From a virus (Duplodnaviria; Caudoviricetes): 64,000 nucleotides of DNA. Positions 1 to 64,000 of the stretch are shown here, in pieces (the first letter of the stretch is position 1; every line of letters begins with the position of its first letter). The stretch is taken from the IMG/VR virus record IMGVR_UViG_3300031718_000109, positions 771-64,770 of that record. The stretch is one strand, 5' to 3'. The position numbers were made by a program, and so were the translations under genes. The notes under the pieces were generated by a model. That model searched no databases. It was not told where the DNA came from and worked only from the letters and a program-made list of their open reading frames with translations.

Positions 1-1
1 A

Positions 2-541
2 CGCAGCGACGGCACCCTGCCCGGCTCCCCCACCTTCTACAACGAAGGCTCCTCCTGTGAGGACTACCGGCTCACGCTGGACCTCAAGGCCCTGGGCTAC
101 AAGCTGGTGTGCCCGGCCGCGTGCCGCCCGCGCACCCACGCCATGCCCACCTTCAAGAAGCTGTGGGGCCAGCGGGTGCGCTGGACCAGGGGCGCCCTGG
201 ACGACCTGCGGGAGCTGGGTTACAACAAGGTCACCCGCCGGTACTTCTGGGCGCAGTGGGCGCGGCTGTTCGCGCTGCTGTCCCCGCTGATCTACATCTC
301 CTACCTGATCTCCCTGGAGGTGCAGTACCACACGATCGTGTGGCAGCTGTTCTGGCTGTGGGTCAACGCCCTGACCATCACTGAGCGGCTGATCACCGTG
401 CGCAAGGGCGGCTGGAAGGCGATGCTGCTGGCCGCGCTGATCCTGCCGGAGCTGGCGTACGACTGGTACCTGGCCGCCGCGTACTTCACCGGAATCTACA
501 AGCACCTGCGGTCCAAGCCCGCAGAGTGGAAGGAAACCTGA
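2..541 (+). CDS. Processive GT2 polysaccharide synthase, C-terminal part (5' end lies outside the window)
   Basis: Frame is open from base 2: ...SSCEDYRLTLDL...LWGQRVRWTRG gives the (T/C)ED and QxxRW motifs, followed by TM helices. Confidence 0.85.
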   Translation, partial: RSDGTLPGSPTFYNEGSSCEDYRLTLDLKALGYKLVCPAACRPRTHAMPTFKKLWGQRVRWTRGALDDLRELGYNKVTRRYFWAQWARLFALLSPLIYISYLISLEVQYHTIVWQLFWLWVNALTITERLITVRKGGWKAMLLAALILPELAYDWYLAAAYFTGIYKHLRSKPAEWKET

Positions 542-542
542 C

Positions 543-689
543 ATGCCGCAGATCCTCACCAACCTCGGTACCGTCCCCGGCCAGCTGGGCGCCGCCGTCC
601 TGGCCATCACCATCGTCTACTCGGTACCCAACCTCAAGATCACCCTGCACGAACTGTTCACCCTGCGACGCAACAGGAAGGAATCATGA
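543..689 (+). CDS. Small membrane protein (48 aa), possible synthase accessory subunit
   Basis: MPQILTNLGTVPGQLGAAVLAITIVYSVPNLKITLHELFTLRRNRKES; one hydrophobic stretch; ATGA overlap with next gene; not in the ORF track. Confidence 0.65.
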   Translation: MPQILTNLGTVPGQLGAAVLAITIVYSVPNLKITLHELFTLRRNRKES

Positions 690-1738
690 ACCGCCGCATC
701 ATCCCCGCCGCCCTCGCAGCCTTGGCGCTGGCCGCCGCTTTAACGGGCTGCTCCTCACTGCACACCCCCGCCCAGGCCGCACCGCTGCCGCCGGGCACCA
801 CCGAGACCGCGCCCGCCCCGCGCCCGGTGCCGGTCTCCGTCCACCCCGTCGCTGACATCCCGGTCCTCGCCTGGCACCAGGTCATCGGCGGCGTCGCCAC
901 CACAGCGGCGGAAGACCAGATCTGGGACTACAACAAGGACTGCGCCCCCACCGCCCCGGTCTGCAACGCGCCGGGCAACCCGGAGACCGTCTCCCTGACG
1001 CAGCTGGGCAGTCAGCTGACGTGGCTGGCCAGCCAGGGCTACTCCTCGGTCACCGCCGCGCAGTACCAGGCGTGGGCCGCGCACCAGCCGGTGGCGCTGC
1101 CGCAGCGCCCGATCCTGCTGACGACTGATGACAGCACGATCAACGAGGCTGCCGGGGTCACCCGGCTGCTCCAGCAGCACGGCTTTAGCATGGTGATGTT
1201 CGTCGTCACGCAGTTCGCGGACGGAGCGTCCGCGAACCAGGAGCCGTACGCCGGGTGGAACTTCACCTGGTCACAGTTGGGGCAGCTTCCCGCCGCGCAG
1301 TGGTCGTTCGCGTTCCACGCCGGGGCGGCAGGTCACAACGTTGCCTACCCCAACAACCCCGGCTCCACCTACTACTACCCGACGCAGCTGCCCACGGAGT
1401 CCGCCGCGCAGTATGAGCAGCGGGTGAGCACGGAGATCATCCAGGGCCGCGCTGAGCTCAGCAAGCAGCTGGGGGCCCGCGTAAACACCGCCATGTGGGC
1501 GGTACCGTGGAATGACCTGGCACAGCCGGACCACCCCACCTCAGGGGCCACCCCGGCGGCGTGGCTGCCCGGATGGGCGGCCACCCAGTTCCCGATCATT
1601 TTCCTGCAAGACCCGCCGCGCAACGGCGTACTGCACGAGCGCTACCGGCTCGAAGTCGAAGGGACCTGGAGCCTGGCCACGTTCCAGAACAACTTCCTGG
1701 GCAACGTGCGAAACGGGTTCTTCAACCTGGCGGCTTAG
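686..1738 (+). CDS. CE4 polysaccharide deacetylase lipoprotein (IcaB/PgaB-like)
   Basis: Lipobox LTGC; IPVLAWHQV; ILLTTDDS (TFDD-like); FHAGAAGH; WAVPWND (YPYG-like). Confidence 0.75.
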   Translation: MNRRIIPAALAALALAAALTGCSSLHTPAQAAPLPPGTTETAPAPRPVPVSVHPVADIPVLAWHQVIGGVATTAAEDQIWDYNKDCAPTAPVCNAPGNPETVSLTQLGSQLTWLASQGYSSVTAAQYQAWAAHQPVALPQRPILLTTDDSTINEAAGVTRLLQQHGFSMVMFVVTQFADGASANQEPYAGWNFTWSQLGQLPAAQWSFAFHAGAAGHNVAYPNNPGSTYYYPTQLPTESAAQYEQRVSTEIIQGRAELSKQLGARVNTAMWAVPWNDLAQPDHPTSGATPAAWLPGWAATQFPIIFLQDPPRNGVLHERYRLEVEGTWSLATFQNNFLGNVRNGFFNLAA

Positions 1739-2691
1739 TGCCAGCGCACCGATACCAGCGCCGTAGCATACTGAAACTCGCCCTACTCGCCTTAGCCGGT
1801 ACCCCGGCCCTAGGCAGTGATACCGAGAGGAACGCCCCTATGCCCAGGCACGGCCACCACCACCGTCACCACCCCACCCCGCCGCCGACTCCCACTCCGA
1901 CGCCTGTCCCGACGCCCACGCCGCCGTCCCCGCCTACCCCGGTGCCCGCGCCGTCTCCGGTCACCACGCTGGTGCCGCCGACTCCGGCTCCGGCTGCCGG
2001 GTTCACGTTCGCGGAGGAGTTCACCGGCGCCGCCGGTACCTACCCCTCGGCTAAGAACTGGGCGCCGCAGACCGGGCAGGGGATCTGGGGTACCGGGGAG
2101 GTGGAGATGATGACCAGCGACCCGGCGAACGCGTATGTGAACGGTGCGGGACAGCTGGTGATCGCCTGCACCAGCGACGGGCAGGGCGGGTTCAACTCCG
2201 CGCGGCTCCAGTCCACGCACTCCCAGATGTACGGCACGTGGGAGATTTGCGCGAAGATCAACCCGGTTGCGGGCGGCTGGCCCGCTATCTGGTTCATGGG
2301 CAACAACGGTCAGTGGCCGCACAACGGCGAGGCCGACCTGGTGGAGAACTACGGGCCCACCAGCAACGGCGGGCAGTCCCAGTCCACGGTGCATTCCTCC
2401 GGCACCAACGGCAACCCGTCCAAGGATGTGAACTTCCCGGGCGATGACAAGTGGCACATCTACAAGATGGTGTGGACCCAGGGAAAGATCGAGTTCTTCG
2501 TGGACGGTAAGGCGACGCTCACGGTGACCTCTGCGGAGTTCCCGGCTGGGCAGTGGCCGTTCGACAACAACGGCGGGATGTACTGCATCCTGAACGTGGC
2601 TGCGGGCGGTGAGGGCACGAACTATGTCAACCCGCTGGCGGATGCGCTGCCGGTGTTGATGGAAGTGGACTACGTGCACGCCTGGGCGTAG
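1738..2691 (+). CDS. GH16 glycoside hydrolase with Tat signal and Pro/Thr linker
   Basis: GTG at 1738 overlaps the upstream TAG; QRRSILK twin-arginine signal; SARL, WPAIW and catalytic GEADLVE motifs. Confidence 0.85.
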   Translation: MPAHRYQRRSILKLALLALAGTPALGSDTERNAPMPRHGHHHRHHPTPPPTPTPTPVPTPTPPSPPTPVPAPSPVTTLVPPTPAPAAGFTFAEEFTGAAGTYPSAKNWAPQTGQGIWGTGEVEMMTSDPANAYVNGAGQLVIACTSDGQGGFNSARLQSTHSQMYGTWEICAKINPVAGGWPAIWFMGNNGQWPHNGEADLVENYGPTSNGGQSQSTVHSSGTNGNPSKDVNFPGDDKWHIYKMVWTQGKIEFFVDGKATLTVTSAEFPAGQWPFDNNGGMYCILNVAAGGEGTNYVNPLADALPVLMEVDYVHAWA

Positions 2692-2697
2692 CAGGCC

Positions 2698-2730
2698 GGG
2701 GGCCCGCCAATCCCGGGCGGGCCCCCCTTT
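2698..2730 (+). terminator. Intrinsic terminator
   Basis: gggggcccgcc...ggcgggccccc hairpin followed by ttt. Confidence 0.6.
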
Positions 2731-2775
2731 CCCACCCCGCGCACTGTGCTACATGACTTATGGGAAGGAGAAGAC

Positions 2776-3054
2776 GTGCAAGAACTGATCAAAGCCGCAG
2801 CGAAGGTGCTGGAGGCCGCCGGGTTCCACCCCGCCGAGTACGACAGGCATGGCAGGAAGGTCACCCGCCTGGGGTTTGTGATCGAGGAGACCGAGGAGCC
2901 CGGGACGCTGTACATCGCCAGAGACCAGTACGCGTCGCTTCCGGCCCGCGCGGAGGTGCGCCAGCAGATGGCAAAGGCGTATGCGCGGGAGCTGGATGCG
3001 GCGGGGTGGCGTACGCAGGTGCGGTCCCAGTTTCTGTTGGCGAGGCGTCCTTGA
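2776..3054 (+). CDS. Hypothetical protein
   Basis: GTG preceded by GAAGGAG RBS. Confidence 0.55.
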   Translation: MQELIKAAAKVLEAAGFHPAEYDRHGRKVTRLGFVIEETEEPGTLYIARDQYASLPARAEVRQQMAKAYARELDAAGWRTQVRSQFLLARRP

Positions 3055-3063
3055 CGTGGGGAG

Positions 3064-3097
3064 TTGTGGTCCACCGCCCGGCTATGCTACGCTACTC
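3064..3097 (+). promoter_or_regulatory. Repeated phage promoter motif
   Basis: TTGTGG-18-TACGCT with TGC extension and ACTC. Confidence 0.65.
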
Positions 3098-3140
3098 TTG
3101 TAGCGCGAAGGACGCGCCACCGGACCAGGAGGCAACCACC

Positions 3141-3560
3141 ATGAACATCAACTGCGGACACTGCCACAACACCCACCCCTCCGTCGCCGACGTTCGCACC
3201 TGCTCCACCTCCCGCAAGGCCCCGCACCCCAGCAGTACCCGCCGCCCGGCCCGCCGTCAGCCCACGCTGACCTACCCGAACAACCCGTTCTTCCAGGCCC
3301 ACCTGGACGCGGAGCTGGCCTACTCGGTCGGCGGCGACTCAACACTGACCCGACGCCAGGCGACGGCACGAGTGATCAACGAGTTCCTGAACAGCGGCCA
3401 CCCGGACAAGGCGATGGAGTGCGGCAACTGCCGCACCGACGGCGCCTGGTGGCGCCCGACGGTCGGCGCGGTGATGTGCATCAACTGCCGCTCCGTGCGC
3501 GTCGGACGGTACGACAAGGAGACCGGCAACGTCACCATCAGCTGGACCAAGGGCAGCTAA
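3141..3560 (+). CDS. Hypothetical Zn-binding protein
   Basis: AGGAGG RBS; MNINCGHCHNTHPSVADVRTC plus C-terminal CxxC...CxxC. Confidence 0.7.
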   Translation: MNINCGHCHNTHPSVADVRTCSTSRKAPHPSSTRRPARRQPTLTYPNNPFFQAHLDAELAYSVGGDSTLTRRQATARVINEFLNSGHPDKAMECGNCRTDGAWWRPTVGAVMCINCRSVRVGRYDKETGNVTISWTKGS

Positions 3561-3573
3561 GCCAGGACTCACG

Positions 3574-3623
3574 GTAGGGGCCCCCGCAAGGGGGCCCGCC
3601 GGGTTCGACCCCCGGCAGTCTAC
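3574..3623 (+). ncRNA. Small tRNA-like structured element
   Basis: GGCCCCC-GCAA-GGGGGCC hairpin plus T-arm GCCGGG-TTCGACC-CCCGGC closed by GTAGG/TCTAC. Confidence 0.4.
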
Positions 3624-3803
3624 GAAGCCCGCACCCAGCGGGCCCCAGGAAAGGGGAGAACACCATCATGCACCTGCCGCTGCACGTGATCCTGCTGGAG
3701 TTCTTCTCCGCCTACGCCACCTACGTAGCCACCCACCTAGCCGCCCGGCCTGCCGTGCGGCGGGCTGAGGCATGGTGGGACGAACGCCACGAAAGGAGAA
3801 CCC

Positions 3804-4805
3804 ATGCCCGAACCGCAACAGATCCGCGACGCCATCAACGCCGGGGCCCGCAGCACCCGGGACCTAGCACAGGCCTGCAATGTCTCCCCCTCAGCGATCA
3901 ACAAGACCCTGAACCAGATGCCCGACGGGGACCAGATGCGCGCACGCCTGACCGCGCCCATCAACAGGAGCACCAGGCCGCTCATCGAGTACGGAGGGGA
4001 AATCAAAACCCCCGCCGCGTGGGCGCGCGATGAACGGGTGACCGTGTCCGGCACACTCATCAGCCAGCGCCTGAACTACGGCTGGCCGGTTGAAGACGCC
4101 CTGTTCCGCCCCGTCCAGTACGGGCGCGGCCAGGTCAGCACGCCGCTCACCGCCCTGGACATCGCAGCGATCCGCGTGTACGCCGAGCACTACACGCAGG
4201 ACCCGCCGCCGCACGGCCTTGCGCAGCTCACTGCGGACCTGCTGCGCGGCGGCGCGTCCGTCTCAGCCATCGCCCGCGTCGCTGACCACCAGCAGTCCTA
4301 CACTGTGCAGCTGTGGGCTTCCCACGCCGGGTACATTGCCCCGTACCTCCTGGACCAGCACCAGAAGATCCGCGACGCCATCAAGGCGGGCGCCGCCACC
4401 ATGAAAGACGTCGCCGACGCCTTCGGCACAGGCAGGGAACGTATCCGGCAGCTGATGCTGTCTATGCCTGACCGCGACGAACTCGTCAAGGTGCTGCACA
4501 CGAACGTGTCCGGGGTCCCGTCCCAGCGCAGGCGCGGCGCACGCACCCTGACGGACAAGGAACTCGCAAAGCTCCTGCACCTCCAGGAAGCTGCCAATGA
4601 GCCGCGTGAAGGCGCGTCAAAGGACGTCAACCGCGCCGTGGAGCAGCGCGACACCTACGCGCGGGCGCTGCGTGACGCGGGGGTAGCCGCACAGAACATC
4701 GCGGACGCCTGCGAGGTGACGCTGGCCACGGTGCACCGGTGGACCAGCCCGTCCAAGCAGTACCGGCGGGCCCTGCGCAACAAGCGCGGCTCCAAGAGGC
4801 GCTAA
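3804..4805 (+). CDS. Multi-HTH DNA-binding protein
   Basis: Duplicated IRDAIxAGA...MPD HTH units, two further HTH units, and an IEYGGEIKT...RLNYGW..EDAL module. Confidence 0.7.
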   Translation: MPEPQQIRDAINAGARSTRDLAQACNVSPSAINKTLNQMPDGDQMRARLTAPINRSTRPLIEYGGEIKTPAAWARDERVTVSGTLISQRLNYGWPVEDALFRPVQYGRGQVSTPLTALDIAAIRVYAEHYTQDPPPHGLAQLTADLLRGGASVSAIARVADHQQSYTVQLWASHAGYIAPYLLDQHQKIRDAIKAGAATMKDVADAFGTGRERIRQLMLSMPDRDELVKVLHTNVSGVPSQRRRGARTLTDKELAKLLHLQEAANEPREGASKDVNRAVEQRDTYARALRDAGVAAQNIADACEVTLATVHRWTSPSKQYRRALRNKRGSKRR

Positions 4806-4821
4806 GGAACCCGGGAAACAC

Positions 4822-4860
4822 AAAAGGAGCCCCATGAGCCCTGAGGCTCATGGGGCTTTC
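4822..4860. terminator. Bidirectional terminator between convergent genes
   Basis: agccccatgagcc-ctga-ggctcatggggct with flanking A/T runs. Confidence 0.75.
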
Positions 4861-4879
4861 CCCTACTCCCGGGTAGATC

Positions 4880-5866
4880 CTAGCCTGCGATACCCAGGGC
4901 GGCGTCCGTGTGCGCGCCGACGATGCCGTCTGCTAGTAGGCCGTGGCTCTGCTGGAACGCCACCACCGCCCCGGCGGTGAGTACTCCGGCTTCCCCGTCT
5001 ACTTGCAGATGCGCGCCGTGCGCGTTCAAGGCGTTCTGCACGGTCTTGGTGCGGGCGGTCAGCGCACCCCAGGTCAGGGGGCCGACTTGACCATCAATGT
5101 GGAGGCCGCTGTCAAGCTGGAACGCGCGCACCGCCGCGAGGGTGTCGCCGCCGAAGTTTCCGTCCACACCCTTGGGGTCCTGTCCGGCCAGCATGAGGGA
5201 CCGCTGTAGCACCACCACCCACGGCCCTGTGGCGCCCTGTACCACGCTGGGGCGGCCCGGAGCGGGCGTGGGGCCCGGCCCGGCGCCGGAGGGCGCCCAC
5301 TGCCCGTACAGGGCCGTCATGGCCTCATCCAGGTCCACGCTGACACCGCCGAGCTCCTGATCGTTGAGCGACTGCCGGAGCACCGCCCGCGCATCCCACA
5401 CCCCGCCGGACCACGCGTAGGTCTGCCAACCCCAACCAAACCCGGCGTCCAACGCGGTGCGCACCGACTCCAAGCCGCCGTACACCCCGACACGAGCCTT
5501 GGAGCCCTCCGCGTCAGCCACACCGTGCAAGTAGTCCAACACGGTGCTGGTCTGGCCGGGGGTCTGCGGGAAATCCACCGCATAGTAGATAGGCAACCCC
5601 GCCGGGAACCCCAGGCCGTTAGCCTGCGCCCGCGCCGCCGCACCATCACTCATGCCCTGGTTGTAACCGCCCAGCGCCTCAGTGCCAGAGGTTTCCCACA
5701 CCAGCACGATAGAGATCCCGGCGGCGTGCAACGCGTCCCGCTCAGACGGTGAGAGGTTCTTGGACGGGTCAGTAGACAGGTACCGCACCGCGAACGAGAT
5801 CCCCGCCGCCTTCATCGCAGCGATCGGCGCCGTACCCCACGCGTAGTCACACCCGGCAATGGTCAT
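4880..5866 (-). CDS. Endolysin (DUF1906/GH25-like domain plus peptidoglycan-binding domains)
   Basis: GCDYAW..FAVRYLS, PIYYAVD, VGVYGG, WQTYAWS; repeated DGxxGxxT PG-binding motifs. Confidence 0.85.
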   Translation of the reverse strand: MTIAGCDYAWGTAPIAAMKAAGISFAVRYLSTDPSKNLSPSERDALHAAGISIVLVWETSGTEALGGYNQGMSDGAAARAQANGLGFPAGLPIYYAVDFPQTPGQTSTVLDYLHGVADAEGSKARVGVYGGLESVRTALDAGFGWGWQTYAWSGGVWDARAVLRQSLNDQELGGVSVDLDEAMTALYGQWAPSGAGPGPTPAPGRPSVVQGATGPWVVVLQRSLMLAGQDPKGVDGNFGGDTLAAVRAFQLDSGLHIDGQVGPLTWGALTARTKTVQNALNAHGAHLQVDGEAGVLTAGAVVAFQQSHGLLADGIVGAHTDAALGIAG

Positions 5867-6213
5867 TGGCTCACGTCTTCCTCATTGATAAACAGCGGAG
5901 AATTAGCATGCCTCGGTGTGGAGTCGTTCTGTACTGACCAGATCACCCACAGCCGCCACAGGGTAACCAGCCCAACCGTCGTGAGGGCGAACCCGGTGTA
6001 CCAGGGGAAAAACCCTTCTCGCGGGTTGAACCCGAACATGTAACGCAACGCCGAGGGCAGCAGCGTCACCGTGAGCGCCGCATCCAGCGCAACGATCGCC
6101 CGGCCGACCGTGTACCGCCACCACGGAGAGATGACCGTGTACCCAACGATGAACACGACCGACGACCAGAACTCAAACAGCAGCGCCCACTCATCGAACT
6201 TTGCCACGCCCAT
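5863..6213 (-). CDS. Holin-like membrane protein
   Basis: Three TM segments; adjacent to endolysin. Confidence 0.6.
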   Translation of the reverse strand: MGVAKFDEWALLFEFWSSVVFIVGYTVISPWWRYTVGRAIVALDAALTVTLLPSALRYMFGFNPREGFFPWYTGFALTTVGLVTLWRLWVIWSVQNDSTPRHANSPLFINEEDVSQ

Positions 6214-6421
6214 TGGTATGCCCCTCTCCGTAGGAAGCCTTGATCAAGGCTTCCACGCGTTCCGACATGTGGTTAGCGGCGCGCACGCGGCGCAGCCATG
6301 CGCCGAGGGCTTCCGCCTCCGGTGAACGCTCCAGGGTCTCCTCAAGGGCTCGCCGGGACTCCTCCAATGCTCGGAGGGCTTCCGGGCATGCCTGCTTGCG
6401 TCGGCGCCACCACATTGGCAT
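6191..6421 (-). CDS. Small lysis-cassette protein
   Basis: MPMWWRRR...ANHMSERVE; overlaps neighbours in operon style. Confidence 0.5.
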   Translation of the reverse strand: MPMWWRRRKQACPEALRALEESRRALEETLERSPEAEALGAWLRRVRAANHMSERVEALIKASYGEGHTNGRGKVR

Positions 6422-6686
6422 TATCACCTGCTCCAGGGGGGACGACAGGTAGGGACCGCAGAACCACGGCTGAGGCTCTGGCTGCTTCCAACAGTTGCCC
6501 GGTGTGCTCAGCTTCAACGCGCCGCGTCTGTTCCGAAAGCGTGTAGGCCTCACGCCACAGGTCCCGGTCCCTCTCCATATCCTTCAAGTTCCTTCGGGGC
6601 ACCAGCCTTCCCGTGAGAATAAGGATCACCGTCAGAGCCAGCAGGCTCGGGCCTCCGTACGTACCCAGCAGAACCGTGATCGTCAT
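6342..6686 (-). CDS. Membrane-anchored lysis-cassette protein
   Basis: N-terminal TM, then GRLVPR..RDLWREAY coiled coil. Confidence 0.6.
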   Translation of the reverse strand: MTITVLLGTYGGPSLLALTVILILTGRLVPRRNLKDMERDRDLWREAYTLSEQTRRVEAEHTGQLLEAARASAVVLRSLPVVPPGAGDNANVVAPTQAGMPGSPPSIGGVPASP

Positions 6687-7113
6687 CGCTCTCCCCGGAG
6701 CCTGAACCCGCTACGGCCTCACCCGTCAGCAGTGCCCTGATCTGGTCCAGTTCATGCAGCAGCAACTCCACATCATCGTAAGTCTGCTCCGCCCGTGCGT
6801 CAGAGGCGCGACCCTGGATGTTCTGGCCCACCATCAAGGCAGGGAGCAGGATCAGCTGAATCCAGTTCGAAGACACCCAGTTCACGATCACCGTCGGTGA
6901 GCCAGAAGAAAACGCGGACTTCGCCGACGCCGATGCGAGCAGGTTGAACAGGTAGAAGCAGTACATCGTACCGACCGCGCGTGTCACGATCTGCGCGAAC
7001 CGAGCGTTGAACCGGCCGATCCGGCTGTCGGTCGGATGCTGGTCGGCCAGCTTGATGGGCCCTTGTTCTTTCCTCGCCGCAATGTGCGGGTGCGGTACGT
7101 GGCCTGACGCCAT
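6550..7113 (-). CDS. DUF1003-like membrane protein
   Basis: RFNARFAQIVTRAVGTM, WIQLILLPALMVGQN...RAEQTY. Confidence 0.6.
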   Translation of the reverse strand: MASGHVPHPHIAARKEQGPIKLADQHPTDSRIGRFNARFAQIVTRAVGTMYCFYLFNLLASASAKSAFSSGSPTVIVNWVSSNWIQLILLPALMVGQNIQGRASDARAEQTYDDVELLLHELDQIRALLTGEAVAGSGSGESDDDHGSAGYVRRPEPAGSDGDPYSHGKAGAPKELEGYGEGPGPVA

Positions 7114-7167
7114 GGGCGTGACGCTCCTGACGGTAATCTGCGTGGCAGTAAACTGCGAGTTATGGGC

Positions 7168-7647
7168 ATGACGAGAACGGACCCGGCCGAACGCTTCTGG
7201 AGACACGTCGACAAGGCGGGCCCCGATGAGTGCTGGCCGTGGTCAAGCAGGGTTGAGCCGAACGGCTACGCGAGATACAGGCCTGATCCTGAAACGCCCA
7301 GGGTCGGTGCCCATGTGTTCTCGTTCCTGCTTGCCGGGGGCGTACTACCTCCCGGCTGGACGGTAGATCACCAGTGCCACGACCCGGAGGTCTGTACGCG
7401 GGGGATGAAGTGCCCTCACCGTAGATGCGTAAACCCTGCGCACCTTGCCGCCATGACCATGGCGGACAACGCGATGCGCGGCGGCAGCCCGGCGGCGGTA
7501 AACAGACGGAAAACCCACTGCCCGCAGAATCACCCGTTGAGCGGGGAGAACCTGGTCATCAATACCCAGGGTGCACGGGTCTGTATAACATGCCGCCGTG
7601 AAGCCGACAGGCGGCACGCCGCAAGGAGGCGCCCGCTAACCCCTTAG
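7168..7647 (+). CDS. HNH homing endonuclease
   Basis: RFWRHVDK..ECWPW, AHVFS, VDHQC..RCVNPAHL, KTHCPQNH..CITC; opposite strand to its neighbours. Confidence 0.85.
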   Translation: MTRTDPAERFWRHVDKAGPDECWPWSSRVEPNGYARYRPDPETPRVGAHVFSFLLAGGVLPPGWTVDHQCHDPEVCTRGMKCPHRRCVNPAHLAAMTMADNAMRGGSPAAVNRRKTHCPQNHPLSGENLVINTQGARVCITCRREADRRHAARRRPLTP

Positions 7648-7665
7648 CGGAGGGTGGTCGGCACC

Positions 7666-7821
7666 TTAAGGCCCCTCAGGATCCGTGTGCGCCTGCACTG
7701 TCTCGGTGACATGCGTTTTCAGCTGCCGCGTCTGGATACGCAGCTGCACCCACGTAGTGATCGCGCAGCACGCCACCGTAGCCGCCCCGGTGATCATCGC
7801 GGCGAGGACCGTGGGGCTCAC
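7666..7821 (-). CDS. Small membrane protein
   Basis: GTG overlaps the upstream stop; hydrophobic N-terminus. Confidence 0.45.
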   Translation of the reverse strand: MSPTVLAAMITGAATVACCAITTWVQLRIQTRQLKTHVTETVQAHTDPEGP

Positions 7822-8267
7822 GGCGAAGGTAGATCCGCTGCCGGGATGAACTCTACGGTGGCCCGGGTCCCCGCGCGGTGGTACCGCAGCCCCTCCCATA
7901 GCGCCGCCGGGATCACGTGGACCCCGAAATGTGAAGTATGGTGGTTGGCGCACAATACCTCCAGGTTTCCCGGTGACTCAACCCACTGCTGGAACGCCTC
8001 GTCATCCTCAAAGTGCAACCCCAACGCCTTCTCAATGCGCGCCGGGTCTACCGCGTTGATCTCCGAGAACTCCACATGCGAGTGGTGTAGCGCAAGCTCA
8101 CCGCCGCACAGATCATCCGAGATAGCGCACACCCACAAGCCCTGCCGTTTGATCCGTGCTTTCGCCCGCTCAAACAGGTGGTAGTGCGGGTCATCCTCAC
8201 GCGGCGCGTGCTCAGCGACATGCTGAAGGATGTGGATCGTGGAGCGCTGCTCGTGTGCGTCAGGCAT
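7818..8267 (-). CDS. HNH-like protein
   Basis: CAI..C..LALHH...NLEVLCANHH..GVH. Confidence 0.55.
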   Translation of the reverse strand: MPDAHEQRSTIHILQHVAEHAPREDDPHYHLFERAKARIKRQGLWVCAISDDLCGGELALHHSHVEFSEINAVDPARIEKALGLHFEDDEAFQQWVESPGNLEVLCANHHTSHFGVHVIPAALWEGLRYHRAGTRATVEFIPAADLPSP

Positions 8268-8499
8268 CAGTAACCCCCAACCCAAGCCGCCGTCCCAGCT
8301 CCCGCACGATCGGATCCGGGTGCGCCGCTACCGTGTCGCTCAGCTGCTTGTCCGCAGCCGCCTGCTGCTGCGCCTTGGCAACGTACGCGGCTTCCGCCTC
8401 CCGCTGCGCGGCCCACTCCTCATCCGTCAGCGGGGTACTGGTAACGGCCCCAGACGCACAGTCCACCTCAACGTGGACCGGCCTCACATTATCAAGCAT
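8260..8499 (-). CDS. Small tail-associated protein
   Basis: VEVDC.SG...PLTDEE motif, located after the tail genes. Confidence 0.5.
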   Translation of the reverse strand: MLDNVRPVHVEVDCASGAVTSTPLTDEEWAAQREAEAAYVAKAQQQAAADKQLSDTVAAHPDPIVRELGRRLGLGVTDA

Positions 8500-8500
8500 A

Positions 8501-9064
8501 TTAAACCCATCCGTAAAGACTGAACTCGCCGGTGGCAAAGTTCCCCGTCGCAGGAAACAGTTTGATAGACGAGATAGCCCCCGAAACGGCCAACAACCCC
8601 CCGTACACCCCGACAAACGCAGCCGTCGCCGAACTAGGCCCGTACCCAATACCCACAGCATTCGCGAAGTTGGTGGCATCCGACGCATACGGCAGCACAA
8701 TCTGCCCGCATGACGTATAGAACGCCGTAGCCGACGCCGCCGTCATCGTTCCCACCTGAATCTGCGCCACCCCGCCGCCGGTGTTGAAACCGCTCACCGC
8801 CGCATTAGTCGACGCCTCCATACGCTGGTAGGTGTACGCCGACGCGCCCGTGTTGCCGTTGAGCTGCATCATGAACTGGACCGTGGCGACCGCCGAATCA
8901 CCACGGCCGTTCCACATCACCGACAAGTGGTTGAAGTTCGCTGAAATCGAACTGAATGTGACACTCGCGGTAGTGGTGGTCACCTTCTGAGTTGAGATCG
9001 GCATCGCGGTAGCCTGGAGATACGCCACCTGCGCCAACAGCAGCGCTTCATACGTAGACGCCAT
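8501..9064 (-). CDS. Tail-associated beta-sandwich protein
   Basis: SVTFSSI...AISSIKLF..GEFSLYG, typical of tail-fibre C-terminal domains. Confidence 0.6.
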   Translation of the reverse strand: MASTYEALLLAQVAYLQATAMPISTQKVTTTTASVTFSSISANFNHLSVMWNGRGDSAVATVQFMMQLNGNTGASAYTYQRMEASTNAAVSGFNTGGGVAQIQVGTMTAASATAFYTSCGQIVLPYASDATNFANAVGIGYGPSSATAAFVGVYGGLLAVSGAISSIKLFPATGNFATGEFSLYGWV

Positions 9065-9073
9065 GCACCTCTC

Positions 9074-11377
9074 CTAAGCCAGTTCCACCAGGCCGGTAGC
9101 CGGGTTAGTTCCCCCCGGATAGGTGCCCGGGTACGTCACCTCAACCACACTGGACTGCTGCGGGGTAATCAAATCAGTGGAGTACACCAGGTCAACGTAA
9201 AAGATGTTCGACGCCGCCGGAGTCCCCGATAGCGTCGGCGCTATCGAGTACTGGTATGCCGTCGCCGGGGCGGTAAACGTGTTCGTCAGCTGCGTCCACG
9301 TAGTCGCCGGTACGGAAACGTCATTCGAGGAGGTGGAGATGTACGAGCCGCCGAGCGTATACCAGTTGATCGACACAGACGCATTGCCGGACACCGCGTT
9401 AGTGAACCACATCCACGCCGACACAATGATCGACTGCCCCGGCATGCATACGATGTTCTCCGAACCGATGTACACGTTCGCAGCGCTACCCGACGGCGTG
9501 ACCTGCGCTGAGGTGCCGCCTTCATAGAACTGCGTAGACGACTGCACCACGGTGCCGCCGGACGCGAACCACGGCGAGATCCCAGACTGAAACCCGGAGT
9601 TAGCGTTGCGTTGAACGTTCGTGCGCGTCGCCTCCGCCAACCCCAGCAGCCGCTGATCCGGGGTGGTGGCGTACACGAACGTGGAGACCCGTGCGCCGCC
9701 GTCCTCCCATGTGTGCACCGGGGGAGTAGTGGACACGGTCTGGTCGTAAATCGAGATGCCGATGCCGTTGCCGACCGGCTGGGTAGTCCACGTGTACGTA
9801 CCCGGCGGAGACGTCAACGCAGTGGGGCCGCCCGTGGTGTAAGCATTCGCCCCCATGATCGTCGACAGGTAGTTCGCCTGGTTGCCGCCGATCTGCTGCA
9901 TCAAGATGTGGTAGGTGGCGCCGTTGGACAACCCGGTCGCCGGGAGCGGAATCGACGGGTACGGCGCGAGATTGAAGTACGCGAACCCGTACTCATTGCC
10001 GCTAGGCGCCAGCGCGTAAATCGCGATCTGCCCGGTACCGAAGTCATAGAACCCTGGCAGCGACCCGCTACCACCGGCTGTGTCCTGCCCCCACGTCCAC
10101 GACGGCCCGGACGTCCCGAACACCAGGGAACTGGAACCCGAGATGACCAGCGCGCCCTGCGCGTTGGCGAATGCGTTGGCGTTCAAGTCATACGCGGCGG
10201 CGAACAGCGGTGGCGCAGGCGACCACGCCCCCAGTGAACCGTTGGAATTAATTGGCGCGTAGTAGCACGCGGACTGCGCGGTCAGAGACCCGTCAGCGCC
10301 TCCCGCGATCAGCAGGTACCCGTTGAACGCCACCGTGTACACCAGCTGCAACGCCTTAGGCAGCGGCGAGGTAGCGGTCCACGCGGTAATCTGGCCGTTG
10401 CTGACCTGCGCATAGTTGACGGTGCTGGTGATGCCGCCGCCGGTGACTTTCCCGCCCACCGAGTACACGTAACCGTTGTACGCCGCCATCGTATGCGACT
10501 GCACAGCTGCGGGCAGCGCCGTCTGTGCGCTCCACGCCGATAGCGCCCCGGTAGAAGTGTTGACGGTGGAGGTGAACACGTTAGCGACCGGCGCGCCACC
10601 GAACGAGGTGCCGCCTCCGGTGTTGACGACCACCGCCGCGCCGGAAGACGGATCCACGCACACGCACATCGCTGAGGAACCGTCATTCGGATTCGGGAAC
10701 GCCGGTTGCGGTACTGAAGGCGCGAGCGTGCCGGTGGAGTTGTAACCCATGGTGTACACGCCGGTCAGCGCGGCGCCGCCGGTTACGCCGCCGACGATGA
10801 TGATCTGCCCGTTGTACCAGGTGGCCGCAGGCTCCGCTGACACTCCCACGAACGTGATGGCGGGGAAGTTGTACGGCAGGATGACCTGGCTGGCGATGGT
10901 CCACATGTTGAACTGAGACGCCGCGACCGGTGAGTTGGTCAACCCCACCGTCGGATACTGCGACGCCGGGGTGGTTCCCGCGCTGACCGCCGCCAGCTGG
11001 CTCAGCCACGTCGCCGGGATACGCGTCTGCGTGATCATCGTGCCGGGATGCCCGGAGCTGTCCGCGCACAGCGACACCAGCAGGTCCGCGCCGTTACCCA
11101 CCACCAGCACCGGCAGCTGTACCCGGCCGATCACCGTGCCGGACATCGTGAACGGCTGATCCACGTCCACCGTACCGAGCGCTGTGTTCCACGGGTTGGA
11201 GAACGGCGCGGGGGAGTAGATGAACTCCGGCAGCAGGATCCGGTTGCCCTGGTAGATCGGCTGGTTGGAGTGGGTGCCGAGGAGCTGGTTGACCTGAGCG
11301 GACCCGGCAACCGCCGCAGCAGTCCCGATCAGCCCGGCCTGCCCGGCGCTGAACAGGGGGGTGGCGAACGCGGGCAT
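9074..11377 (-). CDS. Minor tail protein with Kelch-like propeller and CBM-like domain
   Basis: Repeated xxVGG...W..xxLP Kelch units; C-terminal NSGFQ..W...WTQLT..FTAP..FYVD module. Confidence 0.7.
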   Translation of the reverse strand: MPAFATPLFSAGQAGLIGTAAAVAGSAQVNQLLGTHSNQPIYQGNRILLPEFIYSPAPFSNPWNTALGTVDVDQPFTMSGTVIGRVQLPVLVVGNGADLLVSLCADSSGHPGTMITQTRIPATWLSQLAAVSAGTTPASQYPTVGLTNSPVAASQFNMWTIASQVILPYNFPAITFVGVSAEPAATWYNGQIIIVGGVTGGAALTGVYTMGYNSTGTLAPSVPQPAFPNPNDGSSAMCVCVDPSSGAAVVVNTGGGTSFGGAPVANVFTSTVNTSTGALSAWSAQTALPAAVQSHTMAAYNGYVYSVGGKVTGGGITSTVNYAQVSNGQITAWTATSPLPKALQLVYTVAFNGYLLIAGGADGSLTAQSACYYAPINSNGSLGAWSPAPPLFAAAYDLNANAFANAQGALVISGSSSLVFGTSGPSWTWGQDTAGGSGSLPGFYDFGTGQIAIYALAPSGNEYGFAYFNLAPYPSIPLPATGLSNGATYHILMQQIGGNQANYLSTIMGANAYTTGGPTALTSPPGTYTWTTQPVGNGIGISIYDQTVSTTPPVHTWEDGGARVSTFVYATTPDQRLLGLAEATRTNVQRNANSGFQSGISPWFASGGTVVQSSTQFYEGGTSAQVTPSGSAANVYIGSENIVCMPGQSIIVSAWMWFTNAVSGNASVSINWYTLGGSYISTSSNDVSVPATTWTQLTNTFTAPATAYQYSIAPTLSGTPAASNIFYVDLVYSTDLITPQQSSVVEVTYPGTYPGGTNPATGLVELA

Positions 11378-11385
11378 CAGGCCTC

Positions 11386-12114
11386 CTAGGCGATCTTCGT
11401 GACCATGGTGCCGGAGTACGTGTACTGCCGGTACGAGTACGCGTACTGGTTAGTCCCTTGAGCCACCGCGTACTCCTCAATCGAACTAGGCGTGTTGTTC
11501 GAGTTCGAAGTAAACAACGTGATCCGCGCGTTCCCGTCTTCCCACGTGTGTACCAGCGGCAACACCGTCGACTGATCATATGCGGCATACAAAATGCCGT
11601 ACGTCTGCGCCGTCCACGACGTGCCATTCGTTGACGTTGAAACCCCGGTCACCTGATTCGACTTATAGAACGAATAGAAATCCGAGACATCCCCCGCTGG
11701 GAGCGTCACAATCCAATACGTTGTCGACGTGGACAACCCCGTCACCGGGACCGGAATCGACTGCGCCAACACACTCGCAGTCGCCCACGACGACGGAATC
11801 ACCGTCGACACCAGCACCGTACTCGAAGGCGCCCCCGCGTTGTTCGTCCGGATCTGCACCGTCAACGGCGTAGGCACCGCCGTCGTCGTCATCGTCAACG
11901 TAATCCGGCCCATCGCCGTCGTCGAACCCGTAGTGAACGACTGAGCAACATACAGGCCATTTGAATTCACCGAACCTGAACCCGTCGTGCCCTGCGAAGA
12001 GAACGACGCCCCGGTGTACACATACGTGGCCGCGTGAGTTCCCAAGAACTGGTTCACCTGGTTCGCGAGCTGCGGGGTTCCGGAAGTTGCGCCGATCCAC
12101 GCCGGGGTGGCCAT
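11386..12114 (-). CDS. Minor tail protein (paralog family)
   Basis: Starts MATPAW; QVNQFLGTH; VHTWEDGNARIT. Confidence 0.65.
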   Translation of the reverse strand: MATPAWIGATSGTPQLANQVNQFLGTHAATYVYTGASFSSQGTTGSGSVNSNGLYVAQSFTTGSTTAMGRITLTMTTTAVPTPLTVQIRTNNAGAPSSTVLVSTVIPSSWATASVLAQSIPVPVTGLSTSTTYWIVTLPAGDVSDFYSFYKSNQVTGVSTSTNGTSWTAQTYGILYAAYDQSTVLPLVHTWEDGNARITLFTSNSNNTPSSIEEYAVAQGTNQYAYSYRQYTYSGTMVTKIA

Positions 12115-13850
12115 CAGCAGCCGATCGCCTTCTGCGCAAACGCCGTAGTGGTGCCGGTCCACTTGACCCACCAGCCAGCGGGCAGGCGGAAGGAGTAGAG
12201 AGTCCCGGCCGTAAACGACGCGGACGCAACCAACGTGTTCACCGTCGTGTTCGCTGGCCCGATAGCGATGGTCGTGGCCGTACCGGACGTCGTGCAGTTC
12301 AGATACACCATGTAGTCGCGGGTGGTGTCCGACAGCTGCGCCGCCGTACCGGTGGTGAACGCCGGGGTCAGCACGGGCGCGGAACCCGAGCTGTTGGTGC
12401 CGCCGTTCATGCTGGCGATGCCGGTGACACCGATGGTGGAGTTGAAGCCGTGGGTGCCGTTGGTGGTCATGTTGGCGCTCAAAAACAGCGCGCCCGCGCC
12501 GGTACGGGACATGCTCGCGTCGATAGCGCCGGTACCGGAACCCCACTGCAAGGTGCCGTCCGGCAGCACCACCCACCGGTTGAACGTGTCCCCGGTGACC
12601 CGGGTGCCGATCGTGCGGCTGGTGGCGCTCGCCTCCACCAACGCGAGGTCCGCGTTGGTGTTGCCGGTGACCGCAGTGGCGTTGCTGATCCCGACAGTGC
12701 CGTTCGCGGTGCCGGAGGTGAGGTTCAGTTCGGTGGCGTTGGTTTGCGGGGTGCCGCCGAACTGGGTGCCGTTGTCGCTCTGGCAGTCCACCACCCGGAA
12801 CTCGCCGGTGGAGGTGCCGAACGAGATGTGCGCGCCGGTTGGGTTGGCGCCGCCGGTGTATGAGCCGCGCACCGACTCCGCCACCACATACGAGTTCGCC
12901 AGCGGCGCGTTCAACGTCACACCGTTGGCGATACACGCGCTTGCGGACGCGTTGAACACCAGGATGTTCCTGAGGGAACCGAATTGAGGGCCGAAAGTGA
13001 ACACGTCCTGCGCGGTGGAGTACCCCGTGTAGAACCCGCCGACATACGCGTGGCAGTTGATCACGTGCACGTCGCGCGCGGTAGTGTCGCAGAAGAACGT
13101 AGCCAAGCCGTTCAGGTTCGCTGTTTCCAGCTTCGACGACACGAAATACAGCGAATACGGCTGCCCGGAGTTCGTTCCCACACCGCGTTCAATCCGCACC
13201 GCGCCCGTCTTATACTGCTCCCACCGGCAGCCGAAGAAATAGATATTGTTTGTCGTCCCGGCGCTGTACCCGAACCCGCTGGACGCAGCCGTGTTACGCA
13301 GCCACAAAGCCGGGGCGGTCGTGTTCGCCGTCGTCGAACCGACCGTGTCCCACAGGACATTCTCAAACCTGCTGTCCCAGAACTCCGCGCAGTCATGCCC
13401 CACGTCATTACTGTTCACGTAGTGGACGTTCTTGAACAGCAGCGTGTCAGCGTAGTACGTCTGCACCAGCGTACCGGTCAGGTTGTTGCCGTTGAGATCC
13501 AGGTTCTCAATCGTGCAGTACCGGCAGTGCGTCACCCCCGTCGTGTCGCTCGAAGGCCCAGACATGGTGATGATGGGGCCGTTGGCTAGACGCTTGAGAG
13601 TGGCGCCCTGCTCACTGCTGCCCGTCAGCCGCACACCCTGGTACCCGGTGGTGCCATTGTTCAGGACCAGCGCCGCTGACGTTGAGCTGACGGGGGTGAC
13701 CGCGTAGGTGGCGGACGGGAAGAACAAGGTGCCGCCGCCCTGGGCCTGTACGGCGTTGATCGCGGCCTGGATCGCGGCAGTGTCGTCGGTCGAGCCGTTG
13801 CCGACAGCGCCGTAGTCCTGCGGCGTGATAAACCCGGCAAGGAAAGGCAT
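12114..13850 (-). CDS. Pectate-lyase-like beta-helix tailspike/depolymerase
   Basis: DYGAVGNGSTDDTAAIQAAINA..GGGTLFFP motif. Confidence 0.8.
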   Translation of the reverse strand: MPFLAGFITPQDYGAVGNGSTDDTAAIQAAINAVQAQGGGTLFFPSATYAVTPVSSTSAALVLNNGTTGYQGVRLTGSSEQGATLKRLANGPIITMSGPSSDTTGVTHCRYCTIENLDLNGNNLTGTLVQTYYADTLLFKNVHYVNSNDVGHDCAEFWDSRFENVLWDTVGSTTANTTAPALWLRNTAASSGFGYSAGTTNNIYFFGCRWEQYKTGAVRIERGVGTNSGQPYSLYFVSSKLETANLNGLATFFCDTTARDVHVINCHAYVGGFYTGYSTAQDVFTFGPQFGSLRNILVFNASASACIANGVTLNAPLANSYVVAESVRGSYTGGANPTGAHISFGTSTGEFRVVDCQSDNGTQFGGTPQTNATELNLTSGTANGTVGISNATAVTGNTNADLALVEASATSRTIGTRVTGDTFNRWVVLPDGTLQWGSGTGAIDASMSRTGAGALFLSANMTTNGTHGFNSTIGVTGIASMNGGTNSSGSAPVLTPAFTTGTAAQLSDTTRDYMVYLNCTTSGTATTIAIGPANTTVNTLVASASFTAGTLYSFRLPAGWWVKWTGTTTAFAQKAIGC

Positions 13851-14602
13851 CAAGACACTCCCGTCGGAAAAGAACCGCTGTAAGCGATAGTGCGTGACGA
13901 AAAGAAACTCCCGCCACCTTGGGCAACTACCGACTCGGTGATCCCGGTCAGCTGGCCCGCGCTGTTGTACGTGAACGACGTTACCCGCGCGCCTCCGTCA
14001 TCAGTCAACGTCAACGGCGGCCCTGTCGTCCCGGACTGGTCATACATCTGATACATGAACCCGTACGGCTGCGCCGTCCAGGTAGCCCCATCCGGCGAGG
14101 TAGACGCGCCTGAGGTCTGGTTGGAACGCTGCCACACGTAGTAGTTGGTGCCCGTACCCGCCGGGGAAACCACCAGCTGATACGGAGTACCCGAAGTCAA
14201 CCCCGTCACAGTCAACGGCACCACCATCCAAAACGGCGCCGAATACACGTACTGCTCCGTCAACGACACCGACCCCAACGCCGCCCCCGTAGGCAACCCG
14301 CCGGAATTCGCATACAACCCCACCACAAGCGGCGGGATCGTCGCGGTAACCGGGGAGCCGCCCACCGTGGAGATCTGCAACCGCACCTGCCCGATCGTGG
14401 TCTGCGACGAACCGGTGGTGACCGTCTGCGCCAGGTACTGCGACGCCGTTGAGATGTACAGGCCGGAGCCGGTGGACTGCGAGTCCTGCAACGTGTTCCC
14501 GGAATACAACCAGCTTGAGGAATGCGACCCTAGGAACTGGTTGATCTGGCCGGGCCGTGTCGGCTGCTGCGCTGTCGCCGCCAGCCAAGTCGCCGTAGCC
14601 AT
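13850..14602 (-). CDS. Minor tail protein (paralog family)
   Basis: Starts MATATW; QINQFLGSH; DDGGARVT. Confidence 0.65.
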   Translation of the reverse strand: MATATWLAATAQQPTRPGQINQFLGSHSSSWLYSGNTLQDSQSTGSGLYISTASQYLAQTVTTGSSQTTIGQVRLQISTVGGSPVTATIPPLVVGLYANSGGLPTGAALGSVSLTEQYVYSAPFWMVVPLTVTGLTSGTPYQLVVSPAGTGTNYYVWQRSNQTSGASTSPDGATWTAQPYGFMYQMYDQSGTTGPPLTLTDDGGARVTSFTYNSAGQLTGITESVVAQGGGSFFSSRTIAYSGSFPTGVS

Positions 14603-14610
14603 CTGACTCC

Positions 14611-15228
14611 CTACGGTCCGAGCAGCAAAGACATCTGGAGCAGGAGGGTATCTGAGGTTGGCACCGACACCGTAGGGGAGAACGCCCAATGGTTCAGCAT
14701 CGCCCCGGAATTCGCGGCAGAGGTGGCGTTGGCGAAAAGCCCCGCCTCCGTCACCGTCCAGGTAGTAGCCGGGGACGGGAAGTAAAACAGCCACGTCGCA
14801 TACGCGGAGATTGACGGAGTCGCCGGAGAAGACGCACCCGCCCCCACCGTCACCCGCCCCAACTCCGTAAACAGCTGCACATCCGCCTTAGCGGGAGTCC
14901 CGGCGCCGGAACCGACCGCGCCATACAGCGGGGTGAGGTAGTTAGGGGACGTCAACCCGAGTTCCGCAGCCAGGTCCTGCACGCCGGACCACACCATGGA
15001 CGCCGCCAGCGTCGTGTACCCCACAGTCGTCACCACGTTGCTGCCCGCCCGCTCCTCCCGCACCGGCTCCTCCCGGCCCGTTACGGCCCGCAGGGCCGCC
15101 GTAGAGCTCCCCTCCGGCCGGGGATGCATGGCGGCGTAGGCGCGCAGCTGCGCGGGCGTGAGCGTGCCCCGCACCACCGTCAGCCGCAGCCGCCCCGCCA
15201 ACGGCACAACCTCATCCACATCAGCCAC
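14611..15228 (-). CDS. Minor tail/baseplate protein
   Basis: NVVTTVG..GAVGSG..L..ELGR..TEAGLF pattern. Confidence 0.65.
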   Translation of the reverse strand: MADVDEVVPLAGRLRLTVVRGTLTPAQLRAYAAMHPRPEGSSTAALRAVTGREEPVREERAGSNVVTTVGYTTLAASMVWSGVQDLAAELGLTSPNYLTPLYGAVGSGAGTPAKADVQLFTELGRVTVGAGASSPATPSISAYATWLFYFPSPATTWTVTEAGLFANATSAANSGAMLNHWAFSPTVSVPTSDTLLLQMSLLLGP

Positions 15229-15242
15229 CGCTCCGTGTTCCC

Positions 15243-15458
15243 TCACTGCCACACCGACCCCCCCCACACTTCCTGATCCCAACCCGGAGTGCCCACCAGC
15301 ACCTGAGTGGAAGCGGAATCGGACCACGCCGTTTGATCATCCGCCTCCGCCACCACCCCCAGGCCGGAAGTGGAGGTGTCTACGGTTGCCGAGTTCTGCC
15401 CGTTGATCGACCCGAGGACGTCCACCAGGGTGTACGGGCGCAGCACGCCGCTAGCCAT
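15243..15458 (-). CDS. Small tail protein
   Basis: GGAG RBS; Trp-rich C-terminus; position in the tail operon. Confidence 0.5.
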   Translation of the reverse strand: MASGVLRPYTLVDVLGSINGQNSATVDTSTSGLGVVAEADDQTAWSDSASTQVLVGTPGWDQEVWGGSVWQ

Positions 15459-15468
15459 CGTGGTCTCC

Positions 15469-16857
15469 TTAGATCCGTACTGCCGTCGGGTTCATAGAAC
15501 GGTACCCGCCGGTAGAGAACGTGACGGTGTTCGAAATAAGGATGAACGTGTCGTTCACCCCCCAATGATGATTCTGAAAGTCATACACCAACTGATTGTT
15601 AATCACGCACGTCTGCCCGGAGCGCACCCACCCCAGGAAATCTTCACCCGTGTTGAACACCATCCGCTCCACCGCGAACGCATACTCCGTACGCGCCTGC
15701 ATCGCCCGCGCCAACGCCATAGGCACCGTCGTCAACGACGAGTCCGAGATGAACCGGCCGAACACCCCGCCGTTAGGCCCCGGATACGTGGAGATAGACG
15801 CCTGATCAGTCGCCTGCGCCACCACCGGCACCAGGTACGTGTACCAGATAGTGATGATGGTGCCCGCTGACGGCGTGGTGGCCGCAACCAGGAAGTATTG
15901 GCCGATCGAGTTCTGCTCCACCACCCACGGCCCGGACGCGGTCGTGCCTTTCGTCGCAGTCACCACAGTCGTGGTCACCCCGTTGATCCGCAGCGTGCCG
16001 ACACTCGACACGGTGTACCGCAACGGCCACGCCGACTGCGAACCGTCTGCCCGCCACGTATCCGTCGGCGGCTTCGTCCGTGGGTCGCCCCCCTGGATCG
16101 TCTGATTGGCGCCCTGCACCAGGATCTTGTTCTCGACACTCGTGCCGTCCCACTCGTACTGGAACTGAGTGTCGAGTTTGATGTGCCCTTCCGTGGTGGA
16201 CAACCCCACCGTGGGGTTGGTGGTGAACGTCACCCCGGACGACTGGGCGCTGGTGGCGTCAAAGAAATGCAGCTCCAGGTTCTGATCCACGTACCAGCCG
16301 TACGGAGTGGAAGACCCTGCCAGTGTTGCCAGCTGCCGGAACGCGGTGGACAGCGGGTTGTAGTTCAACACATACGCGGAGATCACCGGGCCCGGCGCGA
16401 CGAACCCGCCGTTAGCCACCGACACGGCGGTGATCCCGCAGTTAGCCTGCCGCACCAGGGAAATGATGATCTGGTCGGCGGTAAACCCGTAGAAGATCCC
16501 ATGAACGATCGAGTTGTCCGCGTAAAACGTGTAGTCCGTGCAGTTCAGGTCCCACTCATTCAAGTTCGGGCCGTCCACGCACAACACCGGGTCAGTGACC
16601 ACCCCCGCGAACAGGTTCACGTTCGCGGTGTGATCGAACACGCTGATCTGGCTCATCACCGGGATCGTCACAGCCGGGGTGGTGGCGTACTCCTCCACCA
16701 AGGGGACAATAGCGGTGTCCCCTTGGCGGCCGAAGTTCTGCGTGATGGTCATCTGCTGGTTGGCTTGCCCCCACGCCAGGTAGCTCGTGTACGAGGTCGG
16801 CGAACCGCCCGGCGGGGTGATGGAGACGGTGATGTTCGGTGAATTGGGGATGGTCAT
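15469..16857 (-). CDS. Minor tail (distal tail/hub) protein
   Basis: Directly after the tape measure; WYVD..LHFF motif. Confidence 0.65.
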   Translation of the reverse strand: MTIPNSPNITVSITPPGGSPTSYTSYLAWGQANQQMTITQNFGRQGDTAIVPLVEEYATTPAVTIPVMSQISVFDHTANVNLFAGVVTDPVLCVDGPNLNEWDLNCTDYTFYADNSIVHGIFYGFTADQIIISLVRQANCGITAVSVANGGFVAPGPVISAYVLNYNPLSTAFRQLATLAGSSTPYGWYVDQNLELHFFDATSAQSSGVTFTTNPTVGLSTTEGHIKLDTQFQYEWDGTSVENKILVQGANQTIQGGDPRTKPPTDTWRADGSQSAWPLRYTVSSVGTLRINGVTTTVVTATKGTTASGPWVVEQNSIGQYFLVAATTPSAGTIITIWYTYLVPVVAQATDQASISTYPGPNGGVFGRFISDSSLTTVPMALARAMQARTEYAFAVERMVFNTGEDFLGWVRSGQTCVINNQLVYDFQNHHWGVNDTFILISNTVTFSTGGYRSMNPTAVRI

Positions 16858-19800
16858 TGAAGGTTGATCCTCACGCCTCCGGCGGGCAGCACCCGCGTAG
16901 CGATGGCCCTTCCGATCTTGTTGACCAGCATGTCCATGTCATTGTTGGACATGACCTGGGAGCCACGCAGGTCGATGTACAGCTGACCGCCGCCGCCTGC
17001 GCCCCCGGCCCCAGCCGGGTTGGCGGTCAGGCCGGAGACGTTCAACGAGGAGTGCAGGCCGGTGACCGCGACGTTACCGGCGCGGCGTACAGCCTCATCA
17101 ATCGCCCCGGTGTTCTCCGTGATACCCACAGCGATACCCAGCGGAATGTACTTACCGACCTCATCCGCCATCACCCGCGACGGCGAGAGCACATTCCACA
17201 CGGACTTGAACGCGCCGGTCACATCGTTGGCTAGGCCCTTGACCTTGTCGAGCAGGCCTCCGGCGGCGTTGGAGATGCCGTTCCACAGCCCGCTGATGAC
17301 TTCCTTGCCGACGTTGATCAGCCAGCTCCCGGCGTCCGCCAGCAGCCCCAGGATCGTGCCCGGCAGGTTCTTGAACCAGGTCACCACCGTGTTAATACCA
17401 TTACCTACTGCCGTTGCTACACCGGCAAGCCAGTTCGCGAACATACCCGGCAGTTTGGCGAACCACATCACGGTGTTAAGGACGGCGTTGACGCCGTCCA
17501 TGAACCACTTTTTGATGTCCGACCAGTACTTGGTCACCAGCGCGATCACGAGGCCAAGGGGGCCGCCGATGATCGAAATGATCAGGCGCCAGTGTCCGGT
17601 GATCCAGTCAAGGATCTCCGGAATGATCTTGGTGAAGAAATCCTTGATCGCATTCCAAACGGCAATCGCCGTATCCTTGATAATATCCCACTGGATAATC
17701 CAGTAATCCCGGAACCAGGAGAACTTCTCCCACAAGAAAACGAACACCGCAACCAGGGCGACAATGCCGATGATAATCAAACCAATCGGGCCCGTCGCGA
17801 AATCAATAGCCACACCCAGCGCCCACGTAGCCGCCGTAGCCGCCCACGTCGCCACCGTACCCGCGACCATCGCGATCTTCTGCGCCGTCCACACAATCAC
17901 CGCACGCCCGGCCGCAATCACCGTCCCCAGCAAAGAAGTGTTCGCCGCATCCGTCGCAACCGCCGCGCCCTCCTCTGACACCGCCGCACCGTCAGCCGAC
18001 GCAGCCAACGTGTCCGTACTGACCGCCGCCGCATCCGCGCTGGTCGCCGCCGTCGCCGCCTCGTCAGAGAAGAACCCGAACATCTTGCCGACGGCGTGCA
18101 CTGTCGTGTTGACCGCGTCGAAGGCGCTCTTCACGCCCTTAGCGACCTTCGTGATCATGTTGATCGCCGTCACCAGCAACAAGAACCCGGCAATAGACCC
18201 CATCACGATCGCAGTCAGCTTCTGATGCGAGTTGATCCACTCCGCGATCGGCTTCGCAACATCCACCACCACGCCCACAATTTTCTGCACCATAGGCAGC
18301 AGCGCCGTACCGAGCGCGATACCGGCCACCTGCGCCGAGGATTTCAGAACATCCAGCTTCTGGTTGAACGTCCCCTGAATCACCGACCAGTTGGCGACCT
18401 GCGTACCGCCCTTCTTGGCCGCGTCCGCCACCGTCCCCACGTTCTGGTTGAACGCCACGGTGTGCGACCCGGTCAGCATCAACGCCGTGTTCAGACCGAC
18501 GGTGCCGCCCATCAGCTTGCTCATCGCCGCGTTATACGTCTGCGCCGCCGGACCGCCCTTGGCCAACGCGTCATTGAACTGGTGCGTCTTGCCCGCCGTG
18601 GTGGCGAACTGGCTCATCATCGTGTGCAGGTTCCCCGGGACGTTCTTCATGTCCGCAGTCCACTGCGACGCGGTGACGGACCCGTTGAGGTACCCCTCGG
18701 CCATCTTCGCCAGGTTCGGCGGCATCGCCTTGATCTCGATGTTCGCGTCCGCCGCAGCCTGCTGAGATGCGTTGAACGTGGAGATCAGCACGTCGCCGCC
18801 CTTGACGTGCTGAAGAACCGCGTTGGTCAGCTCCGCGAACGTACCGGTCAGGCCCTGCTTCCCCAGGTCTTTCGAGATCTGGTTCGACTGGATACCCATC
18901 GCCTGCATTTCCTTGATCTGCACGTTGTTCGGATTCGACAGCGCACCGATCGTGTGGTTCAAGTCCTGCGTCGCCTGATTCGCGGTCATACCCTGCGCCG
19001 TCATCGTCGCGATGGCGCCACCCAGCTGTGCGAACGGGATATGCGCCGCAGCTGCGGACGCGGTGACCGAGCTCATTGCCGATGCCAGGTCCTCCATGCG
19101 GAGGTCACCCGAACCAACCGTTGCAATCAACTGATTCATATACGCGGTGGACTGGTTCGCGCCCGCACCGTACGCATTCATTGAACCCACCAACGCCCGC
19201 GACACAGTATCCAGGTTCGCGTTACCAACCTTCGCACCCTCCGCCGCCGTCTGCAACATCGTCAAACCCGCAGCACCGTGGTACCCCGCCGACTCAATGT
19301 GATACATACCATTCACAAGGTCACTCGTCGAAGTGCCCGTAGCAGTAGCGATATTCAAAATACCCTGCTGCACCTTCGTGAGATTAGCCTGCGTCTCACC
19401 CGCATCCGTCACCAAGTGCGCCGTAGACGACTGGAAATCCCCAGCCATCTTCACCGCAACCCCAGCAACCAACCCCAACGCGATACTCGCCTTACCAGCC
19501 CCCGCCGCGAACGACCCCCACTTGCCCCCGGAGTCCTCCGCGTCCTGCCCAGCGTCCTTCGCCGCCTTACCGCTCTTTTTGGCGCCGTCCGCCGCAGCCG
19601 CATCCGCCGCAGCCTGCGCCGCCATCGTGTCGCTCTGAACCTTCTGCGCATCCCCCAACGCCTTAGTAGCCTTAGCGGCGTCCTCCTGAGCCTTCACCAG
19701 CGTCTCAGCTGCCGTCGCCAGCCGCGACTGCGCGATCGCATCATCGTCCGCCGCCGCAGCCGCCTTAGTCTGCGCATCCAGCAGCGAACGCTCCGCGTTC

Positions 19801-20063
19801 GCCTGCGCATCCGTTGCCGCCACCAGGCGCGACTGCGCACCCTCCACCCGCGCAGTCGCCAGAGACACCGCGTCAGCGCCCGACGCGGTCTTCAGCAGCC
19901 CCTCATCAATCTTCTTACCCGCAGTGTCGGTAATCCCGGCGGCGCGTTCCATCGTCGTGGTGAACTTGTTAACCGACCCGTCAATCTTCGCGTAGATCTG
20001 GCTGGCCTTGTCAACCGCCTCCACGATCGCCAGGACCGTGAACGCCTCACCGAGCAGCCCCAT
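16854..20063 (-). CDS. Tape measure protein
   Basis: ~1070 aa, Ala/Gly-rich helical, TP901-like core, W-spaced repeats and TM segments. Confidence 0.92.
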   Translation of the reverse strand: MGLLGEAFTVLAIVEAVDKASQIYAKIDGSVNKFTTTMERAAGITDTAGKKIDEGLLKTASGADAVSLATARVEGAQSRLVAATDAQANAERSLLDAQTKAAAAADDDAIAQSRLATAAETLVKAQEDAAKATKALGDAQKVQSDTMAAQAAADAAAADGAKKSGKAAKDAGQDAEDSGGKWGSFAAGAGKASIALGLVAGVAVKMAGDFQSSTAHLVTDAGETQANLTKVQQGILNIATATGTSTSDLVNGMYHIESAGYHGAAGLTMLQTAAEGAKVGNANLDTVSRALVGSMNAYGAGANQSTAYMNQLIATVGSGDLRMEDLASAMSSVTASAAAAHIPFAQLGGAIATMTAQGMTANQATQDLNHTIGALSNPNNVQIKEMQAMGIQSNQISKDLGKQGLTGTFAELTNAVLQHVKGGDVLISTFNASQQAAADANIEIKAMPPNLAKMAEGYLNGSVTASQWTADMKNVPGNLHTMMSQFATTAGKTHQFNDALAKGGPAAQTYNAAMSKLMGGTVGLNTALMLTGSHTVAFNQNVGTVADAAKKGGTQVANWSVIQGTFNQKLDVLKSSAQVAGIALGTALLPMVQKIVGVVVDVAKPIAEWINSHQKLTAIVMGSIAGFLLLVTAINMITKVAKGVKSAFDAVNTTVHAVGKMFGFFSDEAATAATSADAAAVSTDTLAASADGAAVSEEGAAVATDAANTSLLGTVIAAGRAVIVWTAQKIAMVAGTVATWAATAATWALGVAIDFATGPIGLIIIGIVALVAVFVFLWEKFSWFRDYWIIQWDIIKDTAIAVWNAIKDFFTKIIPEILDWITGHWRLIISIIGGPLGLVIALVTKYWSDIKKWFMDGVNAVLNTVMWFAKLPGMFANWLAGVATAVGNGINTVVTWFKNLPGTILGLLADAGSWLINVGKEVISGLWNGISNAAGGLLDKVKGLANDVTGAFKSVWNVLSPSRVMADEVGKYIPLGIAVGITENTGAIDEAVRRAGNVAVTGLHSSLNVSGLTANPAGAGGAGGGGQLYIDLRGSQVMSNNDMDMLVNKIGRAIATRVLPAGGVRINLQ

Positions 20064-20285
20064 AGCGCGGCCCTCCCTTACTCCCGGATTGGGTGGCCCG
20101 CGCATGTTCCTCGCGGCAGATCAGGTCAATGAACGTGATGTAGTCGATGACCTCCTGGACCGGACGGGCCAGGAGGTCATCAAGGGTAATCCCCAACCGC
20201 TCATGCAGCTGGCTTTCAAGCCGGAATTTCTGCAAGCTTTCCGGCCCGGGGCTTCCCGACCTTATCGCTGACATCGACTCCATCA
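20047..20285 (-). CDS. Tail assembly chaperone, frameshifted C-terminal extension
   Basis: Open +1 frame ending HERLGITLDDLLARP..., which fills the gap up to the tape measure. Confidence 0.6.
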
Positions 20286-20647
20286 GGAAATCGACGCTGT
20301 GCCGCCTTGTCCCGCTTGCCCGGCGCCGCGTCAACCTGCTGCCACACCAGGTCAAACACGTCGTCCGGGAGCTTGCCCACGTGCTCAAAGTCAACCGGCC
20401 AGATAGTGCCGTCCTCGTTATCCAGGTTCCATTCCTTGATGTGCGCCAGCACCAGCTGCCGCCGGTACCGGGTGACATCCGGGTTGACGTTCGCCTGCGT
20501 GCCGTTGATCTTCATCTCCGACAGCGCCTTCTCCGCTGCTTCCCGCTCGTGGTAGGTGATGTGCTCACGCACATCAATGTAGTAGTCCAGGCCGGTGGGG
20601 CCGACGTTCAGGCGGTAGATGCCCTCATAGGAAGACAGGAAGGCCAT
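20216..20647 (-). CDS. Tail assembly chaperone
   Basis: Between tail tube and tape measure; IKEWNL..EDG..P motif. Confidence 0.75.
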   Translation of the reverse strand: MAFLSSYEGIYRLNVGPTGLDYYIDVREHITYHEREAAEKALSEMKINGTQANVNPDVTRYRRQLVLAHIKEWNLDNEDGTIWPVDFEHVGKLPDDVFDLVWQQVDAAPGKRDKAAQRRFPDGVDVSDKVGKPRAGKLAEIPA

Positions 20648-20677
20648 GGGTTCCTCTTTCAGTGGTTAATGGTTGGC

Positions 20678-22114
20678 TTAGTACGCGACGTAGGTGTTGT
20701 TCACTACGACGGCGTTAATCGTGTACAAAGTGCTACCTGCCAGAGGGCGCGAAGCCTCGTACGTCAAGGTAGACATCACCACATCTTCCATCTTCAGATC
20801 GTTCGCGAACTTCGCCAGAACAACCTGCGGCATGTTGAAGTAGATAGTGCCGCCGTTAGACGGGTGCACCAGGGAGAACTGCAACGCCCCCAGAGTGCCG
20901 TTCACCATCTTGTTGAAGTCACCGTAGGTGGAGTCATCCAGCGAATCCCACACCAGGTCCAGGGTGCCGTTCACCATCAGCGTGCACGGAGTGATATACG
21001 AAGGCCCGTGCTGGTTGGAGAAGGTGTACGTCTCCTTCAACCCGTTATCAATCGCAAGGTTCACCACGCTGACCTCAGTACGCAGCGTATTGAACATCGT
21101 CAGGTTAGCCTCAGCGAACACATACGGCTCTTCGTTCACCAACGTCACCCCGGTAGGGGTGTCCATCACCGCCACGCTACGGCCGGACAGGTCCGTGGTG
21201 GTCTCCACCGGCGTGTTACCCGCCGACGCCTTGACGTTGAACTTCCCAATGCGGCACCCGGCGAACTGCAACGACTGGAAACCGCCGATGTTCTTTTCCA
21301 CCGTCAACGACGGCAGCGTGTTCTGCTCAATGATCGTGTGCGTGTACGGCGCAACCACCAGGGTGACCTGAGACGCATTAGCGTGCCCGTACACCAACGC
21401 CACATCCAGCGTCAGCGTGGTGGACACAACGTTGGTGACCTTACGGATTTCTGAGGTGCGCGAGCCGGATACAGAGTTCACGTCAATCTGGATGAACGTA
21501 CCCACAGTGATACCGGTAGCGGAGGTCACCGTAACCGACGTAGCGTTCGCCGCCGACAAAGCCGACAGCGTCGTCGTGGTACCCGTGGTGACCGCCACCG
21601 TGGACGCATGCGCGTAGGTGAGCGGATCCGCCACCGTGACCACCGCACCGGCAACGTTAGTGATCAACCGGAACTCCTGGAGCCCGGCCACATCCACAAC
21701 GATCTGCTGACCGATCACAAACCCGGTGCCGGACGTCAACGTAATCGACGTCGCACCCGCCACCGACGAAAGGCTCAACGTCGTAGACGTCGGAGTAGCA
21801 GCCGGAGCTGCGACCCCCCACCCGACGGCGGCGTCTTTGCCGATGGAGCAGACCAGCAGCTCCATGGCCTCAGACGGGAACAGCGGGCCCGTAAGCGCCC
21901 CGGTGTACTTAGCCTCACCGTACAGGTTATAAACCTGCTTATCACGCAGGTTCTGCATGACGGGCGGCGAGAACCAGCCCGGGTCCTCCTCCATGGAGTT
22001 AGCCGTCATCGGCTGGAACGAGGTGGCGGCCACCGGCGTGCCGAACACGGACTCAACCGCTAGCCCGGTTGCCGAGAGGGCACCGCTCTTTTCTGCAAAG
22101 GTAGGAAACGGCAC
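20678..22114 (-). CDS. Major tail (tube) protein with two inserted repeats
   Basis: ESVFGTP, LPSLTVEK..FAGCRI; tandem TTLS..A.ATS.T.TS repeats. Confidence 0.8.
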   Translation of the reverse strand: MPFPTFAEKSGALSATGLAVESVFGTPVAATSFQPMTANSMEEDPGWFSPPVMQNLRDKQVYNLYGEAKYTGALTGPLFPSEAMELLVCSIGKDAAVGWGVAAPAATPTSTTLSLSSVAGATSITLTSGTGFVIGQQIVVDVAGLQEFRLITNVAGAVVTVADPLTYAHASTVAVTTGTTTTLSALSAANATSVTVTSATGITVGTFIQIDVNSVSGSRTSEIRKVTNVVSTTLTLDVALVYGHANASQVTLVVAPYTHTIIEQNTLPSLTVEKNIGGFQSLQFAGCRIGKFNVKASAGNTPVETTTDLSGRSVAVMDTPTGVTLVNEEPYVFAEANLTMFNTLRTEVSVVNLAIDNGLKETYTFSNQHGPSYITPCTLMVNGTLDLVWDSLDDSTYGDFNKMVNGTLGALQFSLVHPSNGGTIYFNMPQVVLAKFANDLKMEDVVMSTLTYEASRPLAGSTLYTINAVVVNNTYVAY

Positions 22115-22122
22115 AGGGCTCC

Positions 22123-22365
22123 TTAAACGGTCGCGGTGTCACCTGCGGGCGCCGCCTCAGGCTCAACAGCCTTAGGCGGCACGGCAGGCTCAGACGGGGT
22201 CTTGCGGGCCTTAGGCTTCACGGGCGGCACCTGCACCACGTCAGCGCGCCGCAACAGCGGCTCCGTCTGATCGTCCGGCACCTCAAACTCATCACCGGGT
22301 TCCACCGCGCCCACCATCGGATGGTTAAACGCCACCGGGCTCACCCCGATGTATCGCAGTCTCAT
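22123..22365 (-). CDS. Small virion-associated protein
   Basis: MRLRYIG..VEPGDEFEVPD. Confidence 0.55.
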   Translation of the reverse strand: MRLRYIGVSPVAFNHPMVGAVEPGDEFEVPDDQTEPLLRRADVVQVPPVKPKARKTPSEPAVPPKAVEPEAAPAGDTATV

Positions 22366-22859
22366 TGCCCCAACGCCTCCTGCATAATCTCCGTGAATGT
22401 TTCCTGCACCCAGTCCATGAGCTCTTCCATAGCCCGCCGGTGAAACGGGTTAGCCGTGGTACCCGGATGGTTCACATGCGCCTGCGTGCCGCGTGGACCG
22501 ACGAACCGTTCCACCCCGCCCTGCGCGAAATGCAGATACCTTGCGGCTACCGGCCAGATCTCATGGGCTTTGGTACCGCCGATCACGTATCCGGCGTACG
22601 GGGTGTACGCAGTGAACGTCGCCGTCGTAGAACCCCCGGTACCGCCGCGCTCATACCGGATAGAAGACCGCAGACGCCCAGGCCGGGACTGAGTGGCAAT
22701 AGTGCCGCTAGCCACCTCCTGCGGCTGGCCTACCGGCGCCGCCGCTTTCATTGCATCCCGGATCACCGGGCCGATAGTGTCCGCCCACTTAGCGGACGCA
22801 ACCTTCCACTGGAACTGCAACCTCGGGTTATCCCCGGAAACCCTCATAGTGGTGCTCAC
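22362..22859 (-). CDS. Head-tail/neck protein (HK97 gp10-like)
   Basis: GRLRSSI, YAGYVIGGT, VNHPGT.ANPF. Confidence 0.75.
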   Translation of the reverse strand: MSTTMRVSGDNPRLQFQWKVASAKWADTIGPVIRDAMKAAAPVGQPQEVASGTIATQSRPGRLRSSIRYERGGTGGSTTATFTAYTPYAGYVIGGTKAHEIWPVAARYLHFAQGGVERFVGPRGTQAHVNHPGTTANPFHRRAMEELMDWVQETFTEIMQEALGQ

Positions 22860-23380
22860 GCCTGCACCGCCTCGTAAATGTCCAGCGCCAACCGGGCTGA
22901 GTAGTACAACATCCGCAGCGTCGCCGGGGTATGCAAAGCGGAGTACTCCAACTCAAAGTCCTCACCGATACCCAGGATCTGCGTGAGCCCCGCAGCCGGA
23001 GCCGTGAACGTGTTCCCCAACCCGTCAATAAAGATCGGCATCTGCGTCGTGAAATACGCGGACAGCACCGCGTCAATGATCTGCGGGAAATCCGTGTCAT
23101 TCCCCGGCGCATCCGGGTTGGACAGGTACACCAGGTACACATCCACCGTCCACGCCAGATGCTTGAACCCGCTGGTGCCGTCCACAATCGTGTGCCCCGC
23201 CCTGATACGCGGAGCGGTCTGGCGTTTCCCGCGCAGCCGGGCCCCCCACACATACGCGCGCGGCCCGTCCAGATCCTCCAGCGTCGGCGGCGTCACATAC
23301 GCCGTCAACGCCGGAATACCGTCAGTGACCACCAGGCCGTCAATGATGTTCTTCACATACAGCTGCACACCAGTAAGCAC
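22856..23380 (-). CDS. Putative tail terminator/completion protein
   Basis: Position and size. Confidence 0.5.
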   Translation of the reverse strand: MLTGVQLYVKNIIDGLVVTDGIPALTAYVTPPTLEDLDGPRAYVWGARLRGKRQTAPRIRAGHTIVDGTSGFKHLAWTVDVYLVYLSNPDAPGNDTDFPQIIDAVLSAYFTTQMPIFIDGLGNTFTAPAAGLTQILGIGEDFELEYSALHTPATLRMLYYSARLALDIYEAVQA

Positions 23381-23387
23381 AGACCCC

Positions 23388-24338
23388 CTAGATGACGCGG
23401 CGGTACGGATTGAGGATCTGCTTGTACTCCGCCTCCAACGCCGCCACCCCGTGACCACCCACCGTGTTAGACCCCGGAAGGTTCTGAATGGTCACCGCCT
23501 GGATACCGGACTCAAGCGCCTGCACCGTGCACGCCAGTGCCGCCGCCCAGATCACATCCGCAGGCAACGCGGAAACCACCACCTGCGCCGGAGAAGAACC
23601 CGCATGCGCGAACGTCGTGCCGGTAGCCAACGTCAGCGTCCCCGGCCCCGCAGGCGCCGTGCCGCCGCCGTTGGGCAGCGTCTCCATAGTGACCGCGCTG
23701 ACCGAGGTGACCTTCACCGTCTCCGTGGACGTCCCGTCATACATCATCGCCGTAGCCCCAGCAAACCCGGTCACATCATCCACGAACAGTGAAGTAGAGC
23801 CCACGGTGCACGACTCCGTGAGTCCTGCGTGCGGCCAGCCGTTGAGGTAGGTGCAAGACAGCAGGAACCCGTTGCGGCCGTTCATCCACGACGCGGTACC
23901 CGCACCCAGGTAGACGGTCTGCCCACCGGAGCCGCCGGAGGACGCTGCGGTGTAGGAGCCGTAGGTGCCCAGCACCGGGGAGTCAATCCGCCACGCCCCC
24001 GCCGTCACCGGGGACCACTGCGGCGGCAGCGTGTTGAACGCGAACTGCGCGGCCAGGATCTGGGTGACCGGCCAGCGCTCCAGAATCCACCGGACTTGGC
24101 CGGTGGAGTTGTCGATCGTAATGTAGTAGTTAGGGCCCTGAGAAGTCTCGGTATCGATCGTCGCGCGGAAGATCTGGTTGACGTACCCGTTGACCATCGC
24201 GGTCGCCCGGTGACAGATGTTCGTCTGCTCCGCGAGCTGCTGTTCCATCGTCGCTTTGGGCATCGGAATGATATTCCATGAGATACCCGTAGGAGCACTA
24301 GTCAGCATGCTCGGAGTGATGTAGGGGGTACCCAACAC
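23388..24338 (-). CDS. Head-tail adaptor
   Basis: PYIT..L, ATAMVNGY, LPADVIWA, ILNPYRR terminus. Confidence 0.7.
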   Translation of the reverse strand: MLGTPYITPSMLTSAPTGISWNIIPMPKATMEQQLAEQTNICHRATAMVNGYVNQIFRATIDTETSQGPNYYITIDNSTGQVRWILERWPVTQILAAQFAFNTLPPQWSPVTAGAWRIDSPVLGTYGSYTAASSGGSGGQTVYLGAGTASWMNGRNGFLLSCTYLNGWPHAGLTESCTVGSTSLFVDDVTGFAGATAMMYDGTSTETVKVTSVSAVTMETLPNGGGTAPAGPGTLTLATGTTFAHAGSSPAQVVVSALPADVIWAAALACTVQALESGIQAVTIQNLPGSNTVGGHGVAALEAEYKQILNPYRRVI

Positions 24339-24344
24339 GTCACC

Positions 24345-24455
24345 TCACCTGATCAGGCGGCGCTGACAGCCCGCGCACATCCATCGGTCATCGGCCCACC
24401 CGCCATGCTTCAAACAGAACAAGGCGCCGCAATCCCGGCACACCTCAGCAGGCAT
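24345..24455 (-). CDS. Tiny Zn-finger protein
   Basis: CRDC..FCLKH..CAGC. Confidence 0.35.
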   Translation of the reverse strand: MPAEVCRDCGALFCLKHGGWADDRWMCAGCQRRLIR

Positions 24456-24507
24456 ATGCCGCCCGTGACCGGAACACCACCGGCAGGAATTGCGGCGCCT
24501 CATACCC

Positions 24508-25098
24508 TTAGCTCTCCGCAGCTTCCCGCAGCACCGCGATCTGGTCTTCCTTAGACCGGGTGACCCGCAGACCCCGCTGCACGGCAAGCTCCTTAAGCTG
24601 ACCGAACGTCAACTCCTCCAACGGCGTACCGTCCTGCGGCTCCGGCGCGGCATCCTCGGGCTCCTCTGCGGGCTCCGCGTCCTGCGGCTCCACCACACCT
24701 TCCAGCGCGCCCTGCGGCACCGCCAGGGCCGCCTGAGGGGCCGCCAAAGCCTGGTTCTGCTGCATATTCGCCAGCAACGCCATCAGAATCTCCGGGAGAT
24801 TCCCCAGCTTCGCCAACTCCGTCAACGCCGCCGCCGTAGAAGCCGCCTGGTCATGCGCCCCACGCTTCTCCACGTCCTCCCGGATCACCACCTCATCCGG
24901 GGTCTCCGGCACCGCCTGCGGCGTACCCGCCCACAACGGGTCACTACGCAGGAAATCCTCACAGCCACCCGGGCAGTTCAACGCCCAGTGCTTAACCGGT
25001 GCGCCCTGCACCACGGGTCGGGTGTGCAGCTTCCCGCACCCTCCGTGCTCCAGGGAAATAGCCGTCGCGCACACATCGTTGCGCGCCCAAACCGTCAT
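24508..25098 (-). CDS. Hypothetical protein with C-terminal SAP/Rho-N-like helix-extended-helix
   Basis: LEELTFGQLKELA..RGL....SKEDQI. Confidence 0.6.
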   Translation of the reverse strand: MTVWARNDVCATAISLEHGGCGKLHTRPVVQGAPVKHWALNCPGGCEDFLRSDPLWAGTPQAVPETPDEVVIREDVEKRGAHDQAASTAAALTELAKLGNLPEILMALLANMQQNQALAAPQAALAVPQGALEGVVEPQDAEPAEEPEDAAPEPQDGTPLEELTFGQLKELAVQRGLRVTRSKEDQIAVLREAAES

Positions 25099-25126
25099 AG
25101 CTCACTCCTTCAATCAATAGGGGATG

Positions 25127-25402
25127 TCACACCTTGAAGGTCTCTTCGCCACACCGGTGGCAGACCTTCGTCCACGTGTTCCAAAGCCACTTGCAGCTAG
25201 GGCACTTACGGCCCTTCTGCGTCCCGAACGCCTGCGTACCAGAAGCGTCAATCAGGCCGGTCTCACCGAACTGACCCGACTCAATAGCACCCGCATGCCG
25301 ATCACTCACCGTCACATACCCGCCCGGCTTAGACGCCGTATACCGGGTACCGTCCTTACAATCCAAACCCTTACAGCCAGGCGGCAACTGCACCTTAACC
25401 AT
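25127..25402 (-). CDS. Zn-ribbon protein
   Basis: CPSC...CHRC; GGAGG RBS. Confidence 0.6.
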   Translation of the reverse strand: MVKVQLPPGCKGLDCKDGTRYTASKPGGYVTVSDRHAGAIESGQFGETGLIDASGTQAFGTQKGRKCPSCKWLWNTWTKVCHRCGEETFKV

Positions 25403-25414
25403 CGCGACCTCCTA

Positions 25415-25774
25415 CTACTTCGGCAGCACCCACACCGAAACCGTGTGAGCAATCGTGTCCGGATTGGTGGCGAAGACCTGGACGTACTTGCTCGGGTAGT
25501 TGTTGGTGGTACTTGCGCCGACGGAAAGGGGGCCCGTGTATTCGACCCCGACGCCGAGAATCGGCAGATTATAGTGCTCGCCATCCAGGCTGCTGAACAA
25601 ACTCACCCCGATCCCGCTGGGGTAGTTGATAGCCTCACCAACACTGACCTGCATGGCGTAGTGTGCGGCCGGTTCAGGCAACTGAAACGTAGCAATCGCC
25701 ACGTTAGTGTCCGTTCCAGCTGGAACGGACACGATGTCCGCAACCTTCGTTACATCATTAAGGGGGATTTCCAT
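25415..25774 (-). CDS. Putative virion structural protein
   Basis: AGGAG RBS; beta-rich. Confidence 0.5.
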   Translation of the reverse strand: MEIPLNDVTKVADIVSVPAGTDTNVAIATFQLPEPAAHYAMQVSVGEAINYPSGIGVSLFSSLDGEHYNLPILGVGVEYTGPLSVGASTTNNYPSKYVQVFATNPDTIAHTVSVWVLPK

Positions 25775-25779
25775 GGCTC

Positions 25780-26094
25780 CTACTGTGCGCTTGAAACAAG
25801 CCAGCTGACAGCGCCGCTGATGGTGCCGCCGGTGGCCACAATAACGCTCAACGTCGTACCCTTTGACCCGGGAAACGTTGGGATCGTTACCGGCGGCGCG
25901 CCGGTCGGGATAGCGAAACCGTTGATCTGACCCGTTTGACTCGCAGTCACTCCGGCCGCCACGTAGATCGTGGCGCCGCACGTGTTACTGATGACCACCG
26001 CACCGACACCCGGCGGCACCGTACACAGCTGGGCGGCCACAGTCGTACTCAGCGCCGGAAGGCTGCTGCCGGTAAGGGAACCGCCGTCGATCAT
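25780..26094 (-). CDS. Putative decoration protein
   Basis: Beta-rich; similar to 26927-27259. Confidence 0.5.
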   Translation of the reverse strand: MIDGGSLTGSSLPALSTTVAAQLCTVPPGVGAVVISNTCGATIYVAAGVTASQTGQINGFAIPTGAPPVTIPTFPGSKGTTLSVIVATGGTISGAVSWLVSSAQ

Positions 26095-26864
26095 TAGTTG
26101 ACTCCGACCCAGTACGCAAACGCGTTGGTCGCGCTGTTGCTCGCCACAGTCAGTGACGTCGGGATAGTCGTGGTGTTACCAGTGGTGTTCACGGCGAACG
26201 GGAACTTAGCTGCCGTGTTACCGAACGTGGTGAGCGAGCCCATGAACTGCGGGCCCGTCGTGGCTGCGCCCTGCCCGGTGAAACAGCTAAGGACCGGCAG
26301 CGTGGTGCCCGCGTTGAACGAGAACGCAGCCCAGTAGTTACCGCCGCCCGCAGGCACCGTGTACGCCGCCGTAAGCGGCGCCTGAATCGGGCCGGTGTTG
26401 GTACCGATGGCCGTGGTCAGGTCCGCCGTGATACCCACGCGCGCACCCGCGAAGGTGTACAGGCCGCCGAAGTTCTGCCCCGAGGTCGCACCGGAAGCTG
26501 CGGTAGCGATACGGAACCACAGGTTCGTGACAACGGTGCCGCCCTGAAGCACCAGCTTCGCCAGGTACAGAGTGCCACCGGTAGTAACACCGCCGCCGGT
26601 CTGCTGCCCCTGGACGTATGGGAAGTCCCACGCCAGCAGACCTGCGGAGCTAGGCGTCATCGCCTCGTTGAAGTCGTTCGCGGGCGCGGCCCCCATAGAA
26701 ATGGCGCCGTTAGCCGCGAACGAACCGTTGACCGTGACCGTCGAGCCCGGGTCTGCCGTGAACGTGGAGCCCGCCCGCATCTCAACGGTCGCGTCCTCCC
26801 ACACATTCGACAATTCGAGCCGAGTGCCGAACGGGGCCGTGAAGCCCGCATCAGCATCAGGCAT
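26094..26864 (-). CDS. Putative head fibre/decoration protein
   Basis: Gly/Thr/Ala-rich beta protein downstream of the capsid gene. Confidence 0.5.
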   Translation of the reverse strand: MPDADAGFTAPFGTRLELSNVWEDATVEMRAGSTFTADPGSTVTVNGSFAANGAISMGAAPANDFNEAMTPSSAGLLAWDFPYVQGQQTGGGVTTGGTLYLAKLVLQGGTVVTNLWFRIATAASGATSGQNFGGLYTFAGARVGITADLTTAIGTNTGPIQAPLTAAYTVPAGGGNYWAAFSFNAGTTLPVLSCFTGQGAATTGPQFMGSLTTFGNTAAKFPFAVNTTGNTTTIPTSLTVASNSATNAFAYWVGVN

Positions 26865-26926
26865 ATGATCTCTCCCTTGCGAGAAGGGGGCCCAGCGCAA
26901 ACCAGGCCCCACGACACTCGGAATGC

Positions 26927-27259
26927 TTAGACGTTCACCGACACCGACGCCGGACCAGCCAACGAAGACGTCAGCGTGGAGCTCGATGCCGCGATGGCGT
27001 AGATGTCAAAGTTCGTGGACGACTGAAGCGCACCGAACCCGTTGATCGTCACCTGCGCGCCCGCAGGCACCCGCAGACCGGTGGAAGCAGTCACAGTGGA
27101 CTGGCCGATGAACATGGTGTTAGGGCCCGTGTTCACCACGGTCACATCACCGATCGTGACGCCGGTGGGGATGCCGGAGGCATCCGAGTCGAAGATGAGG
27201 GTGGCGGTGCTCAGCACGGATGCCTTCTGCGTCGCTACCCCGGTGGCGAAAATGCCCAT
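26927..27259 (-). CDS. Putative decoration protein
   Basis: GAAAGGA RBS; first gene after the capsid gene. Confidence 0.55.
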   Translation of the reverse strand: MGIFATGVATQKASVLSTATLIFDSDASGIPTGVTIGDVTVVNTGPNTMFIGQSTVTASTGLRVPAGAQVTINGFGALQSSTNFDIYAIAASSSTLTSSLAGPASVSVNV

Positions 27260-27280
27260 GCGTGTTCCTTTCCAGGCATG

Positions 27281-27318
27281 ACAGCGCCCCCGGCACCTCA
27301 AAGTGCCGGGGGCGCTGT
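27281..27318 (-). terminator. Hairpin/terminator after major capsid gene
   Basis: acagcgcccccggcac-ctcaaa-gtgccgggggcgctgt, perfect 16-bp stem. Confidence 0.7.
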
Positions 27319-27321
27319 GGA

Positions 27322-29133
27322 CTAGCTGAAGGGGGTGGTGTCCGAGACCTGGAGGCCCTGGAGGATGCCCGAGTACTGCGGGGCGTGCGCACACAAAGCC
27401 CCGTACATGAAGATCGAGTACCGGAACGTGGCGTCGATCACAGGCCATGCGATCGACACGTAGTCCTGCACCATCGTCATCTCCCACGCGTTGGACACGT
27501 TGGTCCAGGTCTGCGGGAGCTGGTACGTCATGAGCATCGCGGTGCCCTGCGTCAACCAGGGGTGCACCACCATCTTCAAGACGGACCGGGTGATGGGGTT
27601 CTGGAACTCCGAGACGGCCGCGCCGACGCGGACTCCGGCGACGTCCGCCTGATCAATGAACAGCCGGTACGCGGTGGCGGAGCCCTGGCTGATGACGTCG
27701 TTGGACAGGCGCATGATGTCGCCGCCCTCACCGACGATCTCCGCCGGGTCCGCACGGAACGCACCCGGGTTGTTGGACCCGGAGTTGTCCCACAGCTGCT
27801 GGAGCGCCGTGTAGATGGCGTTGTAGCTCAGGTGGGTGCCAACCGACTGGTTGATGTACCCGCCCTGCCAGCCCGCCGGGTAGACGCCGTTGGCAGACTT
27901 ACCCGTCAACGTCGGAATGATCCCCTCCATGCGGGTGTCCGAGCCGGTGCCGGTGTCAGACGCCGGGGGAGTCACCGTAGCGGGCAGCGAGGCGAACCCC
28001 TGGAGGGTGTACTTCACGCCGCCGACGTTGGAGGCCAGCAGGTAGTAGCTGGTGCCGTCGTACCCGTAGATGTTGTACGACTGCGCACCGGCCACCGCCG
28101 GGATGGTCACGTCCACAACCTGACCGGCGGCCACCGTGAACGTGGTGGACGCGGTGGAGACGGCGGTGGAGCCGTAGTAGTTGGTGGCGGCGACCTTCAC
28201 GGCCTGAAGGGTGGTGTTGAGCGCAGTCTCGTTGGAGCCTGCGGTGCGCACCGTGGCGGTAGGCGTGCCGGGGGTGGCCAGGTTAGTGGCCGTGGCCGAC
28301 AGCATCTGGTATTCCTCGCCGAGCATCATCTCCTGTAGCAAGATGAGATTAGCAAGGGCTGAAATATCCTCGAACCCTTGCCCGGCGAACTGCGCAAGCC
28401 AAGACAGGGACTCAGTCAAACCGAAGAAACGGTAAGGAATATTGAGCTGCACCTGGGTCTGCGAGCCCGCACCGGGAATGTTCAACGGCCACGTAGTGGA
28501 CGCCAACGTACCGGTGGACTGCACCAGCTCCGGGATAGAGATGTCAATGACACCCTGGCCGCCGGTCTGCGAACCGGAGATACCGGTGAACGTCCGCTCA
28601 ATGCGGCTGGTGCCCTGACCCGCAGGACGCGGCAGCTTGTTGCGGAACACCGTGTACACCGGGTAGATCAACCGGCTTGGCGCCAGCAGATCAAACGGCA
28701 CCAGGCCGTAGGAGGTGCCGATGCCGAGGTTACCGGCGGTAAAGCTACGGGTCAGGTCAGGATTGCCGATCGCGCCGACAATCTGCTGCAACTGCTCGTT
28801 CATCGACGGCGCGGACAGCGCGGTCTTCAAGTTGCCGAACTGGTTGAGGAAGTCACCGTTGAGGGACTTCACGACCGAGTTGCGGTCGGTGTACCCACGG
28901 TTGGTCTCAGTGCGCAGCTCAATGGCTGCCTGCTGGGCCTTGGTGGTGACGATCAGGGGGTCAGACAGCGGCGCGTTGCCGGTGCCGACGTAACCGGCGC
29001 CCTTGACGAGCTCAGGCATCTTGGCCTTGAGCATGTCTCCGGTGCGGTTGTAGCGGTGTGCCTCAGCGGCAGCCGCCCGGGTCGCATTCCCCGCCTGCGG
29101 GGGTGCGTCCTCCATGGTCAGGATCTCAGCCAC
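27322..29133 (-). CDS. Major capsid protein (HK97-type) with inserted Ig/FN3-like domain
   Basis: Follows the protease; strong RBS and codon bias; PFDL.AP..LIYP...RNKLPR, VHPWL, YGAL..AP. Confidence 0.8.
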   Translation of the reverse strand: MAEILTMEDAPPQAGNATRAAAAEAHRYNRTGDMLKAKMPELVKGAGYVGTGNAPLSDPLIVTTKAQQAAIELRTETNRGYTDRNSVVKSLNGDFLNQFGNLKTALSAPSMNEQLQQIVGAIGNPDLTRSFTAGNLGIGTSYGLVPFDLLAPSRLIYPVYTVFRNKLPRPAGQGTSRIERTFTGISGSQTGGQGVIDISIPELVQSTGTLASTTWPLNIPGAGSQTQVQLNIPYRFFGLTESLSWLAQFAGQGFEDISALANLILLQEMMLGEEYQMLSATATNLATPGTPTATVRTAGSNETALNTTLQAVKVAATNYYGSTAVSTASTTFTVAAGQVVDVTIPAVAGAQSYNIYGYDGTSYYLLASNVGGVKYTLQGFASLPATVTPPASDTGTGSDTRMEGIIPTLTGKSANGVYPAGWQGGYINQSVGTHLSYNAIYTALQQLWDNSGSNNPGAFRADPAEIVGEGGDIMRLSNDVISQGSATAYRLFIDQADVAGVRVGAAVSEFQNPITRSVLKMVVHPWLTQGTAMLMTYQLPQTWTNVSNAWEMTMVQDYVSIAWPVIDATFRYSIFMYGALCAHAPQYSGILQGLQVSDTTPFS

Positions 29134-29171
29134 GGAGTACTCCTTTCAATGGCACTTACGGACAAACGGGT

Positions 29172-32015
29172 TTAGATGCCGTTCATCTCGTACAACTTGG
29201 CCCAAGCGCGCTCACGCGTCGCCGGGTCGGGATCGTTGCGTGCATCACCCATAAGGGCCTGCATGAGTGCCGCTTGCGTCCGCTCCGCAGACTCAGCGAC
29301 GGTCCAACCCGCCGGGCTGGTGCTCTTAAACACGCCTTGCGGCCGAGACAACGTGACACCCTTGAACGCCTGCACGGACGGATCCGGCAGATCACACAAC
29401 GCGTCCACGGTCTTAGCCAGCTTCTTGTTGCGCTTGCGCTCAGCCTTAAGCTCAGCTTCCATGTCAGCGAGCTTTGCGAGGAGACCTCCGGTGACCTCTG
29501 CTACCGCCGACTTGATGATCTCCACGTCCAGCGTCGCCGCCTTCTGCACCGCCTCCGGAGCGGCGGGCGTGGGCCCGCCGTCGGTAGCCTCAACCGGGCT
29601 CTCCGTGGCGTCCTGCGCGGCTGCTGGCGCTTGCGTGGGGGTCTTGATGGGCTTGGCTGCCTTCCCCGCCGGGGCTGGCACCGGGCGGGCGCCCTGCGGC
29701 GCCTCACCACCCAACCCGGGTCCCGCGCCCATCGGGCACAGATCCGGGAACGTGTTCGCAATGTGATCGTGCAGCACCTGCATAGCCTGCCGGGCATTAT
29801 CACGCTGCGTGTTGGTGTAGAAAGTGCGCTGCGGCGCCCCGGTAGGCACCGGCGCCGGAAGAATCGCCGTCGTCTTGTTGCTCGGCGACTGCGCCGCACG
29901 CCCGGCCGTCTGGTAGCCCTGGTTAAACTGCGCCGCACTGATGGAGTCAGACGGCACCGCGTGCGTGTTAGGGCCGTCATACGACACCCCGGGCTTGGAG
30001 TGCCCTGCCGTGAGCACCGGACGGTGGAACGCACCCGGCTTAAGCTCCGTGGGGTTGGGGAACGTACCAGGGCCCGGGTTGGCGTCCTGGAACGACTTGT
30101 GCGCCTCCAACGCCAAATCCAGGTACGTGTTCAAGTCCATAGCCTTGATCACACCCGCGTGCCGGAGCATGTCCGCGCTGGCGCGGGCGTCCTCAAACCC
30201 GCCGCCGTACACCGCGTTCTCCGCCTTCTGAGACCAGTACGTCAGATCCAGAGCCGGGAACGTAGTAGTGGGGTGGCACTTGGAGGCGTCCTCCGGGTGA
30301 AACCCGGGGCACAGCAGATCATGCAACGCGCCCAGCTGATACGGGGCGCCCGTGGACTTGATCCGCTGCGCGGTCTTCATCTCCAAGTACGGCCCATCCG
30401 GGGTCGTCGGGATGCGCATATCGTGCTCCAGCGCCTCAATCGCAGGCCCATCCGGCTCACGGTGCGCAGGCACCGGGCTGATGCCGCCCTCACTGACCGC
30501 ACCGGCGGTAGGAGTGGGCTTAGACGCCTTAGTGGCCTTAGGCAGCTTCGCGTTGCAGTTCTCGCACCGCTTCAGCTTGGAGTCCGCGTGGTAGTTCTTC
30601 CCGCAGCCGGAGCACGTCTTACCGCCGGTCTTCTCCACCTCAGGTTCTGCTACCTCCGCAGCCTCCGGGGCGTCAGCCTTCTTAGCGGACCCGGGCTTGA
30701 CCTTAGCCTCGCTGCCGTCGTCGTCCTCCTCGGACCCAGGCTTATCGGTGTCCTTGCCGTCACCGTCAGAGTCCTTGCCGTCAATAGGCGGCGCAGCCCC
30801 CGGGAAAGGCTTCTTGCCCTTACCCTTCTCGATGTCGATCTGGAACTCGGTACCGCCCTGAGCTAGGACTGCTTCAGTCAGCGCCTTAGCAACCGCCGGA
30901 TCAATCCCGGAGATGTCCACCCCAAACAGCTCAGTGAGCTTAGCGCCCGCAGTCACAGGAGCGTGCGCCTTGTCCGACTTCATGGGAGCCGCGTCGCCCT
31001 CCTGCGCCGCCCCCTCGTTCTCATCCTCACCGGCGTCCGGCTTCGCCTGGTCGTTCTGATCGTCAGGAGTGTCGTTCTTTACGACATCGACCACATTTTC
31101 ACCCTTTCCCATGTCTTCCTTCCAGGCGTCCGGCAACTGCGCCACGAAGGCGTCACCCTTACGGTGAGCGATCGAGATGATCCGGTCCTTGATCTTCCCG
31201 GTGTCCTGGCCCTTAGCCCGCCCCAAACTCAGTGCCGCGTCATGCACATCCTTAGGCGTGACAATCGGGAACGAGCGGTCAGCGCCAGCGAAATCCGCAG
31301 CCGGGATCTTGTCGCGGTCCACCCCGCCGCCGACATCCGGATCCATCTGCCGCTTCACGACATCCGCTTCAAGGCCCTGCTTGAACGCCACCAGCTTCGC
31401 CAAATCAGCCGGAGAGAACGACACCGACACATCATTCGGCAACTCCACCGTAGTGAACGCCGGGGCCTGGTCACTGATACCGCACAGCTTCCCAGTGAAC
31501 TGCGCCCCGTCACCGGCAGCGGACTTAGCCAGCTCCAGGTAAGAGGACTTGTTAGACGGCCGGTCCACGATGGACAGCTCCACCAGCTGGCCGCCCATGA
31601 TGATGCCGTTACGGGCCTTACCCGTAGGGTCCCGCTTGATGACCGGGGCGGCGATACCTACGCTGTAGGCGCGCAGCACCCCCTTCTCCACCAGCCGCGC
31701 GGCCACCGGGTCCACGATCACGGACTTCACCCAGTGCTTGCCGTCACCGTCACGGTCAATGTCCACCTGGAGGCCCTTGCCGACGGGCCGCTGAGGATCA
31801 TGGGACATACGGACGTTGCCGCCGGTGTCCAGCCATTCAGCCAACGCCTTCGCGGACCAATCCGCATCAACGATCTGCGAATCACTATCTACCGTGCCGT
31901 CCGTAGCCACACCCTTAACAACCAAGTCCCCGTCCTCGTCCCGCTCCATCTTCTCGATGGGGAAACTGAACCGGACCATGTCATCGGATGGCGAGGCGGC
32001 ATATGTCGTAGCCAC
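29172..32015 (-). CDS. Prohead protease/scaffold fusion
   Basis: N-terminal VKGVAT..D.DSQIV, RMSH, AYSVG, LVELSIVDRPSN; long acidic scaffold region. Confidence 0.85.
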   Translation of the reverse strand: MATTYAASPSDDMVRFSFPIEKMERDEDGDLVVKGVATDGTVDSDSQIVDADWSAKALAEWLDTGGNVRMSHDPQRPVGKGLQVDIDRDGDGKHWVKSVIVDPVAARLVEKGVLRAYSVGIAAPVIKRDPTGKARNGIIMGGQLVELSIVDRPSNKSSYLELAKSAAGDGAQFTGKLCGISDQAPAFTTVELPNDVSVSFSPADLAKLVAFKQGLEADVVKRQMDPDVGGGVDRDKIPAADFAGADRSFPIVTPKDVHDAALSLGRAKGQDTGKIKDRIISIAHRKGDAFVAQLPDAWKEDMGKGENVVDVVKNDTPDDQNDQAKPDAGEDENEGAAQEGDAAPMKSDKAHAPVTAGAKLTELFGVDISGIDPAVAKALTEAVLAQGGTEFQIDIEKGKGKKPFPGAAPPIDGKDSDGDGKDTDKPGSEEDDDGSEAKVKPGSAKKADAPEAAEVAEPEVEKTGGKTCSGCGKNYHADSKLKRCENCNAKLPKATKASKPTPTAGAVSEGGISPVPAHREPDGPAIEALEHDMRIPTTPDGPYLEMKTAQRIKSTGAPYQLGALHDLLCPGFHPEDASKCHPTTTFPALDLTYWSQKAENAVYGGGFEDARASADMLRHAGVIKAMDLNTYLDLALEAHKSFQDANPGPGTFPNPTELKPGAFHRPVLTAGHSKPGVSYDGPNTHAVPSDSISAAQFNQGYQTAGRAAQSPSNKTTAILPAPVPTGAPQRTFYTNTQRDNARQAMQVLHDHIANTFPDLCPMGAGPGLGGEAPQGARPVPAPAGKAAKPIKTPTQAPAAAQDATESPVEATDGGPTPAAPEAVQKAATLDVEIIKSAVAEVTGGLLAKLADMEAELKAERKRNKKLAKTVDALCDLPDPSVQAFKGVTLSRPQGVFKSTSPAGWTVAESAERTQAALMQALMGDARNDPDPATRERAWAKLYEMNGI

Positions 32016-32050
32016 ATAGCTCCCTAATTCAGCAATGCGGGCGCCGCCCG

Positions 32051-32263
32051 CTACAGGTCATAGTCGTCAACCGGCTCAAACTCCGTGTACACCAAAGTCC
32101 GTGCCACCCAGCCCTCATCAGTGGGCAGCACATAGCCGCCGCCGGTGAGCACCGCGCCGTGCCGCAGCTTCACCGTGAGCCCCGCGCTTTCACACGCAGT
32201 TAACGCGGCGGCCACCCGCTCCAGCAGGTGGGCGGTGACCGCCGCGTTAGGCCGCTTAGGCAT
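32051..32263 (-). CDS. Hypothetical protein
   Basis: Overlaps the portal stop codon. Confidence 0.45.
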   Translation of the reverse strand: MPKRPNAAVTAHLLERVAAALTACESAGLTVKLRHGAVLTGGGYVLPTDEGWVARTLVYTEFEPVDDYDL

Positions 32264-35200
32264 CCCGGATGGTGCGCAGCAGGGCGTTCATGCTGCCGTG
32301 CAACTCATCACGCACCGCCGGGTTGTCCCGCAGATCCCCGGGGTTCCACCACGCCAGAGCTTCAACCTGGTCTCCGTCCGGGTCATCAGGGTTCGTCACC
32401 TGGTCGCGCCCGTCATGAATAGGGACATCCGTCTCATGCGCCACCGTCAGCGTGAACACCTGATAAACGCCGTTGGTGGAGGTGAACCCCAGCTTGAGTT
32501 CACCGTCCGGCAGGTGGCAGCCGGTTTCCTCCTGCCACTCACGGCTTGCGGCGTCAGCAGGGTGCTCACCCTCATCCAGGCGCCCGCCCGGCAGCTCCCA
32601 GGAGCCGCCAGCCGGGTCATCCTCCGTAAGAGCGCGCTGCAACATCAGCACGCGGCCGGTGTCCTTGGCGACGACTGCGAGTCCGGCGGCTGCCGGGCCT
32701 ACTGACTTGTTGGCCGGGTCTGCGCCTTGGTGCACCTGGTAGGAGTGGGTTTCATCCCATGGGCCGCCGTTGGAGTCCACGAAGCCGACGTAGGCCATGT
32801 ACGGCACCCCGGCCTGCTTGGCGGCCAGGTACCGGTGATGACCGTCGATGATCTTCACTTCGGTTTCGCCGGGCTCCTGCACACAGATCCCCGGCTTGAC
32901 CGGCTTGCCCCTCTTGAGGAGGTCAGCGAAGTGGGCGACACGGTCCGGCTGGTGTGACGCGGCCCACGTCTTGACGCCGCCCACATCCACCCGGTCCACA
33001 GCAACCTGGACGGGGCCGATCCAGCGGGTGTCATCCACCCACTTCAGAGCCTTAGCCGGGAAGTTATCCAGCATCAGGTTCTTCACATGCACCGCGTCCA
33101 CCGGGTTAGGGTCACCCGGATCAGACGCACCCTTGACCGCGCCGGGCGGTGAGGAACTACCCGGCTGCCCGGTACCCAGGCGCGCCATAGACGGCGCACC
33201 ACCAGCCGGTCCGCCGCCCTGAGCCGCCGGAACACCCCGGCCTGGCGGCATCTCGGCATCATCCTCATCCGGCGGCGCGGTACGCACCCGGCGCCTAGGC
33301 TGCGCGCCGTCCCAACGCGGCGGCTCACCCCCCGCAGTAGACCCCGGCACACCACCCGGAACTTCAACACCGTCCACGTCATGCGCCGGAAGCACCCGGC
33401 CGCCGCCACCGGCAGCAACCTGATACTGCGTCACCTGACCGGACCCGGGCGGATCCACCCACACCTCCTGCCCGTTCAGTTCAACCCGCCGCGTAGCCTT
33501 AGCCACCAGGATCGCCTGCTCAACAGTCAGACCCTTGGTCACGTCCTCATCAATAGACATAACCATCGCGGAATCAATATGACGTGGCCTCCAAGACGCA
33601 ATGTCCCGGCCCTTGCGGTAATGCCGGGCCAGCGCAGCCAGCTCAGAATCCACCGCCCGGGACTTAGCCCACGCCGGGACCAGCTGAGCCACCACGTCTG
33701 CGGACACGTCCACCGGCTCCACGCTGACACCGGGGTACCCGCCGCCCGCACGGATCTCCTGGTTAGCCAGATCAGCCACATCCTGACGGATCTGGTCCCG
33801 GGTCATAGCCCGCATACCCGCATCCGTAGGAATGTCCCCCAGGTAGTCAGCGCGCGCCGCCGCCGCGTCCTGCCGCATAGCAGTGATGTCATCCAGCTGC
33901 TGCCGGTAGTAGCCGGTAGCGTCCGGCAGCTGCGTGTTACTGCCCCACAAAGACGGGGAACCCGGCTCCACATACTCCAGAGAGCAGTGACAGTTGGGGC
34001 CGCCCGCGCACTGGCCGCCGAAGCCTCCGTCACCCGGGTAGCCGGGCAGGGAGTGGAACGTGTACACCTTGCCGTCCCGGTCAATACACGGCTTGCAGTG
34101 CTCCGCGTTCCCCAGATGCCAGATGATGCCGTACTCCGGGTTGGAGGCCTGCACGGTCTGCCCGAACGCCTGGTTGTAGGCGCCCGCAACCGTGTTCTCA
34201 TACGCCGTCAACCTAGAGTTGAGCCAGTCCGTGCCCACCATGTTCAGTGCCGTGTACAGCAGCACGGACAGGAACGCCTGCTGGTTGTTAGCCCTGGTCT
34301 GCGCCGCACCGGACACATCGATCGGGTTGACATCCGGATAGTCATTCGCCGCATCATGTGACGCCGCGTGCATAGCCTTTGCGTACCCGTCCGCCAGCAC
34401 CCCGGTAGCCGCCGTCATAGCCGCCATATGCGTGATGTTCCCGGCCTGGTACTGCTCCACCGTGGAGCGCAGCGTGGAACGCACATGCGCCGCCGCCGCC
34501 AGCACCCGGGTGCTGCGCCGGGCCTGGTGCGCCGCCTGGAACTTACTGATCTGCGGCGCCGCCACCTTCCCGGAAGACGCCGGAGCGGAAGACGCAGACG
34601 GCTTACCCGCCGCGTTGGCTGCTGCTTCAGATGCTGCGTGCCCCGGAGACTGCCCGGCGTTACCGGACGGCTTCCCGGCAGGCTTAGCGCCCGGCTTGGC
34701 GGGCGCGGGCTTAGCACCGGGCTTAGCCGGGGCTGCGCCTGGCGGGGTGGCGGTAGCGGGGGTGTTGGCGTCCGGCTGCTGCCCCGGGGCTGCCACGCCG
34801 GTAGTGAGCATCTGGCCCAGGGGAATGAACCCCTGCATCGTCGCCCACCCCGGGTCAGAAGTTTCCGGCAGGCCCCACGGCTGCTTCCCCAGCGCCTCGC
34901 GGCCTTCATCAATGGAGGCGAGGCCTGCGCCGATTTGGGAGACCAGGAGGGTGGTGAGGGTTTCCTCGTCCTCATCCTCCTCCAGGCCTTCAAACGTGAA
35001 CTGCATGTCTTCCTGGCCGCACACGTCCTGGAGGATCATGTTGAAGATAGAGGCCAGGAACTCCAGGGTAGGCTTCGTCGCTTTCCGCTCGTGAATACCC
35101 TGCGTGGCTTTTGCCATCTGGTTGGACGCGCCGGGGGAGACGGTGGAGGAGACCTTAGGCATGATGCCCAGCTCCATGGGCTGCACACTGAACGCCATGC

Positions 35201-36455
35201 AAACCTGGTTCATGACGATTTCATCGAACTGGTCTGCCAGCTCAGCTGGCTTCTGTGGCATGACCTTTGAGTCCGGAGGCAACACAATGATCTTGTGCTT
35301 CTGTGCTACATCCCCAGCCACCGCGTTCAACGCGGACTGCAACTCCCGGATCTGATTAGGCGTCATCTGGTTAGCCGCACCCGGAGACACAAACATCCCC
35401 GGAATAGTGCCCTCACGGAAGAAATCCAGCTGATAACCCTGCTTCTGCAAACCCGCCATCACCGGCACCAAAGCCTGCTCAATCATCGTGAACCCATACG
35501 GAGTCCACCGGCGCGGCGTAAACGGCCTATAAATCAGCTGATCCCCACGGAACTCCTTACGCTGCGCATCAGACAGACCCGCCTCCAGCAGATCCCGCTC
35601 CGTCCACATCGTCGTCAAATCCGTACGCGGCACCCCATACAGGTACTGCTGGTACGCCGGAGCCGGAGGACGCGGACGCTCACCATGCAACCCCACCAGC
35701 GGCCGGATAGTAGGACCGTTGATCAAAGACAAGGAGTCCAGGTCTGAGCCGAACAGGCCTTTGCCCTTACCGTTGCCCTTGGGGCTGCCGTTGGCGCTGC
35801 CCCACTTAGGGCGCATCAGGATGGACAGGGCGTCAAACACGAACACTTCCTCCAGCAGCACGCTGATGAAGGAACCCCAGTCGTCGTAGTCCGGGTCCGG
35901 GTGCTTGAAGAACTCCACCGCCTCCGCGCGGCGCTCGCCGAAGTCTTCCATGGCGGCGGTGTCTCCGCGCATCTTCTTGGAGGCGTCTTTGGTGGGGGTG
36001 ATGTCCCAGGCCAGGCCACGGATTTCTGCTTTGCGCAGCTCAATGCAGGCGCGGGCTACGGAGTAGAGGTCTGCGAGGGTTTGGATGGTGCTGAATGACG
36101 CTAGCTTCAGGCCTTCTGAGCCGGGGGTGCCGACTGGCAGGTTCCAGCCGATGTCGTACTGGTACAGGCGGGGTTCTGCGCGGGTGGCGTCCGGGGACGG
36201 GGGCTGGTCTACCGGGACCGGCAGGATGGGGCTGAAGGGGCCGAAGGCGCCTGCGGTAAACGTGTTGGTGGGGCGGGGCAGGAAGCCGCCGTAGGCGTTG
36301 GCGTAGCCGGTCATGGAGCCGCCGGACTCCAGTTGCGCCTGGAGGGGGCTGATCATGCCGGAGTAGGCGCCCTGGGGTGCGGGGGTGGGGCGTGCGCCTC
36401 CGGGGTTCTGCTTGGAGAGGGGGGTCAGGGCTCGTGCGACGTTGCGGGCGGACAA
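32256..36455 (-). CDS. Portal protein fused to MuF, ParB-like and Nudix domains
   Basis: Portal motifs (YGF.MIE, FFREGTIP, VCMAFSV.P.ELG); CKPC..GPNCHC (MuF); IIDGHHRYLAA (ParB/Srx); GGRLDEGEHPADAASREWQEETG (Nudix box). Confidence 0.88.
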   Translation of the reverse strand: MSARNVARALTPLSKQNPGGARPTPAPQGAYSGMISPLQAQLESGGSMTGYANAYGGFLPRPTNTFTAGAFGPFSPILPVPVDQPPSPDATRAEPRLYQYDIGWNLPVGTPGSEGLKLASFSTIQTLADLYSVARACIELRKAEIRGLAWDITPTKDASKKMRGDTAAMEDFGERRAEAVEFFKHPDPDYDDWGSFISVLLEEVFVFDALSILMRPKWGSANGSPKGNGKGKGLFGSDLDSLSLINGPTIRPLVGLHGERPRPPAPAYQQYLYGVPRTDLTTMWTERDLLEAGLSDAQRKEFRGDQLIYRPFTPRRWTPYGFTMIEQALVPVMAGLQKQGYQLDFFREGTIPGMFVSPGAANQMTPNQIRELQSALNAVAGDVAQKHKIIVLPPDSKVMPQKPAELADQFDEIVMNQVCMAFSVQPMELGIMPKVSSTVSPGASNQMAKATQGIHERKATKPTLEFLASIFNMILQDVCGQEDMQFTFEGLEEDEDEETLTTLLVSQIGAGLASIDEGREALGKQPWGLPETSDPGWATMQGFIPLGQMLTTGVAAPGQQPDANTPATATPPGAAPAKPGAKPAPAKPGAKPAGKPSGNAGQSPGHAASEAAANAAGKPSASSAPASSGKVAAPQISKFQAAHQARRSTRVLAAAAHVRSTLRSTVEQYQAGNITHMAAMTAATGVLADGYAKAMHAASHDAANDYPDVNPIDVSGAAQTRANNQQAFLSVLLYTALNMVGTDWLNSRLTAYENTVAGAYNQAFGQTVQASNPEYGIIWHLGNAEHCKPCIDRDGKVYTFHSLPGYPGDGGFGGQCAGGPNCHCSLEYVEPGSPSLWGSNTQLPDATGYYRQQLDDITAMRQDAAAARADYLGDIPTDAGMRAMTRDQIRQDVADLANQEIRAGGGYPGVSVEPVDVSADVVAQLVPAWAKSRAVDSELAALARHYRKGRDIASWRPRHIDSAMVMSIDEDVTKGLTVEQAILVAKATRRVELNGQEVWVDPPGSGQVTQYQVAAGGGGRVLPAHDVDGVEVPGGVPGSTAGGEPPRWDGAQPRRRVRTAPPDEDDAEMPPGRGVPAAQGGGPAGGAPSMARLGTGQPGSSSPPGAVKGASDPGDPNPVDAVHVKNLMLDNFPAKALKWVDDTRWIGPVQVAVDRVDVGGVKTWAASHQPDRVAHFADLLKRGKPVKPGICVQEPGETEVKIIDGHHRYLAAKQAGVPYMAYVGFVDSNGGPWDETHSYQVHQGADPANKSVGPAAAGLAVVAKDTGRVLMLQRALTEDDPAGGSWELPGGRLDEGEHPADAASREWQEETGCHLPDGELKLGFTSTNGVYQVFTLTVAHETDVPIHDGRDQVTNPDDPDGDQVEALAWWNPGDLRDNPAVRDELHGSMNALLRTIRDA

Positions 36456-36457
36456 GG

Positions 36458-36490
36458 GTGTCCCCCTCCCTATGTTGTGCTACATTGCTC
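36458..36490 (+). promoter_or_regulatory. Repeated phage promoter motif
   Basis: TGC-TACATT-GCTC. Confidence 0.6.
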
Positions 36491-36525
36491 ATGGCGGCTA
36501 GGCCAGCCGCACAGAAAGGACACTC

Positions 36526-36849
36526 ATGCAGAAAAACATCATCAACACCGCGACCAACCCCGACGGCAGCGGCTTCGAGCACCACCAGGTCGCCCGCATC
36601 GCCGACCACAACGGCGCCCTCACCTTCCGCGTCGACATCGAATACAACGAGCGCTGCCCCGAGTACTCCATCGCCCGCGTGTCCGTCCTAAACGGGCGCA
36701 CCGAGTGGACTGGGCTCACCGAACTGTCCCTCGCCAGCTGGTACCCGGCAGTGAAGGCGGCCGACGGCGACACCGAGCTGCTCGACGCCTTGGGGCAGCT
36801 GGACGAGCAGTTGTTCAACCTTGCCGCCGCGATCCTGGGCATCAGCTGA
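36526..36849 (+). CDS. Hypothetical protein
   Basis: GAAAGGA RBS after the promoter motif. Confidence 0.65.
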   Translation: MQKNIINTATNPDGSGFEHHQVARIADHNGALTFRVDIEYNERCPEYSIARVSVLNGRTEWTGLTELSLASWYPAVKAADGDTELLDALGQLDEQLFNLAAAILGIS

Positions 36850-36946
36850 TGCGCCGGGTGTTCACCGCCCGGTACTGGCTGGTGCGGCTCAAGGAAGCCC
36901 TGGGTGCCACCACGGTGGAGCGGGAGTACGAAGGTGGGCACCGCTG

Positions 36947-37198
36947 ATGGGCAGGCTTGGGCGCGTACGCCGTTGGCTGAGCACTCCCATCTACACCCGC
37001 CCCATTTCCCGGGTGTACCCCGAGGCTGAGGTGGAGGTGAAAGCTGACGGCGCCAAGGTGCGGGTCATGCTCAGCACCCCGGACGGCAGCGCTCACGCTT
37101 ACTTCTGTCTCACGCCGGAGACGGCTTGGCTGCTCGGCAACCAGATCGTGGACGTCGCCCGGGAGATCGGGCGTGCCCAGGAGTCTGCGGCGGAGTAG
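36947..37198 (+). CDS. Hypothetical protein
   Basis: TGATG coupling with the small ORF 36849-36947. Confidence 0.5.
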   Translation: MGRLGRVRRWLSTPIYTRPISRVYPEAEVEVKADGAKVRVMLSTPDGSAHAYFCLTPETAWLLGNQIVDVAREIGRAQESAAE

Positions 37199-37234
37199 GT
37201 GGTGGGGCCCTGCGGTGTTGGTTGCCGTGGGGGT

Positions 37235-37267
37235 TTGCCCCACCTGGTTGGCTATGCTACGTTACTC
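37235..37267 (+). promoter_or_regulatory. Repeated phage promoter motif
   Basis: TTGCCC-17-TACGTT with TGC extension and ACTC. Confidence 0.7.
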
Positions 37268-37309
37268 ATAGAGCCGGGCACACCGGCCCACAGGACGGAG
37301 GCAACCATC

Positions 37310-37543
37310 ATGGCCAAACGCGGACAGTTCTACCCCTACCGCATCAAGTTCGCCTACCCCAACGGCGTCAAAGGCACCCTCGTCATCAGCAACATGCCCC
37401 TCGTAGGCATCGAAGCCCGCGCCCTCCTCGGACGCGGCGCCGACATCGACATCTACGCCGTAGACCAGATCACACGCAAGCACGAACTCCTGTACCACCT
37501 CACCCCCGCCGACCTTCCGGCCGAATCAGGAGACGAATCATGA
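37310..37543 (+). CDS. Hypothetical protein
   Basis: GGAGG RBS; MAKRGQFYPY. Confidence 0.65.
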   Translation: MAKRGQFYPYRIKFAYPNGVKGTLVISNMPLVGIEARALLGRGADIDIYAVDQITRKHELLYHLTPADLPAESGDES

Positions 37544-38220
37544 ACGACATCAACCCCGACCTCGGCTTCATCATCGACCAGTCCGCATCCATGACCGACC
37601 CGGCCCGCGCCGAGCACGACGAGACCTTAGCCACCCTCGTCAACGACATCATCGGCCGCCTCAAAGGAGAGAACGTACAGACCGACGACGCCGACGGCGT
37701 GCGCGTGGTCCAGTTCGATACCCCGCCCATCCCAGTCACCCTGACCAACGACGCAGGCCTGTCCGCCGAAGCCATCGAGGAACTGATGAACATCATCAAC
37801 CGCATCCCCGAGCCCGGCGTCACCGTCCACGCCCACATCGTCCTCACCATCAACGATCCCATCGACTTCACCGAAAGCGATGCTGAGCTGTACGACTTCC
37901 CGGTACAGCGTCAGCGCTTCGGCATCCTCCCCTTCATCGCTGACGGCGAACACAACCTTGGTCGCACCTTGGAGCGGCTGGGTAAGCTCCGGGAACGCGG
38001 CGTCATCGTCAACCCCTCCCTCTACATCGGCGCCTCCCCGGACGAGCCGACCGTGTTGAACGACGACGGCAGCGACCTGCCCGGCCCCGCTGACACCTGC
38101 GGTGTCTGCAAGCTCCCCGGGGGCACCCTGGCCGCGTTCTACGACCCGGACGCCCCCCGCACCCCTGCGATCCGTGCCCACGCGTTCTGCGCCGACAGCA
38201 TCGGATACGAAGCCTCATGA
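37540..38220 (+). CDS. Hypothetical protein with vWA/MIDAS-like N-terminus
   Basis: FIIDQSASM (DxSxS) and VRVVQFD; C-terminal CxxC..HxxC. Confidence 0.55.
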   Translation: MNDINPDLGFIIDQSASMTDPARAEHDETLATLVNDIIGRLKGENVQTDDADGVRVVQFDTPPIPVTLTNDAGLSAEAIEELMNIINRIPEPGVTVHAHIVLTINDPIDFTESDAELYDFPVQRQRFGILPFIADGEHNLGRTLERLGKLRERGVIVNPSLYIGASPDEPTVLNDDGSDLPGPADTCGVCKLPGGTLAAFYDPDAPRTPAIRAHAFCADSIGYEAS

Positions 38221-38474
38221 TGAAGGAAGCGCACGTCAAGAACATCGCTGAGCGGGCGGCACGGGTCACCGACCTGATCGAAAACCCGGACCGCCTCGCC
38301 CGGCTCCTCAAGCGCATAGACCCAGACCTGCGCGGCACCGACGTCAAACGCAGCACCGAAGACCTCGTACGCCTGGTCCAGGAAGACCTGCCCGAGCTGA
38401 TCACCGCGCTGCGCGAGGAGAAGCAGCAGGTGCGCAACCTGCAAGCCGCACTGCGCCGGGAGCGTGACGTATGA
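38217..38474 (+). CDS. Hypothetical protein
   Basis: ATGA coupling. Confidence 0.6.
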   Translation: MMKEAHVKNIAERAARVTDLIENPDRLARLLKRIDPDLRGTDVKRSTEDLVRLVQEDLPELITALREEKQQVRNLQAALRRERDV

Positions 38475-38610
38475 CCACGCCGCCCCGCAGACCCAACGGT
38501 CACGGCTACCGGGAACGCCGGTACCTAGACTCCACCTACCGGCAAACCCGCACCTACCGCTCAGCCGTCCGGCGCCGCTACCGGCGTATCGCCCGCCTCG
38601 GGGAGGACTG

Positions 38611-38760
38611 ATGAAAGGCAACTACCAGATCACCCAAACCGACGACGGGTACACCGCGACCTGCGACCAATACCCCGAGTTCACCTGCACGGCCCCCGGC
38701 CCGGTAGCCGCGCTTGCCGGGCTGATCCGGATCATCAACGAATCCAAGAAAGGAACCTGA
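38611..38760 (+). CDS. HicB-like small protein
   Basis: GGAGG RBS; YQI..TDDGYTATC..YP..T...P..ALA. Confidence 0.5.
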   Translation: MKGNYQITQTDDGYTATCDQYPEFTCTAPGPVAALAGLIRIINESKKGT

Positions 38761-38881
38761 TCATGGGCTACAACGGCTCAACCATCCACACCCCCAAGCC
38801 GAAGGACCCGCGCCGCGCCTGCGCCAAAGACCTCATGTTCATGGTGGCCGCGTTCGCCACCATGCTCGCGGCGGTGATCAC

Positions 38882-39454
38882 ATGGCTGACCTGACCGAGG
38901 CGCGGCTCACTGAGATCAGTGTCGTCCTCGGCGTCCTGACGACCGAACCGGTCAAGAACTACGAGCAGCTGCACACCGCGCAGGCTATGTGGCGCGCCTT
39001 CGGGGTTTCCTACGGCGCGGAGTTGCTTGCCGAAGTTGACCGGCTCAACCGGCAGGCGGCTGACCGGCTTACCACAGAAGGCCAGCTTGCGGAGGTCAAG
39101 CGGCTCCGGGAGCAGCTGTCCCAGCAGGCAGCCGATCAGCTGACCGAGATGGACCAGTGGATGGAAACCGAGGCCGCGCTGCGCGCTGAGATTGCCACGC
39201 TGACCAGCGAACGCAACCGGTTCCGCACCGCCTGGAAACTCGCCCGCACCCGGGCCCGGTCCGCCAGGTGCGGCGCCGACATGTACGCGGCACGTTCCCA
39301 GGAGCTTCAGGAGGCCCTGCGGGAAACCCTCATCAACATTCTGGTATCCCAGTTCAAGCGCGCAGAACTGGCGGCCAGCAACGCCCGGCTCTGCGACACG
39401 CTCAACTTCGCCAACAGGTACATCGGCGAACTCTCCAAGAGGAGGAGAAGATGA
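38882..39454 (+). CDS. Coiled-coil protein
   Basis: LAEVDRL / LAEVKRL repeats. Confidence 0.6.
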   Translation: MADLTEARLTEISVVLGVLTTEPVKNYEQLHTAQAMWRAFGVSYGAELLAEVDRLNRQAADRLTTEGQLAEVKRLREQLSQQAADQLTEMDQWMETEAALRAEIATLTSERNRFRTAWKLARTRARSARCGADMYAARSQELQEALRETLINILVSQFKRAELAASNARLCDTLNFANRYIGELSKRRRR

Positions 39455-39587
39455 TCCAGACCATCGTCAGCTCAATCGTCGCCCTCGGCATCGGGTTCTG
39501 CGCAGGCGCCGTGTACTGCGCTCACATGGAACTGCGCCGTGACCTCGCCCACGCCGAGAAATGGGACCGCGAACACCAGGAGCAGCC

Positions 39588-39902
39588 GTGACATTCCTCC
39601 TTGCCGCAGGCTTCTGGATCGGCACCCTCGCCTGCCTCCCCCCAACCTGGCGTGTAGTCCGGCGCCGTAGCGCAGTCGACTACTCGTGGATCGGGCTCGC
39701 CATGTCGCTGACCGCGATGACGTGCGTGATCACCGCGCTCATCGGAACCGGCCAGTGGCTGTCCGTCGCCGCGCAAGTCGTGTGCTACCTCGCGGCCCTG
39801 GCCATCGCCATCGTGAAATGGCGCACAGAGCTACGCGGCGTCCGTCTGGCGCAGGCCGCGTGCCCGTGCGGCTACAAACACCCCGTGGAGAGTGTCCAGT
39901 GA
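39588..39902 (+). CDS. PQ-loop/SemiSWEET-like membrane protein
   Basis: Three TM helices; LPPTWRVVRRRSAVDYS resembles LPQxxKxxRxKSxxDxS. Confidence 0.55.
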   Translation: MTFLLAAGFWIGTLACLPPTWRVVRRRSAVDYSWIGLAMSLTAMTCVITALIGTGQWLSVAAQVVCYLAALAIAIVKWRTELRGVRLAQAACPCGYKHPVESVQ

Positions 39903-40001
39903 GCCTGTGGCTGCGGGTCGTACCCGAGTTCTGCACCGTCGTCGGCCCCTACATCATCGCCTACGGCATCAGCCTGACCCGCCAACCCGGCGGAGACGCT
40001 G

Positions 40002-40244
40002 ATGACTAAGCAGCCCAGCCGTCGTACACGCCGCCGCCGTTACGCGGTCCTTGGTGTCCTTGCCGGGCACCAGCCGATGCCGGTAGCCGACATCTGCGGA
40101 CTCATCGGGTGCTGGGGCAGCGTCCGGCGCGACCTCGAAGTATTCGAAGCGCAGGGCTTCGTGGTCTCCTACCGCACCGACACGCGGTACGGGCCACGCC
40201 GATACTACCGGCTCGCAGACCAACCCGAAGGAGGAGACCAATGA
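40002..40244 (+). CDS. Winged-HTH protein
   Basis: VRRDLEVFEAQGFVVS...PRRYYRL. Confidence 0.6.
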   Translation: MTKQPSRRTRRRRYAVLGVLAGHQPMPVADICGLIGCWGSVRRDLEVFEAQGFVVSYRTDTRYGPRRYYRLADQPEGGDQ

Positions 40245-40615
40245 CCCCGCCTCTGCCCCTGGATCCCTTTAAGCGCGAGCAGATCCGCCGGGCCATCAAC
40301 CAGGCAGCCGTCAGCCGCGAAGACCTCGTCAACAACACCTCAGTAGACGCCTGGATCCTCGCCTGCTGGGACCTGCTGGACGAGGTAGACCGGCTGTGCC
40401 CTGCCGATGTTGAGCCGAAGCCGGACCTGGAGGAGCGGGACTGGGAAATCATCCGGCTCATGGCAAACGGCTTGTTCCGCTACCAAATCGCTCTCAAGGT
40501 CGGCCTGAAGGGTGATGCGTTTTCCCGGCGCTGCGGCGTCATCTACGCCCGTACCGGCACTAGGACGCCCCCTCAGCTGGCGGCTAAGGCGGTGCGTAAC
40601 CGGTGGATCCCGTAA
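40241..40615 (+). CDS. LuxR-type HTH regulator
   Basis: LEERDWEIIRLMANG....IA..VG......IYARTG......LAAKA. Confidence 0.7.
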   Translation: MTPPLPLDPFKREQIRRAINQAAVSREDLVNNTSVDAWILACWDLLDEVDRLCPADVEPKPDLEERDWEIIRLMANGLFRYQIALKVGLKGDAFSRRCGVIYARTGTRTPPQLAAKAVRNRWIP

Positions 40616-40639
40616 CCGACAAGTTCTAAGGAGACTGAC

Positions 40640-40861
40640 ATGGCCTCAGGGCCGCAGCACTACCGTGAAGCGCAGGAAATCGCGCAGAACGTTTCAGATG
40701 AGATCTATGACGGGGACGAGCCGGACCGGTGGATGGAGCGGCTTGCGCTAGCGCAGATCCACGCCACCCTCGCCCTGGCCGCTGCCGCCGCTGTGCACCC
40801 CAACGGTGAGTTCCTGGGCGCATGGCTCACGGTATTCAAGGAGGAGGGCACCGGTGTCTGA
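40640..40861 (+). CDS. Hypothetical protein
   Basis: AAGGAG RBS; HYREA..AQIHATLALAAA. Confidence 0.65.
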   Translation: MASGPQHYREAQEIAQNVSDEIYDGDEPDRWMERLALAQIHATLALAAAAAVHPNGEFLGAWLTVFKEEGTGV

Positions 40862-41153
40862 CCGCAAGCTCACCGTGGAGGAGTGGGCGGCTACCGTGGC
40901 GTTCGTTCTCGCTGAGCACCCTGAGTGGATGGCCGCGACCGTCAATGCGGTGCAGAAGGGCGTCTTGGTGGCACAGGAGCGGCAGCTGGACCGGATCAGT
41001 GATCTCAGTTTGGGGTTGCATGAGGCGTTGCGTACGGAGCGGCGCGCTAAGACCCGCAGGCGGGATGTGATCGTTAAGGGGATCAAGGCGAGCAACATTC
41101 ACCCTACCGTGTGGTCTAAGGAAGCTATTGAGAAGGAGGGCGGGGATGTCTAG
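40854..41153 (+). CDS. Hypothetical protein
   Basis: GGAGG RBS; overlap-coupled. Confidence 0.55.
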   Translation: MSDRKLTVEEWAATVAFVLAEHPEWMAATVNAVQKGVLVAQERQLDRISDLSLGLHEALRTERRAKTRRRDVIVKGIKASNIHPTVWSKEAIEKEGGDV

Positions 41154-41385
41154 GGTGCGGGTGTGTTGGCGGGGGAAGGTGCGTGCGGTGGGGCAGTCGC
41201 CGTTCCATGCCGCTCCGGTGATTGCGTTGACGGTGGAGGTGATCCTGCACACGGTGAATCCGGTGGATCAGTTGGGGCGTCTGGTGCAGGTGGAGTTGAC
41301 TCCGGCGCGTGCGCGGGCGTTGGGTGACCGGTTGCATGCGTTGGCGGCGCGGGCTGAGGTGGGGCAGTCGAAGGAATTGGGGTAG
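41146..41385 (+). CDS. Hypothetical protein
   Basis: GGAGG RBS; overlap-coupled. Confidence 0.5.
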   Translation: MSRVRVCWRGKVRAVGQSPFHAAPVIALTVEVILHTVNPVDQLGRLVQVELTPARARALGDRLHALAARAEVGQSKELG

Positions 41386-41390
41386 GGGGG

Positions 41391-41423
41391 TTACTTCTCC
41401 TAGGATCCTATGCTACATTGCTC
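41391..41423 (+). promoter_or_regulatory. Repeated phage promoter motif
   Basis: TTACTT-17-TACATT with TGC extension and GCTC. Confidence 0.65.
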
Positions 41424-41461
41424 TTAAGCCCGAAGCCCGGGCCCACCGAAAGGAGCAAACC

Positions 41462-41677
41462 GTGACCACGACCGTAGCCGCCCAGCAGCTCCCCAAGCTC
41501 AGCACCACCGATCTGATCGCCCAGTACGACCTCGCGATGAGCGCCCGCACCCGGGTCATCTCCGCTGACGGCAACGACATCAGCCGCACCCAGAAGCGCA
41601 TCAACCGCATCGTGGACATCCTCTCCGCCCGCGCTGACGCAGACGACGCCGAGGCACTCGCCTGGTACGCGAACTGA
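41462..41677 (+). CDS. Hypothetical protein
   Basis: AAGGAG RBS; GTG start. Confidence 0.6.
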   Translation: MTTTVAAQQLPKLSTTDLIAQYDLAMSARTRVISADGNDISRTQKRINRIVDILSARADADDAEALAWYAN

Positions 41678-41695
41678 TCGGAGAGGATGAGGATC

Positions 41696-41899
41696 ATGAA
41701 CTACTCCATTTTCGACACGTACGCCGTGCACTACCGCTGGGATGGCGTCAGCGAGCCTCAGCAATTCATGGGCGGCATCCGCGAGCTCGACACAGCGGTG
41801 ACCATCGCGGAGTCGCTGTACCAGCACTTCGGCTCCGATCTGAAGGATACGTGGGTTCAGCAGGGCGACGCCCATATTGCCGTCACCAACCAGCGGTAA
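41696..41899 (+). CDS. Hypothetical protein
   Basis: GAGGA RBS. Confidence 0.55.
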   Translation: MNYSIFDTYAVHYRWDGVSEPQQFMGGIRELDTAVTIAESLYQHFGSDLKDTWVQQGDAHIAVTNQR

Positions 41900-41911
41900 G
41901 GGGAATCAATC

Positions 41912-42124
41912 ATGGGTGCACTGCGGATCAAGAACGTCGTGAAGCTGAACAGCGCCGGTCGGGAAGAGCTGGAAGACGCTGAGCTGTGGACGTACTTCCA
42001 CGAGAACAGCGGAAGGCTGCATCTGTCCCTCACTACGCGCAACGGCGCCGGGCGCGCCACCTCTGTGGAGTTGTCCCCGGAGCAGGTGGCCAAACTGAAG
42101 GAGTACCTGGACGATCGCCGCTAG
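41912..42124 (+). CDS. Hypothetical protein
   Basis: AGGGG RBS. Confidence 0.55.
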   Translation: MGALRIKNVVKLNSAGREELEDAELWTYFHENSGRLHLSLTTRNGAGRATSVELSPEQVAKLKEYLDDRR

Positions 42125-42148
42125 GTTCGATTGCATAGCTCCGGGGGG

Positions 42149-42181
42149 TTACCATCTTCCCGGAGCTATGCTACATTGCTC
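42149..42181 (+). promoter_or_regulatory. Repeated phage promoter motif
   Basis: TTACCA-17-TACATT with TGC extension and GCTC. Confidence 0.65.
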
Positions 42182-42217
42182 TTAGAGCGAAAGACGCTCA
42201 CCCGGAAGGAGCAAACC

Positions 42218-42415
42218 ATGGCCAGCATCAAGTGCGGCTGCTGCGGCGAGACCCACACCAGCGTCCAGGAAGTCAAGGACTGCTACACCGACGTTCGCAT
42301 CCAGCTGGAAGAGGCCCGCTCCGAGGCGGCAGCCGAGCGCGCCAACGACCACGCCATGACGTTCGGTTCCGCCTACGCGCAGATGGCCAGCTACCAGGAC
42401 TACATCAACAACTGA
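42218..42415 (+). CDS. Small Zn-binding protein, paralog of the 3141-3560 N-terminus
   Basis: MASIKCGCCGETHTSVQEVKDC. Confidence 0.65.
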   Translation: MASIKCGCCGETHTSVQEVKDCYTDVRIQLEEARSEAAAERANDHAMTFGSAYAQMASYQDYINN

Positions 42416-42426
42416 CACAGCACGGA

Positions 42427-42460
42427 GACAGGGCCCCGGGGGGCAACCCGGGGCCCTGTC
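42427..42460. terminator. Hairpin between convergent transcription units
   Basis: gacagggccccggg-gggcaa-cccggggccctgtc. Confidence 0.7.
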
Positions 42461-42645
42461 CTATGCCCCGGGCTTCAGTAGGCCCGTGCAGGCGTCCTCA
42501 TGCCGTTTGCGGCTGTTGACCGCTGGCGCCCAGCGTTCCGGGGTGTTCACCGTCCACGCCTTGGCGCAGCACTTGTGGCATACCAGCACCCACGGGTACC
42601 GCACCGGCCGCAGCTGCGTCTCATCGTAGGTGTCCGTCATCACGC

Positions 42646-43101
42646 TCATGCCAGCTCCGGCCCGTCCTTGAAGATCACGTATTCGGTGGACCACTGACCC
42701 TCAGGCCAGTACTCCACCCGTTTCAGCTGCCCGCCATCGTGATACTCCACGCTACGGACCCTGGGGCAGGCGCGGGTGTGGATGCCGTGGCAGTTAGGAC
42801 ACACCTCGTCCTTCTCAAAGTACTCCAGCACCACAGCCCGCTGCTCCGGCCCCAGCCGTGCATCCTCCGGCGGCGCCATAGCCTCCAAGGCCTGATGATA
42901 TGCGAGCGCGTCCGCACCAGCCGGGAGGGTACCGCGCTCATACGCCTCAATCCGGGCCGCAGACACCCCCAACAGCTCCCCAAGCCGCGCCCGGGTAATA
43001 CCGGCCGCCTCCCGCACGCTACGCCGCTCAGGGCCGCTTACAGCCGTCAACGCGTGATAAGCCGCCGCCCACGCCGCCAACTCCTTCACGCCGGGATCCA
43101 C
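42646..43101 (-). CDS. XRE-family HTH protein with C-terminal Zn-binding motif
   Basis: REAAGITRARLGELLGVSAARIEAYERG; CPNCHGIH..C. Confidence 0.65.
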   Translation of the reverse strand: MDPGVKELAAWAAAYHALTAVSGPERRSVREAAGITRARLGELLGVSAARIEAYERGTLPAGADALAYHQALEAMAPPEDARLGPEQRAVVLEYFEKDEVCPNCHGIHTRACPRVRSVEYHDGGQLKRVEYWPEGQWSTEYVIFKDGPELA

Positions 43102-43415
43102 ACACCCTCCCTCACAAACCCATGCGTCCCGCAACACGGCCACAGCAGGGACGGGGTCATATCCAACGGCTCCCGGGAGACCAGCTGATGATCCCGCGTG
43201 GACTGCGCCATCCACCGGCCGTCCCGGTCCGTAGCCTTCATCACCGGACACCAATGCCAAAACCACGGGTTAGGGTCCTCCGGATGCGCCGTGAACCCCG
43301 CGCCAGGCCAACCGTAAGCGATGTCCGCGTTCAGCTCTACCGGGGCGATCTCCCACCAGTCACACCACTGCGACGGCGGAGTGTCATGATCCTCAACGGT
43401 CACGCTGACCTCCAC
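43086..43415 (-). CDS. Hypothetical Cys/His protein (DUF6527-like)
   Basis: TPSLL..CC..HGFVREG.W. Confidence 0.45.
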   Translation of the reverse strand: MEVSVTVEDHDTPPSQWCDWWEIAPVELNADIAYGWPGAGFTAHPEDPNPWFWHWCPVMKATDRDGRWMAQSTRDHQLVSREPLDMTPSLLWPCCGTHGFVREGVWIPA

Positions 43416-43458
43416 CGCCCGCCCTCAATCCATCCGGGATCTCTTCCACCACGGCCTC

Positions 43459-45552
43459 CTAGTCCAGCACCCAGGCGTTCGTAGAAGGCGTGACCGTGCA
43501 GTCCACTTCAATCCACCCGCCCGGCGGCACCCGGAACGTCGACAGCGGCAACGCCGCAGCAGACTGCGAGTACACCGTAGTCATAGAAGGCGCGGACACC
43601 CCACCCATGTACGTGCCGATCTTCACCGCCGTCACCGTGCCGCCCGCGAGCGTCACGTTAGCCCACCGCCAATGCGGATTCGCCACCGCCGTCGTACCGG
43701 CAGGGATCACCGTCGCCGTCACCGGCCCGGGGCGCTGCTGCCCGTCAATCACCTCAAGCCCGGTGGTCGGGATAGAGATGCTGGCCGCCGTGTACAGGCC
43801 GGTCAGCTTGATCCGGCCCAGAGAGAACTGCACACCACCGTTCCCGTCATCCCGGCACGTAGGCGCCGGAGACTCCGTGTCCATCTGCACAATGTCCACG
43901 AACGGCCCGATACCCGAAGCGCCCTGGCCGAACACGTACCAGTTGTACACGCAGCCTTCCACGGAGACCTGATCCCCGTAGATCGCGTGCCCGGCGCCGA
44001 CCGAGTTGAAGTAGTAGCCCACCAGGCCCAGTGCAGACCAGGAGTACAGCAGCCGCACGTTGCGCATCACCGTGTGCTCCGTGGCCAGGAAAGCCCACGT
44101 GTACCCACCCCAGACACTGAGGTTCTGCACGTCACACAGATCATTGTTGCCGTTAGCGGGCATCAAAATACCCTTAGACGCACCACCGGAGAACCCAGCC
44201 GGGGAGTTGAAGTCATTAGCCGCGTACGTCCCGGTCACCGTCACCGTCACATCCCGCACCACAGCCTGCGACAGGCCGCTAAAGTCCGCGCCGCAGTAGT
44301 TCCACCCCGACGCCGACAGGGGGGTAGCGATCGTCACACCCCGCAAGGAGAAACACATGTTCGAAAACACCAGGTTGCTGTCACCGTAGTGGTTCGGCTG
44401 CGTCGGCCCGCCAATCACACACGGATTCCCAGCCGCCGAAATCGAGGAGGCCTGCGCCGACTGGGAGGCGAACACCCCACCCGACACCAGAGTCATCCCG
44501 GCGTTCTGGAACGTCAGCTGCTGCCAATGCGCACCAACCCCGGCCCCAGCCGGGTCCAGGCACTCCAACCCGGCGTACACCTTGTTCACCGTGGTAGCCG
44601 GGATAGGTAGCGTCAGCTGCGCGTTGCCCAACGTAGACCCGCCGGTGACAAGCGGACCGAAGACGCCGTACATCCCCGGCGGCCCCACTGCCACACCCCG
44701 GCCGGATGAGCCTGCTTCCGCATACGCCACCGCAGCATTCAGCGCCGACTGGATCGCTGCGGTGTCATCCGTAGCCCAAAACACCAGCGTTGAGCTCACC
44801 GTGGTGGACGCGGCTGCCGCCAGCGTCACATGCCCGGAGTCCGTGAACCCGGTGATCGTCGTCACCAGAGCGCTGACGCCGGACGGCCCGGCGTTCCTAA
44901 CGATCACGTGCTTGCCTACGTCCGCCAGCTTGAACGGCGTAGAGGTCGTGCACGCCAACACCGTGGGGTTCGTCACGGAACTCATCGCGCCGTCATGCAC
45001 CACCTGGCCGTCACCCTTAGCACCGTAATTCCCCACCGGGAACTGGTACGCCGGAGTGGAGGACACGGTCTGCCAGGTGCCGTCACCAGCCAGAAACCTG
45101 CTCTCACCGCCGGGCGGCGCCTGGATGGCGGTGCCTTGGATCTTGGTCACCAACGGCACCGTGGAAGTGCCGCCGATGTCACCGCCGAGCTGAACGAATG
45201 AGGCGCTGGTAGGCGCAGGCGTCACCGGGGACAGCTGCGCCAGATCAACCGTAGCGCCGTAGGAGGACGGGATGTTGACGATGTACGTCACCGGACTGGT
45301 GTCGTTAATGTGCTCCGTGATCTGCCACGCCCACCCGGTAGGCAGCAGCCCGGCGTTGTCCGTAGTCACCAAACCCGGCAGGCTGATAGCCCCCACTTGC
45401 AGCTGCACCGTGATAGGCGTCTGCGGGATGATCGTATGCCCGGTGGCGTTCACGATCCGGGCGGTGGGTGTGAACGCCACCCAGCCGGTAGCCAGACCGG
45501 TACCAGCACCAGGAGGGTAGGAGCCGGTCACGGTAATCGTCGTCAGGCTCAC
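43459..45552 (-). CDS. Second beta-helix (pectate-lyase-like) fibre/spike protein
   Basis: Actinophage fibre-type N-terminus; YGAKGDG...DDTAAIQSALNA. Confidence 0.75.
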   Translation of the reverse strand: MSLTTITVTGSYPPGAGTGLATGWVAFTPTARIVNATGHTIIPQTPITVQLQVGAISLPGLVTTDNAGLLPTGWAWQITEHINDTSPVTYIVNIPSSYGATVDLAQLSPVTPAPTSASFVQLGGDIGGTSTVPLVTKIQGTAIQAPPGGESRFLAGDGTWQTVSSTPAYQFPVGNYGAKGDGQVVHDGAMSSVTNPTVLACTTSTPFKLADVGKHVIVRNAGPSGVSALVTTITGFTDSGHVTLAAAASTTVSSTLVFWATDDTAAIQSALNAAVAYAEAGSSGRGVAVGPPGMYGVFGPLVTGGSTLGNAQLTLPIPATTVNKVYAGLECLDPAGAGVGAHWQQLTFQNAGMTLVSGGVFASQSAQASSISAAGNPCVIGGPTQPNHYGDSNLVFSNMCFSLRGVTIATPLSASGWNYCGADFSGLSQAVVRDVTVTVTGTYAANDFNSPAGFSGGASKGILMPANGNNDLCDVQNLSVWGGYTWAFLATEHTVMRNVRLLYSWSALGLVGYYFNSVGAGHAIYGDQVSVEGCVYNWYVFGQGASGIGPFVDIVQMDTESPAPTCRDDGNGGVQFSLGRIKLTGLYTAASISIPTTGLEVIDGQQRPGPVTATVIPAGTTAVANPHWRWANVTLAGGTVTAVKIGTYMGGVSAPSMTTVYSQSAAALPLSTFRVPPGGWIEVDCTVTPSTNAWVLD

Positions 45553-45976
45553 GCCGCCTCCTCCATACAAAAAGGTGGGTGTGCCCGTCCCCGGTAACAC
45601 ACCCACCAAGATCAGACTAGCGGCGCTTCCCGTACACGGGATAGATCAACCGTGCCGGGCAACACAGATTAAACGGCTGAGGCACCTCACACCCACGCTC
45701 AACGAGCGGGTTGTGCTGCAACCAGTCCGCCAACTCACCCACCGTGGTCTCCTGCATACGGGAACCATCCGGCAGCAGTTCCCCAGCCTCAGGCTCGAAC
45801 ATCACCGGCTGCCCTCCACAAGAGCCCGCAGATCAGACTCCAGCAACTCATGATAAAACCCGTCCGCACCCGGCCTACCCAGCAGGCCCGCCGGTTGCAA
45901 CGGCGTGCGCGGCCCCTTAAACGCATTACAGACCGCCAGCGCATCCAAGAACCGGGCCACCCGGTCCACCGGACCC

Positions 45977-46345
45977 TCACCCTGATACACGTCCACCAGA
46001 CACCTCAATCCCCATCGCCTTAGCGACCGCCCGCACCGTAGGGCACGGGTAAGCGCTGTGCTCATGCGAACCAGGCCAGCACGCCGAGCAGTACACCGGC
46101 ATATGCCGGAACGGCCGGTGCAGCTCCAAGACCGCCAGCAGCGCCTTATCCACATCAACACCCAGCCGGGCTAGCGCGTTGCCGTTGACCGTACCGTCCG
46201 GCAGGACCAGCGGCTCCGGGCCTTCATGCCCGCAGTCCACGCAGTACCACGGCTCATCCTCACTGTGCGGCCCCAAACAGTGGTGGTCCACGCTGTCATC
46301 CGACTGGGGATTCCGGCACGAGTGCACGCTCCACCGCCTCCTCAC
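45977..46345 (-). CDS. Hypothetical Cys-rich protein
   Basis: CxxC motifs; VLELHRP...YPCPTV. Confidence 0.5.
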   Translation of the reverse strand: MRRRWSVHSCRNPQSDDSVDHHCLGPHSEDEPWYCVDCGHEGPEPLVLPDGTVNGNALARLGVDVDKALLAVLELHRPFRHMPVYCSACWPGSHEHSAYPCPTVRAVAKAMGIEVSGGRVSG

Positions 46346-46527
46346 ACACCTTGTGGCACGGCACCTGCTTCACCGGGTGCTTGAGCACAGCCATCTTCCC
46401 GCAGTGCTTACACACCCCGGCGTAGCCCCGGCCAGCCACCACAGCGTGAGACCAGTCCAGGCTGCCCCACGCAGTACGCCCAGGTTCCGTCTGCACGCTC
46501 TTACGCGGGGCCACCGTTACTCCTCTT

Positions 46528-46628
46528 GTGAGCGGCGCCGGATTCGAACCGACCGGCCCGGCGCTGGCAGGCGCCTTCACCGTTGCTGCCACAGCTAGCC
46601 ATACCGCAGCTAGCACACCACCGCCGCC
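46528..46628 (-). ncRNA. Atypical tRNA-like RNA
   Basis: GGCGGC/GCCGCT stem, T-arm GTCGG-TTCGAAT-CCGGC, GGCGC-CTGCCA-GCGCC arm, enlarged D region. Confidence 0.5.
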
Positions 46629-46635
46629 AGCTATC

Positions 46636-46968
46636 CTACTCGTCCCGGCCGTACGCCGCGTCACGAGCACGCCGCAGCAACCGGATCAGCTTGTTCAACT
46701 CATCCCGGTCCAGCCCAGCGGTGTAGTACTCACCCAACGGCTCCGGCGGCCACGCCTGCGCAGCCGCGTACTCCTCCAGGCTCACCGGCGGGTAGCAGGC
46801 AATCGACAGCGACACGCTGCCCGTGAGATCCAGCTCAGTTGAGGTAAGCGTCGACCAGTGAAGGGTCAGACGCGGGCTGGTCGTCATCACCTTCCCGGTG
46901 ACTTCCCCAACCTCGTTCCACGCATTGCTCTCTACAGAACGAGAATGTGCAATCACTTCTTTCGGCAT
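46636..46968 (-). CDS. Hypothetical protein
   Basis: GGAGG RBS; MPKEVI...LIRLLRRARDAAYG. Confidence 0.6.
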   Translation of the reverse strand: MPKEVIAHSRSVESNAWNEVGEVTGKVMTTSPRLTLHWSTLTSTELDLTGSVSLSIACYPPVSLEEYAAAQAWPPEPLGEYYTAGLDRDELNKLIRLLRRARDAAYGRDE

Positions 46969-47037
46969 CGCGCCGTCCTCCATCGCGGAGTAGAAGGCCG
47001 CATCGCGCAGCCCGACTACCCCGGGATGCTACCAGGG

Positions 47038-47108
47038 AAGCGGAGACGGGGTTCGAACCCGTGTGCACAGCTTTGCAGGCTGCTGCCTCACCACTCGGCC
47101 ACTCCGCC
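47038..47108 (-). tRNA. tRNA-Cys(GCA)
   Basis: Cloverleaf; loop CT GCA AA; U73. Confidence 0.92.
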
Positions 47109-47111
47109 GCG

Positions 47112-47193
47112 TACGCCCGGTGGGAGTCGAACCCACACGCCACTAGGGCAACGGCTTTTGAAGCCGTCGCGTCTGCCATTCCGCCACAAGCGC
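47112..47193 (-). tRNA. tRNA-Leu(CAA)
   Basis: Cloverleaf with long variable arm; loop TT CAA AA. Confidence 0.92.
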
Positions 47194-47194
47194 G

Positions 47195-47266
47195 TGGACG
47201 TTGCAGGGATCGAACCTGCGACCTGCGCCGTGTGAAAGCGCTGCTCTCCCGCTGAGCTAAACGTCC
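47195..47266 (-). tRNA. tRNA-Val(CAC)
   Basis: Cloverleaf; loop TT CAC AC. Confidence 0.92.
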
Positions 47267-47269
47267 AAG

Positions 47270-47362
47270 AGCGTGGGGAAGGACTCGAACCTTCCCCACC
47301 CAGGGCTTAGCCGAACCTACCCAAGTAGCGACCCTGGGGGCACTCGGCAGGCTATGACACAC
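47270..47362 (-). ncRNA. tRNA-like structured RNA
   Basis: GGGAAGG-TTCGAGT-CCTTCCC T-arm and CCCAGGG/CCCTGGG stem; no canonical D or anticodon arm. Confidence 0.45.
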
Positions 47363-47400
47363 CTGGATGACCGGTCGATCCTTGCAGACCGGCACACGCG

Positions 47401-47472
47401 TCGGGACGACAGGATTCGAACCTGCGTGGTCCTGCTCCCAAAGCAGGTGGGCAACCTCTACCCCACATCCCG
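47401..47472 (-). tRNA. tRNA-Pro(TGG)
   Basis: Cloverleaf; loop TT TGG GA; atypical D arm. Confidence 0.88.
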
Positions 47473-47594
47473 AAACTGCTGGGCCCGCTACTACGGGTAC
47501 AGGGATCTTGCCCGGGTACTTGCCCACCGCGCAGGCGTGTTCACCGAGTTGGCCTCCCTGCCCGCCGGGTAAGGGTTCCGGCGGCCACCAGCCG

Positions 47595-47667
47595 TGGAGA
47601 CTACAGGCTTCGAACCTGCGACCTTCTGGGTGCAAACCAGATGCTCTACCAACTGAGCTAAGTCCCC
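47595..47667 (-). tRNA. tRNA-Ala(TGC)
   Basis: Cloverleaf; G3:U70; loop TT TGC AC. Confidence 0.92.
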
Positions 47668-47769
47668 TACACACCGGTCACGGCGGACACCGGCAAGACC
47701 CCCGGGGAAAATCGACGTTCCCCGGGAACAGGCCCCTGCGGTTTCGAGGACCGCAGCAACCCACCACCG

Positions 47770-47843
47770 TCGGGATAGCAGGACTCGAACCTGCGACCTC
47801 CTGGCCCCCAGCCAGGCGCGCTACCAGACTGCGCCATATCCCG
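47770..47843 (-). tRNA. tRNA-Pro(GGG)
   Basis: Cloverleaf; loop CT GGG GG. Confidence 0.92.
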
Positions 47844-47933
47844 GTGCTGGCTGCTTTGAGGGGGGTACCAATTCCTCTCCGCTTTCTCCTGTACGCGCGT
47901 ACCCGCCAGGGATTGGCCCACCAGCGGACCGCG

Positions 47934-48007
47934 TGGCCAGGGACGGGATCGAACCGCCGACCTACCGCTTTTCAGGCGGTCGCTCGTACCAACTGAGCTA
48001 CCTGGCC
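47934..48007 (-). tRNA. tRNA-Phe(GAA)
   Basis: Cloverleaf; loop CT GAA AA. Confidence 0.93.
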
Positions 48008-48011
48008 AAGC

Positions 48012-48086
48012 GTCACCGTCTCTGTTTCATGACGAACATTCCTGCGCCGCGCACCCGGATCTCCCGGGCAACCATACGACGGTGAC
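48012..48086 (-). ncRNA. Spacer RNA family, copy 1
   Basis: 9-bp terminal stem; CCCGG-GAGAT-CCGGG; CATGAAACAG. Confidence 0.5.
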
Positions 48087-48089
48087 ACG

Positions 48090-48163
48090 CTCCCCCACCT
48101 GGACTCGAACCAGGGACACCTCGGTTAACGGCCGAGTGCTCGTGCCAACTGAGCTACAGGGGA
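48090..48163 (-). tRNA. tRNA-Asn(GTT)
   Basis: Cloverleaf; loop CC GTT AA (C33). Confidence 0.9.
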
Positions 48164-48237
48164 TCAAGCGGGCCGTTTTTGGTTAGGGTCATGCCCAGGA
48201 CCCGTACCAGCAGCATCCAGGAGGCTGCCGCTGGCCG

Positions 48238-48311
48238 TGCGCGCCGGAGGAATTGAACCTCCGACCTGCTGCGTATCAGGCAGCTGCTCTCACCAACTGA
48301 GCTAGACGCGC
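48238..48311 (-). tRNA. tRNA-Ile(GAT)
   Basis: Cloverleaf; loop CT GAT AC. Confidence 0.92.
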
Positions 48312-48426
48312 TGGAGCCGTAGACAGGCCAACCTGCATTTGTCGTCCCAGGCAGCTTGTTTCCACCTGAGAGGCAACCCGCCGTCGCGGACCTTCGCGGT
48401 TTTCAGCCGCACTCTCGACCTACAGC
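48312..48426 (-). ncRNA. CCA-ending tRNA-like RNA
   Basis: GCTGTAG/CTACGGC acceptor-like stem plus TCCA; GCAGG/CCTGT stem; GCGG-CTGAAAA-CCGC arm. Confidence 0.55.
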
Positions 48427-48427
48427 G

Positions 48428-48509
48428 TGGCAGGAGCAGGATTCGAACCTGCGTGGCTTTCGCTCTCGGTTTACAGCCGAGCCCTTTCGACCAACTCGGG
48501 CACCCTGCC
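48428..48509 (-). tRNA. tRNA-Tyr(GTA)
   Basis: Cloverleaf with variable arm; loop CT GTA AA. Confidence 0.92.
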
Positions 48510-48513
48510 ATGC

Positions 48514-48593
48514 GGTAGCTCACCGCTGTTTCATGCACGATCGAATGGGGCGCGGTCCGGAGATCTCCTCCGGCACCATGGCGTTGAGCTACC
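48514..48593 (-). ncRNA. Spacer RNA family, copy 2
   Basis: 9-bp terminal stem; CCGGAG-GAGAT-CTCCGG; CATGAAACAG. Confidence 0.5.
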
Positions 48594-48596
48594 AAT

Positions 48597-48679
48597 GAAG
48601 TGACACAGTGATCGAGCAAGGACCACAGTCGACGCAGCCCCGACCGGAGATCTCCTCCGGCTCCACTCCGTACCACTTC
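48597..48679 (-). ncRNA. Spacer RNA family, copy 3
   Basis: GAAGTG/CACTTC stem; CCGGAG-GAGAT-CTCCGG; GATCACTGTG. Confidence 0.5.
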
Positions 48680-48680
48680 G

Positions 48681-48754
48681 CGGTCCTGACGGGACTTGAA
48701 CCCGCGACCTCCACCTTGACAGGGTGGCGAGCACTCCAACTGCTCTACAAGACC
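48681..48754 (-). tRNA. tRNA-Asp(GTC)
   Basis: Cloverleaf; loop CT GTC AA; G73. Confidence 0.93.
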
Positions 48755-48873
48755 ATGCGTAACCGTTGACACCCCGGAACGTCGTAGAGCTCAGCAGTGC
48801 ACTACCAAGCCACCTTCGGACCAGAGTCACAGCCTTCGCAGACGCACGGGAACCACACGCCTTCGGCTGATCG

Positions 48874-48946
48874 AGCCGTTGACGGGAGTCGAACCCGCTA
48901 CCTCCACGTTGGAAGCGTGGCGCCCTGCCAGTAGGGCCTCAACGGC
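48874..48946 (-). tRNA. tRNA-Gly(TCC)
   Basis: Cloverleaf; loop CT TCC AA; U73; A8. Confidence 0.88.
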
Positions 48947-49028
48947 GTGAACCAGCACAGTGATCAACTCGGCTCCGTTACAAGCCTGTCCGGAGACGTC
49001 CCCCGGCTCTACGCCCGTACTGTTTCGC
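48947..49028 (-). ncRNA. Spacer RNA family, copy 4
   Basis: GTACGG..CCGGGG-GACGT-CTCCGG..TTGATCACTGTG. Confidence 0.45.
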
Positions 49029-49173
49029 TAGCACTAGGGGGACCGAACCCCTAAGCCCGTCGGCTGTCCGCCAGGACGTACCACCCACCGTTCCGCTACG
49101 TCCGCGCACCCTATGCGCAAGAGGTTGGGCGCGCCCAATAAAAACCTCGTAGCTGGGAAGTGACTCCCACTCG

Positions 49174-49246
49174 TGGCGGAGGTAGGACTCGAACCTACGG
49201 CCTCTGGGTTATGAGCCCAGCACGCTACCAACTGCGCTACTCCGCT
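49174..49246 (-). tRNA. Initiator tRNA-fMet(CAT)
   Basis: A1:C72 mismatch; GGG/CCC anticodon stem; loop CT CAT AA. Confidence 0.9.
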
Positions 49247-49331
49247 ACGCCGGTGTCCTGCCGCCTGCCTGGGGCAAGGGCACCGGTCCCGGCCTGGAGG
49301 GGATCTCCGTTCCCTCCCTGCCGTTGCCTCT

Positions 49332-49361
49332 ATATTACGCTACTCACGGGGGTGGGGGCAA
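49332..49361 (-). promoter_or_regulatory. Promoter of the tRNA/ncRNA operon
   Basis: TTGCCC-18-TAATAT; overlaps an inverted TACGCTACTC motif. Confidence 0.6.
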
Positions 49362-49365
49362 ACCC

Positions 49366-49602
49366 CTAACGCGCCCGCTCCACCATCCGCACCGAAGTCA
49401 CGTACTCCGTCTTCACCGCCAACACCGTCCGGTGCCGCCAATCCTTGAAGTACACAAACCTAGCGTCATCCCCCTGCGCGTCATTCCCGGCCTTCCAATA
49501 CAAGGCCTCCACCTTCTCCGCGCGCGGCGTGGCATGCAGCCCCCCCGGCTCCGTGTACGCGATCTCAAAGGTGTGCATGTCCGTGGCGAGCGCCTCAACC
49601 AT
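49366..49602 (-). CDS. Hypothetical protein
   Basis: GAGGA RBS. Confidence 0.55.
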   Translation of the reverse strand: MVEALATDMHTFEIAYTEPGGLHATPRAEKVEALYWKAGNDAQGDDARFVYFKDWRHRTVLAVKTEYVTSVRMVERAR

Positions 49603-49632
49603 GATCAGTCCTCAGTGGTAGATAGTGATGAT

Positions 49633-49902
49633 CTATGCTTCCGGCCACACCGGCTGCTCCCCCGACCAGTCCGGCGGCAGACTGTCCCAGCCGTGCGCAT
49701 CCTTGATTGCCGCCACGAGCATCCCGTACAAGGCGTGCGCAGGAGCCATATGCAGGCCGCTCTGGGCTAGCTGTACGTACCGGGCGCGCTCGGCCTCGTA
49801 AAACGCCCTGTGCGCCTCCATAGACGCCTCCGCAGCGTCCTGTGGCTCAAGGCCCAGAGCTTGCAGCCGCCGGGTACCGCGCACCCGCTCCACCTGACTC
49901 AC
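49633..49902 (-). CDS. Hypothetical protein
   Basis: GTGA coupling; GGAGGAG RBS. Confidence 0.55.
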   Translation of the reverse strand: MSQVERVRGTRRLQALGLEPQDAAEASMEAHRAFYEAERARYVQLAQSGLHMAPAHALYGMLVAAIKDAHGWDSLPPDWSGEQPVWPEA

Positions 49903-50261
49903 GACGGCTCCTCCGGACGCAGCCGACCCAGAGCGCCCTCAACCGCCCAGTAGCCGAACGCATGCACCAAGTCAGCCAACTGCTGATGCAGATCCGGCAG
50001 CGGCATCGTGCCGTCAATCACCCTGTACGGATCAACCACCGCAGGGTTGATCCGGTACTTGCTCATCGCGGCGCCGCTATCCCACGCCTTCACGCAGTAG
50101 TCCGACAACGCGGAAGCCAGCTCACCCAGATCCCCACACATCGGGTACGGCGGATCCAGGCGAACCCGGTAGCGGGTGACCGGGTTGTCCATCTCCACGA
50201 CGTGGGTGGCGTCATCGCTGAGCTTGTACATGGTTGCCGGTACGTAGTCTTCAAGGTTCAT
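49899..50261 (-). CDS. Hypothetical protein
   Basis: GGGAG RBS. Confidence 0.55.
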   Translation of the reverse strand: MNLEDYVPATMYKLSDDATHVVEMDNPVTRYRVRLDPPYPMCGDLGELASALSDYCVKAWDSGAAMSKYRINPAVVDPYRVIDGTMPLPDLHQQLADLVHAFGYWAVEGALGRLRPEEPS

Positions 50262-50328
50262 GTTGGCTCCCTGGTCGGCTTACCCGCCGGTGACGGAGTG
50301 TGCCTTTGCGCTGGTCAGCGGGATGCGC

Positions 50329-50598
50329 CTAATCGTCGATACCGAGTCGCAGAATGTGGTTGATCTCAGTGCGAGTCAGCCGGAACCACTCACCGTGAAT
50401 ACGCCGCGACGCCAGGTCCCGGTGCAGCGAGTGCTCCAGCTCTCGCGTACCAGGAATGGAGCCCACAACGTGCAGCGGGTCAGCACTCCCAATCTGAAGA
50501 GACTTACGCCGCACGCTGGGAGACTCCGAGTAGCCCACCTTGTACTTGTTCGTGTTGCCGGACCGGATGATATAGATCCGGCCTTCGCCTGATGCCAT
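50329..50598 (-). CDS. GIY-YIG nuclease (T5orf172/MUG113-like)
   Basis: IYIIR..KYKVGYS..RRKSLQ..LEHSLH....RIHGEWF. Confidence 0.8.
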   Translation of the reverse strand: MASGEGRIYIIRSGNTNKYKVGYSESPSVRRKSLQIGSADPLHVVGSIPGTRELEHSLHRDLASRRIHGEWFRLTRTEINHILRLGIDD

Positions 50599-50681
50599 GA
50601 TGGCGGTACACACCTTCCAGAGAGGTCGTGTCACGCCCCGGGACGGTGTCAGCCGTCGCCGGGGTCCTTACTGTTCTTGCC

Positions 50682-53159
50682 CTACTGGTCTGGGGTGGCC
50701 CCGCACTTAGGGCACGCCTTGTGATACTCCGGCAGGAACGCATGCCCGCACCCAGGGCACGTATACGCCCCGTACGCCGCCAGCCAGGAACCCTCCGTCA
50801 GGCCGCGCAGCTCCGTCACCGCCCACACCAGCGCGTCCATCCGGTCCGGGGAAACGCCGATGCCGGGGACGAAGCTGCACAGCTGGTCCTCCAGCTCCGG
50901 CAAAGTACCCACGTGATGCATCCGGCCCATCTCATACAGGGAAGACACCGGCTCAGCGCGGATCACCTTGCCCCTAGAGGCGTGCACCGTTTTGTACGGG
51001 ATCTGCGGATCCAACGTCCGCAACGTGTTACCAATGTAGTCGCCGCCGTTATTCACCTCAGCGACAATGCAGTCCGCCTTATGGTTCCGGTACACCCAGA
51101 TAGCCCGGCGCATCACCTCATTAGGCGTACCCCGGAAGCTGTAGTCACCCAGCACATACCCGTGATCCCCACAGTGGCCCACCACGACGATGCCGGACTC
51201 ATCAGACTCATCACCAGAGGTGACCGCAGGGTCAATAGCCACCACAACCCTGGTGAGCTCCGGAACCTGCCCCTGACCCACCCGGCACTGGTCAATCACA
51301 CCCCGGCTCCACAGCGCCCCCTCAATGTCCTCCAGCAGCTCACCCTCAAGCTCCTGACGGCCCAGACGGGAACCCTCATACCGGTGCTTGAGCTCAGCCA
51401 GCGCCGTAGCACTCAGGTTCAGTGCGTTCTCCCACGTGGAGCCACGCGTGACATGCACAGAGCCGTCCCGGCGGCCCACCAGGTCCCGGATCAGCTTCGT
51501 AGGCCTAGGCGTCGTAGTCACCACAATGCGGGGTTTCTCCCCCTTACGCAGCGCAGGGACAAGACCCTCATGCCACGTAGCCTCATACCGCCAGGAGCCG
51601 AGCTCGTCGCAGTTGTGTACTAGTGTCCCATTTGCAACGAATTCGTGGGCGCCCTCAACCTGAAGGTCAAAGACATCAGCCAGCCCAGCGGGCTCGACCC
51701 TCACGACGTCCGTACCGGGTACGGCACAGATCCCCGCAGAATCGCTGACGGCCGTCCTTAGGCTCAAACGGGGTTCCGCAGTACTCACACCCAGGGATGC
51801 CGAGCCGAGCACGGTTACGGGCCCGTTTGGCGGCGTCTCCGGCCCGCTGGCGGCACTGGCCGCCGCAGTAGACGGTACGGCGGTCCGGGGGGATGAATCC
51901 GGTGCCGCACCACTCACACTCCCGCTCAGGCAGCGGGGCGTCTCCGCGTTCCCGGTGATCTGCCCGGAACGCGGCAGCCTTGCACTGCGGGGAGCAGTAC
52001 ATGGCGCGCTGTCCCTTGGACATGAACACGGTGGCGCACACAGTGCAGGTGCGTTCCCGCTCAGGCCGGTCAGCCCAGGAGTCCCGGGCCTTAGCGCTGC
52101 GCTGTTCCTGGTACGCAGGGGCGGCGACGCCACGGGGGTGTTCAAGGTTGTGGAGCCGGATGTGGTCAGCGCGGGTGAGCAGCTGCAAGTTGCCCGGATC
52201 ATTGTTGGTGACGTCGTGATCGACGTGGTGGACAACATGGCCGTCGGGCAGGGGCTGCCCGTGTACGCGTTCCCAGACTGCAACGTGCAGCAGGCAGCCG
52301 GTGCGGTCTGCGTAGTGGCCGGTGCCCCGGCCGCGCTGGTACCAGCGCACACCTTCCCACTCGATCCAACGCGGTGGCCCGAAGACGAAGTCCATGCGCT
52401 TAGTGTATCTCCATAGCGCAGCGCCCGTGCTTCCACCCACCCGTGTTGTTCCGTCCAGATGCGATGGTTCCCCGTCACCCGCACACTCGTCCCCGCAGAA
52501 GTCACCACCCGCAACACCTCAACATCACGTTGAGTCATCTGCGTGGCAGTCACCCGGCGCCAGCCCCTACGCGTCCACACCCAGTCACCGGGACGCACAT
52601 CCTCAATAGGCACGTCCCCCGCGTCCGTGAGCACTAGCTCCCCGCGCGCCACGCACCAGGCTCCCCAAAGGTTCGCCCCGCGCGCACGTTCCGGCTGGTC
52701 AGCGGAGTAACCGTAGATCTTAGAGCCGTTGGCGAGAATGATCTCCAGCTCGTTACGCCGGTAATTGCCCAGCTCACCCTCACCGATAGCAGCGAGGATC
52801 CCCGTGGAACCCTCGATACACACCTTGCGGGTATCCCGGAACGTAGGCGCAAACACAGCCCACTCCGAGCCCGGCAAACGCAACGCCTGACGCACCAACC
52901 ACGTACTGCCGACCAGGGACTTACCGAACCCGCGCCCAGACATCAGCAGCCAGATCACAAACCCGTCATCCACACCCGCACAGCCACACGCGAAACCCTG
53001 CGCATCCGGCAGATGATGCCCCGGATGATCCGGCGGCAACTGCTTAGGGCGGAACGTGTCCGGGAACTTAGCCGCCCTAAGCGCCCCAAGCTGCCGTTGC
53101 AGACTTACATACTCATCCCGCTGCGCCTGCAACGTAGCCAGCTGCTCCCGCAGCATCAT
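50682..53159 (-). CDS. terL: Terminase large subunit containing an intein
   Basis: Walker A SGRGFGKS; Walker B WGAW|CDE split by the intein; TTTPRP; VVAIDPA; PDRMDA. Confidence 0.93.
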   Translation of the reverse strand: MMLREQLATLQAQRDEYVSLQRQLGALRAAKFPDTFRPKQLPPDHPGHHLPDAQGFACGCAGVDDGFVIWLLMSGRGFGKSLVGSTWLVRQALRLPGSEWAVFAPTFRDTRKVCIEGSTGILAAIGEGELGNYRRNELEIILANGSKIYGYSADQPERARGANLWGAWCVARGELVLTDAGDVPIEDVRPGDWVWTRRGWRRVTATQMTQRDVEVLRVVTSAGTSVRVTGNHRIWTEQHGWVEARALRYGDTLSAWTSSSGHRVGSSGKVCAGTSAAGAPATTQTAPAACCTLQSGNAYTGSPCPTAMLSTTSITTSPTMIRATCSCSPALTTSGSTTLNTPVASPPLRTRNSAALRPGTPGLTGLSGNAPALCAPPCSCPRDSAPCTAPRSARLPRSGQITGNAETPRCLSGSVSGAAPDSSPRTAVPSTAAASAASGPETPPNGPVTVLGSASLGVSTAEPRLSLRTAVSDSAGICAVPGTDVVRVEPAGLADVFDLQVEGAHEFVANGTLVHNCDELGSWRYEATWHEGLVPALRKGEKPRIVVTTTPRPTKLIRDLVGRRDGSVHVTRGSTWENALNLSATALAELKHRYEGSRLGRQELEGELLEDIEGALWSRGVIDQCRVGQGQVPELTRVVVAIDPAVTSGDESDESGIVVVGHCGDHGYVLGDYSFRGTPNEVMRRAIWVYRNHKADCIVAEVNNGGDYIGNTLRTLDPQIPYKTVHASRGKVIRAEPVSSLYEMGRMHHVGTLPELEDQLCSFVPGIGVSPDRMDALVWAVTELRGLTEGSWLAAYGAYTCPGCGHAFLPEYHKACPKCGATPDQ
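51612..52655 (-). mobile_element. Intein (348 aa) in TerL Walker B
   Basis: Begins CVARGELV; block B TGNHRIW; ends VFDLQVEGAHEFVANGTLVHN; +1 residue is Cys. Confidence 0.92.
51676..52395 (-). CDS. HNH endonuclease nested out of frame inside the intein
   Basis: LHVAVW..VHHVDHDVTNNDPGNLQLL...H...H plus three CxxC..F...YC/FCxxxC Zn fingers; own ATG and upstream GGAG. Confidence 0.85.
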   Translation of the reverse strand: MDFVFGPPRWIEWEGVRWYQRGRGTGHYADRTGCLLHVAVWERVHGQPLPDGHVVHHVDHDVTNNDPGNLQLLTRADHIRLHNLEHPRGVAAPAYQEQRSAKARDSWADRPERERTCTVCATVFMSKGQRAMYCSPQCKAAAFRADHRERGDAPLPERECEWCGTGFIPPDRRTVYCGGQCRQRAGDAAKRARNRARLGIPGCEYCGTPFEPKDGRQRFCGDLCRTRYGRREGRARWAG

Positions 53160-53649
53160 GAGCCTGCTCGGCGGCGATAGCGGCGGTGAGTTCTGCGATG
53201 GCGGCGTCAAACGCTCCAACCGTCACCACCTCCGCTTTGATGTCCACCTTCATGGCCGCGTCCAGCCCCAGGAGTTTCGCTTTCCGTTCCTGGATGGCCA
53301 GCAGGTCCCGGCGGGCCCGGGAGTTAGGCGCCGTGTCATACACAGGGGTGCCGTCCGGGTTGATAGCGATCTTCCCGGACTGAGTGACGTGCGGGTGCTT
53401 GGTCAGCACGTCCCGCCACGCCAGAGCACGCAGAGCTTCCAGCTCCTCAATCTCCCCGGCGATAACCTCATCCATCGTCGCCCGCAGTCGTGCGGCTGCC
53501 TGCTGGTAGGCGAGGGACGCGTCTTTGCCTGCGACGGCTTCTGAGATGCCGAGTTCTCTGGCGATGTCTGCGTAGCGGGCGCCTCTGGCTTTCATGGCGA
53601 CGACGCGGGCGCGTCGGTCTGCGACTTCTGCTTGTTTGGCTATGTTCAT
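53113..53649 (-). CDS. terS: Terminase small subunit (HTH type)
   Basis: GARYADIARELGIS; RKAKLLGLDA; directly upstream of TerL. Confidence 0.75.
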   Translation of the reverse strand: MNIAKQAEVADRRARVVAMKARGARYADIARELGISEAVAGKDASLAYQQAAARLRATMDEVIAGEIEELEALRALAWRDVLTKHPHVTQSGKIAINPDGTPVYDTAPNSRARRDLLAIQERKAKLLGLDAAMKVDIKAEVVTVGAFDAAIAELTAAIAAEQAHDAAGAAGYVAGAAG

Positions 53650-54155
53650 GGTGGGTCCTTGAAGGGGTTTGCTTGATGCCGTTGCCCGCTGGTGGGGGAA
53701 GGTGACTTCCTGCTGGTCAGCGGGTTTCGTCTCCGGGTTGTTGGTTGGTTTTCAGCATGTACGCGATCAGGCGTAGAGCCTCGTCCGGGGTGAATCCGGC
53801 GGTGACGTACTGCCGGTACATCTCGTGTGTCGCGATGGCTGCTTGGAGGAGGGGGTTCATGTCGTTGATGGCGTCTGGTTCGTTCACGGTGGGTCCTCAG
53901 GTGGCAGCCGTTTGCGGAGTTTGTTCATGAGCTCGTGGATGTCTTGGTCCGTGGTGATGCGGGCGCCGTGCATGTGGAACAGTGCCTGCGTGTCACGTTC
54001 CCGCCGGTGCCTCTGGGTGATCTCACCGAGGAGGGCGAGGATCATCCCGTCATCCCAATCGTCATACCTCGGGTCATCCAACGCGGCGGCGAGGGCTTTG
54101 ACCGCTTGCCGTAGGGTTTTGTTCACCAACGCCCACTGTCCTCCGATCCGGTAGG

Positions 54156-54740
54156 TCACTGACCGGCCGTCACCGTCATGTAGGCCAGCGCCAGCCACGC
54201 GGCGTCCGCCAGAGCGTTGTGGGTGTCTTTGGGTTTGTTCGGCAACGGTGGGTTACCTGCGCGGCGCCACAGTTGCATGAACTCATTCGTATACATCGGT
54301 ATCCCCTGCGGCAGATCAACCATGGGGCCGAACAGTTGAGCCATGGCTACGTGGTCATACGCGCCGAAGTACGCCCACAGCTGCGGGTCCGTGCGGGCGA
54401 GGATGAACTTGCGGACCTCATCCCGGATCACCGACTTGGGGACCACGAGAGCGAAGTCCGGGTGGGCCGTGTCCCACTCCCAGTACTTGACCGGGGTGTG
54501 CGTGCGCCCGGCCCTGTCCATGGTCTGCCGCGTGTGGTCATACGCGACTTTCACCGGGAGGTGCGGTAGGACGTTCTGGCTCAGCCACGGATGCGCCACA
54601 ACCCGGTCGATGGTGTGGTCGTCAGCGGTGATGTAGTACAACTGGCCGGTGTGCGGCGGCAAGCTGACCATCCCGAACGACACTAACTCGACCGTCACCC
54701 CGTCATCGACGAACTCGGTGTCATAGAAGACGTCCGTCAT
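54156..54740 (-). CDS. DEDDh 3'-5' exoribonuclease (Rv2179c/RNase AS-like)
   Basis: VFYDTEF, WAYFGAYDHVAMAQLFGPM.DLP, HNALADA. Confidence 0.85.
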   Translation of the reverse strand: MTDVFYDTEFVDDGVTVELVSFGMVSLPPHTGQLYYITADDHTIDRVVAHPWLSQNVLPHLPVKVAYDHTRQTMDRAGRTHTPVKYWEWDTAHPDFALVVPKSVIRDEVRKFILARTDPQLWAYFGAYDHVAMAQLFGPMVDLPQGIPMYTNEFMQLWRRAGNPPLPNKPKDTHNALADAAWLALAYMTVTAGQ

Positions 54741-55108
54741 CACTGCCCCGTGTACAGGCGCGGGCCTGTCCGGTTCATCAGGTCTTGGCGCAGCTGGTTC
54801 AGTTCACACTCCAGGCGGGCGATCTTCCCCAGCAGCTCCGCCGTCATGGTCTTAGCCACATGCGTCAGGGCCACGTCAGCGGGGAACGGGATCACCACGA
54901 CCTGCCGCCCTAGCCGCGCGGCCAGTACGTCCTGATACTCCCTCGCGTCGTTCGGGCTGAGGGCTTCACCGGTCGGGCGGATAAACAACACATCATCCGG
55001 ATCCAGGGTAACTTTCCCGACCACCGACCACTCGGCCGGTAGCTGCTCCAGCTTGTCCAAGCGCGCAGCCAGCGTCCGCAGTACCCGTTCGGCTTCTTCG
55101 CTCGTCAT
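54740..55108 (-). CDS. Hypothetical protein
   Basis: Translationally coupled ORF. Confidence 0.5.
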   Translation of the reverse strand: MTSEEAERVLRTLAARLDKLEQLPAEWSVVGKVTLDPDDVLFIRPTGEALSPNDAREYQDVLAARLGRQVVVIPFPADVALTHVAKTMTAELLGKIARLECELNQLRQDLMNRTGPRLYTGQ

Positions 55109-55350
55109 TCGTCTTCCCCCGGGAACGGATCGCCCCACTGATCTACAAGATACGTTTGGCCGTGATGGCCGTGGATCGCGAGCACATCCGACAAAGTGCC
55201 GTACACGGCGGTTGACGACGTCTTCGTACGCCACCGCAACGCGCACGAGCCGTCCGAAAACCAGATCCCTTCCGCGACCACGCCTGTACCCGACACGCCG
55301 GTGGCGTCCTGTTCGCGGTACAGGTAGAAAATCCTGGGTTTACCGGTCAT
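55105..55350 (-). CDS. Conserved phage hypothetical protein
   Basis: F.L.R..D.TGVSGTGVVAEG..FSDG...LRW...IHGH.G.T pattern. Confidence 0.7.
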   Translation of the reverse strand: MTGKPRIFYLYREQDATGVSGTGVVAEGIWFSDGSCALRWRTKTSSTAVYGTLSDVLAIHGHHGQTYLVDQWGDPFPGEDE

Positions 55351-55732
55351 GCACATTACACAACGCGGAACCCGGTGCGGCTTGGCGGGGGCAGCGTCCG
55401 TCACCGAACGGTTGCAGACACAAACCCTGGTTGCGGTGCGCTTTCGCCCGGCGGCGTCCGGGGCCGGAAGTGGGGATCAACCGGTCCGCGTTCTGCTGCA
55501 TCAGCCGCAGCTTGCGGCGCTGATTGCTCAGTCGGGCTTCGGCTTTGAACAGTTCCGCGAGCTTGCGGTCACGACGACGGCGCCCGTCAGGGTAGCGTTT
55601 CGGCAGCCAGTCGGCAGGTTCGGTGCTGATCTTCCCGTCCTCAACGGCGGTAACCGTGCGGATCTCGCTGCCGACCTGGATCTGGTCGCCGACGCGGTAA
55701 CGCCCGTCGCTGTAAATCGTCTCCCCCGTCAC
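55340..55732 (-). CDS. Hypothetical protein
   Basis: GTGA coupling; C-terminal C..C..CxxH. Confidence 0.5.
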   Translation of the reverse strand: MTGETIYSDGRYRVGDQIQVGSEIRTVTAVEDGKISTEPADWLPKRYPDGRRRRDRKLAELFKAEARLSNQRRKLRLMQQNADRLIPTSGPGRRRAKAHRNQGLCLQPFGDGRCPRQAAPGSALCNVHDR

Positions 55733-56160
55733 CTCCCGGCCTCCTCAAGCCACAACCCAGCCTGCGCCAGCGCATTCAACACCATCTCACGGGCATGCGA
55801 CTTGCCGAGCTTGAGCGCGGCGGCTTTCGCGTCCGTGATCAGCTCCCGCGCCGACGGCTTAGGACGCGGCAAAGCGTCGGTCGCGATCGACAGGCTCATG
55901 CCGGTGAGCGTCTGCGCGTAGAGCGGCATCTGGACGGCGTTACCCGGGGCGCACGGCAGGCCAGCGGCCGGGGTAACGCCGTTGCCGCCGAGGTAGAGGG
56001 TCTGGGCGCCGATGTTACGGATCGTAAGCAGCGGATAGTCAACAGGCACGGTGTAGTTCACAGGCCACGTCACAGTGATAGGTCCTTGATATGCGGTGTA
56101 TGTGTGGGGGTCAGTAAGAGTGATGCGCAGAGGTCCCGGGGGGATAGGCGTCCACGTCAC
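55729..56160 (-). CDS. Protein with decoration-like beta domain
   Basis: LTIRNIGAQTLYLGGNGVT..GL resembles 26927-27259. Confidence 0.5.
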   Translation of the reverse strand: MTWTPIPPGPLRITLTDPHTYTAYQGPITVTWPVNYTVPVDYPLLTIRNIGAQTLYLGGNGVTPAAGLPCAPGNAVQMPLYAQTLTGMSLSIATDALPRPKPSARELITDAKAAALKLGKSHAREMVLNALAQAGLWLEEAGR

Positions 56161-56191
56161 GGGCGCACCCCCGGGCAGATGACGCGGCGGG

Positions 56192-56431
56192 TCACTTCAG
56201 GTCTTTGAGGGCCTGCGCGGCGGCTTCCTCAACGGCCGGAGCGGCCGTCTGTGCGGCTTTCCCGGCGTCCGTGGCCACAGCTGCCGCCTCGTGCTCCACG
56301 TCCGCTACAGCCGTCTCTGCGGCGGTTTCTGCGGCCTTCTCTACCGGTGGGGCGTCCTTCTCAAAGATGGCCTCCACCTTGTCCGCGAACTCATGCAGGG
56401 CTTCAGCGAGCCGGTGTAGCGCGTTCACCAT
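56192..56431 (-). CDS. Ala-rich hypothetical protein
   Basis: AAGGGA RBS. Confidence 0.55.
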   Translation of the reverse strand: MVNALHRLAEALHEFADKVEAIFEKDAPPVEKAAETAAETAVADVEHEAAAVATDAGKAAQTAAPAVEEAAAQALKDLK

Positions 56432-56687
56432 GGCGGTCCCTTACTCGTTTCTCCGCCTGAGCTTGCGCCGCAACACGGAGCGCGGTGAGATCGTACAAAC
56501 GCCGCCTCGCATGCCCAGGGTCCCGCTGAGAAGGTACCCGGTAGAGGGAAACCCAGTACCTGATAGTGCCCTCAGCAACCTTGAACATCGTCGCAGCAGC
56601 TTTAGCGTCAGCGAACAAGGGGGACCGCCCCCGTTCAAGCCGTTGCGCGGAGGGACGGCGCCTAGTGCGCGCCAATACCGAAAGCAT
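56403..56687 (-). CDS. MerR/excisionase-like HTH protein
   Basis: AAATMFKVAEGTIRYWVS...RRLYDL; start codon uncertain. Confidence 0.55.
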   Translation of the reverse strand: MLSVLARTRRRPSAQRLERGRSPLFADAKAAATMFKVAEGTIRYWVSLYRVPSQRDPGHARRRLYDLTALRVAAQAQAEKRVRDRHGERATPAR

Positions 56688-56725
56688 CGTTGGTGATCTT
56701 CATCGTGTCAAGTGCGGGCATGCGA

Positions 56726-56757
56726 AAGCCCCCGAACCCTTCCCGGGCCGGGGGCTT
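56726..56757 (-). terminator. Intrinsic terminator
   Basis: aagccccg...cggggctt-type hairpin followed by T residues on the minus strand. Confidence 0.5.
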
Positions 56758-56769
56758 GCCGGTGGCTCC

Positions 56770-56997
56770 TTAGGCCGTGACCGCCACCACCATCAGCGGG
56801 CTCAGGCCATCGTGGCCCTTCAGCGCCAGCGCCTCGGAGGTGTGGAAGGTAACGTAGTGCAGCTTGTTCCAGGAGTTGAAGTAGACGCCTGCGTGGGTGA
56901 AGACCTTGACAGACTTGCGGGTCTCGGTGAAGGTCTCGTCCTCGATCGTCACGGTAACGCTGTAGGTGGCCTTCGCGGTGGTCTTGGTGGCGGTCAT
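56770..56997 (-). CDS. Hypothetical protein
   Basis: GAAGGAG RBS after the promoter motif. Confidence 0.6.
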   Translation of the reverse strand: MTATKTTAKATYSVTVTIEDETFTETRKSVKVFTHAGVYFNSWNKLHYVTFHTSEALALKGHDGLSPLMVVAVTA

Positions 56998-57035
56998 TTT
57001 CAGCTCCTTCGCGGCGCCCGTACTTCGGGCTACAT

Positions 57036-57069
57036 GAGTAGCATAGCATAGGTGTATCACCCCCGGGAA
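57036..57069 (-). promoter_or_regulatory. Repeated phage promoter motif
   Basis: TTCCCG-18-TATGCT with TGC extension and ACTC. Confidence 0.6.
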
Positions 57070-57101
57070 GACCCCGGGGGTGACCAATTCCACCTTTTTC
57101 T

Positions 57102-57626
57102 CTACACCAGGGAGCGGAAGTACTTGAACACCCCCGCCCAGTCCGCACTCTCGATCGTTGAAGTCTTCAGCTCCGACCGGTCCCGCAGCCACTCCCCCGC
57201 GCCCTTGCGGAACGCCTCCACGCTTTCTAGCGACAGGTGCTCCCACACCTCACCGTTGCGCCACGACGTCGGACGCTGGTCGGTGGAGTAGAACTTGTGC
57301 AGGTTGCGGATCACGCTACGGGTGGAGGCCGCGTTCGGCTTGGGCGCCTGCGCGGCGATCATCTCGCGGCCCAAGGCCGTGACCTCAATCAGCTCGCAGC
57401 CGCCCGCGTCACGCACGTCCCAGTTCTGCTTGACGATGCCGCAGTCCCGCAGGTCCAGGATCATCGCCCGGCTCATGACGTGGGAACCGTTGATGTACAG
57501 ACCGGCCGCCTTGGCGGGTCGGCCGGGTGCGGAGCGCCAGCCGTTGGAGAAGTGGCCGCCGTGGGCGGCGAGGAGAGTGAGGATCTGGGTCTGCTTCCAG
57601 GTGAGCTTGGTGATCTGCTTGTTCAT
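57102..57626 (-). CDS. Hypothetical wHTH-like protein
   Basis: AGGAG RBS; LTWKQ..IL..L; L.D.GIV...VTALGRE. Confidence 0.6.
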   Translation of the reverse strand: MNKQITKLTWKQTQILTLLAAHGGHFSNGWRSAPGRPAKAAGLYINGSHVMSRAMILDLRDCGIVKQNWDVRDAGGCELIEVTALGREMIAAQAPKPNAASTRSVIRNLHKFYSTDQRPTSWRNGEVWEHLSLESVEAFRKGAGEWLRDRSELKTSTIESADWAGVFKYFRSLV

Positions 57627-57663
57627 TTCGGTCTCCTGTCCGGCGCCTGTCTCTCAGGCCTAG

Positions 57664-57690
57664 GAGCAATGTAGCATAGCCACGTGGAGG
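57664..57690 (-). promoter_or_regulatory. Repeated phage promoter motif
   Basis: TGC-TACATT-GCTC. Confidence 0.6.
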
Positions 57691-57743
57691 GACGCTACCA
57701 CCCCCGACAAGCGAAAACGCCCCTCCATGGGCACACACTTGAA

Positions 57744-58127
57744 TCAATCAACCAGAGAACTCGTGTACTCCCGGATATTCGCGCACACAATGTCCGCCGT
57801 CACCAACGTCGCCCCCGCCTCCGCGTGATCCGCCGCCATCAACAACACCGCCACCGCCACCGTCAACCCCACCCCCGGCTTCGGCGCCCAAGGCTCCAAC
57901 CTGCGCGCCCCCGCCCGCAACAGAGCCGGAACCGTCTCCACGCTCACCTCCACCAAGTCAATCCCATACGCCACCCCCTCCATCGCCTCGCGCAGATCCG
58001 TCAACTCCTTCGGCGCCCACCCATCAACCGTCAACCGCACCAACAAGTACGCATGCAGCCTCTTCGCGCTCTCCTCCAACGCGTCACGGATCAACGTGAT
58101 CTGCGCAAAGGTCTCTTCCAGGTTCAT
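57744..58127 (-). CDS. Hypothetical protein
   Basis: GGGAG RBS. Confidence 0.5.
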   Translation of the reverse strand: MNLEETFAQITLIRDALEESAKRLHAYLLVRLTVDGWAPKELTDLREAMEGVAYGIDLVEVSVETVPALLRAGARRLEPWAPKPGVGLTVAVAVLLMAADHAEAGATLVTADIVCANIREYTSSLVD

Positions 58128-58207
58128 TACGCTCCCTTCCGCGCCCGGTCCCTCCGAACTAGGGCCACGACGTCCCCTAGGGTCGCCGCAGCCCTGGCCC
58201 GCAGGGC

Positions 58208-58735
58208 TCACAGGCTCCAGCTGAGCACGTCCGCACGCCCGGTCCCGTACCCGAACTCGATCTTGGTGACCTTCACAGACACATCCAGGTTGAAATACAC
58301 ATCCACCGTCACCGACGCGCCGACCCGGTTGAGGTCCACGGCGGTGTCATCCTCCACCACGTACGGCAGCGGCCGAGTGTCGCTGACGAAGTACTCCACG
58401 ACCGGCGTGAACTGGAACCCGGTGCTGCCGACCGCGTACACGCTGTTGACCGGGTCAGTCTGGAAGTCGGTGGAAGTCAGGCCGGTGTGGCCGTTGGAGA
58501 ACGTCAGCGTCGCCTCGTAGTACTTCGTCCCCGGCTTCGGAGCGACGCGGGCAAGCGTGGAAACCTCCGCGACACTGCTGAGGTTCACCAGGACCTGCGA
58601 GTACCCGGGAACCGCGCGGTTCAGGCCGACGTCGCCGGTGTGCGCCGGGGCGTTCGCGGGGCCGCACGCGGACAGCGCGCCCGCCAGGGTCAGGCCCAGG
58701 GCTGCGGCGGTGAGGGTCTTGACGGTCTTGTTCAT
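58208..58735 (-). CDS. Lipoprotein
   Basis: Signal peptide with LSAC lipobox; Ig-like body. Confidence 0.7.
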   Translation of the reverse strand: MNKTVKTLTAAALGLTLAGALSACGPANAPAHTGDVGLNRAVPGYSQVLVNLSSVAEVSTLARVAPKPGTKYYEATLTFSNGHTGLTSTDFQTDPVNSVYAVGSTGFQFTPVVEYFVSDTRPLPYVVEDDTAVDLNRVGASVTVDVYFNLDVSVKVTKIEFGYGTGRADVLSWSL

Positions 58736-58817
58736 GATCTGCTCCTTCGTGTTGTCCGGTCTTTCCGGACTAGCCGGGCCCCACCCCGCAGGGTGGTTCC
58801 CAGCTGGCCCGAACAGG

Positions 58818-58964
58818 TCAGAACGCGTCCAGCAGTGCCCGCAGCTTGGCGACACCCTCGGCCAGTTCATCGCCGTAAGAGTCGTTGTCGATCTTCAGCC
58901 CGTCTGCGATGCAGTCGAAGCGCTCCAGGATCTCCAGGGCCTCGCGCCGTGCGATCTCGTTCAT
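58818..58964 (-). CDS. Small hypothetical protein
   Basis: AAGGAGG RBS after the promoter motif. Confidence 0.55.
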   Translation of the reverse strand: MNEIARREALEILERFDCIADGLKIDNDSYGDELAEGVAKLRALLDAF

Positions 58965-59002
58965 GGTGTCCTCCTTGTCGGTGCCCGCCGTTCGGGCTAT
59001 GT

Positions 59003-59035
59003 GAGTAACGTAGCATAGCCGATTGGGGATGGCAA
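59003..59035 (-). promoter_or_regulatory. Repeated phage promoter motif
   Basis: TTGCCA-17-TACGTT with TGC extension and ACTC. Confidence 0.7.
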
Positions 59036-59046
59036 ACCCCCAGGCC

Positions 59047-59379
59047 TCAGCCCATCCCCAGCAGCCGCAGCAACTCCCCACCCTCGGCCTGCTCCAACGC
59101 GCCAATCCGCTCCGACCGCAGATGATCCAGCACCAGCTCCACCAAGTCATCCCACGGCACCTGCACTGCGATCTCCTCAGGGCCCGTCTGCGACAGGCCG
59201 CCATGCTCATCCCGAACGTAGGAAGGCGCAGCCTCCCCGTCGGTCACCGGCATCCTGTCCCCCAGGCCCCGACGGTCAGCCTCCGAGCCTAGGACGCGCG
59301 CCGCGAACACCACGTGCCCCCGAGCCCCGCCGCCGTGGTAGAGGTTGCCGAGCTTCGTCCGCGTACTGCGCATGATCAA
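59047..59379 (-). CDS. Hypothetical protein
   Basis: Translationally coupled ORF. Confidence 0.45.
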   Translation of the reverse strand: MIMRSTRTKLGNLYHGGGARGHVVFAARVLGSEADRRGLGDRMPVTDGEAAPSYVRDEHGGLSQTGPEEIAVQVPWDDLVELVLDHLRSERIGALEQAEGGELLRLLGMG

Positions 59380-59566
59380 CGCCCCCTGCGCAGCAGCAGG
59401 TTGGTGAAGGACGCGATCAGGACAGTGCCGACCGCGACCGCGAACAGCTGCAACGGGCGTTCCGCGAGATCCACGAGCCAGCCGCAGAACGTGTTGAACG
59501 CCTCGGTGAGATCGTTGACGGGCATGATGTTCTCCTTCCGGGTGGGGCCGGGAGGTCCAGCCCTAT

Positions 59567-59598
59567 GAGTAGCGTAGCACACTCCCTGGGGTTCGCAA
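59567..59598 (-). promoter_or_regulatory. Repeated phage promoter motif
   Basis: TTGCGA-16-TACGCT with TGC extension and ACTC. Confidence 0.6.
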
Positions 59599-59836
59599 CA
59601 CCACACATACACCTCCATCGAGTACCATCACGAACGTGACCACCAACCGCCTCGCCGCCCTACGCTGCGCGATCGAGATCTGGTCCACCCAGGCCAACGA
59701 CAGCACATGGCCACCCCCACCAGCAGAAATCCTGCGACTAGCCACCGAGCTAGAACAATGGCTCGACCGCCCGCAGGACCGACTCACCCTCACCGCCAGC
59801 AACCTGCGCCCCATCACATAGACGAAAGGCACCGCC

Positions 59837-60166
59837 ATGGCCAACCCCCAGGTCCCCGTCAGCTACGAATTCACCCTCACCGTCAACCCCGTCGACATCG
59901 AAGGCAACCCCGTAGCCGACACCATCACCTGGACCAACTCCGACACCACCGGCGCCACCACCGTCACCCCCGGCGCCACCAGCCTCGAAGCCACCATCGC
60001 AGTCCCCGTCCTAGCCACCCCCGTCAGCCCGCTGCCGGTAGGCGTCATCATCACCGCGACCGACGCGAACGGCATCACCGGCACCTACGCCTTCGACGTC
60101 GTCGCCGACGTCGCCTCCTCCTTCACGCTCGCAGCCACCACCCCCGTGAAGATCCCCGCAGCGTAG
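59837..60166 (+). CDS. Ig-like beta-sandwich protein
   Basis: GAAAGG RBS; D.EGNPV...ITW.NSD...ITAT. Confidence 0.6.
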   Translation: MANPQVPVSYEFTLTVNPVDIEGNPVADTITWTNSDTTGATTVTPGATSLEATIAVPVLATPVSPLPVGVIITATDANGITGTYAFDVVADVASSFTLAATTPVKIPAA

Positions 60167-60190
60167 ACTGGCACACGCCACTACGAACAA

Positions 60191-60225
60191 AGCAGGGCCC
60201 CCACCGTCCGGTGGGGGCCCCTGCT
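60191..60225. terminator. Hairpin between convergent genes
   Basis: agcagggcccccacc-gtcc-ggtgggggcccctgct. Confidence 0.65.
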
Positions 60226-60230
60226 GCGTC

Positions 60231-61013
60231 CTACCGGCCCTGCCCGTTCTCCCGCGCCCACTTGCGCAGGTCCGCATCCACCTTCTTGGCGGCCTTGGCC
60301 TGCGCCTGCGCGTAAATCTCCCGGCTACGGCCGTCCACGTCCGCCGCACCCTCCAGCCGCGCGATGGACCGCGCCAGCCGGATGGACTCCACCGCCCACT
60401 TGTCATGGTCCGGGTGCAGCTTGCCGTCCCGGCTGTACCAGTCCATGTCCCAGCAGCGGGACGCCAGCGCGTTACGGGCGCCGCGCTCCGTCTTCGGGGT
60501 ATCCATGCCGACCTTCAGCGGCTCACCGTCGTCACCCCTGGGGGTCAGCGCGTCCTTCTCCGCCTTCGCCGCATCCTTCGCGGCACGCGCTTCCTGCTTC
60601 TGCGCCTCGCTCTTGCGCTCAGCCTCCCGGTAGGCCGGGTCCACCGGCGCCTGCGGGAAGCACACCGTGCACATCAGCGTCGTGTACTTGGCGATCATCT
60701 CGGTGACCGTGTTGCCGGACTCATCCGGCAGGAACGAACGCAACGTGTCGTGGCGCAGAGTCGAGCAGCCCTCGAAGTGCACGTGTCCGTCCGGGACCAC
60801 GATGTACCGGGTCCAGCCGTACGCGGTGTGCAGGCCTTCCAGGGCGGTCAAGGCCTCATCCAGCGCGTAGCCCTTGGCGGTGGCGCGGTCCAGCTTGGCG
60901 CCGGTCTGCTCGGTCTTAACCATCGCGGTGCGCAGGCGGCGAACGCGGCCCAGTTCCATGGACAGTTCGACCAGCATGTTGTCGATCGCCTTGGGGTCTA
61001 CCGTCTTGTTCAT
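60231..61013 (-). CDS. Conserved actinophage hypothetical protein
   Basis: GWTRY..V..GHVH..CSTL...LP..SG...MCTVCFP.AP. Confidence 0.7.
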   Translation of the reverse strand: MNKTVDPKAIDNMLVELSMELGRVRRLRTAMVKTEQTGAKLDRATAKGYALDEALTALEGLHTAYGWTRYIVVPDGHVHFEGCSTLRHDTLRSFLPDESGNTVTEMIAKYTTLMCTVCFPQAPVDPAYREAERKSEAQKQEARAAKDAAKAEKDALTPRGDDGEPLKVGMDTPKTERGARNALASRCWDMDWYSRDGKLHPDHDKWAVESIRLARSIARLEGAADVDGRSREIYAQAQAKAAKKVDADLRKWARENGQGR

Positions 61014-61051
61014 CGTGTACTCCTTCCGGGTGCCCGTCGTTCGGGCTACAT

Positions 61052-61084
61052 GAGTACTGTAGCATAGGCACGTGAGGAAGGGAA
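61052..61084 (-). promoter_or_regulatory. Repeated phage promoter motif
   Basis: TTCCCT-17-TACAGT with TGC extension and ACTC. Confidence 0.6.
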
Positions 61085-61119
61085 AGCCCTCGAACCTGAC
61101 GGATCCGAGGGCCCACCCG

Positions 61120-62666
61120 CTAGAACGGCCAGGTACCGTTCCGAGCGTCATCCAACAGCGGGATGATCTTGAAGCTGGCGTCCGAGAGCCCACCGAACAC
61201 ATGCCGGTTGTCCTTACCCGACGGTGCCGAACCCATCCGATAACCAGCCAAGTTCCATGTCAACACCGGAACATCCTTCGGCACCGCCGCGTACACGTCA
61301 TGCGCCCCGTGGTACGCCGCCTGCTCATCCGTCAACACAATCACCCGGTCATGCGCCCGGTAATGCGACGCCACCGCCTGAGCCGTATACGTCCCACCCA
61401 ACGCGGTGAACTTCTCCACCAGCCGCAGCACCGAGTCCCCCTTACGGAACCCGACCTCCCGCGAGGAGGAGCCGAACTCCACCAGCGTCGCATTCGCCGC
61501 CCGCAACGCCAACGCGCTGCCGAACAGCGCCGCAGAATCCGCGCGGTTCAGCTGCGTCTTCTCCGACAGCCCACTGAACATAGACCCGGACCGGTCCACC
61601 AGGATCAACGTCCGGCCCGCAAGCTCCGGAACGTTCGCCAGCGACCTGTTCAGCGCCTGCTCCAACGGCCACGCCCACCGCAACCCAGCGTTCTTATACG
61701 CCGCCAGGAACCGGAACGGGAACTGCCGGGACGCCTTGATCTCCTCCGGATCCACCAGCTTACGGATCACCGCGTCAGCAGCGCCATGTACCCCATGGAA
61801 GGGATCATCTTCTCCCACGCCTGGGCGTCCATCTTGCCCTGCTTCCACCCAGCGGTAGCCTCCCACGTCATCCCGGCCGCGCGCAGCTTCTCCGCACCGT
61901 CCTCAGACGCCATCAGAGCGTCCTTGCCCGCCTGGTCCAGGCTGGTGAGCTCCTTGCGCGCGGTAACCGTCTTCAACCGCGCGGACGCCGGGTCCTCCAG
62001 ATCCTCACGCCCGTGACGCCGGTCAATAGCGTGCTCAAACAGATCCCCCTGCCACGGCTTGTCCGCATCCGGCGCCGGGTGCACCAGCTCAATCACGTCG
62101 CCGATGCGCACGGCGTCACCCTGCGAGTCATACTTCAGCAGGCTCCGCTCGTTCAGCAACCGGCGTACCGCGTCACCCACACCACGCTTCACCGGCTTCG
62201 GCAGCGCCTTGCCGTACTTACTGATCCAGTACGCCACCAGCTCCGCAGGCTCATCCGCCCGCTGGCACGCCACATCACACACCTTGCGAGACGGCCCGGT
62301 GTCCATCCCCGGGGTCTCCGGGACCTTCGCATCCAGGCGTGCCTTGACGAACTCCGCAGCAGCCACCAGGGAAGCCGAACGCATGTTCGCCTCCGCCCGC
62401 AGCCACGGAATCATCCGCATCACCCAGTCCGGGTCCTCCAGCGCGACCTGACGCACCAGCGCCTCAAACCGGCCGTCCCGATCCGACGCCGACTCATGGA
62501 AGGTGCTCTCGCCCACCATGTTGGTCACCGCAAGCAGAAACAGCTCACTCTTAGCGTCCCGGGCGAAACCCGGTGCCCCCAGCGCGGTACGGCCCGTGGC
62601 GGTGGTCTCCGTCTTCACCGGAGACGTCACCTGCGGCGTGACGGTACTGCGGTTGAACTTACTCAT
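61120..62666 (-). pseudogene. rsr: Ro60/TROVE-vWA RNA-binding protein, frameshifted near 61780
   Basis: TROVE half (RADEPAE, KPVKRG, MTWE, MGYMALL) and vWA half (RQFPFRF, LVDRSGSM, GGT, VLTDEQ, WNLAGY) are in different frames. Confidence 0.88.
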
Positions 62667-62702
62667 CCTCTTTCTCCCCTCGTGAGGGAAGGGCACGGCG
62701 CA

Positions 62703-62849
62703 GGGATGGTGCCCGAGATCAAACCGGTGATCGCTTTAGCGCTCTGCCGCTGAGCTACGTGGGACGAGGCCCCACGATGGGATTCGAACCCATGACCTCT
62801 TCATTAGCAGTGAAGTAAGCGAATCACAACGCGCACCGGGCACCACCCC
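62703..62849 (-). ncRNA. Y RNA (YrlA-like) A with permuted tRNA module, GCT loop
   Basis: 5' GGTGCCCGGTGCG / 3' TTGATCTCGGGCACC; anticodon, T, closed acceptor and D arms. Confidence 0.85.
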
Positions 62850-62858
62850 GACGCTAAC

Positions 62859-62964
62859 CCTCCCGAGATCAAAACGGCTCCGGGGTTGTCTGCCCCACAA
62901 GGGAGCTGACCAGGAATCGAACCTGGGTAACCGAAGTACCCCGGAAAAACCACGCACCGGGAGG
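62859..62964 (-). ncRNA. Y RNA B with T arm and acceptor-like hairpin only
   Basis: 5' CCTCCCGGTGCG / 3' TTGATCTCGGGAGG; CCAGG-TTCGATT-CCTGG. Confidence 0.8.
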
Positions 62965-62980
62965 TGCTTAAAGCTTGGGG

Positions 62981-63113
62981 GGCGCCTGAGATCAAAGTGG
63001 ACTCGGGGTAGTGAACTCTAACGCCCTACCAGCTGGGCTATACGTCCCGGAGGACATAACAGGATTTGAACCTGCGACCTTTAGAAGGACCCGATTCCGG
63101 CACACCAGGCACC
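62981..63113 (-). ncRNA. Y RNA C with canonical YrlA-type architecture
   Basis: 5' GGTGCCTGGTGTG / 3' TTGATCTCAGGCGCC; T, closed acceptor and D arms; TTCTAA/TTAGAG connecting stem. Confidence 0.85.
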
Positions 63114-63128
63114 GCTGTCAAACTGAAG

Positions 63129-63270
63129 TCCCGCCAGAGATCAAATTGGAGAGCGTAACCGTATGTCCTAGGCCGCTGGACGACACCAACCTTACGGCTG
63201 GCGGCGGGATTCGAACCCGCGTTCCACCTGTTCAAAGAGGAAGGAGCGCTTTCCGGCGCACCTGGCGAGA
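63129..63270 (-). ncRNA. Y RNA D with permuted Glu/Gln-like tRNA module
   Basis: 5' TCTCGCCAGGTGCG / 3' TTGATCTCTGGCGGGA; D arm TCGTCCAGCGGCCTAGGAC; CTTTGAA loop. Confidence 0.85.
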
Positions 63271-63273
63271 TGA

Positions 63274-63426
63274 GCAGGTCTGACCAGAGGTCAGGGCGGA
63301 GAAAGCAACGTTGATGTGTTATCCAATTACACCACCCCTGCATGGGTGCAGGGGGCGGGGCTCGAACCCGCATCACCGGTTCCGTAGACCGAAGGAGCTT
63401 TTTCCTACGCACCTGGTCAGACCTAC
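63274..63426 (-). ncRNA. Y RNA E with permuted tRNA-Arg(ACG)-like module
   Basis: 5' AGGTCTGACCAGGTGCG / 3' CTGACCTCTGGTCAGACCT; TCGGT-CT ACG GA-ACCGG. Confidence 0.85.
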
Positions 63427-63446
63427 TATGCAGTTGTCAAAGATCG

Positions 63447-63527
63447 GCCAGCCAGAGATCAAGAACGGGCCTACGGCGTAGTTTCACCAAAAGAAGTAGC
63501 CGTCACGCCCTCACGCACCTGGCTGGC
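63447..63527 (-). ncRNA. Minimal Y RNA F (no tRNA module)
   Basis: 5' GCCAGCCAGGTGCG / 3' TTGATCTCTGGCTGGC; TACTTC motif. Confidence 0.75.
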
Positions 63528-63586
63528 GCACGTTGGTGAGCTGGGGTGCGGGTGACTCGGGGGTTCAACCCGCCCCCCTGCTCTGT

Positions 63587-63620
63587 AAGTAGCGTAGCAC
63601 GTTGTCGGGGGTTGGGGTAA
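63587..63620 (-). promoter_or_regulatory. Promoter of the Y RNA-Ro60 operon (repeated motif)
   Basis: TTACCC-18-TACGCT with TGC extension and ACTT. Confidence 0.6.
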
Positions 63621-63625
63621 CCCAA

Positions 63626-64000
63626 TTAGGGGCTGTCCTCCAGGGTGTCCAGGAACTCTTCCCACGTCTGGAACACCCGCACCTGCGGCAGCCGGTGGAA
63701 GATCCCTTCGATCTCACCGACGATGATCAGTGACTTGCCCCAGGCTAGGCCTAGCCCGAACTCCACGTGCCGTCCGCCGAGGCCGCCGGGGACGGCTGGG
63801 GTAACGGAGACCAGGGTGTCGCAGGCAGCGATGTCCTCCAAGCAGATCGCGGCCTGGTTGGCCAGGGTCTCGACGGGGTAGGCGGTTTCGTCTCCGTTCA
63901 GGTTGATCCAGCTGGAGGTGATTTCGTGGCCGAGGTCGGTCAGGGTCTCGGCATAGTCGCGCATGAGTGCGGCGTCGGTGAATTTGGTCGCTAGGTAAAT
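63626..64000 (-). CDS. Nucleoside 2-deoxyribosyltransferase-like protein (start lies outside the window)
   Basis: IYLATKF..., DIAACD, GGRHVEFGLGLAWGK. Confidence 0.75.
   Translation of the reverse strand: MYLATKFTDAALMRDYAETLTDLGHEITSSWINLNGDETAYPVETLANQAAICLEDIAACDTLVSVTPAVPGGLGGRHVEFGLGLAWGKSLIIVGEIEGIFHRLPQVRVFQTWEEFLDTLEDSP

Follow-up and report, generated by a model that had tools for sequence, protein, structure and literature searches.

Structured RNAs of three conserved families between the genes of a phage tRNA operon

Within the window (the whole stretch of 64,000 nucleotides of DNA that was analysed), 13 tRNA genes of a soil phage lie together on the minus strand at 47036-49246; ARAGORN and Rfam agree on this array, confirming the count given in an earlier, sequence-only reading of the locus. 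CCA is not encoded in the tRNA genes. Two of the junctions between tRNAs are 0 and 2 nt long, and the other 10 are long spacers that measure 73-226 nt rather than the 70-140 nt first stated. In an Rfam scan of the whole window the gathering score was reached by tRNA alone. The spacers are a mixture of conserved RNA families, decayed tRNA genes and remaining sequence with little or no sign of function. Four hold conserved families and three hold tRNA relics, the Met>Gly spacer being counted in both groups; among the rest, one is weakly supported by comparative data, and three, along with the 52 nt of the Met>Gly spacer that lie next to tRNA-Met, are unsupported. The features are given below, each tRNA gene being called by both ARAGORN and Rfam.

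47036-47108, minus strand: tRNA-Cys(gca) (Rfam tRNA model, 53-66 bits for the Cys/Leu/Val trio)
47111-47193, minus strand: tRNA-Leu(caa), 2 nt from tRNA-Cys
47194-47266, minus strand: tRNA-Val(cac), 0 nt from tRNA-Leu
47267-47399, minus strand: Pro(tgg)>Val spacer, 133 nt, tRNA-like relic (T-arm likeness z=4.3; fold z=-3.4)
47400-47472, minus strand: tRNA-Pro(tgg)
47473-47593, minus strand: type 3 RNA (pairwise alignment; 8 viral loci; Streptomyces phages; covariation)
47594-47667, minus strand: tRNA-Ala(tgc)
47668-47768, minus strand: Pro(ggg)>Ala spacer, 101 nt, three predicted hairpins (fold z=-1.3)
47769-47843, minus strand: tRNA-Pro(ggg)
47844-47932, minus strand: Phe>Pro(ggg) spacer, 89 nt (fold z=+1.0)
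47933-48007, minus strand: tRNA-Phe(gaa)
48009-48089, minus strand: type 1 RNA, copy A (model R1 56.7 bits, a training sequence; fold z=-2.5)
48089-48163, minus strand: tRNA-Asn(gtt)
48164-48236, minus strand: Ile>Asn spacer, 73 nt, tRNA-Arg(CCG)-like relic (aligned to the tRNA-Arg(ccg) of locus L005)
48237-48311, minus strand: tRNA-Ile(gat)
48312-48426, minus strand: Tyr>Ile spacer, 115 nt, predicted closing stem (fold z=-1.2)
48427-48509, minus strand: tRNA-Tyr(gta)
48513-48594, minus strand: type 1 RNA, copy B2, canonical (model R1 79.9 bits, a training sequence; family covariation)
48595-48681, minus strand: type 2 RNA, copy B1 (model R1 32.7 bits, E=1e-6, not a training sequence)
48680-48754, minus strand: tRNA-Asp(gtc)
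48755-48872, minus strand: Gly>Asp spacer, 118 nt (fold z=-0.6)
48873-48946, minus strand: tRNA-Gly(tcc)
48947-49028, minus strand: type 2 RNA, copy D (match of 32 nt at 94% to locus L004 and of 29 nt to L025; family scan)
49027-49120, minus strand: tRNA-like relic in the Met>Gly spacer (T-arm likeness z=4.9; ARAGORN at -ps80 only)
49121-49172, minus strand: first-transcribed, tRNA-Met-proximal end of the Met>Gly spacer, 52 nt, two local hairpins
49173-49246, minus strand: tRNA-Met(cat), the array's first gene (80% identical copy in relative L008)

Folding-energy z-scores by themselves both over-call and under-call RNA elements of this kind. On the tRNA strand, folding beyond that of shuffled controls is present in only four of the 10 spacers (Pro(tgg)>Val, z=-3.4; Asp>Tyr, -2.7; Asn>Phe, -2.5; Ile>Asn, -2.3) and missing from the other six, whose scores against dinucleotide shuffles run from -1.3 to +1.0. 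Folding energy is not discriminating, because several spacers score alike on the opposite strand, and it misses the type 3 spacer (z=-1.25) although that spacer is conserved. Intrinsic terminators within the array show no excess (2 found against 1.7 expected from shuffles), and the two terminator-like sites in 46500-49800 are one on the opposite strand and one that amounts to no more than the apical part of hairpin 2 in the spacer Pro(ggg)>Ala.

Three spacers retain recognizable parts of tRNAs. The Pro(tgg)>Val relic has a canonical T arm, GAAGG-TTCGAGT-CCTTC, and the Met>Gly relic has the T arm AGGGG-TTCGGTC-CCCCT. Both regions yield 'tRNAs' (47269-47362, of 94 nt, and 49027-49120), which we reject as real tRNAs since ARAGORN calls them at lowered thresholds only and with mispaired stems, and since the Rfam tRNA model has no match at E<=10 in any array spacer. 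In the Ile>Asn relic there are an anticodon arm with two extra loop bases and a degenerate T arm, the 5' part is absent, and the best score against 192 tRNAs stands at z=6.5. The other spacers offer less. In the Pro(ggg)>Ala spacer, for which no homologue was found, the differences of a near relative (a low-depth soil contig), mapped onto the predicted fold, include two compensatory double changes in hairpin 2 (47726/47701 and 47721/47706) and two wobble-to-Watson-Crick changes in hairpin 1, lending weak comparative support to the putative hairpins. Neither structure (by shuffle test) nor homologues were found in the Phe>Pro(ggg) spacer; homologue searches with the Tyr>Ile spacer found none, and its likeness to the adjoining tRNA-Tyr is marginal (z=2.8); the Gly>Asp spacer has no consistent homologue and no significant fold; and no conservation was found in 49121-49172, the whole Met>Gly spacer folding at z=-0.2.

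The array itself turns over. A relative (L085/G004), in which a flanking protein is 54% identical, has its own tRNA array with unrelated spacers and carries its type 1 copy away from that array, so that array content is fluid rather than a fixed system, and another relative (L008) has tRNA-Met alone at the corresponding place. Such turnover, the tRNA remnants in three spacers, the six of 10 spacers that fold no better than shuffles, and the three spacers and 52-nt end piece of a fourth that lack homologues are all as would be expected if the spacers were mostly evolutionary debris of a fast-turnover array, their structures being functionless leftovers or chance GC-rich hairpins. That explanation cannot, however, account for five of the spacer elements, and we consider it unlikely as a description of the array. 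These five are members of three conserved structured-RNA families absent from Rfam 15, here called types 1, 2 and 3; they turn up again in phages unrelated to this one and in cells, with loops kept invariant and base changes that compensate one another, and they are unlike tRNAs (likeness z of -0.7 to 1.1). Types 1 and 3 are backed by covariation statistics and type 2 by six sequences read by eye.

The type 1 RNA is a three-way junction of about 80 nt (65-100 nt), in which a variable closing helix (P1) is followed by an A-rich 5-nt bulge, AAACA, and a 4-bp CAUG:CAUG helix, from which arise a hairpin with a GAGAN loop cap and a bulged G and a third, variable hairpin. About 20 junction, bulge and loop positions are invariant while the helices vary freely, and closing helices reach up to 16 bp. 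Copy B2 has the canonical layout, P1 / CAUG / GUG-CCGGAG-GAGAU-CUCCGG-AC / P3 / CAUG-AAACA / P1', and ends 4 nt before tRNA-Tyr. The 11-bp closing helix of copy A runs from the first base past tRNA-Asn to 2 nt before tRNA-Phe. Matches to model R1, which describes type 1, fall only inside the tRNA array in the window. Among 53 distinct rows, 90.0% of cells are paired as against 61.6% when shuffled and 30-41% when slid, both sides change in 24 of 26 pairs, and none of 500 shuffles reached any of the five covariation measures; alignments A2 and A4, having been fitted to the model, are biased towards its structure. P2 is paired in 833 of 852 cells in the canonical copies among the matches listed. 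G-U pairs make up 82 of the 1346 paired cells on the tRNA strand, as counted from the 53-row covariation table, which favours an RNA of that strand over duplex DNA such as a MITE, REP or attC-like repeat.

The type 2 RNA is a sister form of type 1 with different junction letters, likewise without an Rfam 15 match. In each of its six sequences, read by eye, the closing helix is complementary yet differs from those of the other five. Copy B1 combines a 12-bp closing helix, beginning at the first base past tRNA-Asp, with the capped hairpin of type 1 and the junction GGAGUGGAG ... GAUCAC, and lies 2-3 nt from type 1 copy B2. Copy D, which reads GCGUAGAG-CCGGGG-GACGU-CUCCGG-AC ... UUGAUCAC, ends 3 nt before tRNA-Gly and scores only 10 bits under the type 1 model.

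Type 3, of about 115 nt and again without an Rfam 15 match, is a four-way junction, cloverleaf-like in outline, in which two loops are invariant. A closing helix, GCUGG/CCAGC, encloses a hairpin with the invariant 9-nt loop AACCCUUAC, a long arm with the invariant GAGGCCAAC and AAGAUCCC, and a hairpin with a GUAGUA loop. The element starts 1-2 nt past tRNA-Ala and ends 5 nt before tRNA-Pro. Its eight viral loci have a tRNA end just before the element in six; in two of the eight (L004 and L025), where types 1, 2 and 3 occur together again, it starts about 120 nt past tRNA-Lys, and no tRNA was found at the L082 locus. It is also found directly past tRNAs in seven Streptomyces phage records, from cultured phages, being unannotated in Frankenweenie and Satis and placed under 'hypothetical protein' in two records; Kradal is another carrier. 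In alignment A3, from which the structure was itself derived, 95.5% of cells are paired as against 86.2% when shuffled and 39-46% when slid, and both sides change in 15 of 35 pairs as against 5.6 in shuffles.

The limits that the sequence-only reading had drawn at 47478-47590, 48012-48086, 48514-48593, 48597-48679 and 48947-49028 agree with these five elements, and its observation of stems closing flush with tRNA ends is borne out for them (47473-47593, 48009-48089, 48513-48594, 48595-48681 and 48947-49028). Counted from the discriminator base of the tRNA upstream, the closing helices start 0-2 nt on, and they stop 2-5 nt short of base +1 in the tRNA downstream. Since they are flush with the tRNA ends, and CCA is not encoded, ordinary tRNA processing should free them: an RNase Z-type 3'-end cut and an RNase P 5'-end cut by the host would release each cassette of about 80-120 nt as an RNA closed by its terminal helix. 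What we propose, at a probability of roughly 0.55, is thus one co-oriented phage tRNA operon with long spacers of mixed origin, of which five elements are autonomous RNA cassettes; three further spacers would be decayed tRNA genes and the remainder filler with local hairpins. In this form the proposal that tRNAs punctuate discrete RNAs of another kind survives for the five flush elements. The claim of a discrete RNA in nearly every spacer shrinks to the conserved families of four spacers, and that of about ten small RNAs lacks support, with three spacers holding decayed tRNAs and three more plus the 52-nt end piece showing neither homologue nor significant fold.

The distribution of type 1 reaches far beyond tRNA arrays. 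It was first detected by a shared 17-mer, at 39 viral loci; a gapped pattern then matched 16 viral loci, 23 genome loci (including Thaumarchaeota, Thermotoga, Verrucomicrobia and Actinomycetota) and at least 120 metagenomic stretches, from which 80 loci were taken, the chance expectation for that pattern being, by arithmetic, about 0.5 matches in the 596-Gb genome set. In all, the viral, genomic and metagenomic collections hold at least 142 distinct canonical copies, from both prokaryotic domains and viruses, with invariant junction nucleotides. Among the matches listed, 10 of 130 distinct copies have a tRNA on their own strand at about 0-17 nt, four more have one at 31-500 nt, and 116 have none within 500 nt. 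In view of those 116, the tRNA setting is one of many and tells little about function, and because type 1 would work alike outside tRNA arrays its job is probably not tRNA-specific. The gene contexts are heterogeneous and indicate no partner protein or ligand; they include late-gene intergenic regions of phages, places past archaeal PQQ-dehydrogenase-like genes and places before an archaeal solute-binding-protein gene, and a transposase or integrase was not consistently present in the contexts inspected.

Several of these settings would suit cis-acting RNA-end or processing modules that halt exonucleases or steer endonucleases, set the ends and half-lives of neighbouring tRNAs and mRNA segments in this way, and do not act in trans. 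One copy lies 2 nt past a Mu-like major capsid gene and has a U-tract (L076), two lie between protease and major-head genes (L043), one precedes a DNA polymerase gene (L016), and others follow archaeal PQQ-dehydrogenase-like genes at about 90-150 nt; type 2 is followed by TTTTT at two loci (L088 and L089), and the long closing helices would be in keeping. A run of four or more T within 10 nt past P1, however, follows only five of the 142 canonical type 1 copies among the matches listed, so that type 1 is not a terminator as a rule, and we reject it as an intrinsic terminator. Simple end-protecting hairpins would also have no need of some 20 positions invariant from archaea to bacteria, and there is no nuclease common to all hosts. 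A purely cis-acting role is somewhat unlikely in our estimation.

A ligand-sensing, riboswitch-like aptamer for a ubiquitous small molecule or ion is suggested by six related archaeal soil loci, in which a promoter-like box is followed by type 1, then by 87-147 nt and a gene, which encodes an SBP_bac_11 solute-binding protein in all three of the six that were tested, and by a junction core conserved across domains. Most copies, though, have no consistent downstream gene, those between tRNAs or past genes are in positions without a possible expression platform, one locus (L093) has three tandem copies with unrelated P1 helices, and no Rfam riboswitch matches at E<=10. We hold this to be very improbable.

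The size, junction core, spread and tandem copies of type 1 make up the profile of known small ribozyme classes: it is a self-contained element of bacteria, archaea and phages, indifferent to gene context, present in more than one copy at 15 of the 138 loci listed, three in a row at L093, and in some copies flush with tRNAs. Types 1 and 2 might then be a new small self-cleaving class that cuts tRNA operons and polycistronic phage transcripts without protein, like the theta and hammerhead ribozymes beside phage tRNAs. To our knowledge, however, cleavage is not seen with most of the similar-looking conserved motifs assayed elsewhere. No nucleotide conserved outside P1, such as would mark an end-cleavage site, was found in type 1 copies, and for a closing helix that is simply flush with tRNA ends RNase P and RNase Z would be enough, without a ribozyme. 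Rfam ribozyme families gave no match at E<=10: the hammerhead, twister, twister-sister, pistol, hatchet and hairpin models were negative at that threshold on window positions 46900-49500 and on a canonical type 1 copy, L043 6200-6400, and none reached gathering score on 11 loci. Self-cleavage of this kind is doubtful on balance, the theta precedent (PMC10879173, in the available part of its text) notwithstanding.

Returning to the operon with autonomous cassettes, we take type 1 to fold on its own, with an active or binding site that may be formed by its conserved junction, bulge and loop. Tentatively, and short of even odds, this site would serve a stable small RNA or an RNA-end module in binding a partner present in all cells or in shielding RNA ends; a self-cleaving or otherwise catalytic RNA seems unlikely, a ligand sensor improbable, and other roles take up the rest. 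A bolder and decidedly doubtful version would make type 1 and its sister type 2 a new catalytic or ligand-binding RNA class of bacteria, archaea and phages, about 75 nt in length, a protein-independent punctuation or effector module slotted by phages between tRNA genes, with types 1-3 travelling together as an RNA toolkit for the tRNA operons of actinobacterial phages. Profiles like that of type 1 have come before the recognition of new ribozyme and riboswitch classes. The usual annotation of a phage tRNA cluster is of tRNAs and empty gaps, and here the gaps carry three uncatalogued conserved RNA families; since Streptomyces phages in culture carry type 3, tests of its expression, its processing and the effect of a knock-out can be made at once.

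HDV-like and theta ribozymes, suggested by the sequence-only reading, are defined by a nested double pseudoknot (P1, P1.1, P2, P3, P4) in which the 5' end of P1 is the cleavage site, beside the tRNA 3' end. The Rfam HDV families have no match at E<=10 on window positions 46900-49500, and a loose descriptor finds pairings at four of the 13 tRNA 3' ends, none with the L3 CC and J1/4 GG for P1.1. Unlike HDV and theta, types 1 and 3 have a covariation-backed helix joining their 5' and 3' ends, and because of it the elements conflict with the HDV double-pseudoknot topology; we therefore reject this identity. In the available text describing them, theta ribozymes are minimal HDV-like RNAs that adjoin phage tRNAs, start a few nt past the tRNA 3' end and have a proposed part in tRNA maturation (PMC10879173); the cassettes resemble them in being small structured RNAs within a few nt of a phage tRNA 3' end. 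A survey of IMG/VR reported 10,006 csRNAs by comparative prediction in uncultivated phages, some of them tRNA-like and some placed upstream of capsid genes; the available part of its text names no three-way junction and no ribozyme, and types 1-3 may be among its csRNAs (PMC10690425). Mycobacterium-associated tRNA arrays, including those of phages, are described in the available text as containing a tmRNA and a 'structured RNA', whose length of about 430 nt sets it apart, by description, from types 1-3 at 80-120 nt (PMC5966550).

Type 1 may also resemble, in architecture, the P5abc three-way junction of group I introns, with no known sequence relation and no intron context. P5abc is an independent tertiary module in which an A-rich bulge helix lies by a three-way junction and one arm has a GNRA-type loop, and the likeness offers a lead on how the type 1 fold may be held together. 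A parallel in setting is with RNA C and RNA D (species 1 and 2) of phage T4, small stable non-tRNA RNAs encoded with the T4 tRNA genes, which are located in the tRNA cluster and freed by tRNA-type processing. Types 1-3 likewise lie within a phage's tRNA cluster and share the strand of its tRNA genes, as judged from array position and the R1 model. Compared by description and not by sequence, they differ in being GC-rich and in occurring in actinobacterial-type phages, and type 1 differs further in being widespread in the genomes of both prokaryotic domains, mostly away from tRNAs.

The array is a phage tRNA operon between whose genes lie five cassettes, belonging to three RNA families that are conserved but uncatalogued, together with three tRNA relics and filler. 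The sequence-only reading had taken nearly every spacer for a structured RNA; the phenomenon exists, but in fewer spacers and in a more varied form than that. The elements in the window, with scores from R1 (the covariance model of type 1, which with filters off matches the window only within the array), are:

47036-49246, minus strand: 13 tRNA genes, from tRNA-Met (49173-49246) to tRNA-Cys (47036-47108), ARAGORN and Rfam agreeing
48009-48089, minus strand: type 1, copy A; R1 56.7 bits, training sequence
48513-48594, minus strand: type 1, copy B2; R1 79.9 bits, training sequence
48595-48681, minus strand: type 2, copy B1; R1 32.7 bits, E=1e-6, outside the training set
48947-49028, minus strand: type 2, copy D; R1 10 bits, E=2
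47473-47593, minus strand: type 3, in the Ala>Pro(tgg) spacer (spacers are named by their upstream and downstream tRNAs in transcription order)

The Cys, Leu and Val genes are tightly packed, with gaps of 2 and 0 nt, and the ten remaining spacers of this minus-strand array measure 73, 81, 89, 101, 115, 118, 121, 133, 170 and 226 nt. That they lack convincing ORFs was borne out, as the ORFs called across the region read through tRNA genes and are not credible. No CCA is encoded 3' of the array tRNAs. A promoter scan found no sigma-70-like promoter in 46500-49800, a TTGCCC-18-TAATAT site upstream of tRNA-Met scoring 8/12, under the threshold of the scan. At the Rfam gathering score there is no non-tRNA match anywhere in the window, and a permissive search (E<=10, 46900-49500) added weak matches over tRNAs and one chance-level match on the plus strand. 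Four of the ten spacers fold better on the tRNA strand than 200 dinucleotide shuffles (z<=-2.2), but the rest do not and the opposite strand often reaches equal scores, so fold energy neither confirms nor refutes the proposed spacer structure; the type 3 spacer has z=-1.25, though its comparative evidence is the best after that for type 1. Whole-array megablast against annotated phages matched tRNA pieces only, and nhmmer searches with the spacers recovered the type 1/2 hairpin only. A metagenome scan for close relatives, anchored on the 3' end of tRNA-Pro(ggg) and the 5' end of tRNA-Ala, gave 0 matches, and contigs from four soil DNA runs gave mostly cross-matches of unrelated tRNAs, one low-depth contig being informative.

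Type 1 was recognized when the minus strand was read by eye: two spacers share the hairpin CCGGAGGAGAUCUCCGG and are similar on either side of it. In IMG/VR this 17-mer has exact matches at 39 loci. Three of the contigs, otherwise without DNA similarity to the window (E<=1e-5), have the hairpin between tRNA genes; its flanks are unchanged there, and the closing helix is a different one, again complementary. A gapped pattern found 16 viral loci, and a looser one found 23 loci in a species-representative genome set, including five copies in one Thaumarchaeota MAG and others in Nitrosopumilales, Thermotoga, Syntrophus, Chthonomonas, Verrucomicrobia, Bryobacterales, Kofleriaceae, Acidimicrobiales, Limnocylindria, Streptosporangiaceae and other Actinomycetota. 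The type 1 pattern specifies 23 bases and allows 31 gap lengths, for which we estimate ~0.5 chance matches in 596 Gb; it occurs in at least 120 metagenome stretches, and 80 metagenome loci were taken into the analysis. Among the matches listed, R1 matches number 69 in viral and genome loci and 88 in metagenome loci. Against annotated phages, blastn of copy B2 gave only 23-nt chance matches in tail genes, and R1 matched neither the type 3 loci nor two whole Streptomyces phage records.

The type 1 consensus is closed by a variable helix P1 of 4-16 bp. On the 3' strand is a 5-nt AAACA bulge, a 4-bp helix, CAUG:CAUG, hardly varies at all, and the three-way junction is essentially without unpaired bases; the arm P2 consists of G-C, U-A, a bulged G and then CCNNNN/NNNNGG under the cap GAGAN, and is followed by 'AC' and the variable hairpin P3. 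Over 53 distinct viral and genome rows, 90.0% of cells are paired, against 61.6% when columns are shuffled and 30-41% with slid partners, and 24 of 26 pairs change on both sides; none of 500 shuffles reaches any of these measures. The alignment was fitted to R1 and so favours the structure of R1, but the raw sequences directly show the same pairing changes. P2 is paired in 833 of 852 cells across 142 distinct pattern-defined copies (among the matches listed), and even the nominally invariant junction pairs covary in subfamilies (GUG...AC to CUG...AG; CAUG:CAUG to AAuAG:CAUU). By our own count in the 53-row set, G-U makes up 82 of 1346 paired cells, which fits an RNA of the tRNA strand. The fifth loop base showed no tertiary partner when its mutual information with eight other single positions was computed.

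Away from tRNAs, type 1 occurs in diverse settings. In one Thaumarchaeota group (loci L054, L056, L060, L066, L069, L071, L134, L135 and L145) it lies 87-147 nt after PQQ-dehydrogenase-like beta-propeller genes, with a conserved TATA-like TTATTTAGA box ~30 nt before P1, a position as if type 1 were here a separate small-RNA gene. A further soil group, of six archaeal-looking loci (L091, L111, L121, L130, L132 and L169), has the order AATATAAA box, type 1, hairpin or T-rich stretch, and in all three loci tested a gene for an SBP_bac_11 solute-binding protein follows type 1 by 87-147 nt. This arrangement looks like a leader. Phage copies are found 2 nt 3' of a Mu-like capsid gene, with a U-tract (L076), in two copies between the genes for the protease and the major head protein (L043), following genes for DNA ligase, a RecA/KaiC-like protein and DUF5131 and, as a variant, before a DNA polymerase gene (L016). 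At this last locus (6306-9037, plus strand) the variant lies 62 nt before an ORF whose match to a DNA polymerase profile of 1445 positions is confined to positions 673-1226, and the 263-aa ORF upstream has no match; this may be a polymerase gene with the element between its two parts. Among the matches listed, two or three copies occur in 15 of 138 loci and a T-run follows type 1 in only 5 of 142 copies. At L093 (885-1148, minus strand) three copies with different P1 helices stand head to tail, 3-7 nt apart, between two ORFs; a type III toxin-antitoxin reading of this tandem was rejected, the P1 helices differing and ordinary ORFs lying on either side.

No neighbouring protein family recurs, and a dedicated protein partner is therefore not indicated; the junction, bulge and loop are invariant across domains, which points to a self-contained active fold. 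Type 1 bears an apparent resemblance to the P5abc three-way junction, with its A-rich bulge and GNRA-capped arm. As to its role, we tentatively favour an RNA-end module or stable RNA whose function is protective or involves a universal partner; a self-cleaving or otherwise catalytic RNA we regard as unlikely, and a ligand sensor as less likely still.

Type 2, represented in the window by B1 and D, is a sister family of type 1, alike in closing helix, capped hairpin and third arm, with junction letters GCGUAGAG ... UGAUCAC. Copy D is 94% identical to the viral locus L004 over 32 nt, and scanning added members in L087 and L088/L089. The family is defined on few sequences (n=6), which have six different closing helices, fully complementary and 8-14 bp long, and three different P2 helices.

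The likeness of the Ala>Pro(tgg) spacer to a stretch of L004 was first noticed by eye; blastn-short gave no match, and Smith-Waterman alignment over 116 nt gave z=8-10 against shuffles. A pattern scan for type 3 found eight viral loci on contigs of 24-156 kb, with a tRNA (Ile, Tyr or Pro) ending just upstream in six; in L004 and L025, where types 1, 2 and 3 again occur together, it begins ~120 nt after tRNA-Lys, and at L082 no tRNA was found. By blastn, type 3 is present in seven Streptomyces phage records, in five of which the match extends over at least 93% of the query, with 83-84% identity, and five Gordonia records have partial matches overlapping the tRNA end of the query. It is unannotated in Frankenweenie, where it begins at the last bases of an annotated tRNA-Arg, and lies within an unannotated gap in Satis; the 'hypothetical protein' annotated over it in Kradal (MK620894.1, ~126856-126967) and EhyElimayoE (MW291021.1, ~126859-126970) probably reflects a spurious ORF call. 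The structure predicted by RNAalifold is a four-way junction whose closing helix differs among members (GCCGG/CCGGC, GCUGG/CCAGC, GCAGG/CCUGC); it further comprises a hairpin whose loop, AACCCUUAC, is invariant, a long arm in which the internal-loop letters GAGGCCAAC and AAGAUCCC do not vary, and another hairpin with loop GUAGUA(G). In 11 sequences, the same alignment from which the structure was derived, 95.5% of cells are paired versus 86.2% shuffled and 39-46% slid, and both sides change in 15 of 35 pairs versus 5.6 in shuffles (0 of 500 as high).

The spacers had been said often to begin 1-4 nt from a tRNA end, and the cassettes (A, B1, B2, D and type 3) do lie flush with tRNA ends. The 11-bp helix of copy A starts at the first base after tRNA-Asn and stops 2 nt before tRNA-Phe; B1 starts at the first base after tRNA-Asp, with B2 following after 2-3 nt and stopping 4 nt before tRNA-Tyr; D stops 3 nt before tRNA-Gly; and type 3 starts 1-2 nt after tRNA-Ala and stops 5 nt before tRNA-Pro. 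In tRNA maturation RNase P cuts 5' ends, and RNase Z or exonucleases act on CCA-less 3' ends. From this flush fit and established maturation we infer that ordinary tRNA processing would release the cassettes as closed RNAs of ~80-120 nt. Outside the window, type 1 adjoins a same-strand tRNA in 10 of 130 distinct copies, mostly 0-5 nt from the R1 match; four more lie within 500 nt of one and 116 do not.

Three further stretches are, on sequence likeness, tRNA relics: the Pro(tgg)>Val spacer has a canonical T arm (z=4.3 for likeness to real T arms; called by ARAGORN at a lowered threshold only), 49027-49120 has a T arm as well (z=4.9), and the Ile>Asn spacer aligns to a tRNA-Arg(CCG) from its anticodon arm through the variable region to where the T stem begins (z=6.5), with two extra loop bases and the 5' part absent. 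On the minus strand of L004 a T-arm-like piece, GGGGTTCGATGCCC, lies between tRNA-Lys and type 3, with GCGGTTCAATCCCGTC and GAGTTCGAGCCTCGG farther downstream, which suggest decayed tRNAs in that array as well.

For Phe>Pro(ggg), Tyr>Ile, Gly>Asp and the 52 nt of Met>Gly nearest to tRNA-Met, the predicted fold is not significant and none of the loci retrieved contains a homologue. No homologue was found for the Pro(ggg)>Ala spacer, with three predicted hairpins. Against one depth-3 soil contig of a near relative it has 15 listed differences, mapped by hand onto the predicted fold: four form two compensatory pairs in hairpin 2 (C-G to U-A; G-C to C-G), two are U-G to U-A in hairpin 1, two break loop-proximal A-U pairs of hairpin 2 and seven are at unpaired positions, giving weak support for the hairpins.

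The complete 119.8-kb genome of a relative (L085; 54% identity in the flanking 716-aa protein) has ten tRNAs with spacers non-homologous to those of the window, and a type 1 copy elsewhere, away from tRNAs. Another (L008; 68-80% DNA identity in structural genes) has tRNA-Met alone at the array site, where its contig ends; array content is therefore fluid. Among other loci, a 41-tRNA array in a complete 166-kb phage (L005) includes a tRNA with a four-base anticodon (gcaa) by ARAGORN (8802-8877, minus strand), a possible frameshift-suppressor-like tRNA. In L048 (7646-7773 and 8097-8227, minus strand) Rfam tRNA matches 128-131 nt long cover the whole 71-position model; these are tRNAs into which ~55 nt are inserted, possibly as an intron, and ARAGORN called none at that locus.

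The IMG/VR virus record itself comprises 64,770 bases at ~53% completeness (CheckV), most of which is the window (GC ~64%), and public sequencing runs containing the array region are soil DNA metagenomes only. Among the proteins encoded in the window are a tape-measure-like protein, an intein-containing large terminase and a portal-NUDIX fusion. In the terminase (50682-53219, minus strand) Hint and intein-splicing domains occupy residues 189-536, between Terminase_6N and Terminase_6C. The fusion is read from a 1399-aa ORF (32256-36455, minus strand) with a phage portal domain at residues 299-523 and, towards the C terminus, a NUDIX hydrolase domain at 1257-1377; such a combination is unusual, provided that the ORF is real. 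The host is likely actinobacterial, since the tRNA-Phe shares 95% identity with its counterpart in a Mycobacterium phage and one spacer family, type 3, is seen again in Streptomyces and Gordonia phages.

None of the three families matches Rfam 15. An HDV-like or theta ribozyme, for which descriptors had been proposed as a check, was rejected: Rfam gave no match, our own loose descriptor yielded no candidate able to form P1.1, and the topology conflicts with the covariation-supported 5'-3' closing helix. A full-text literature search for the type 1 motif letters returned nothing relevant, and no description of types 1-3 was found in the article texts searched on tRNA arrays and structured RNA. 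Phage T4 carries two RNAs, RNA C and RNA D, in its tRNA cluster. They are the closest precedent for the cassettes, and their function is still unknown according to PMC9697503. A ~430-nt structured RNA is reported from Mycobacterium-associated tRNA arrays (PMC5966550), and a survey predicted 10,006 unnamed structured RNAs in IMG/VR (PMC10690425), which may include types 1-3. That phage tRNA clusters can contain embedded non-tRNA RNAs is already known; types 1-3, and the breadth of type 1, appear to be new.

Follow-up and report, generated by a model that had tools for sequence, protein, structure and literature searches.

The question raised by this locus is whether a group of small RNAs encoded beside a phage Ro60 gene comprises tRNAs in an unusual gene order or Y RNAs that imitate tRNAs. 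An earlier note had taken two of them for complete, circularly permuted tRNAs with anticodons absent from the tRNA cluster of the window (i.e., the whole stretch of 64,000 nucleotides of caudoviricete DNA analysed here). As judged from their sequences, the six RNAs (A to F) are probably Y RNAs of the YrlA/YrlB class situated by Ro60, among which A and E would be non-decoding, full tRNA mimics that keep an anticodon arm. A and E are probably neither decoders nor tRNA precursors; such a role is disfavoured because the triplets change between orthologs, A does not possess a long variable arm, and the record contains no RtcB gene.

The Ro60 (Rsr) gene, recognized by tblastn and Pfam, occupies positions 61120..62666 of the minus strand and consists of two overlapping frames, a TROVE part of 299 aa (61767-62666) and a vWA part of 248 aa (61120-61866), both on the minus strand. 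Genes for a 'Ro-like RNA binding protein' in phages of Streptomyces, Gordonia, and Arthrobacter match the 299-aa part in tblastn at 39-49% identity, and the second part yields Pfam matches to VWA_2, TROVE, and vWA_Ro60, all under the curated cut-off. In the related locus L009, Ro60 is a single open reading frame of 549 aa, and a DNA contig of a sister strain contains around 49 additional bases at around 61776-61783. Among ten neighbouring open reading frames, PHROGs assigned an RNase H, a family labelled RNase E, a terminase, and unknowns.

On the minus strand, this split gene is preceded by six tandem Y RNA genes in the order F, E, D, C, B, A, situated 40-860 bases upstream of the Ro60 start (62666) and hence within the distance of at most 4 kb on the same strand used to recognize YrlA. 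Y RNA A (62706..62846; motifs, MFE fold, and RNAalifold) and Y RNA E (63276..63422; motifs and MFE fold) possess a Ro-site stem and, above it, a tRNA-like domain that is complete and includes an anticodon-type arm. The tRNA-like domain of Y RNA D (63127..63270) has a D arm of the Glu/Gln type (63165-63181), a T arm (63204-63220), and a degenerate hairpin. Y RNA C (62979..63114; Rfam and pairing count) exhibits the canonical YrlA layout with an open anticodon stem and without an anticodon-type hairpin, 2 of 5 pairs being formed at that place. Y RNA B (62856..62967; motifs and MFE fold) consists of a Ro-site stem and a T arm without a D arm, and the short Y RNA F (63445..63527; motifs and MFE fold) of a Ro-site stem only; both are YrlB-like and without a full tRNA-like domain. 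Y RNA F lies outside the region covered by the earlier note (62703-63426). All six genes are read from the minus strand.

Common to all six units is a terminal stem bearing two conserved Ro-site motifs, of which GGTG[CT]G near the 5' end pairs with TTGATCTC near the 3' end (GGTGCG and TTGATCTC in A); the motif given there by Chen et al. 2014 is GNCGAAN0-1G, and units of the mycobacteriophage Cane17 carry GGCCGA-type motifs. The succession of T arm, sealed acceptor-like stem-loop, and D arm, closed by an end-to-end stem, is found in A, C, D, and E and not in B and F. DNA similarity searches with the whole array against named phages, in near and in distant mode, gave no match. A scan for promoters and terminators gave no promoter-like and two terminator-like sites, which is within shuffle expectation. 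One public RNA-library run contained contigs around 88-95% similar to units A/B and F, which stem from relatives, are available as contigs only, and may reflect DNA carry-over.

Concerning A and E, the top of the stem opens into a five-helix junction that contains a whole tRNA in permuted order, namely anticodon-type arm, class-I variable loop, T arm, linker-sealed 7-bp acceptor stem, and D arm. In A (minus strand throughout), the anticodon-type arm with the stem CTTCA/TGAAG and the loop CTGCTAA (62799..62815) is followed by the variable loop AGGTC (62794-62798), the T arm (62777-62793), the 3' strand of the acceptor (62770-62776), a linker (62765-62769), the 5' strand of the acceptor (62758-62764), the bases TA, and the D arm (62741-62755). 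In E (likewise minus strand), the anticodon-type arm with the stem TCGGT/ACCGG and the loop CTACGGA (63376..63392) passes into a block at 63316..63375, which comprises the 4-nt variable loop TGAT directly 5' of the T arm (63355-63371), the 3' strand of the acceptor (63348-63354), the linker ACCCAT (63342-63347), the 5' strand of the acceptor (63335-63341), the bases TG, and the D arm (63316-63332). The coordinates thus bear out the order of elements that had been described for E (anticodon arm, T arm, acceptor 3' strand, ACCCAT, acceptor 5' strand, D arm). In both RNAs the acceptor forms 7 of 7 and the D stem 4 of 4 pairs, a Levitt pair is present (G15:C48 in A, A15:T48 in E), and the hairpin of 5 bp and 7 nt, with U33 and purine 37, takes the place of tRNA positions 27-43. 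The claim that every tRNA element is present in permuted order therefore holds for A and E, with the hairpin behaving like an anticodon arm in its covariation, U33, purine 37, and the Levitt pair. The hairpin exceeds chance expectation, as the combination of 5 bp, U33, and purine 37 arose in 78 of 100,000 (E) and 63 of 100,000 (A) shuffles of composition-matched 17-mers. As in a permuted tRNA gene, the 3' half precedes the 5' half and a linker bridges the acceptor ends; regarded as tRNAs, A and E are without a contiguous cloverleaf with free ends, the acceptor stem being sealed by a linker of 5-6 nt.

What had been described for RNA D stands in part: the Glu/Gln-type D arm is present, but in the tRNA register its hairpin forms only 3 of 5 pairs and does not combine five pairs with U33 and purine 37; ARAGORN reads D in a different register as Phe/gaa. 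Different body types coexist in one array, the D arm being Glu-like in D, of the GTGT type in E, and of the GCTC type in A. Taken literally, A and E do repeat the beginning of the anticodon stem in the two bases that follow the D arm, but such a repeat occurs in 4 of 42 related units versus 7.8 expected by permutation, a chance level, and it was rejected as a feature.

With the Rfam model for YrlA (RF02553), C scores 34.4, A 33.2, and E 24.3 bits, all below the gathering cut-off of 69 bits, and relatives reach 29-47 bits. These scores (24-34 bits versus 69) and the split of the window's own Ro60 gene were counted against the reading of the array as Y RNAs with tRNA mimics. With the Rfam tRNA model, the unpermuted region of arm, variable loop, and T arm scores 28.3 bits in A and 24.5 bits in E (cut-off 29). 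An independent RNAalifold consensus of eight orthologous units predicts the Y stem and four arms including the 5-bp/7-nt hairpin, with changes on both sides in 20 of 38 pairs.

Related units were collected from phages and actinobacterial chromosomes in a survey seeded with the motif TACTTC and de-duplicated by exact sequence only, such that the counts ignore relatedness; two sets of units are listed, 55 earlier ones and 74 after addition of chromosomal loci. At least 4 of 5 hairpin pairs are formed in 56 of the 74 units listed, and the hairpin is missing in the other 18, including the unit at the A position of the relative L012 and unit C of the window. Among the 56 hairpin units listed, U33 is found in 54, purine 37 in 55, and A38 in 53, and positions 36-38 read TAA in 31 and GGA in 14 (45/56 together); in real tRNAs of the same loci, TAA occurs in 143 of 416. 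Covariation was computed on the hairpin 17-mers alone because a MAFFT alignment of arm, variable loop, and T arm was gapped at its start and shifted in register; in the 17-mer alignment, four rows without a hairpin are register-shifted. Within the 55 units listed, 80.9% of cells are paired versus 57.7% in shuffles (reached by 0 of 500), changes on both sides number 61 versus 21.3, and slid-register controls give 36-46% paired. Five base pairs with U33 and purine 37 together occur in 26 of these 55 units, whereas 2000 shuffles average 0.08 such units and never exceed 2. The design adjoins chromosomal rsr genes in Microbispora, Planotetraspora, Nonomuraea, Streptomyces, and Actinomadura, and it is also found in the Caulobacter phage CcrColossus; three chromosomal homologues (L141, L143, and L144) keep a 5-bp/7-nt hairpin on the body type of D. 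Judged by covariation, U33, and purine 37 across the phage and chromosomal units listed, the hairpin is under selection. The frequent TAA and GGA may nevertheless go back to inheritance from a few ancestors instead of selection by enzymes.

These patterns bear on the notion that the array consists of decaying, functionless relics of tandem tRNA genes. The split Ro60 gene of the window and the degenerate hairpin of D would fit such decay, but all helices exhibit compensatory changes in distant phages and bacteria, and the design has been kept across a range that reaches from actinophages to a Caulobacter phage, which makes this explanation extremely improbable.

A further reading takes the hairpin as a mere variable-arm-like 'V' stem-loop with incidental likeness to an anticodon arm, the Ro-side stem being the equivalent of the anticodon stem. 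The chain topology agrees with it, since the hairpin is flanked by the Ro-side strand and the T arm like a class-II variable arm. Class-II variable arms are known to have loops of 3-5 nt, however, and the hairpin has a 7-nt loop with U33 and purine 37 in nearly all hairpin units listed. It is, moreover, followed by a separate class-I variable loop of 4-5 nt, the last base of which pairs with position 15 (G15:C48 or A15:T48) in 52 of the 56 hairpin units listed; because this Levitt pair holds, the hairpin is assigned to positions 27-43, and the Rfam tRNA model likewise aligns it as the anticodon arm. The stem-loop is named V in PMC4201824, and in the Salmonella YrlA structure the Ro-side stem is found in the position of the anticodon stem (10.1101/312249), which supports the reading as a V arm and counts against the reading as an anticodon arm. 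On balance, a V arm is considered quite unlikely, and what Chen et al. 2014 called the 'V stem-loop' would on the basis of sequence be better read as an anticodon arm; the same study may already draw or discuss the arm as anticodon-like.

Alternatively, the RNAs might come from permuted tRNA genes and give rise to functional tRNAs (E yielding Arg-ACG, A and D others), which would be ligated after circularisation or serve in translation as two pieces. All parts of a tRNA are present, and E combines the ACG triplet with an A20-type D loop, a discriminator A, and CC behind the acceptor strand, a place where its relative L009 has ACCA. In addition, PMC4201824 describes for the YrlA of M. smegmatis a nick by RNase P and the addition of CCA. 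The triplets, however, differ among orthologs on one and the same body: A-type orthologs carry GCT, TGT, GTT, GAT, CTT, and TCT (L014 and L016 are one loop base apart), and the E-type D arm co-occurs with TTC, GTG, and CTG loops; the E orthologue of L009 has a loop identical to that of E. Such changes leave the proposal that the anticodons fill gaps of the tRNA cluster unsupported. Bacterial tRNA-Ser requires a long variable arm, and A combines its GCT triplet with a variable loop of 5 nt, such that its interpretation as tRNA-Ser is not supported. Arg, Ser, and Gln are indeed missing from the 13 tRNAs of the cluster, which are the only ones called by ARAGORN in the window, yet Glu, His, Lys, Thr, and Trp are absent as well; since the record is a fragment (around 53% complete) and eight amino acids are without a tRNA, the gap-filling link carries no weight.

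Equally, neither an RtcB gene nor a gene for a CCA-adding enzyme was found in the 64.8-kb record (itself a fragment), which disfavours the suggested maturation into ligated tRNAs, and we know of no bacterial pathway that would remove the Ro-site stem at 26/27. Among the 55 units listed, 5 have a linker that starts with N-CC or carries CCA at positions 2-4, which is around chance, and encoded CCA after the acceptor strand was rejected as a signal. The best matches to re-permuted A, D, and E among 425 ARAGORN tRNAs in the fetched loci are around 65-79% identical, and no recent tRNA capture is apparent from these sequences. When re-permuted, 17 of 17 hairpin-type units are called by ARAGORN with the expected triplet, and seven units without a canonical hairpin give no call (three), calls with odd loops (three), or a normal call (one); yet after shuffling of the 17-nt arm alone, a normal tRNA is called in 307 of 500 (E) and 261 of 500 (A) cases. 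The calls therefore carry little weight, since a test that still accepts arm-shuffled sequences is non-discriminating. Taken together, maturation into working tRNAs appears very unlikely.

Among homologs, positions 34-35 of the loops drift and positions 33, 37, and 38 are kept: in nine groups of units listed with identical stems, position 34 varies in eight, 35 in nine, 33 in none, and 38 in two. Conservation of a tRNA loop framework around varying positions 34-35 (units listed), together with several body types side by side in arrays, would also suit anticodon-displaying decoys or baits, the loops of which soak up or sense tRNA-targeting enzymes of the host (VapC/MazF-type anticodon nucleases or modification enzymes). 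Anticodon nucleases are numerous in actinobacterial hosts, and their evasion has been proposed as a role of phage tRNAs (PMC10264068). The searched text of this source does not mention Y RNAs, however ('y rna' and 'decoy' each with 0 occurrences), no nuclease recognition site was matched, and the same design adjoins chromosomal rsr genes and is therefore not phage-specific. Decoys thus seem unlikely, whether for the protection of phage or host tRNAs or for the signalling of damage to Ro60 and its partners.

Regarding the preferred interpretation as Ro60-bound mimics, the window units resemble YrlA (RF02553) in adjoining Ro60 on the same strand, in the order of Ro-site stem, T arm, sealed acceptor stem, and D arm, and in the YUAY motif. 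For many YrlA members, a 'V' stem-loop upstream of the T arm is reported, and PMC4201824 also describes the YUAY motif. The solved Salmonella YrlA, in contrast, is said in the structural description to be without an anticodon loop (10.1101/312249), whereas A and E possess a full 5-bp/7-nt anticodon-type arm and a class-I variable loop of their own. Further differences are the several tRNA-like body types, as opposed to the nearly invariant D and T arms described for published YrlAs, the tandem arrays of up to six units, and the Rfam scores under the cut-off. According to PMC4201824, RNase P cleaves M. smegmatis YrlA in vitro, and in vivo this RNA occurs as halves of 82 nt and 65 nt with a CCA end, both bound by Rsr; its 7-bp acceptor stem is likewise sealed by a loop, and by analogy a split (nicked) form is plausible for the window RNAs. 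The Yrn1 of D. radiodurans also has a potential 'anticodon arm' with a 5-bp stem but differs, in the account of PMC4201824, in its 6-nt loop, the position of the arm between the T- and D-like arms, the opposite orientation, and the absence of a V arm.

Other RNAs share the permuted order. Two-piece tmRNA from permuted ssrA is a bacterial tRNA mimic with an acceptor end opened by processing; unlike A and E, with their anticodon-type arm and link to Ro60, tmRNA has no anticodon arm and no Ro60 link, includes an mRNA-like portion, and receives alanine as its amino acid. Circularly permuted tRNA genes were reportedly described by Soma in 2007. As in these genes, the 3' half is situated upstream of the 5' half in the window units, with a linker at the acceptor ends that in the algal and archaeal cases is later opened. 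The algal and archaeal transcripts are circularised and become working tRNAs of conserved identity, whereas the ends of the window RNAs run into a predicted Ro60-binding stem at 26/27 and their 'anticodon' drifts; to our knowledge, no pathway for circularisation of permuted tRNAs exists in bacteria. Permuted genes of this kind are cited in 10.1101/312249 for red algae and an archaeon, and the discussion there draws the analogy to Y RNAs and proposes for them a dimeric-tRNA model. Under this model, the hairpin would derive from an ancestral pair of tandem tRNAs, as the anticodon arm kept from its upstream member. A possible relic of the dimer is seen in a unit of VanLee, the 5' end of which resembles its own inner acceptor and D arm (score 22 versus a shuffle mean of 13.9, reached by 33 of 2000 shuffles), a resemblance that is suggestive only.

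Without a decoding role, A and E would be Ro60-bound full tRNA mimics handled by tRNA enzymes of the host. TAA at positions 36-38 together with a D stem of G10:C25, C11:G24, and U12:A23 corresponds to the determinant set reported for the bacterial t6A synthase TsaBD, which, according to PMC13276492, reads 36-UAA-38 and the D stem, with 34-35 in non-specific pockets. A more far-reaching and quite improbable scenario is that the loops fit essential position-37 enzymes (TsaBD with TAA at 36-38, TrmD with GG at 36-37) and that some RNAs, such as E with its ACG triplet, A20-type D loop, and discriminator A, are even aminoacylated, such that Ro60 would be tethered to, or report on, the machinery of tRNA modification and charging or the ribosome, with the body types addressing different tRNA families.

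For genome annotation, it is relevant that the 5' halves of such Y RNAs are mistaken for tRNAs by tRNA finders (in 12 of the 55 units listed) and that two GenBank phage records carry tRNA calls on them, such that miscalled halves inflate phage tRNA counts. Concerning the Y RNAs themselves, YrlA figures in the published accounts considered here as a tRNA mimic that is devoid of an anticodon loop, and most of the actinobacterial and phage units listed appear to keep one; their layout supports, at the level of sequence, an origin of Y RNAs from dimeric tRNAs. If most actinobacterial and phage YrlAs bear a selected arm of this kind and its conserved bases are determinants of t6A37 or m1G37 enzymes, the search for partners would narrow to readers of the D stem along with the anticodon loop, and direct assays would follow.

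Six tandem Y RNA units lie upstream of the phage Ro60 gene and on the same (minus) strand: A (62706-62846), B (62856-62967), C (62979-63114), D (63127-63270), E (63276-63422), and a short sixth one, F (63445-63527). They start with GGTG[CT]G and end with TTGATCTC, except for unit E, which unlike the others ends with the variant TGACCTCT, and in all six both ends pair to form a long stem. The Rfam YrlA model gives 34.4 bits for C, 33.2 for A, and 24.3 for E (all below the cut-off of 69), and the Rfam tRNA model 28.3 for A and 24.5 for E (both below the cut-off of 29), both tRNA alignments matching the hairpin region to the anticodon arm, the variable loop, and the T arm. Unit C has the canonical, open layout, the T arm is the sole tRNA-like part of unit B, and unit F has none. 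The spacers share a motif around ACAACTTCA / TTGACAACTG (window 63424-63440 and 63122-63135; also in the related loci L010-L017 and L018), which might serve as a promoter element or as a site of processing; a sigma-70 scan found nothing. Soil metatranscriptome contigs (library X3) resemble the A/B region (62754-63002; 22 differences, 7 gaps) and the F region (63404-63573; 9 differences), which hints weakly, by way of relatives, at transcription of such arrays in soil.

The Ro60 gene starts at 62666 (minus strand), and its 299-aa TROVE part is 39-49% identical to genes labelled 'Ro-like RNA binding protein' in phages of Streptomyces, Gordonia, and Arthrobacter. The vWA part is a second frame overlapping the first (61767-61866, minus strand); Pfam VWA_2, TROVE, and vWA_Ro60 match, all under the curated cut-offs. 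A DNA contig from the public run X2 carries around 49 extra bases at about 61776-61783, with both flanks identical to the window; as this length is 1 modulo 3, the insertion would join both frames. In the closest relative (L009), Ro60 is a single 549-aa ORF. The split points either to a deletion in this strain or to an error in the assembly.

In A and E, the hairpin (numbered as tRNA positions 27-43) consists of a 5-bp stem and a 7-nt loop, CTGCTAA in A and CTACGGA in E. It is followed on its 3' side by a variable loop of 4 or 5 nt, the T arm, the 7-nt acceptor 3' strand, a linker of 5-6 nt, the acceptor 5' strand (7 nt, complementary to the 3' strand), two bases, and a GG-containing D arm, a single base then separating the D arm from the return to the Ro-side stem that closes each Y RNA. 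Both units read exactly in the permuted order of tRNA parts that the earlier note had described, and its complete permuted tRNAs are present in A and E as tRNA mimics. Five pairs together with U33 and a purine at position 37 occur in 78 (E) and 63 (A) per 100,000 shuffles of the 17-mers; for these two units, the structural observation is confirmed and exceeds chance. For unit D, the claimed Glu/Gln-type D arm is found, whereas the hairpin forms only three of five pairs in tRNA register. Its chromosomal homologues (L143 2335, L141 2188, L144 2186) keep a perfect hairpin on a Glu-like body, one of them with the loop CTCTCAA, i.e., CTC, a Glu anticodon.

The two-base repeat claimed after the D arm does not rise above chance: it occurs in 4 of 42 units, where permutation gives 7.8 on average. 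Many units (L010, L014-L017, L019, L009) keep CTACGT at this place, mirroring YTAC of the 5' strand; by analogy to the UA in the Salmonella structure, the two may form a kinked junction. ACCA follows the acceptor 3' strand in the E-type unit of L009 (3307-3330) and in unit 1 of Caulobacter phage CcrColossus (L022 ~1211-1225), and the linker ACCCAT is common to window E (63342-63347) and an unrelated Thermocatellispora unit (L143 ~2230); across the whole unit set, among the matches listed, CCA-like linker starts are not enriched.

Relatives comprised nine viral contigs with related Ro60 (50-74% identity), five named phages, and 15 actinobacterial chromosomal Ro60 loci, and a viral collection was scanned for TACTTC 18-24 bases before the T-loop motif (at least 118 stretches). 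A script defined units by a fully paired T stem, a sealed acceptor stem of at least 6/7 pairs, a linker of at most 12, a D arm, and T[ACT]CTTC near the hairpin start. The matches listed contained 74 distinct units (window 3, named phages 7, IMG/VR contigs 47, bacterial contigs 17), in a survey seeded by one motif, with duplicates removed by exact sequence only and counts ignoring relatedness. Among these matches, the hairpin pairs at tRNA spacing in 5/5 positions in 40 units, in 4/5 in 16, and in fewer in 18. The 56 units with at least 4/5 pairs, again among the matches listed, possess U33 (54), a purine at 37 (55), and A38 (53), positions 36-38 being TAA in 31, GGA in 14, CAA in 4, and different triplets in 7. 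In 52 of them D-loop position 15 forms a pair with the final base of the variable loop (G:C 34, A:T 18), which assigns the hairpin to tRNA positions 27-43 and not to the place of the variable arm.

In an earlier alignment of 55 units among the matches listed, with four hairpin-less rows out of register, 80.9% of the hairpin cells are paired (shuffles 57.7%; slid controls 36-46%), and both sides have changed in 61 cases against 21.3 in shuffles, relatedness being ignored; none of 500 shuffles reaches the observed values. Five pairs, U33, and purine-37 occur together in 26 of these 55 listed units (shuffle mean 0.08). Unguided RNAalifold on eight full-length A-type units predicted the Ro-side stem, hairpin, T arm, acceptor stem, and D arm. 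Two more CcrColossus units (L022 1640-1960) have D arms of class-II, Leu-like type (GGCGGA...), so one phage's Y RNA array can mimic several tRNA classes.

Concerning decoding, A-type orthologs adjoining Ro60 carry on one body type GCT, TGT, GTT, GCT, GAT, GTT, CTT, GCT, GCT, and TCT, with L014 and L016 one loop base apart. In nine identical-stem groups among the matches listed, position 34 varies in eight and 35 in all nine, 33 in none and 38 in two. E-type D arms are combined with ACG (window, L009), CTG (L010), TTC (L034), and GTG (L049). A long variable arm is indispensable in bacterial tRNA-Ser; unit A has a GCT triplet but a variable loop of 5 nt. Arg, Ser, and Gln are indeed absent from the tRNA cluster, but so are Glu, His, Lys, Thr, and Trp, and as the record (64,770 bases, classed linear, nearly all covered by the window) is an estimated 53% complete, the coincidence carries no weight. 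Re-permuted A, D, and E are around 65-79% identical to their closest real tRNAs (among 425 ARAGORN calls in the loci), and ARAGORN calls re-permuted units as tRNAs, yet also 52-61% of arm-shuffled versions, which makes this test weak. The proposed supply of missing anticodons is not supported, the triplets differing among orthologs on one body, nor is a role as tRNA precursors, no RtcB or CCA-adding enzyme gene being present in the fragmentary record. Judged from these sequences, the units are probably not decoders. They may instead, though with low probability, act as decoys that display anticodons.

Two GenBank tRNAs are 5' halves of Y RNA units: tRNA-Arg(tct) of Gordonia phage VanLee (L019 2204-2275) and tRNA-Gln of CcrColossus (L022 1152-1219). 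These comprise the Ro-site strand, anticodon-type arm, T arm, and acceptor 3' strand; in native context, ARAGORN likewise reports a tRNA in 12 of 55 units among the matches listed.

In a descriptive comparison of 416 real tRNAs from the same loci with the 56 Y RNA loops among the matches listed, positions 36-38 are TAA in 34% and 55%, respectively, and GGA in 6% and 25%, whereas A at 36 (21% and 4%) and C at 36 (20% and 9%) are rarer in the Y RNAs. GG at 36-37 is the determinant of TrmD. The GCTC/GAGC D stem is found in 27 of 31 TAA units among the matches listed, and A-type units keep the TsaBD determinant pattern, although YrlAs generally share this D stem. According to a 2026 structure paper (PMC13276492), 36-UAA-38 is the strict t6A37 determinant, and the contacts of bacterial TsaBD are confined to the anticodon loop and three D-stem pairs (G10:C25, C11:G24, and U12:A23), with positions 34 and 35 held in non-specific pockets. 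Position-37 enzymes might, on sequence grounds, recognise the Y RNA loops.

YrlA was defined by Chen et al. 2014 (PMC4201824), who also showed that RNase P cleaves the M. smegmatis YrlA, whose acceptor stem has 7 bp, and that this RNA receives CCA in vivo. The window hairpin corresponds to their V stem-loop, and the window TACTTC contains YUAY. Salmonella YrlA 'lacks the anticodon loop' according to Wang et al. 2018 (10.1101/312249), who discuss a dimeric-tRNA origin model and the analogy to permuted tRNA genes. In mycobacteriophage Cane17 the hairpin is degenerate (3 bp). Among the texts searched for YrlA with an anticodon or variable arm, these two were the sole primary papers, beside reviews. 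Beyond these texts, the present analysis adds the hairpin with full anticodon-arm geometry and conserved bases in the window lineage, widely in actinobacterial and in some other phage Y RNAs, the class-I variable loop of its own that follows it, and the several tRNA-like body types within Y RNA arrays. The 5' end of VanLee unit 3 (L019 2203-2229) resembles its inner acceptor 5' strand and D arm (2280-2311; 33 of 2000 shuffles score at least as high), a likeness that may be a tRNA dimer relic. The layout fits the dimeric-tRNA origin model, under which a first tRNA would have given everything from the arm through V and T to the acceptor 3' strand, and a second one the acceptor 5' strand and D arm.
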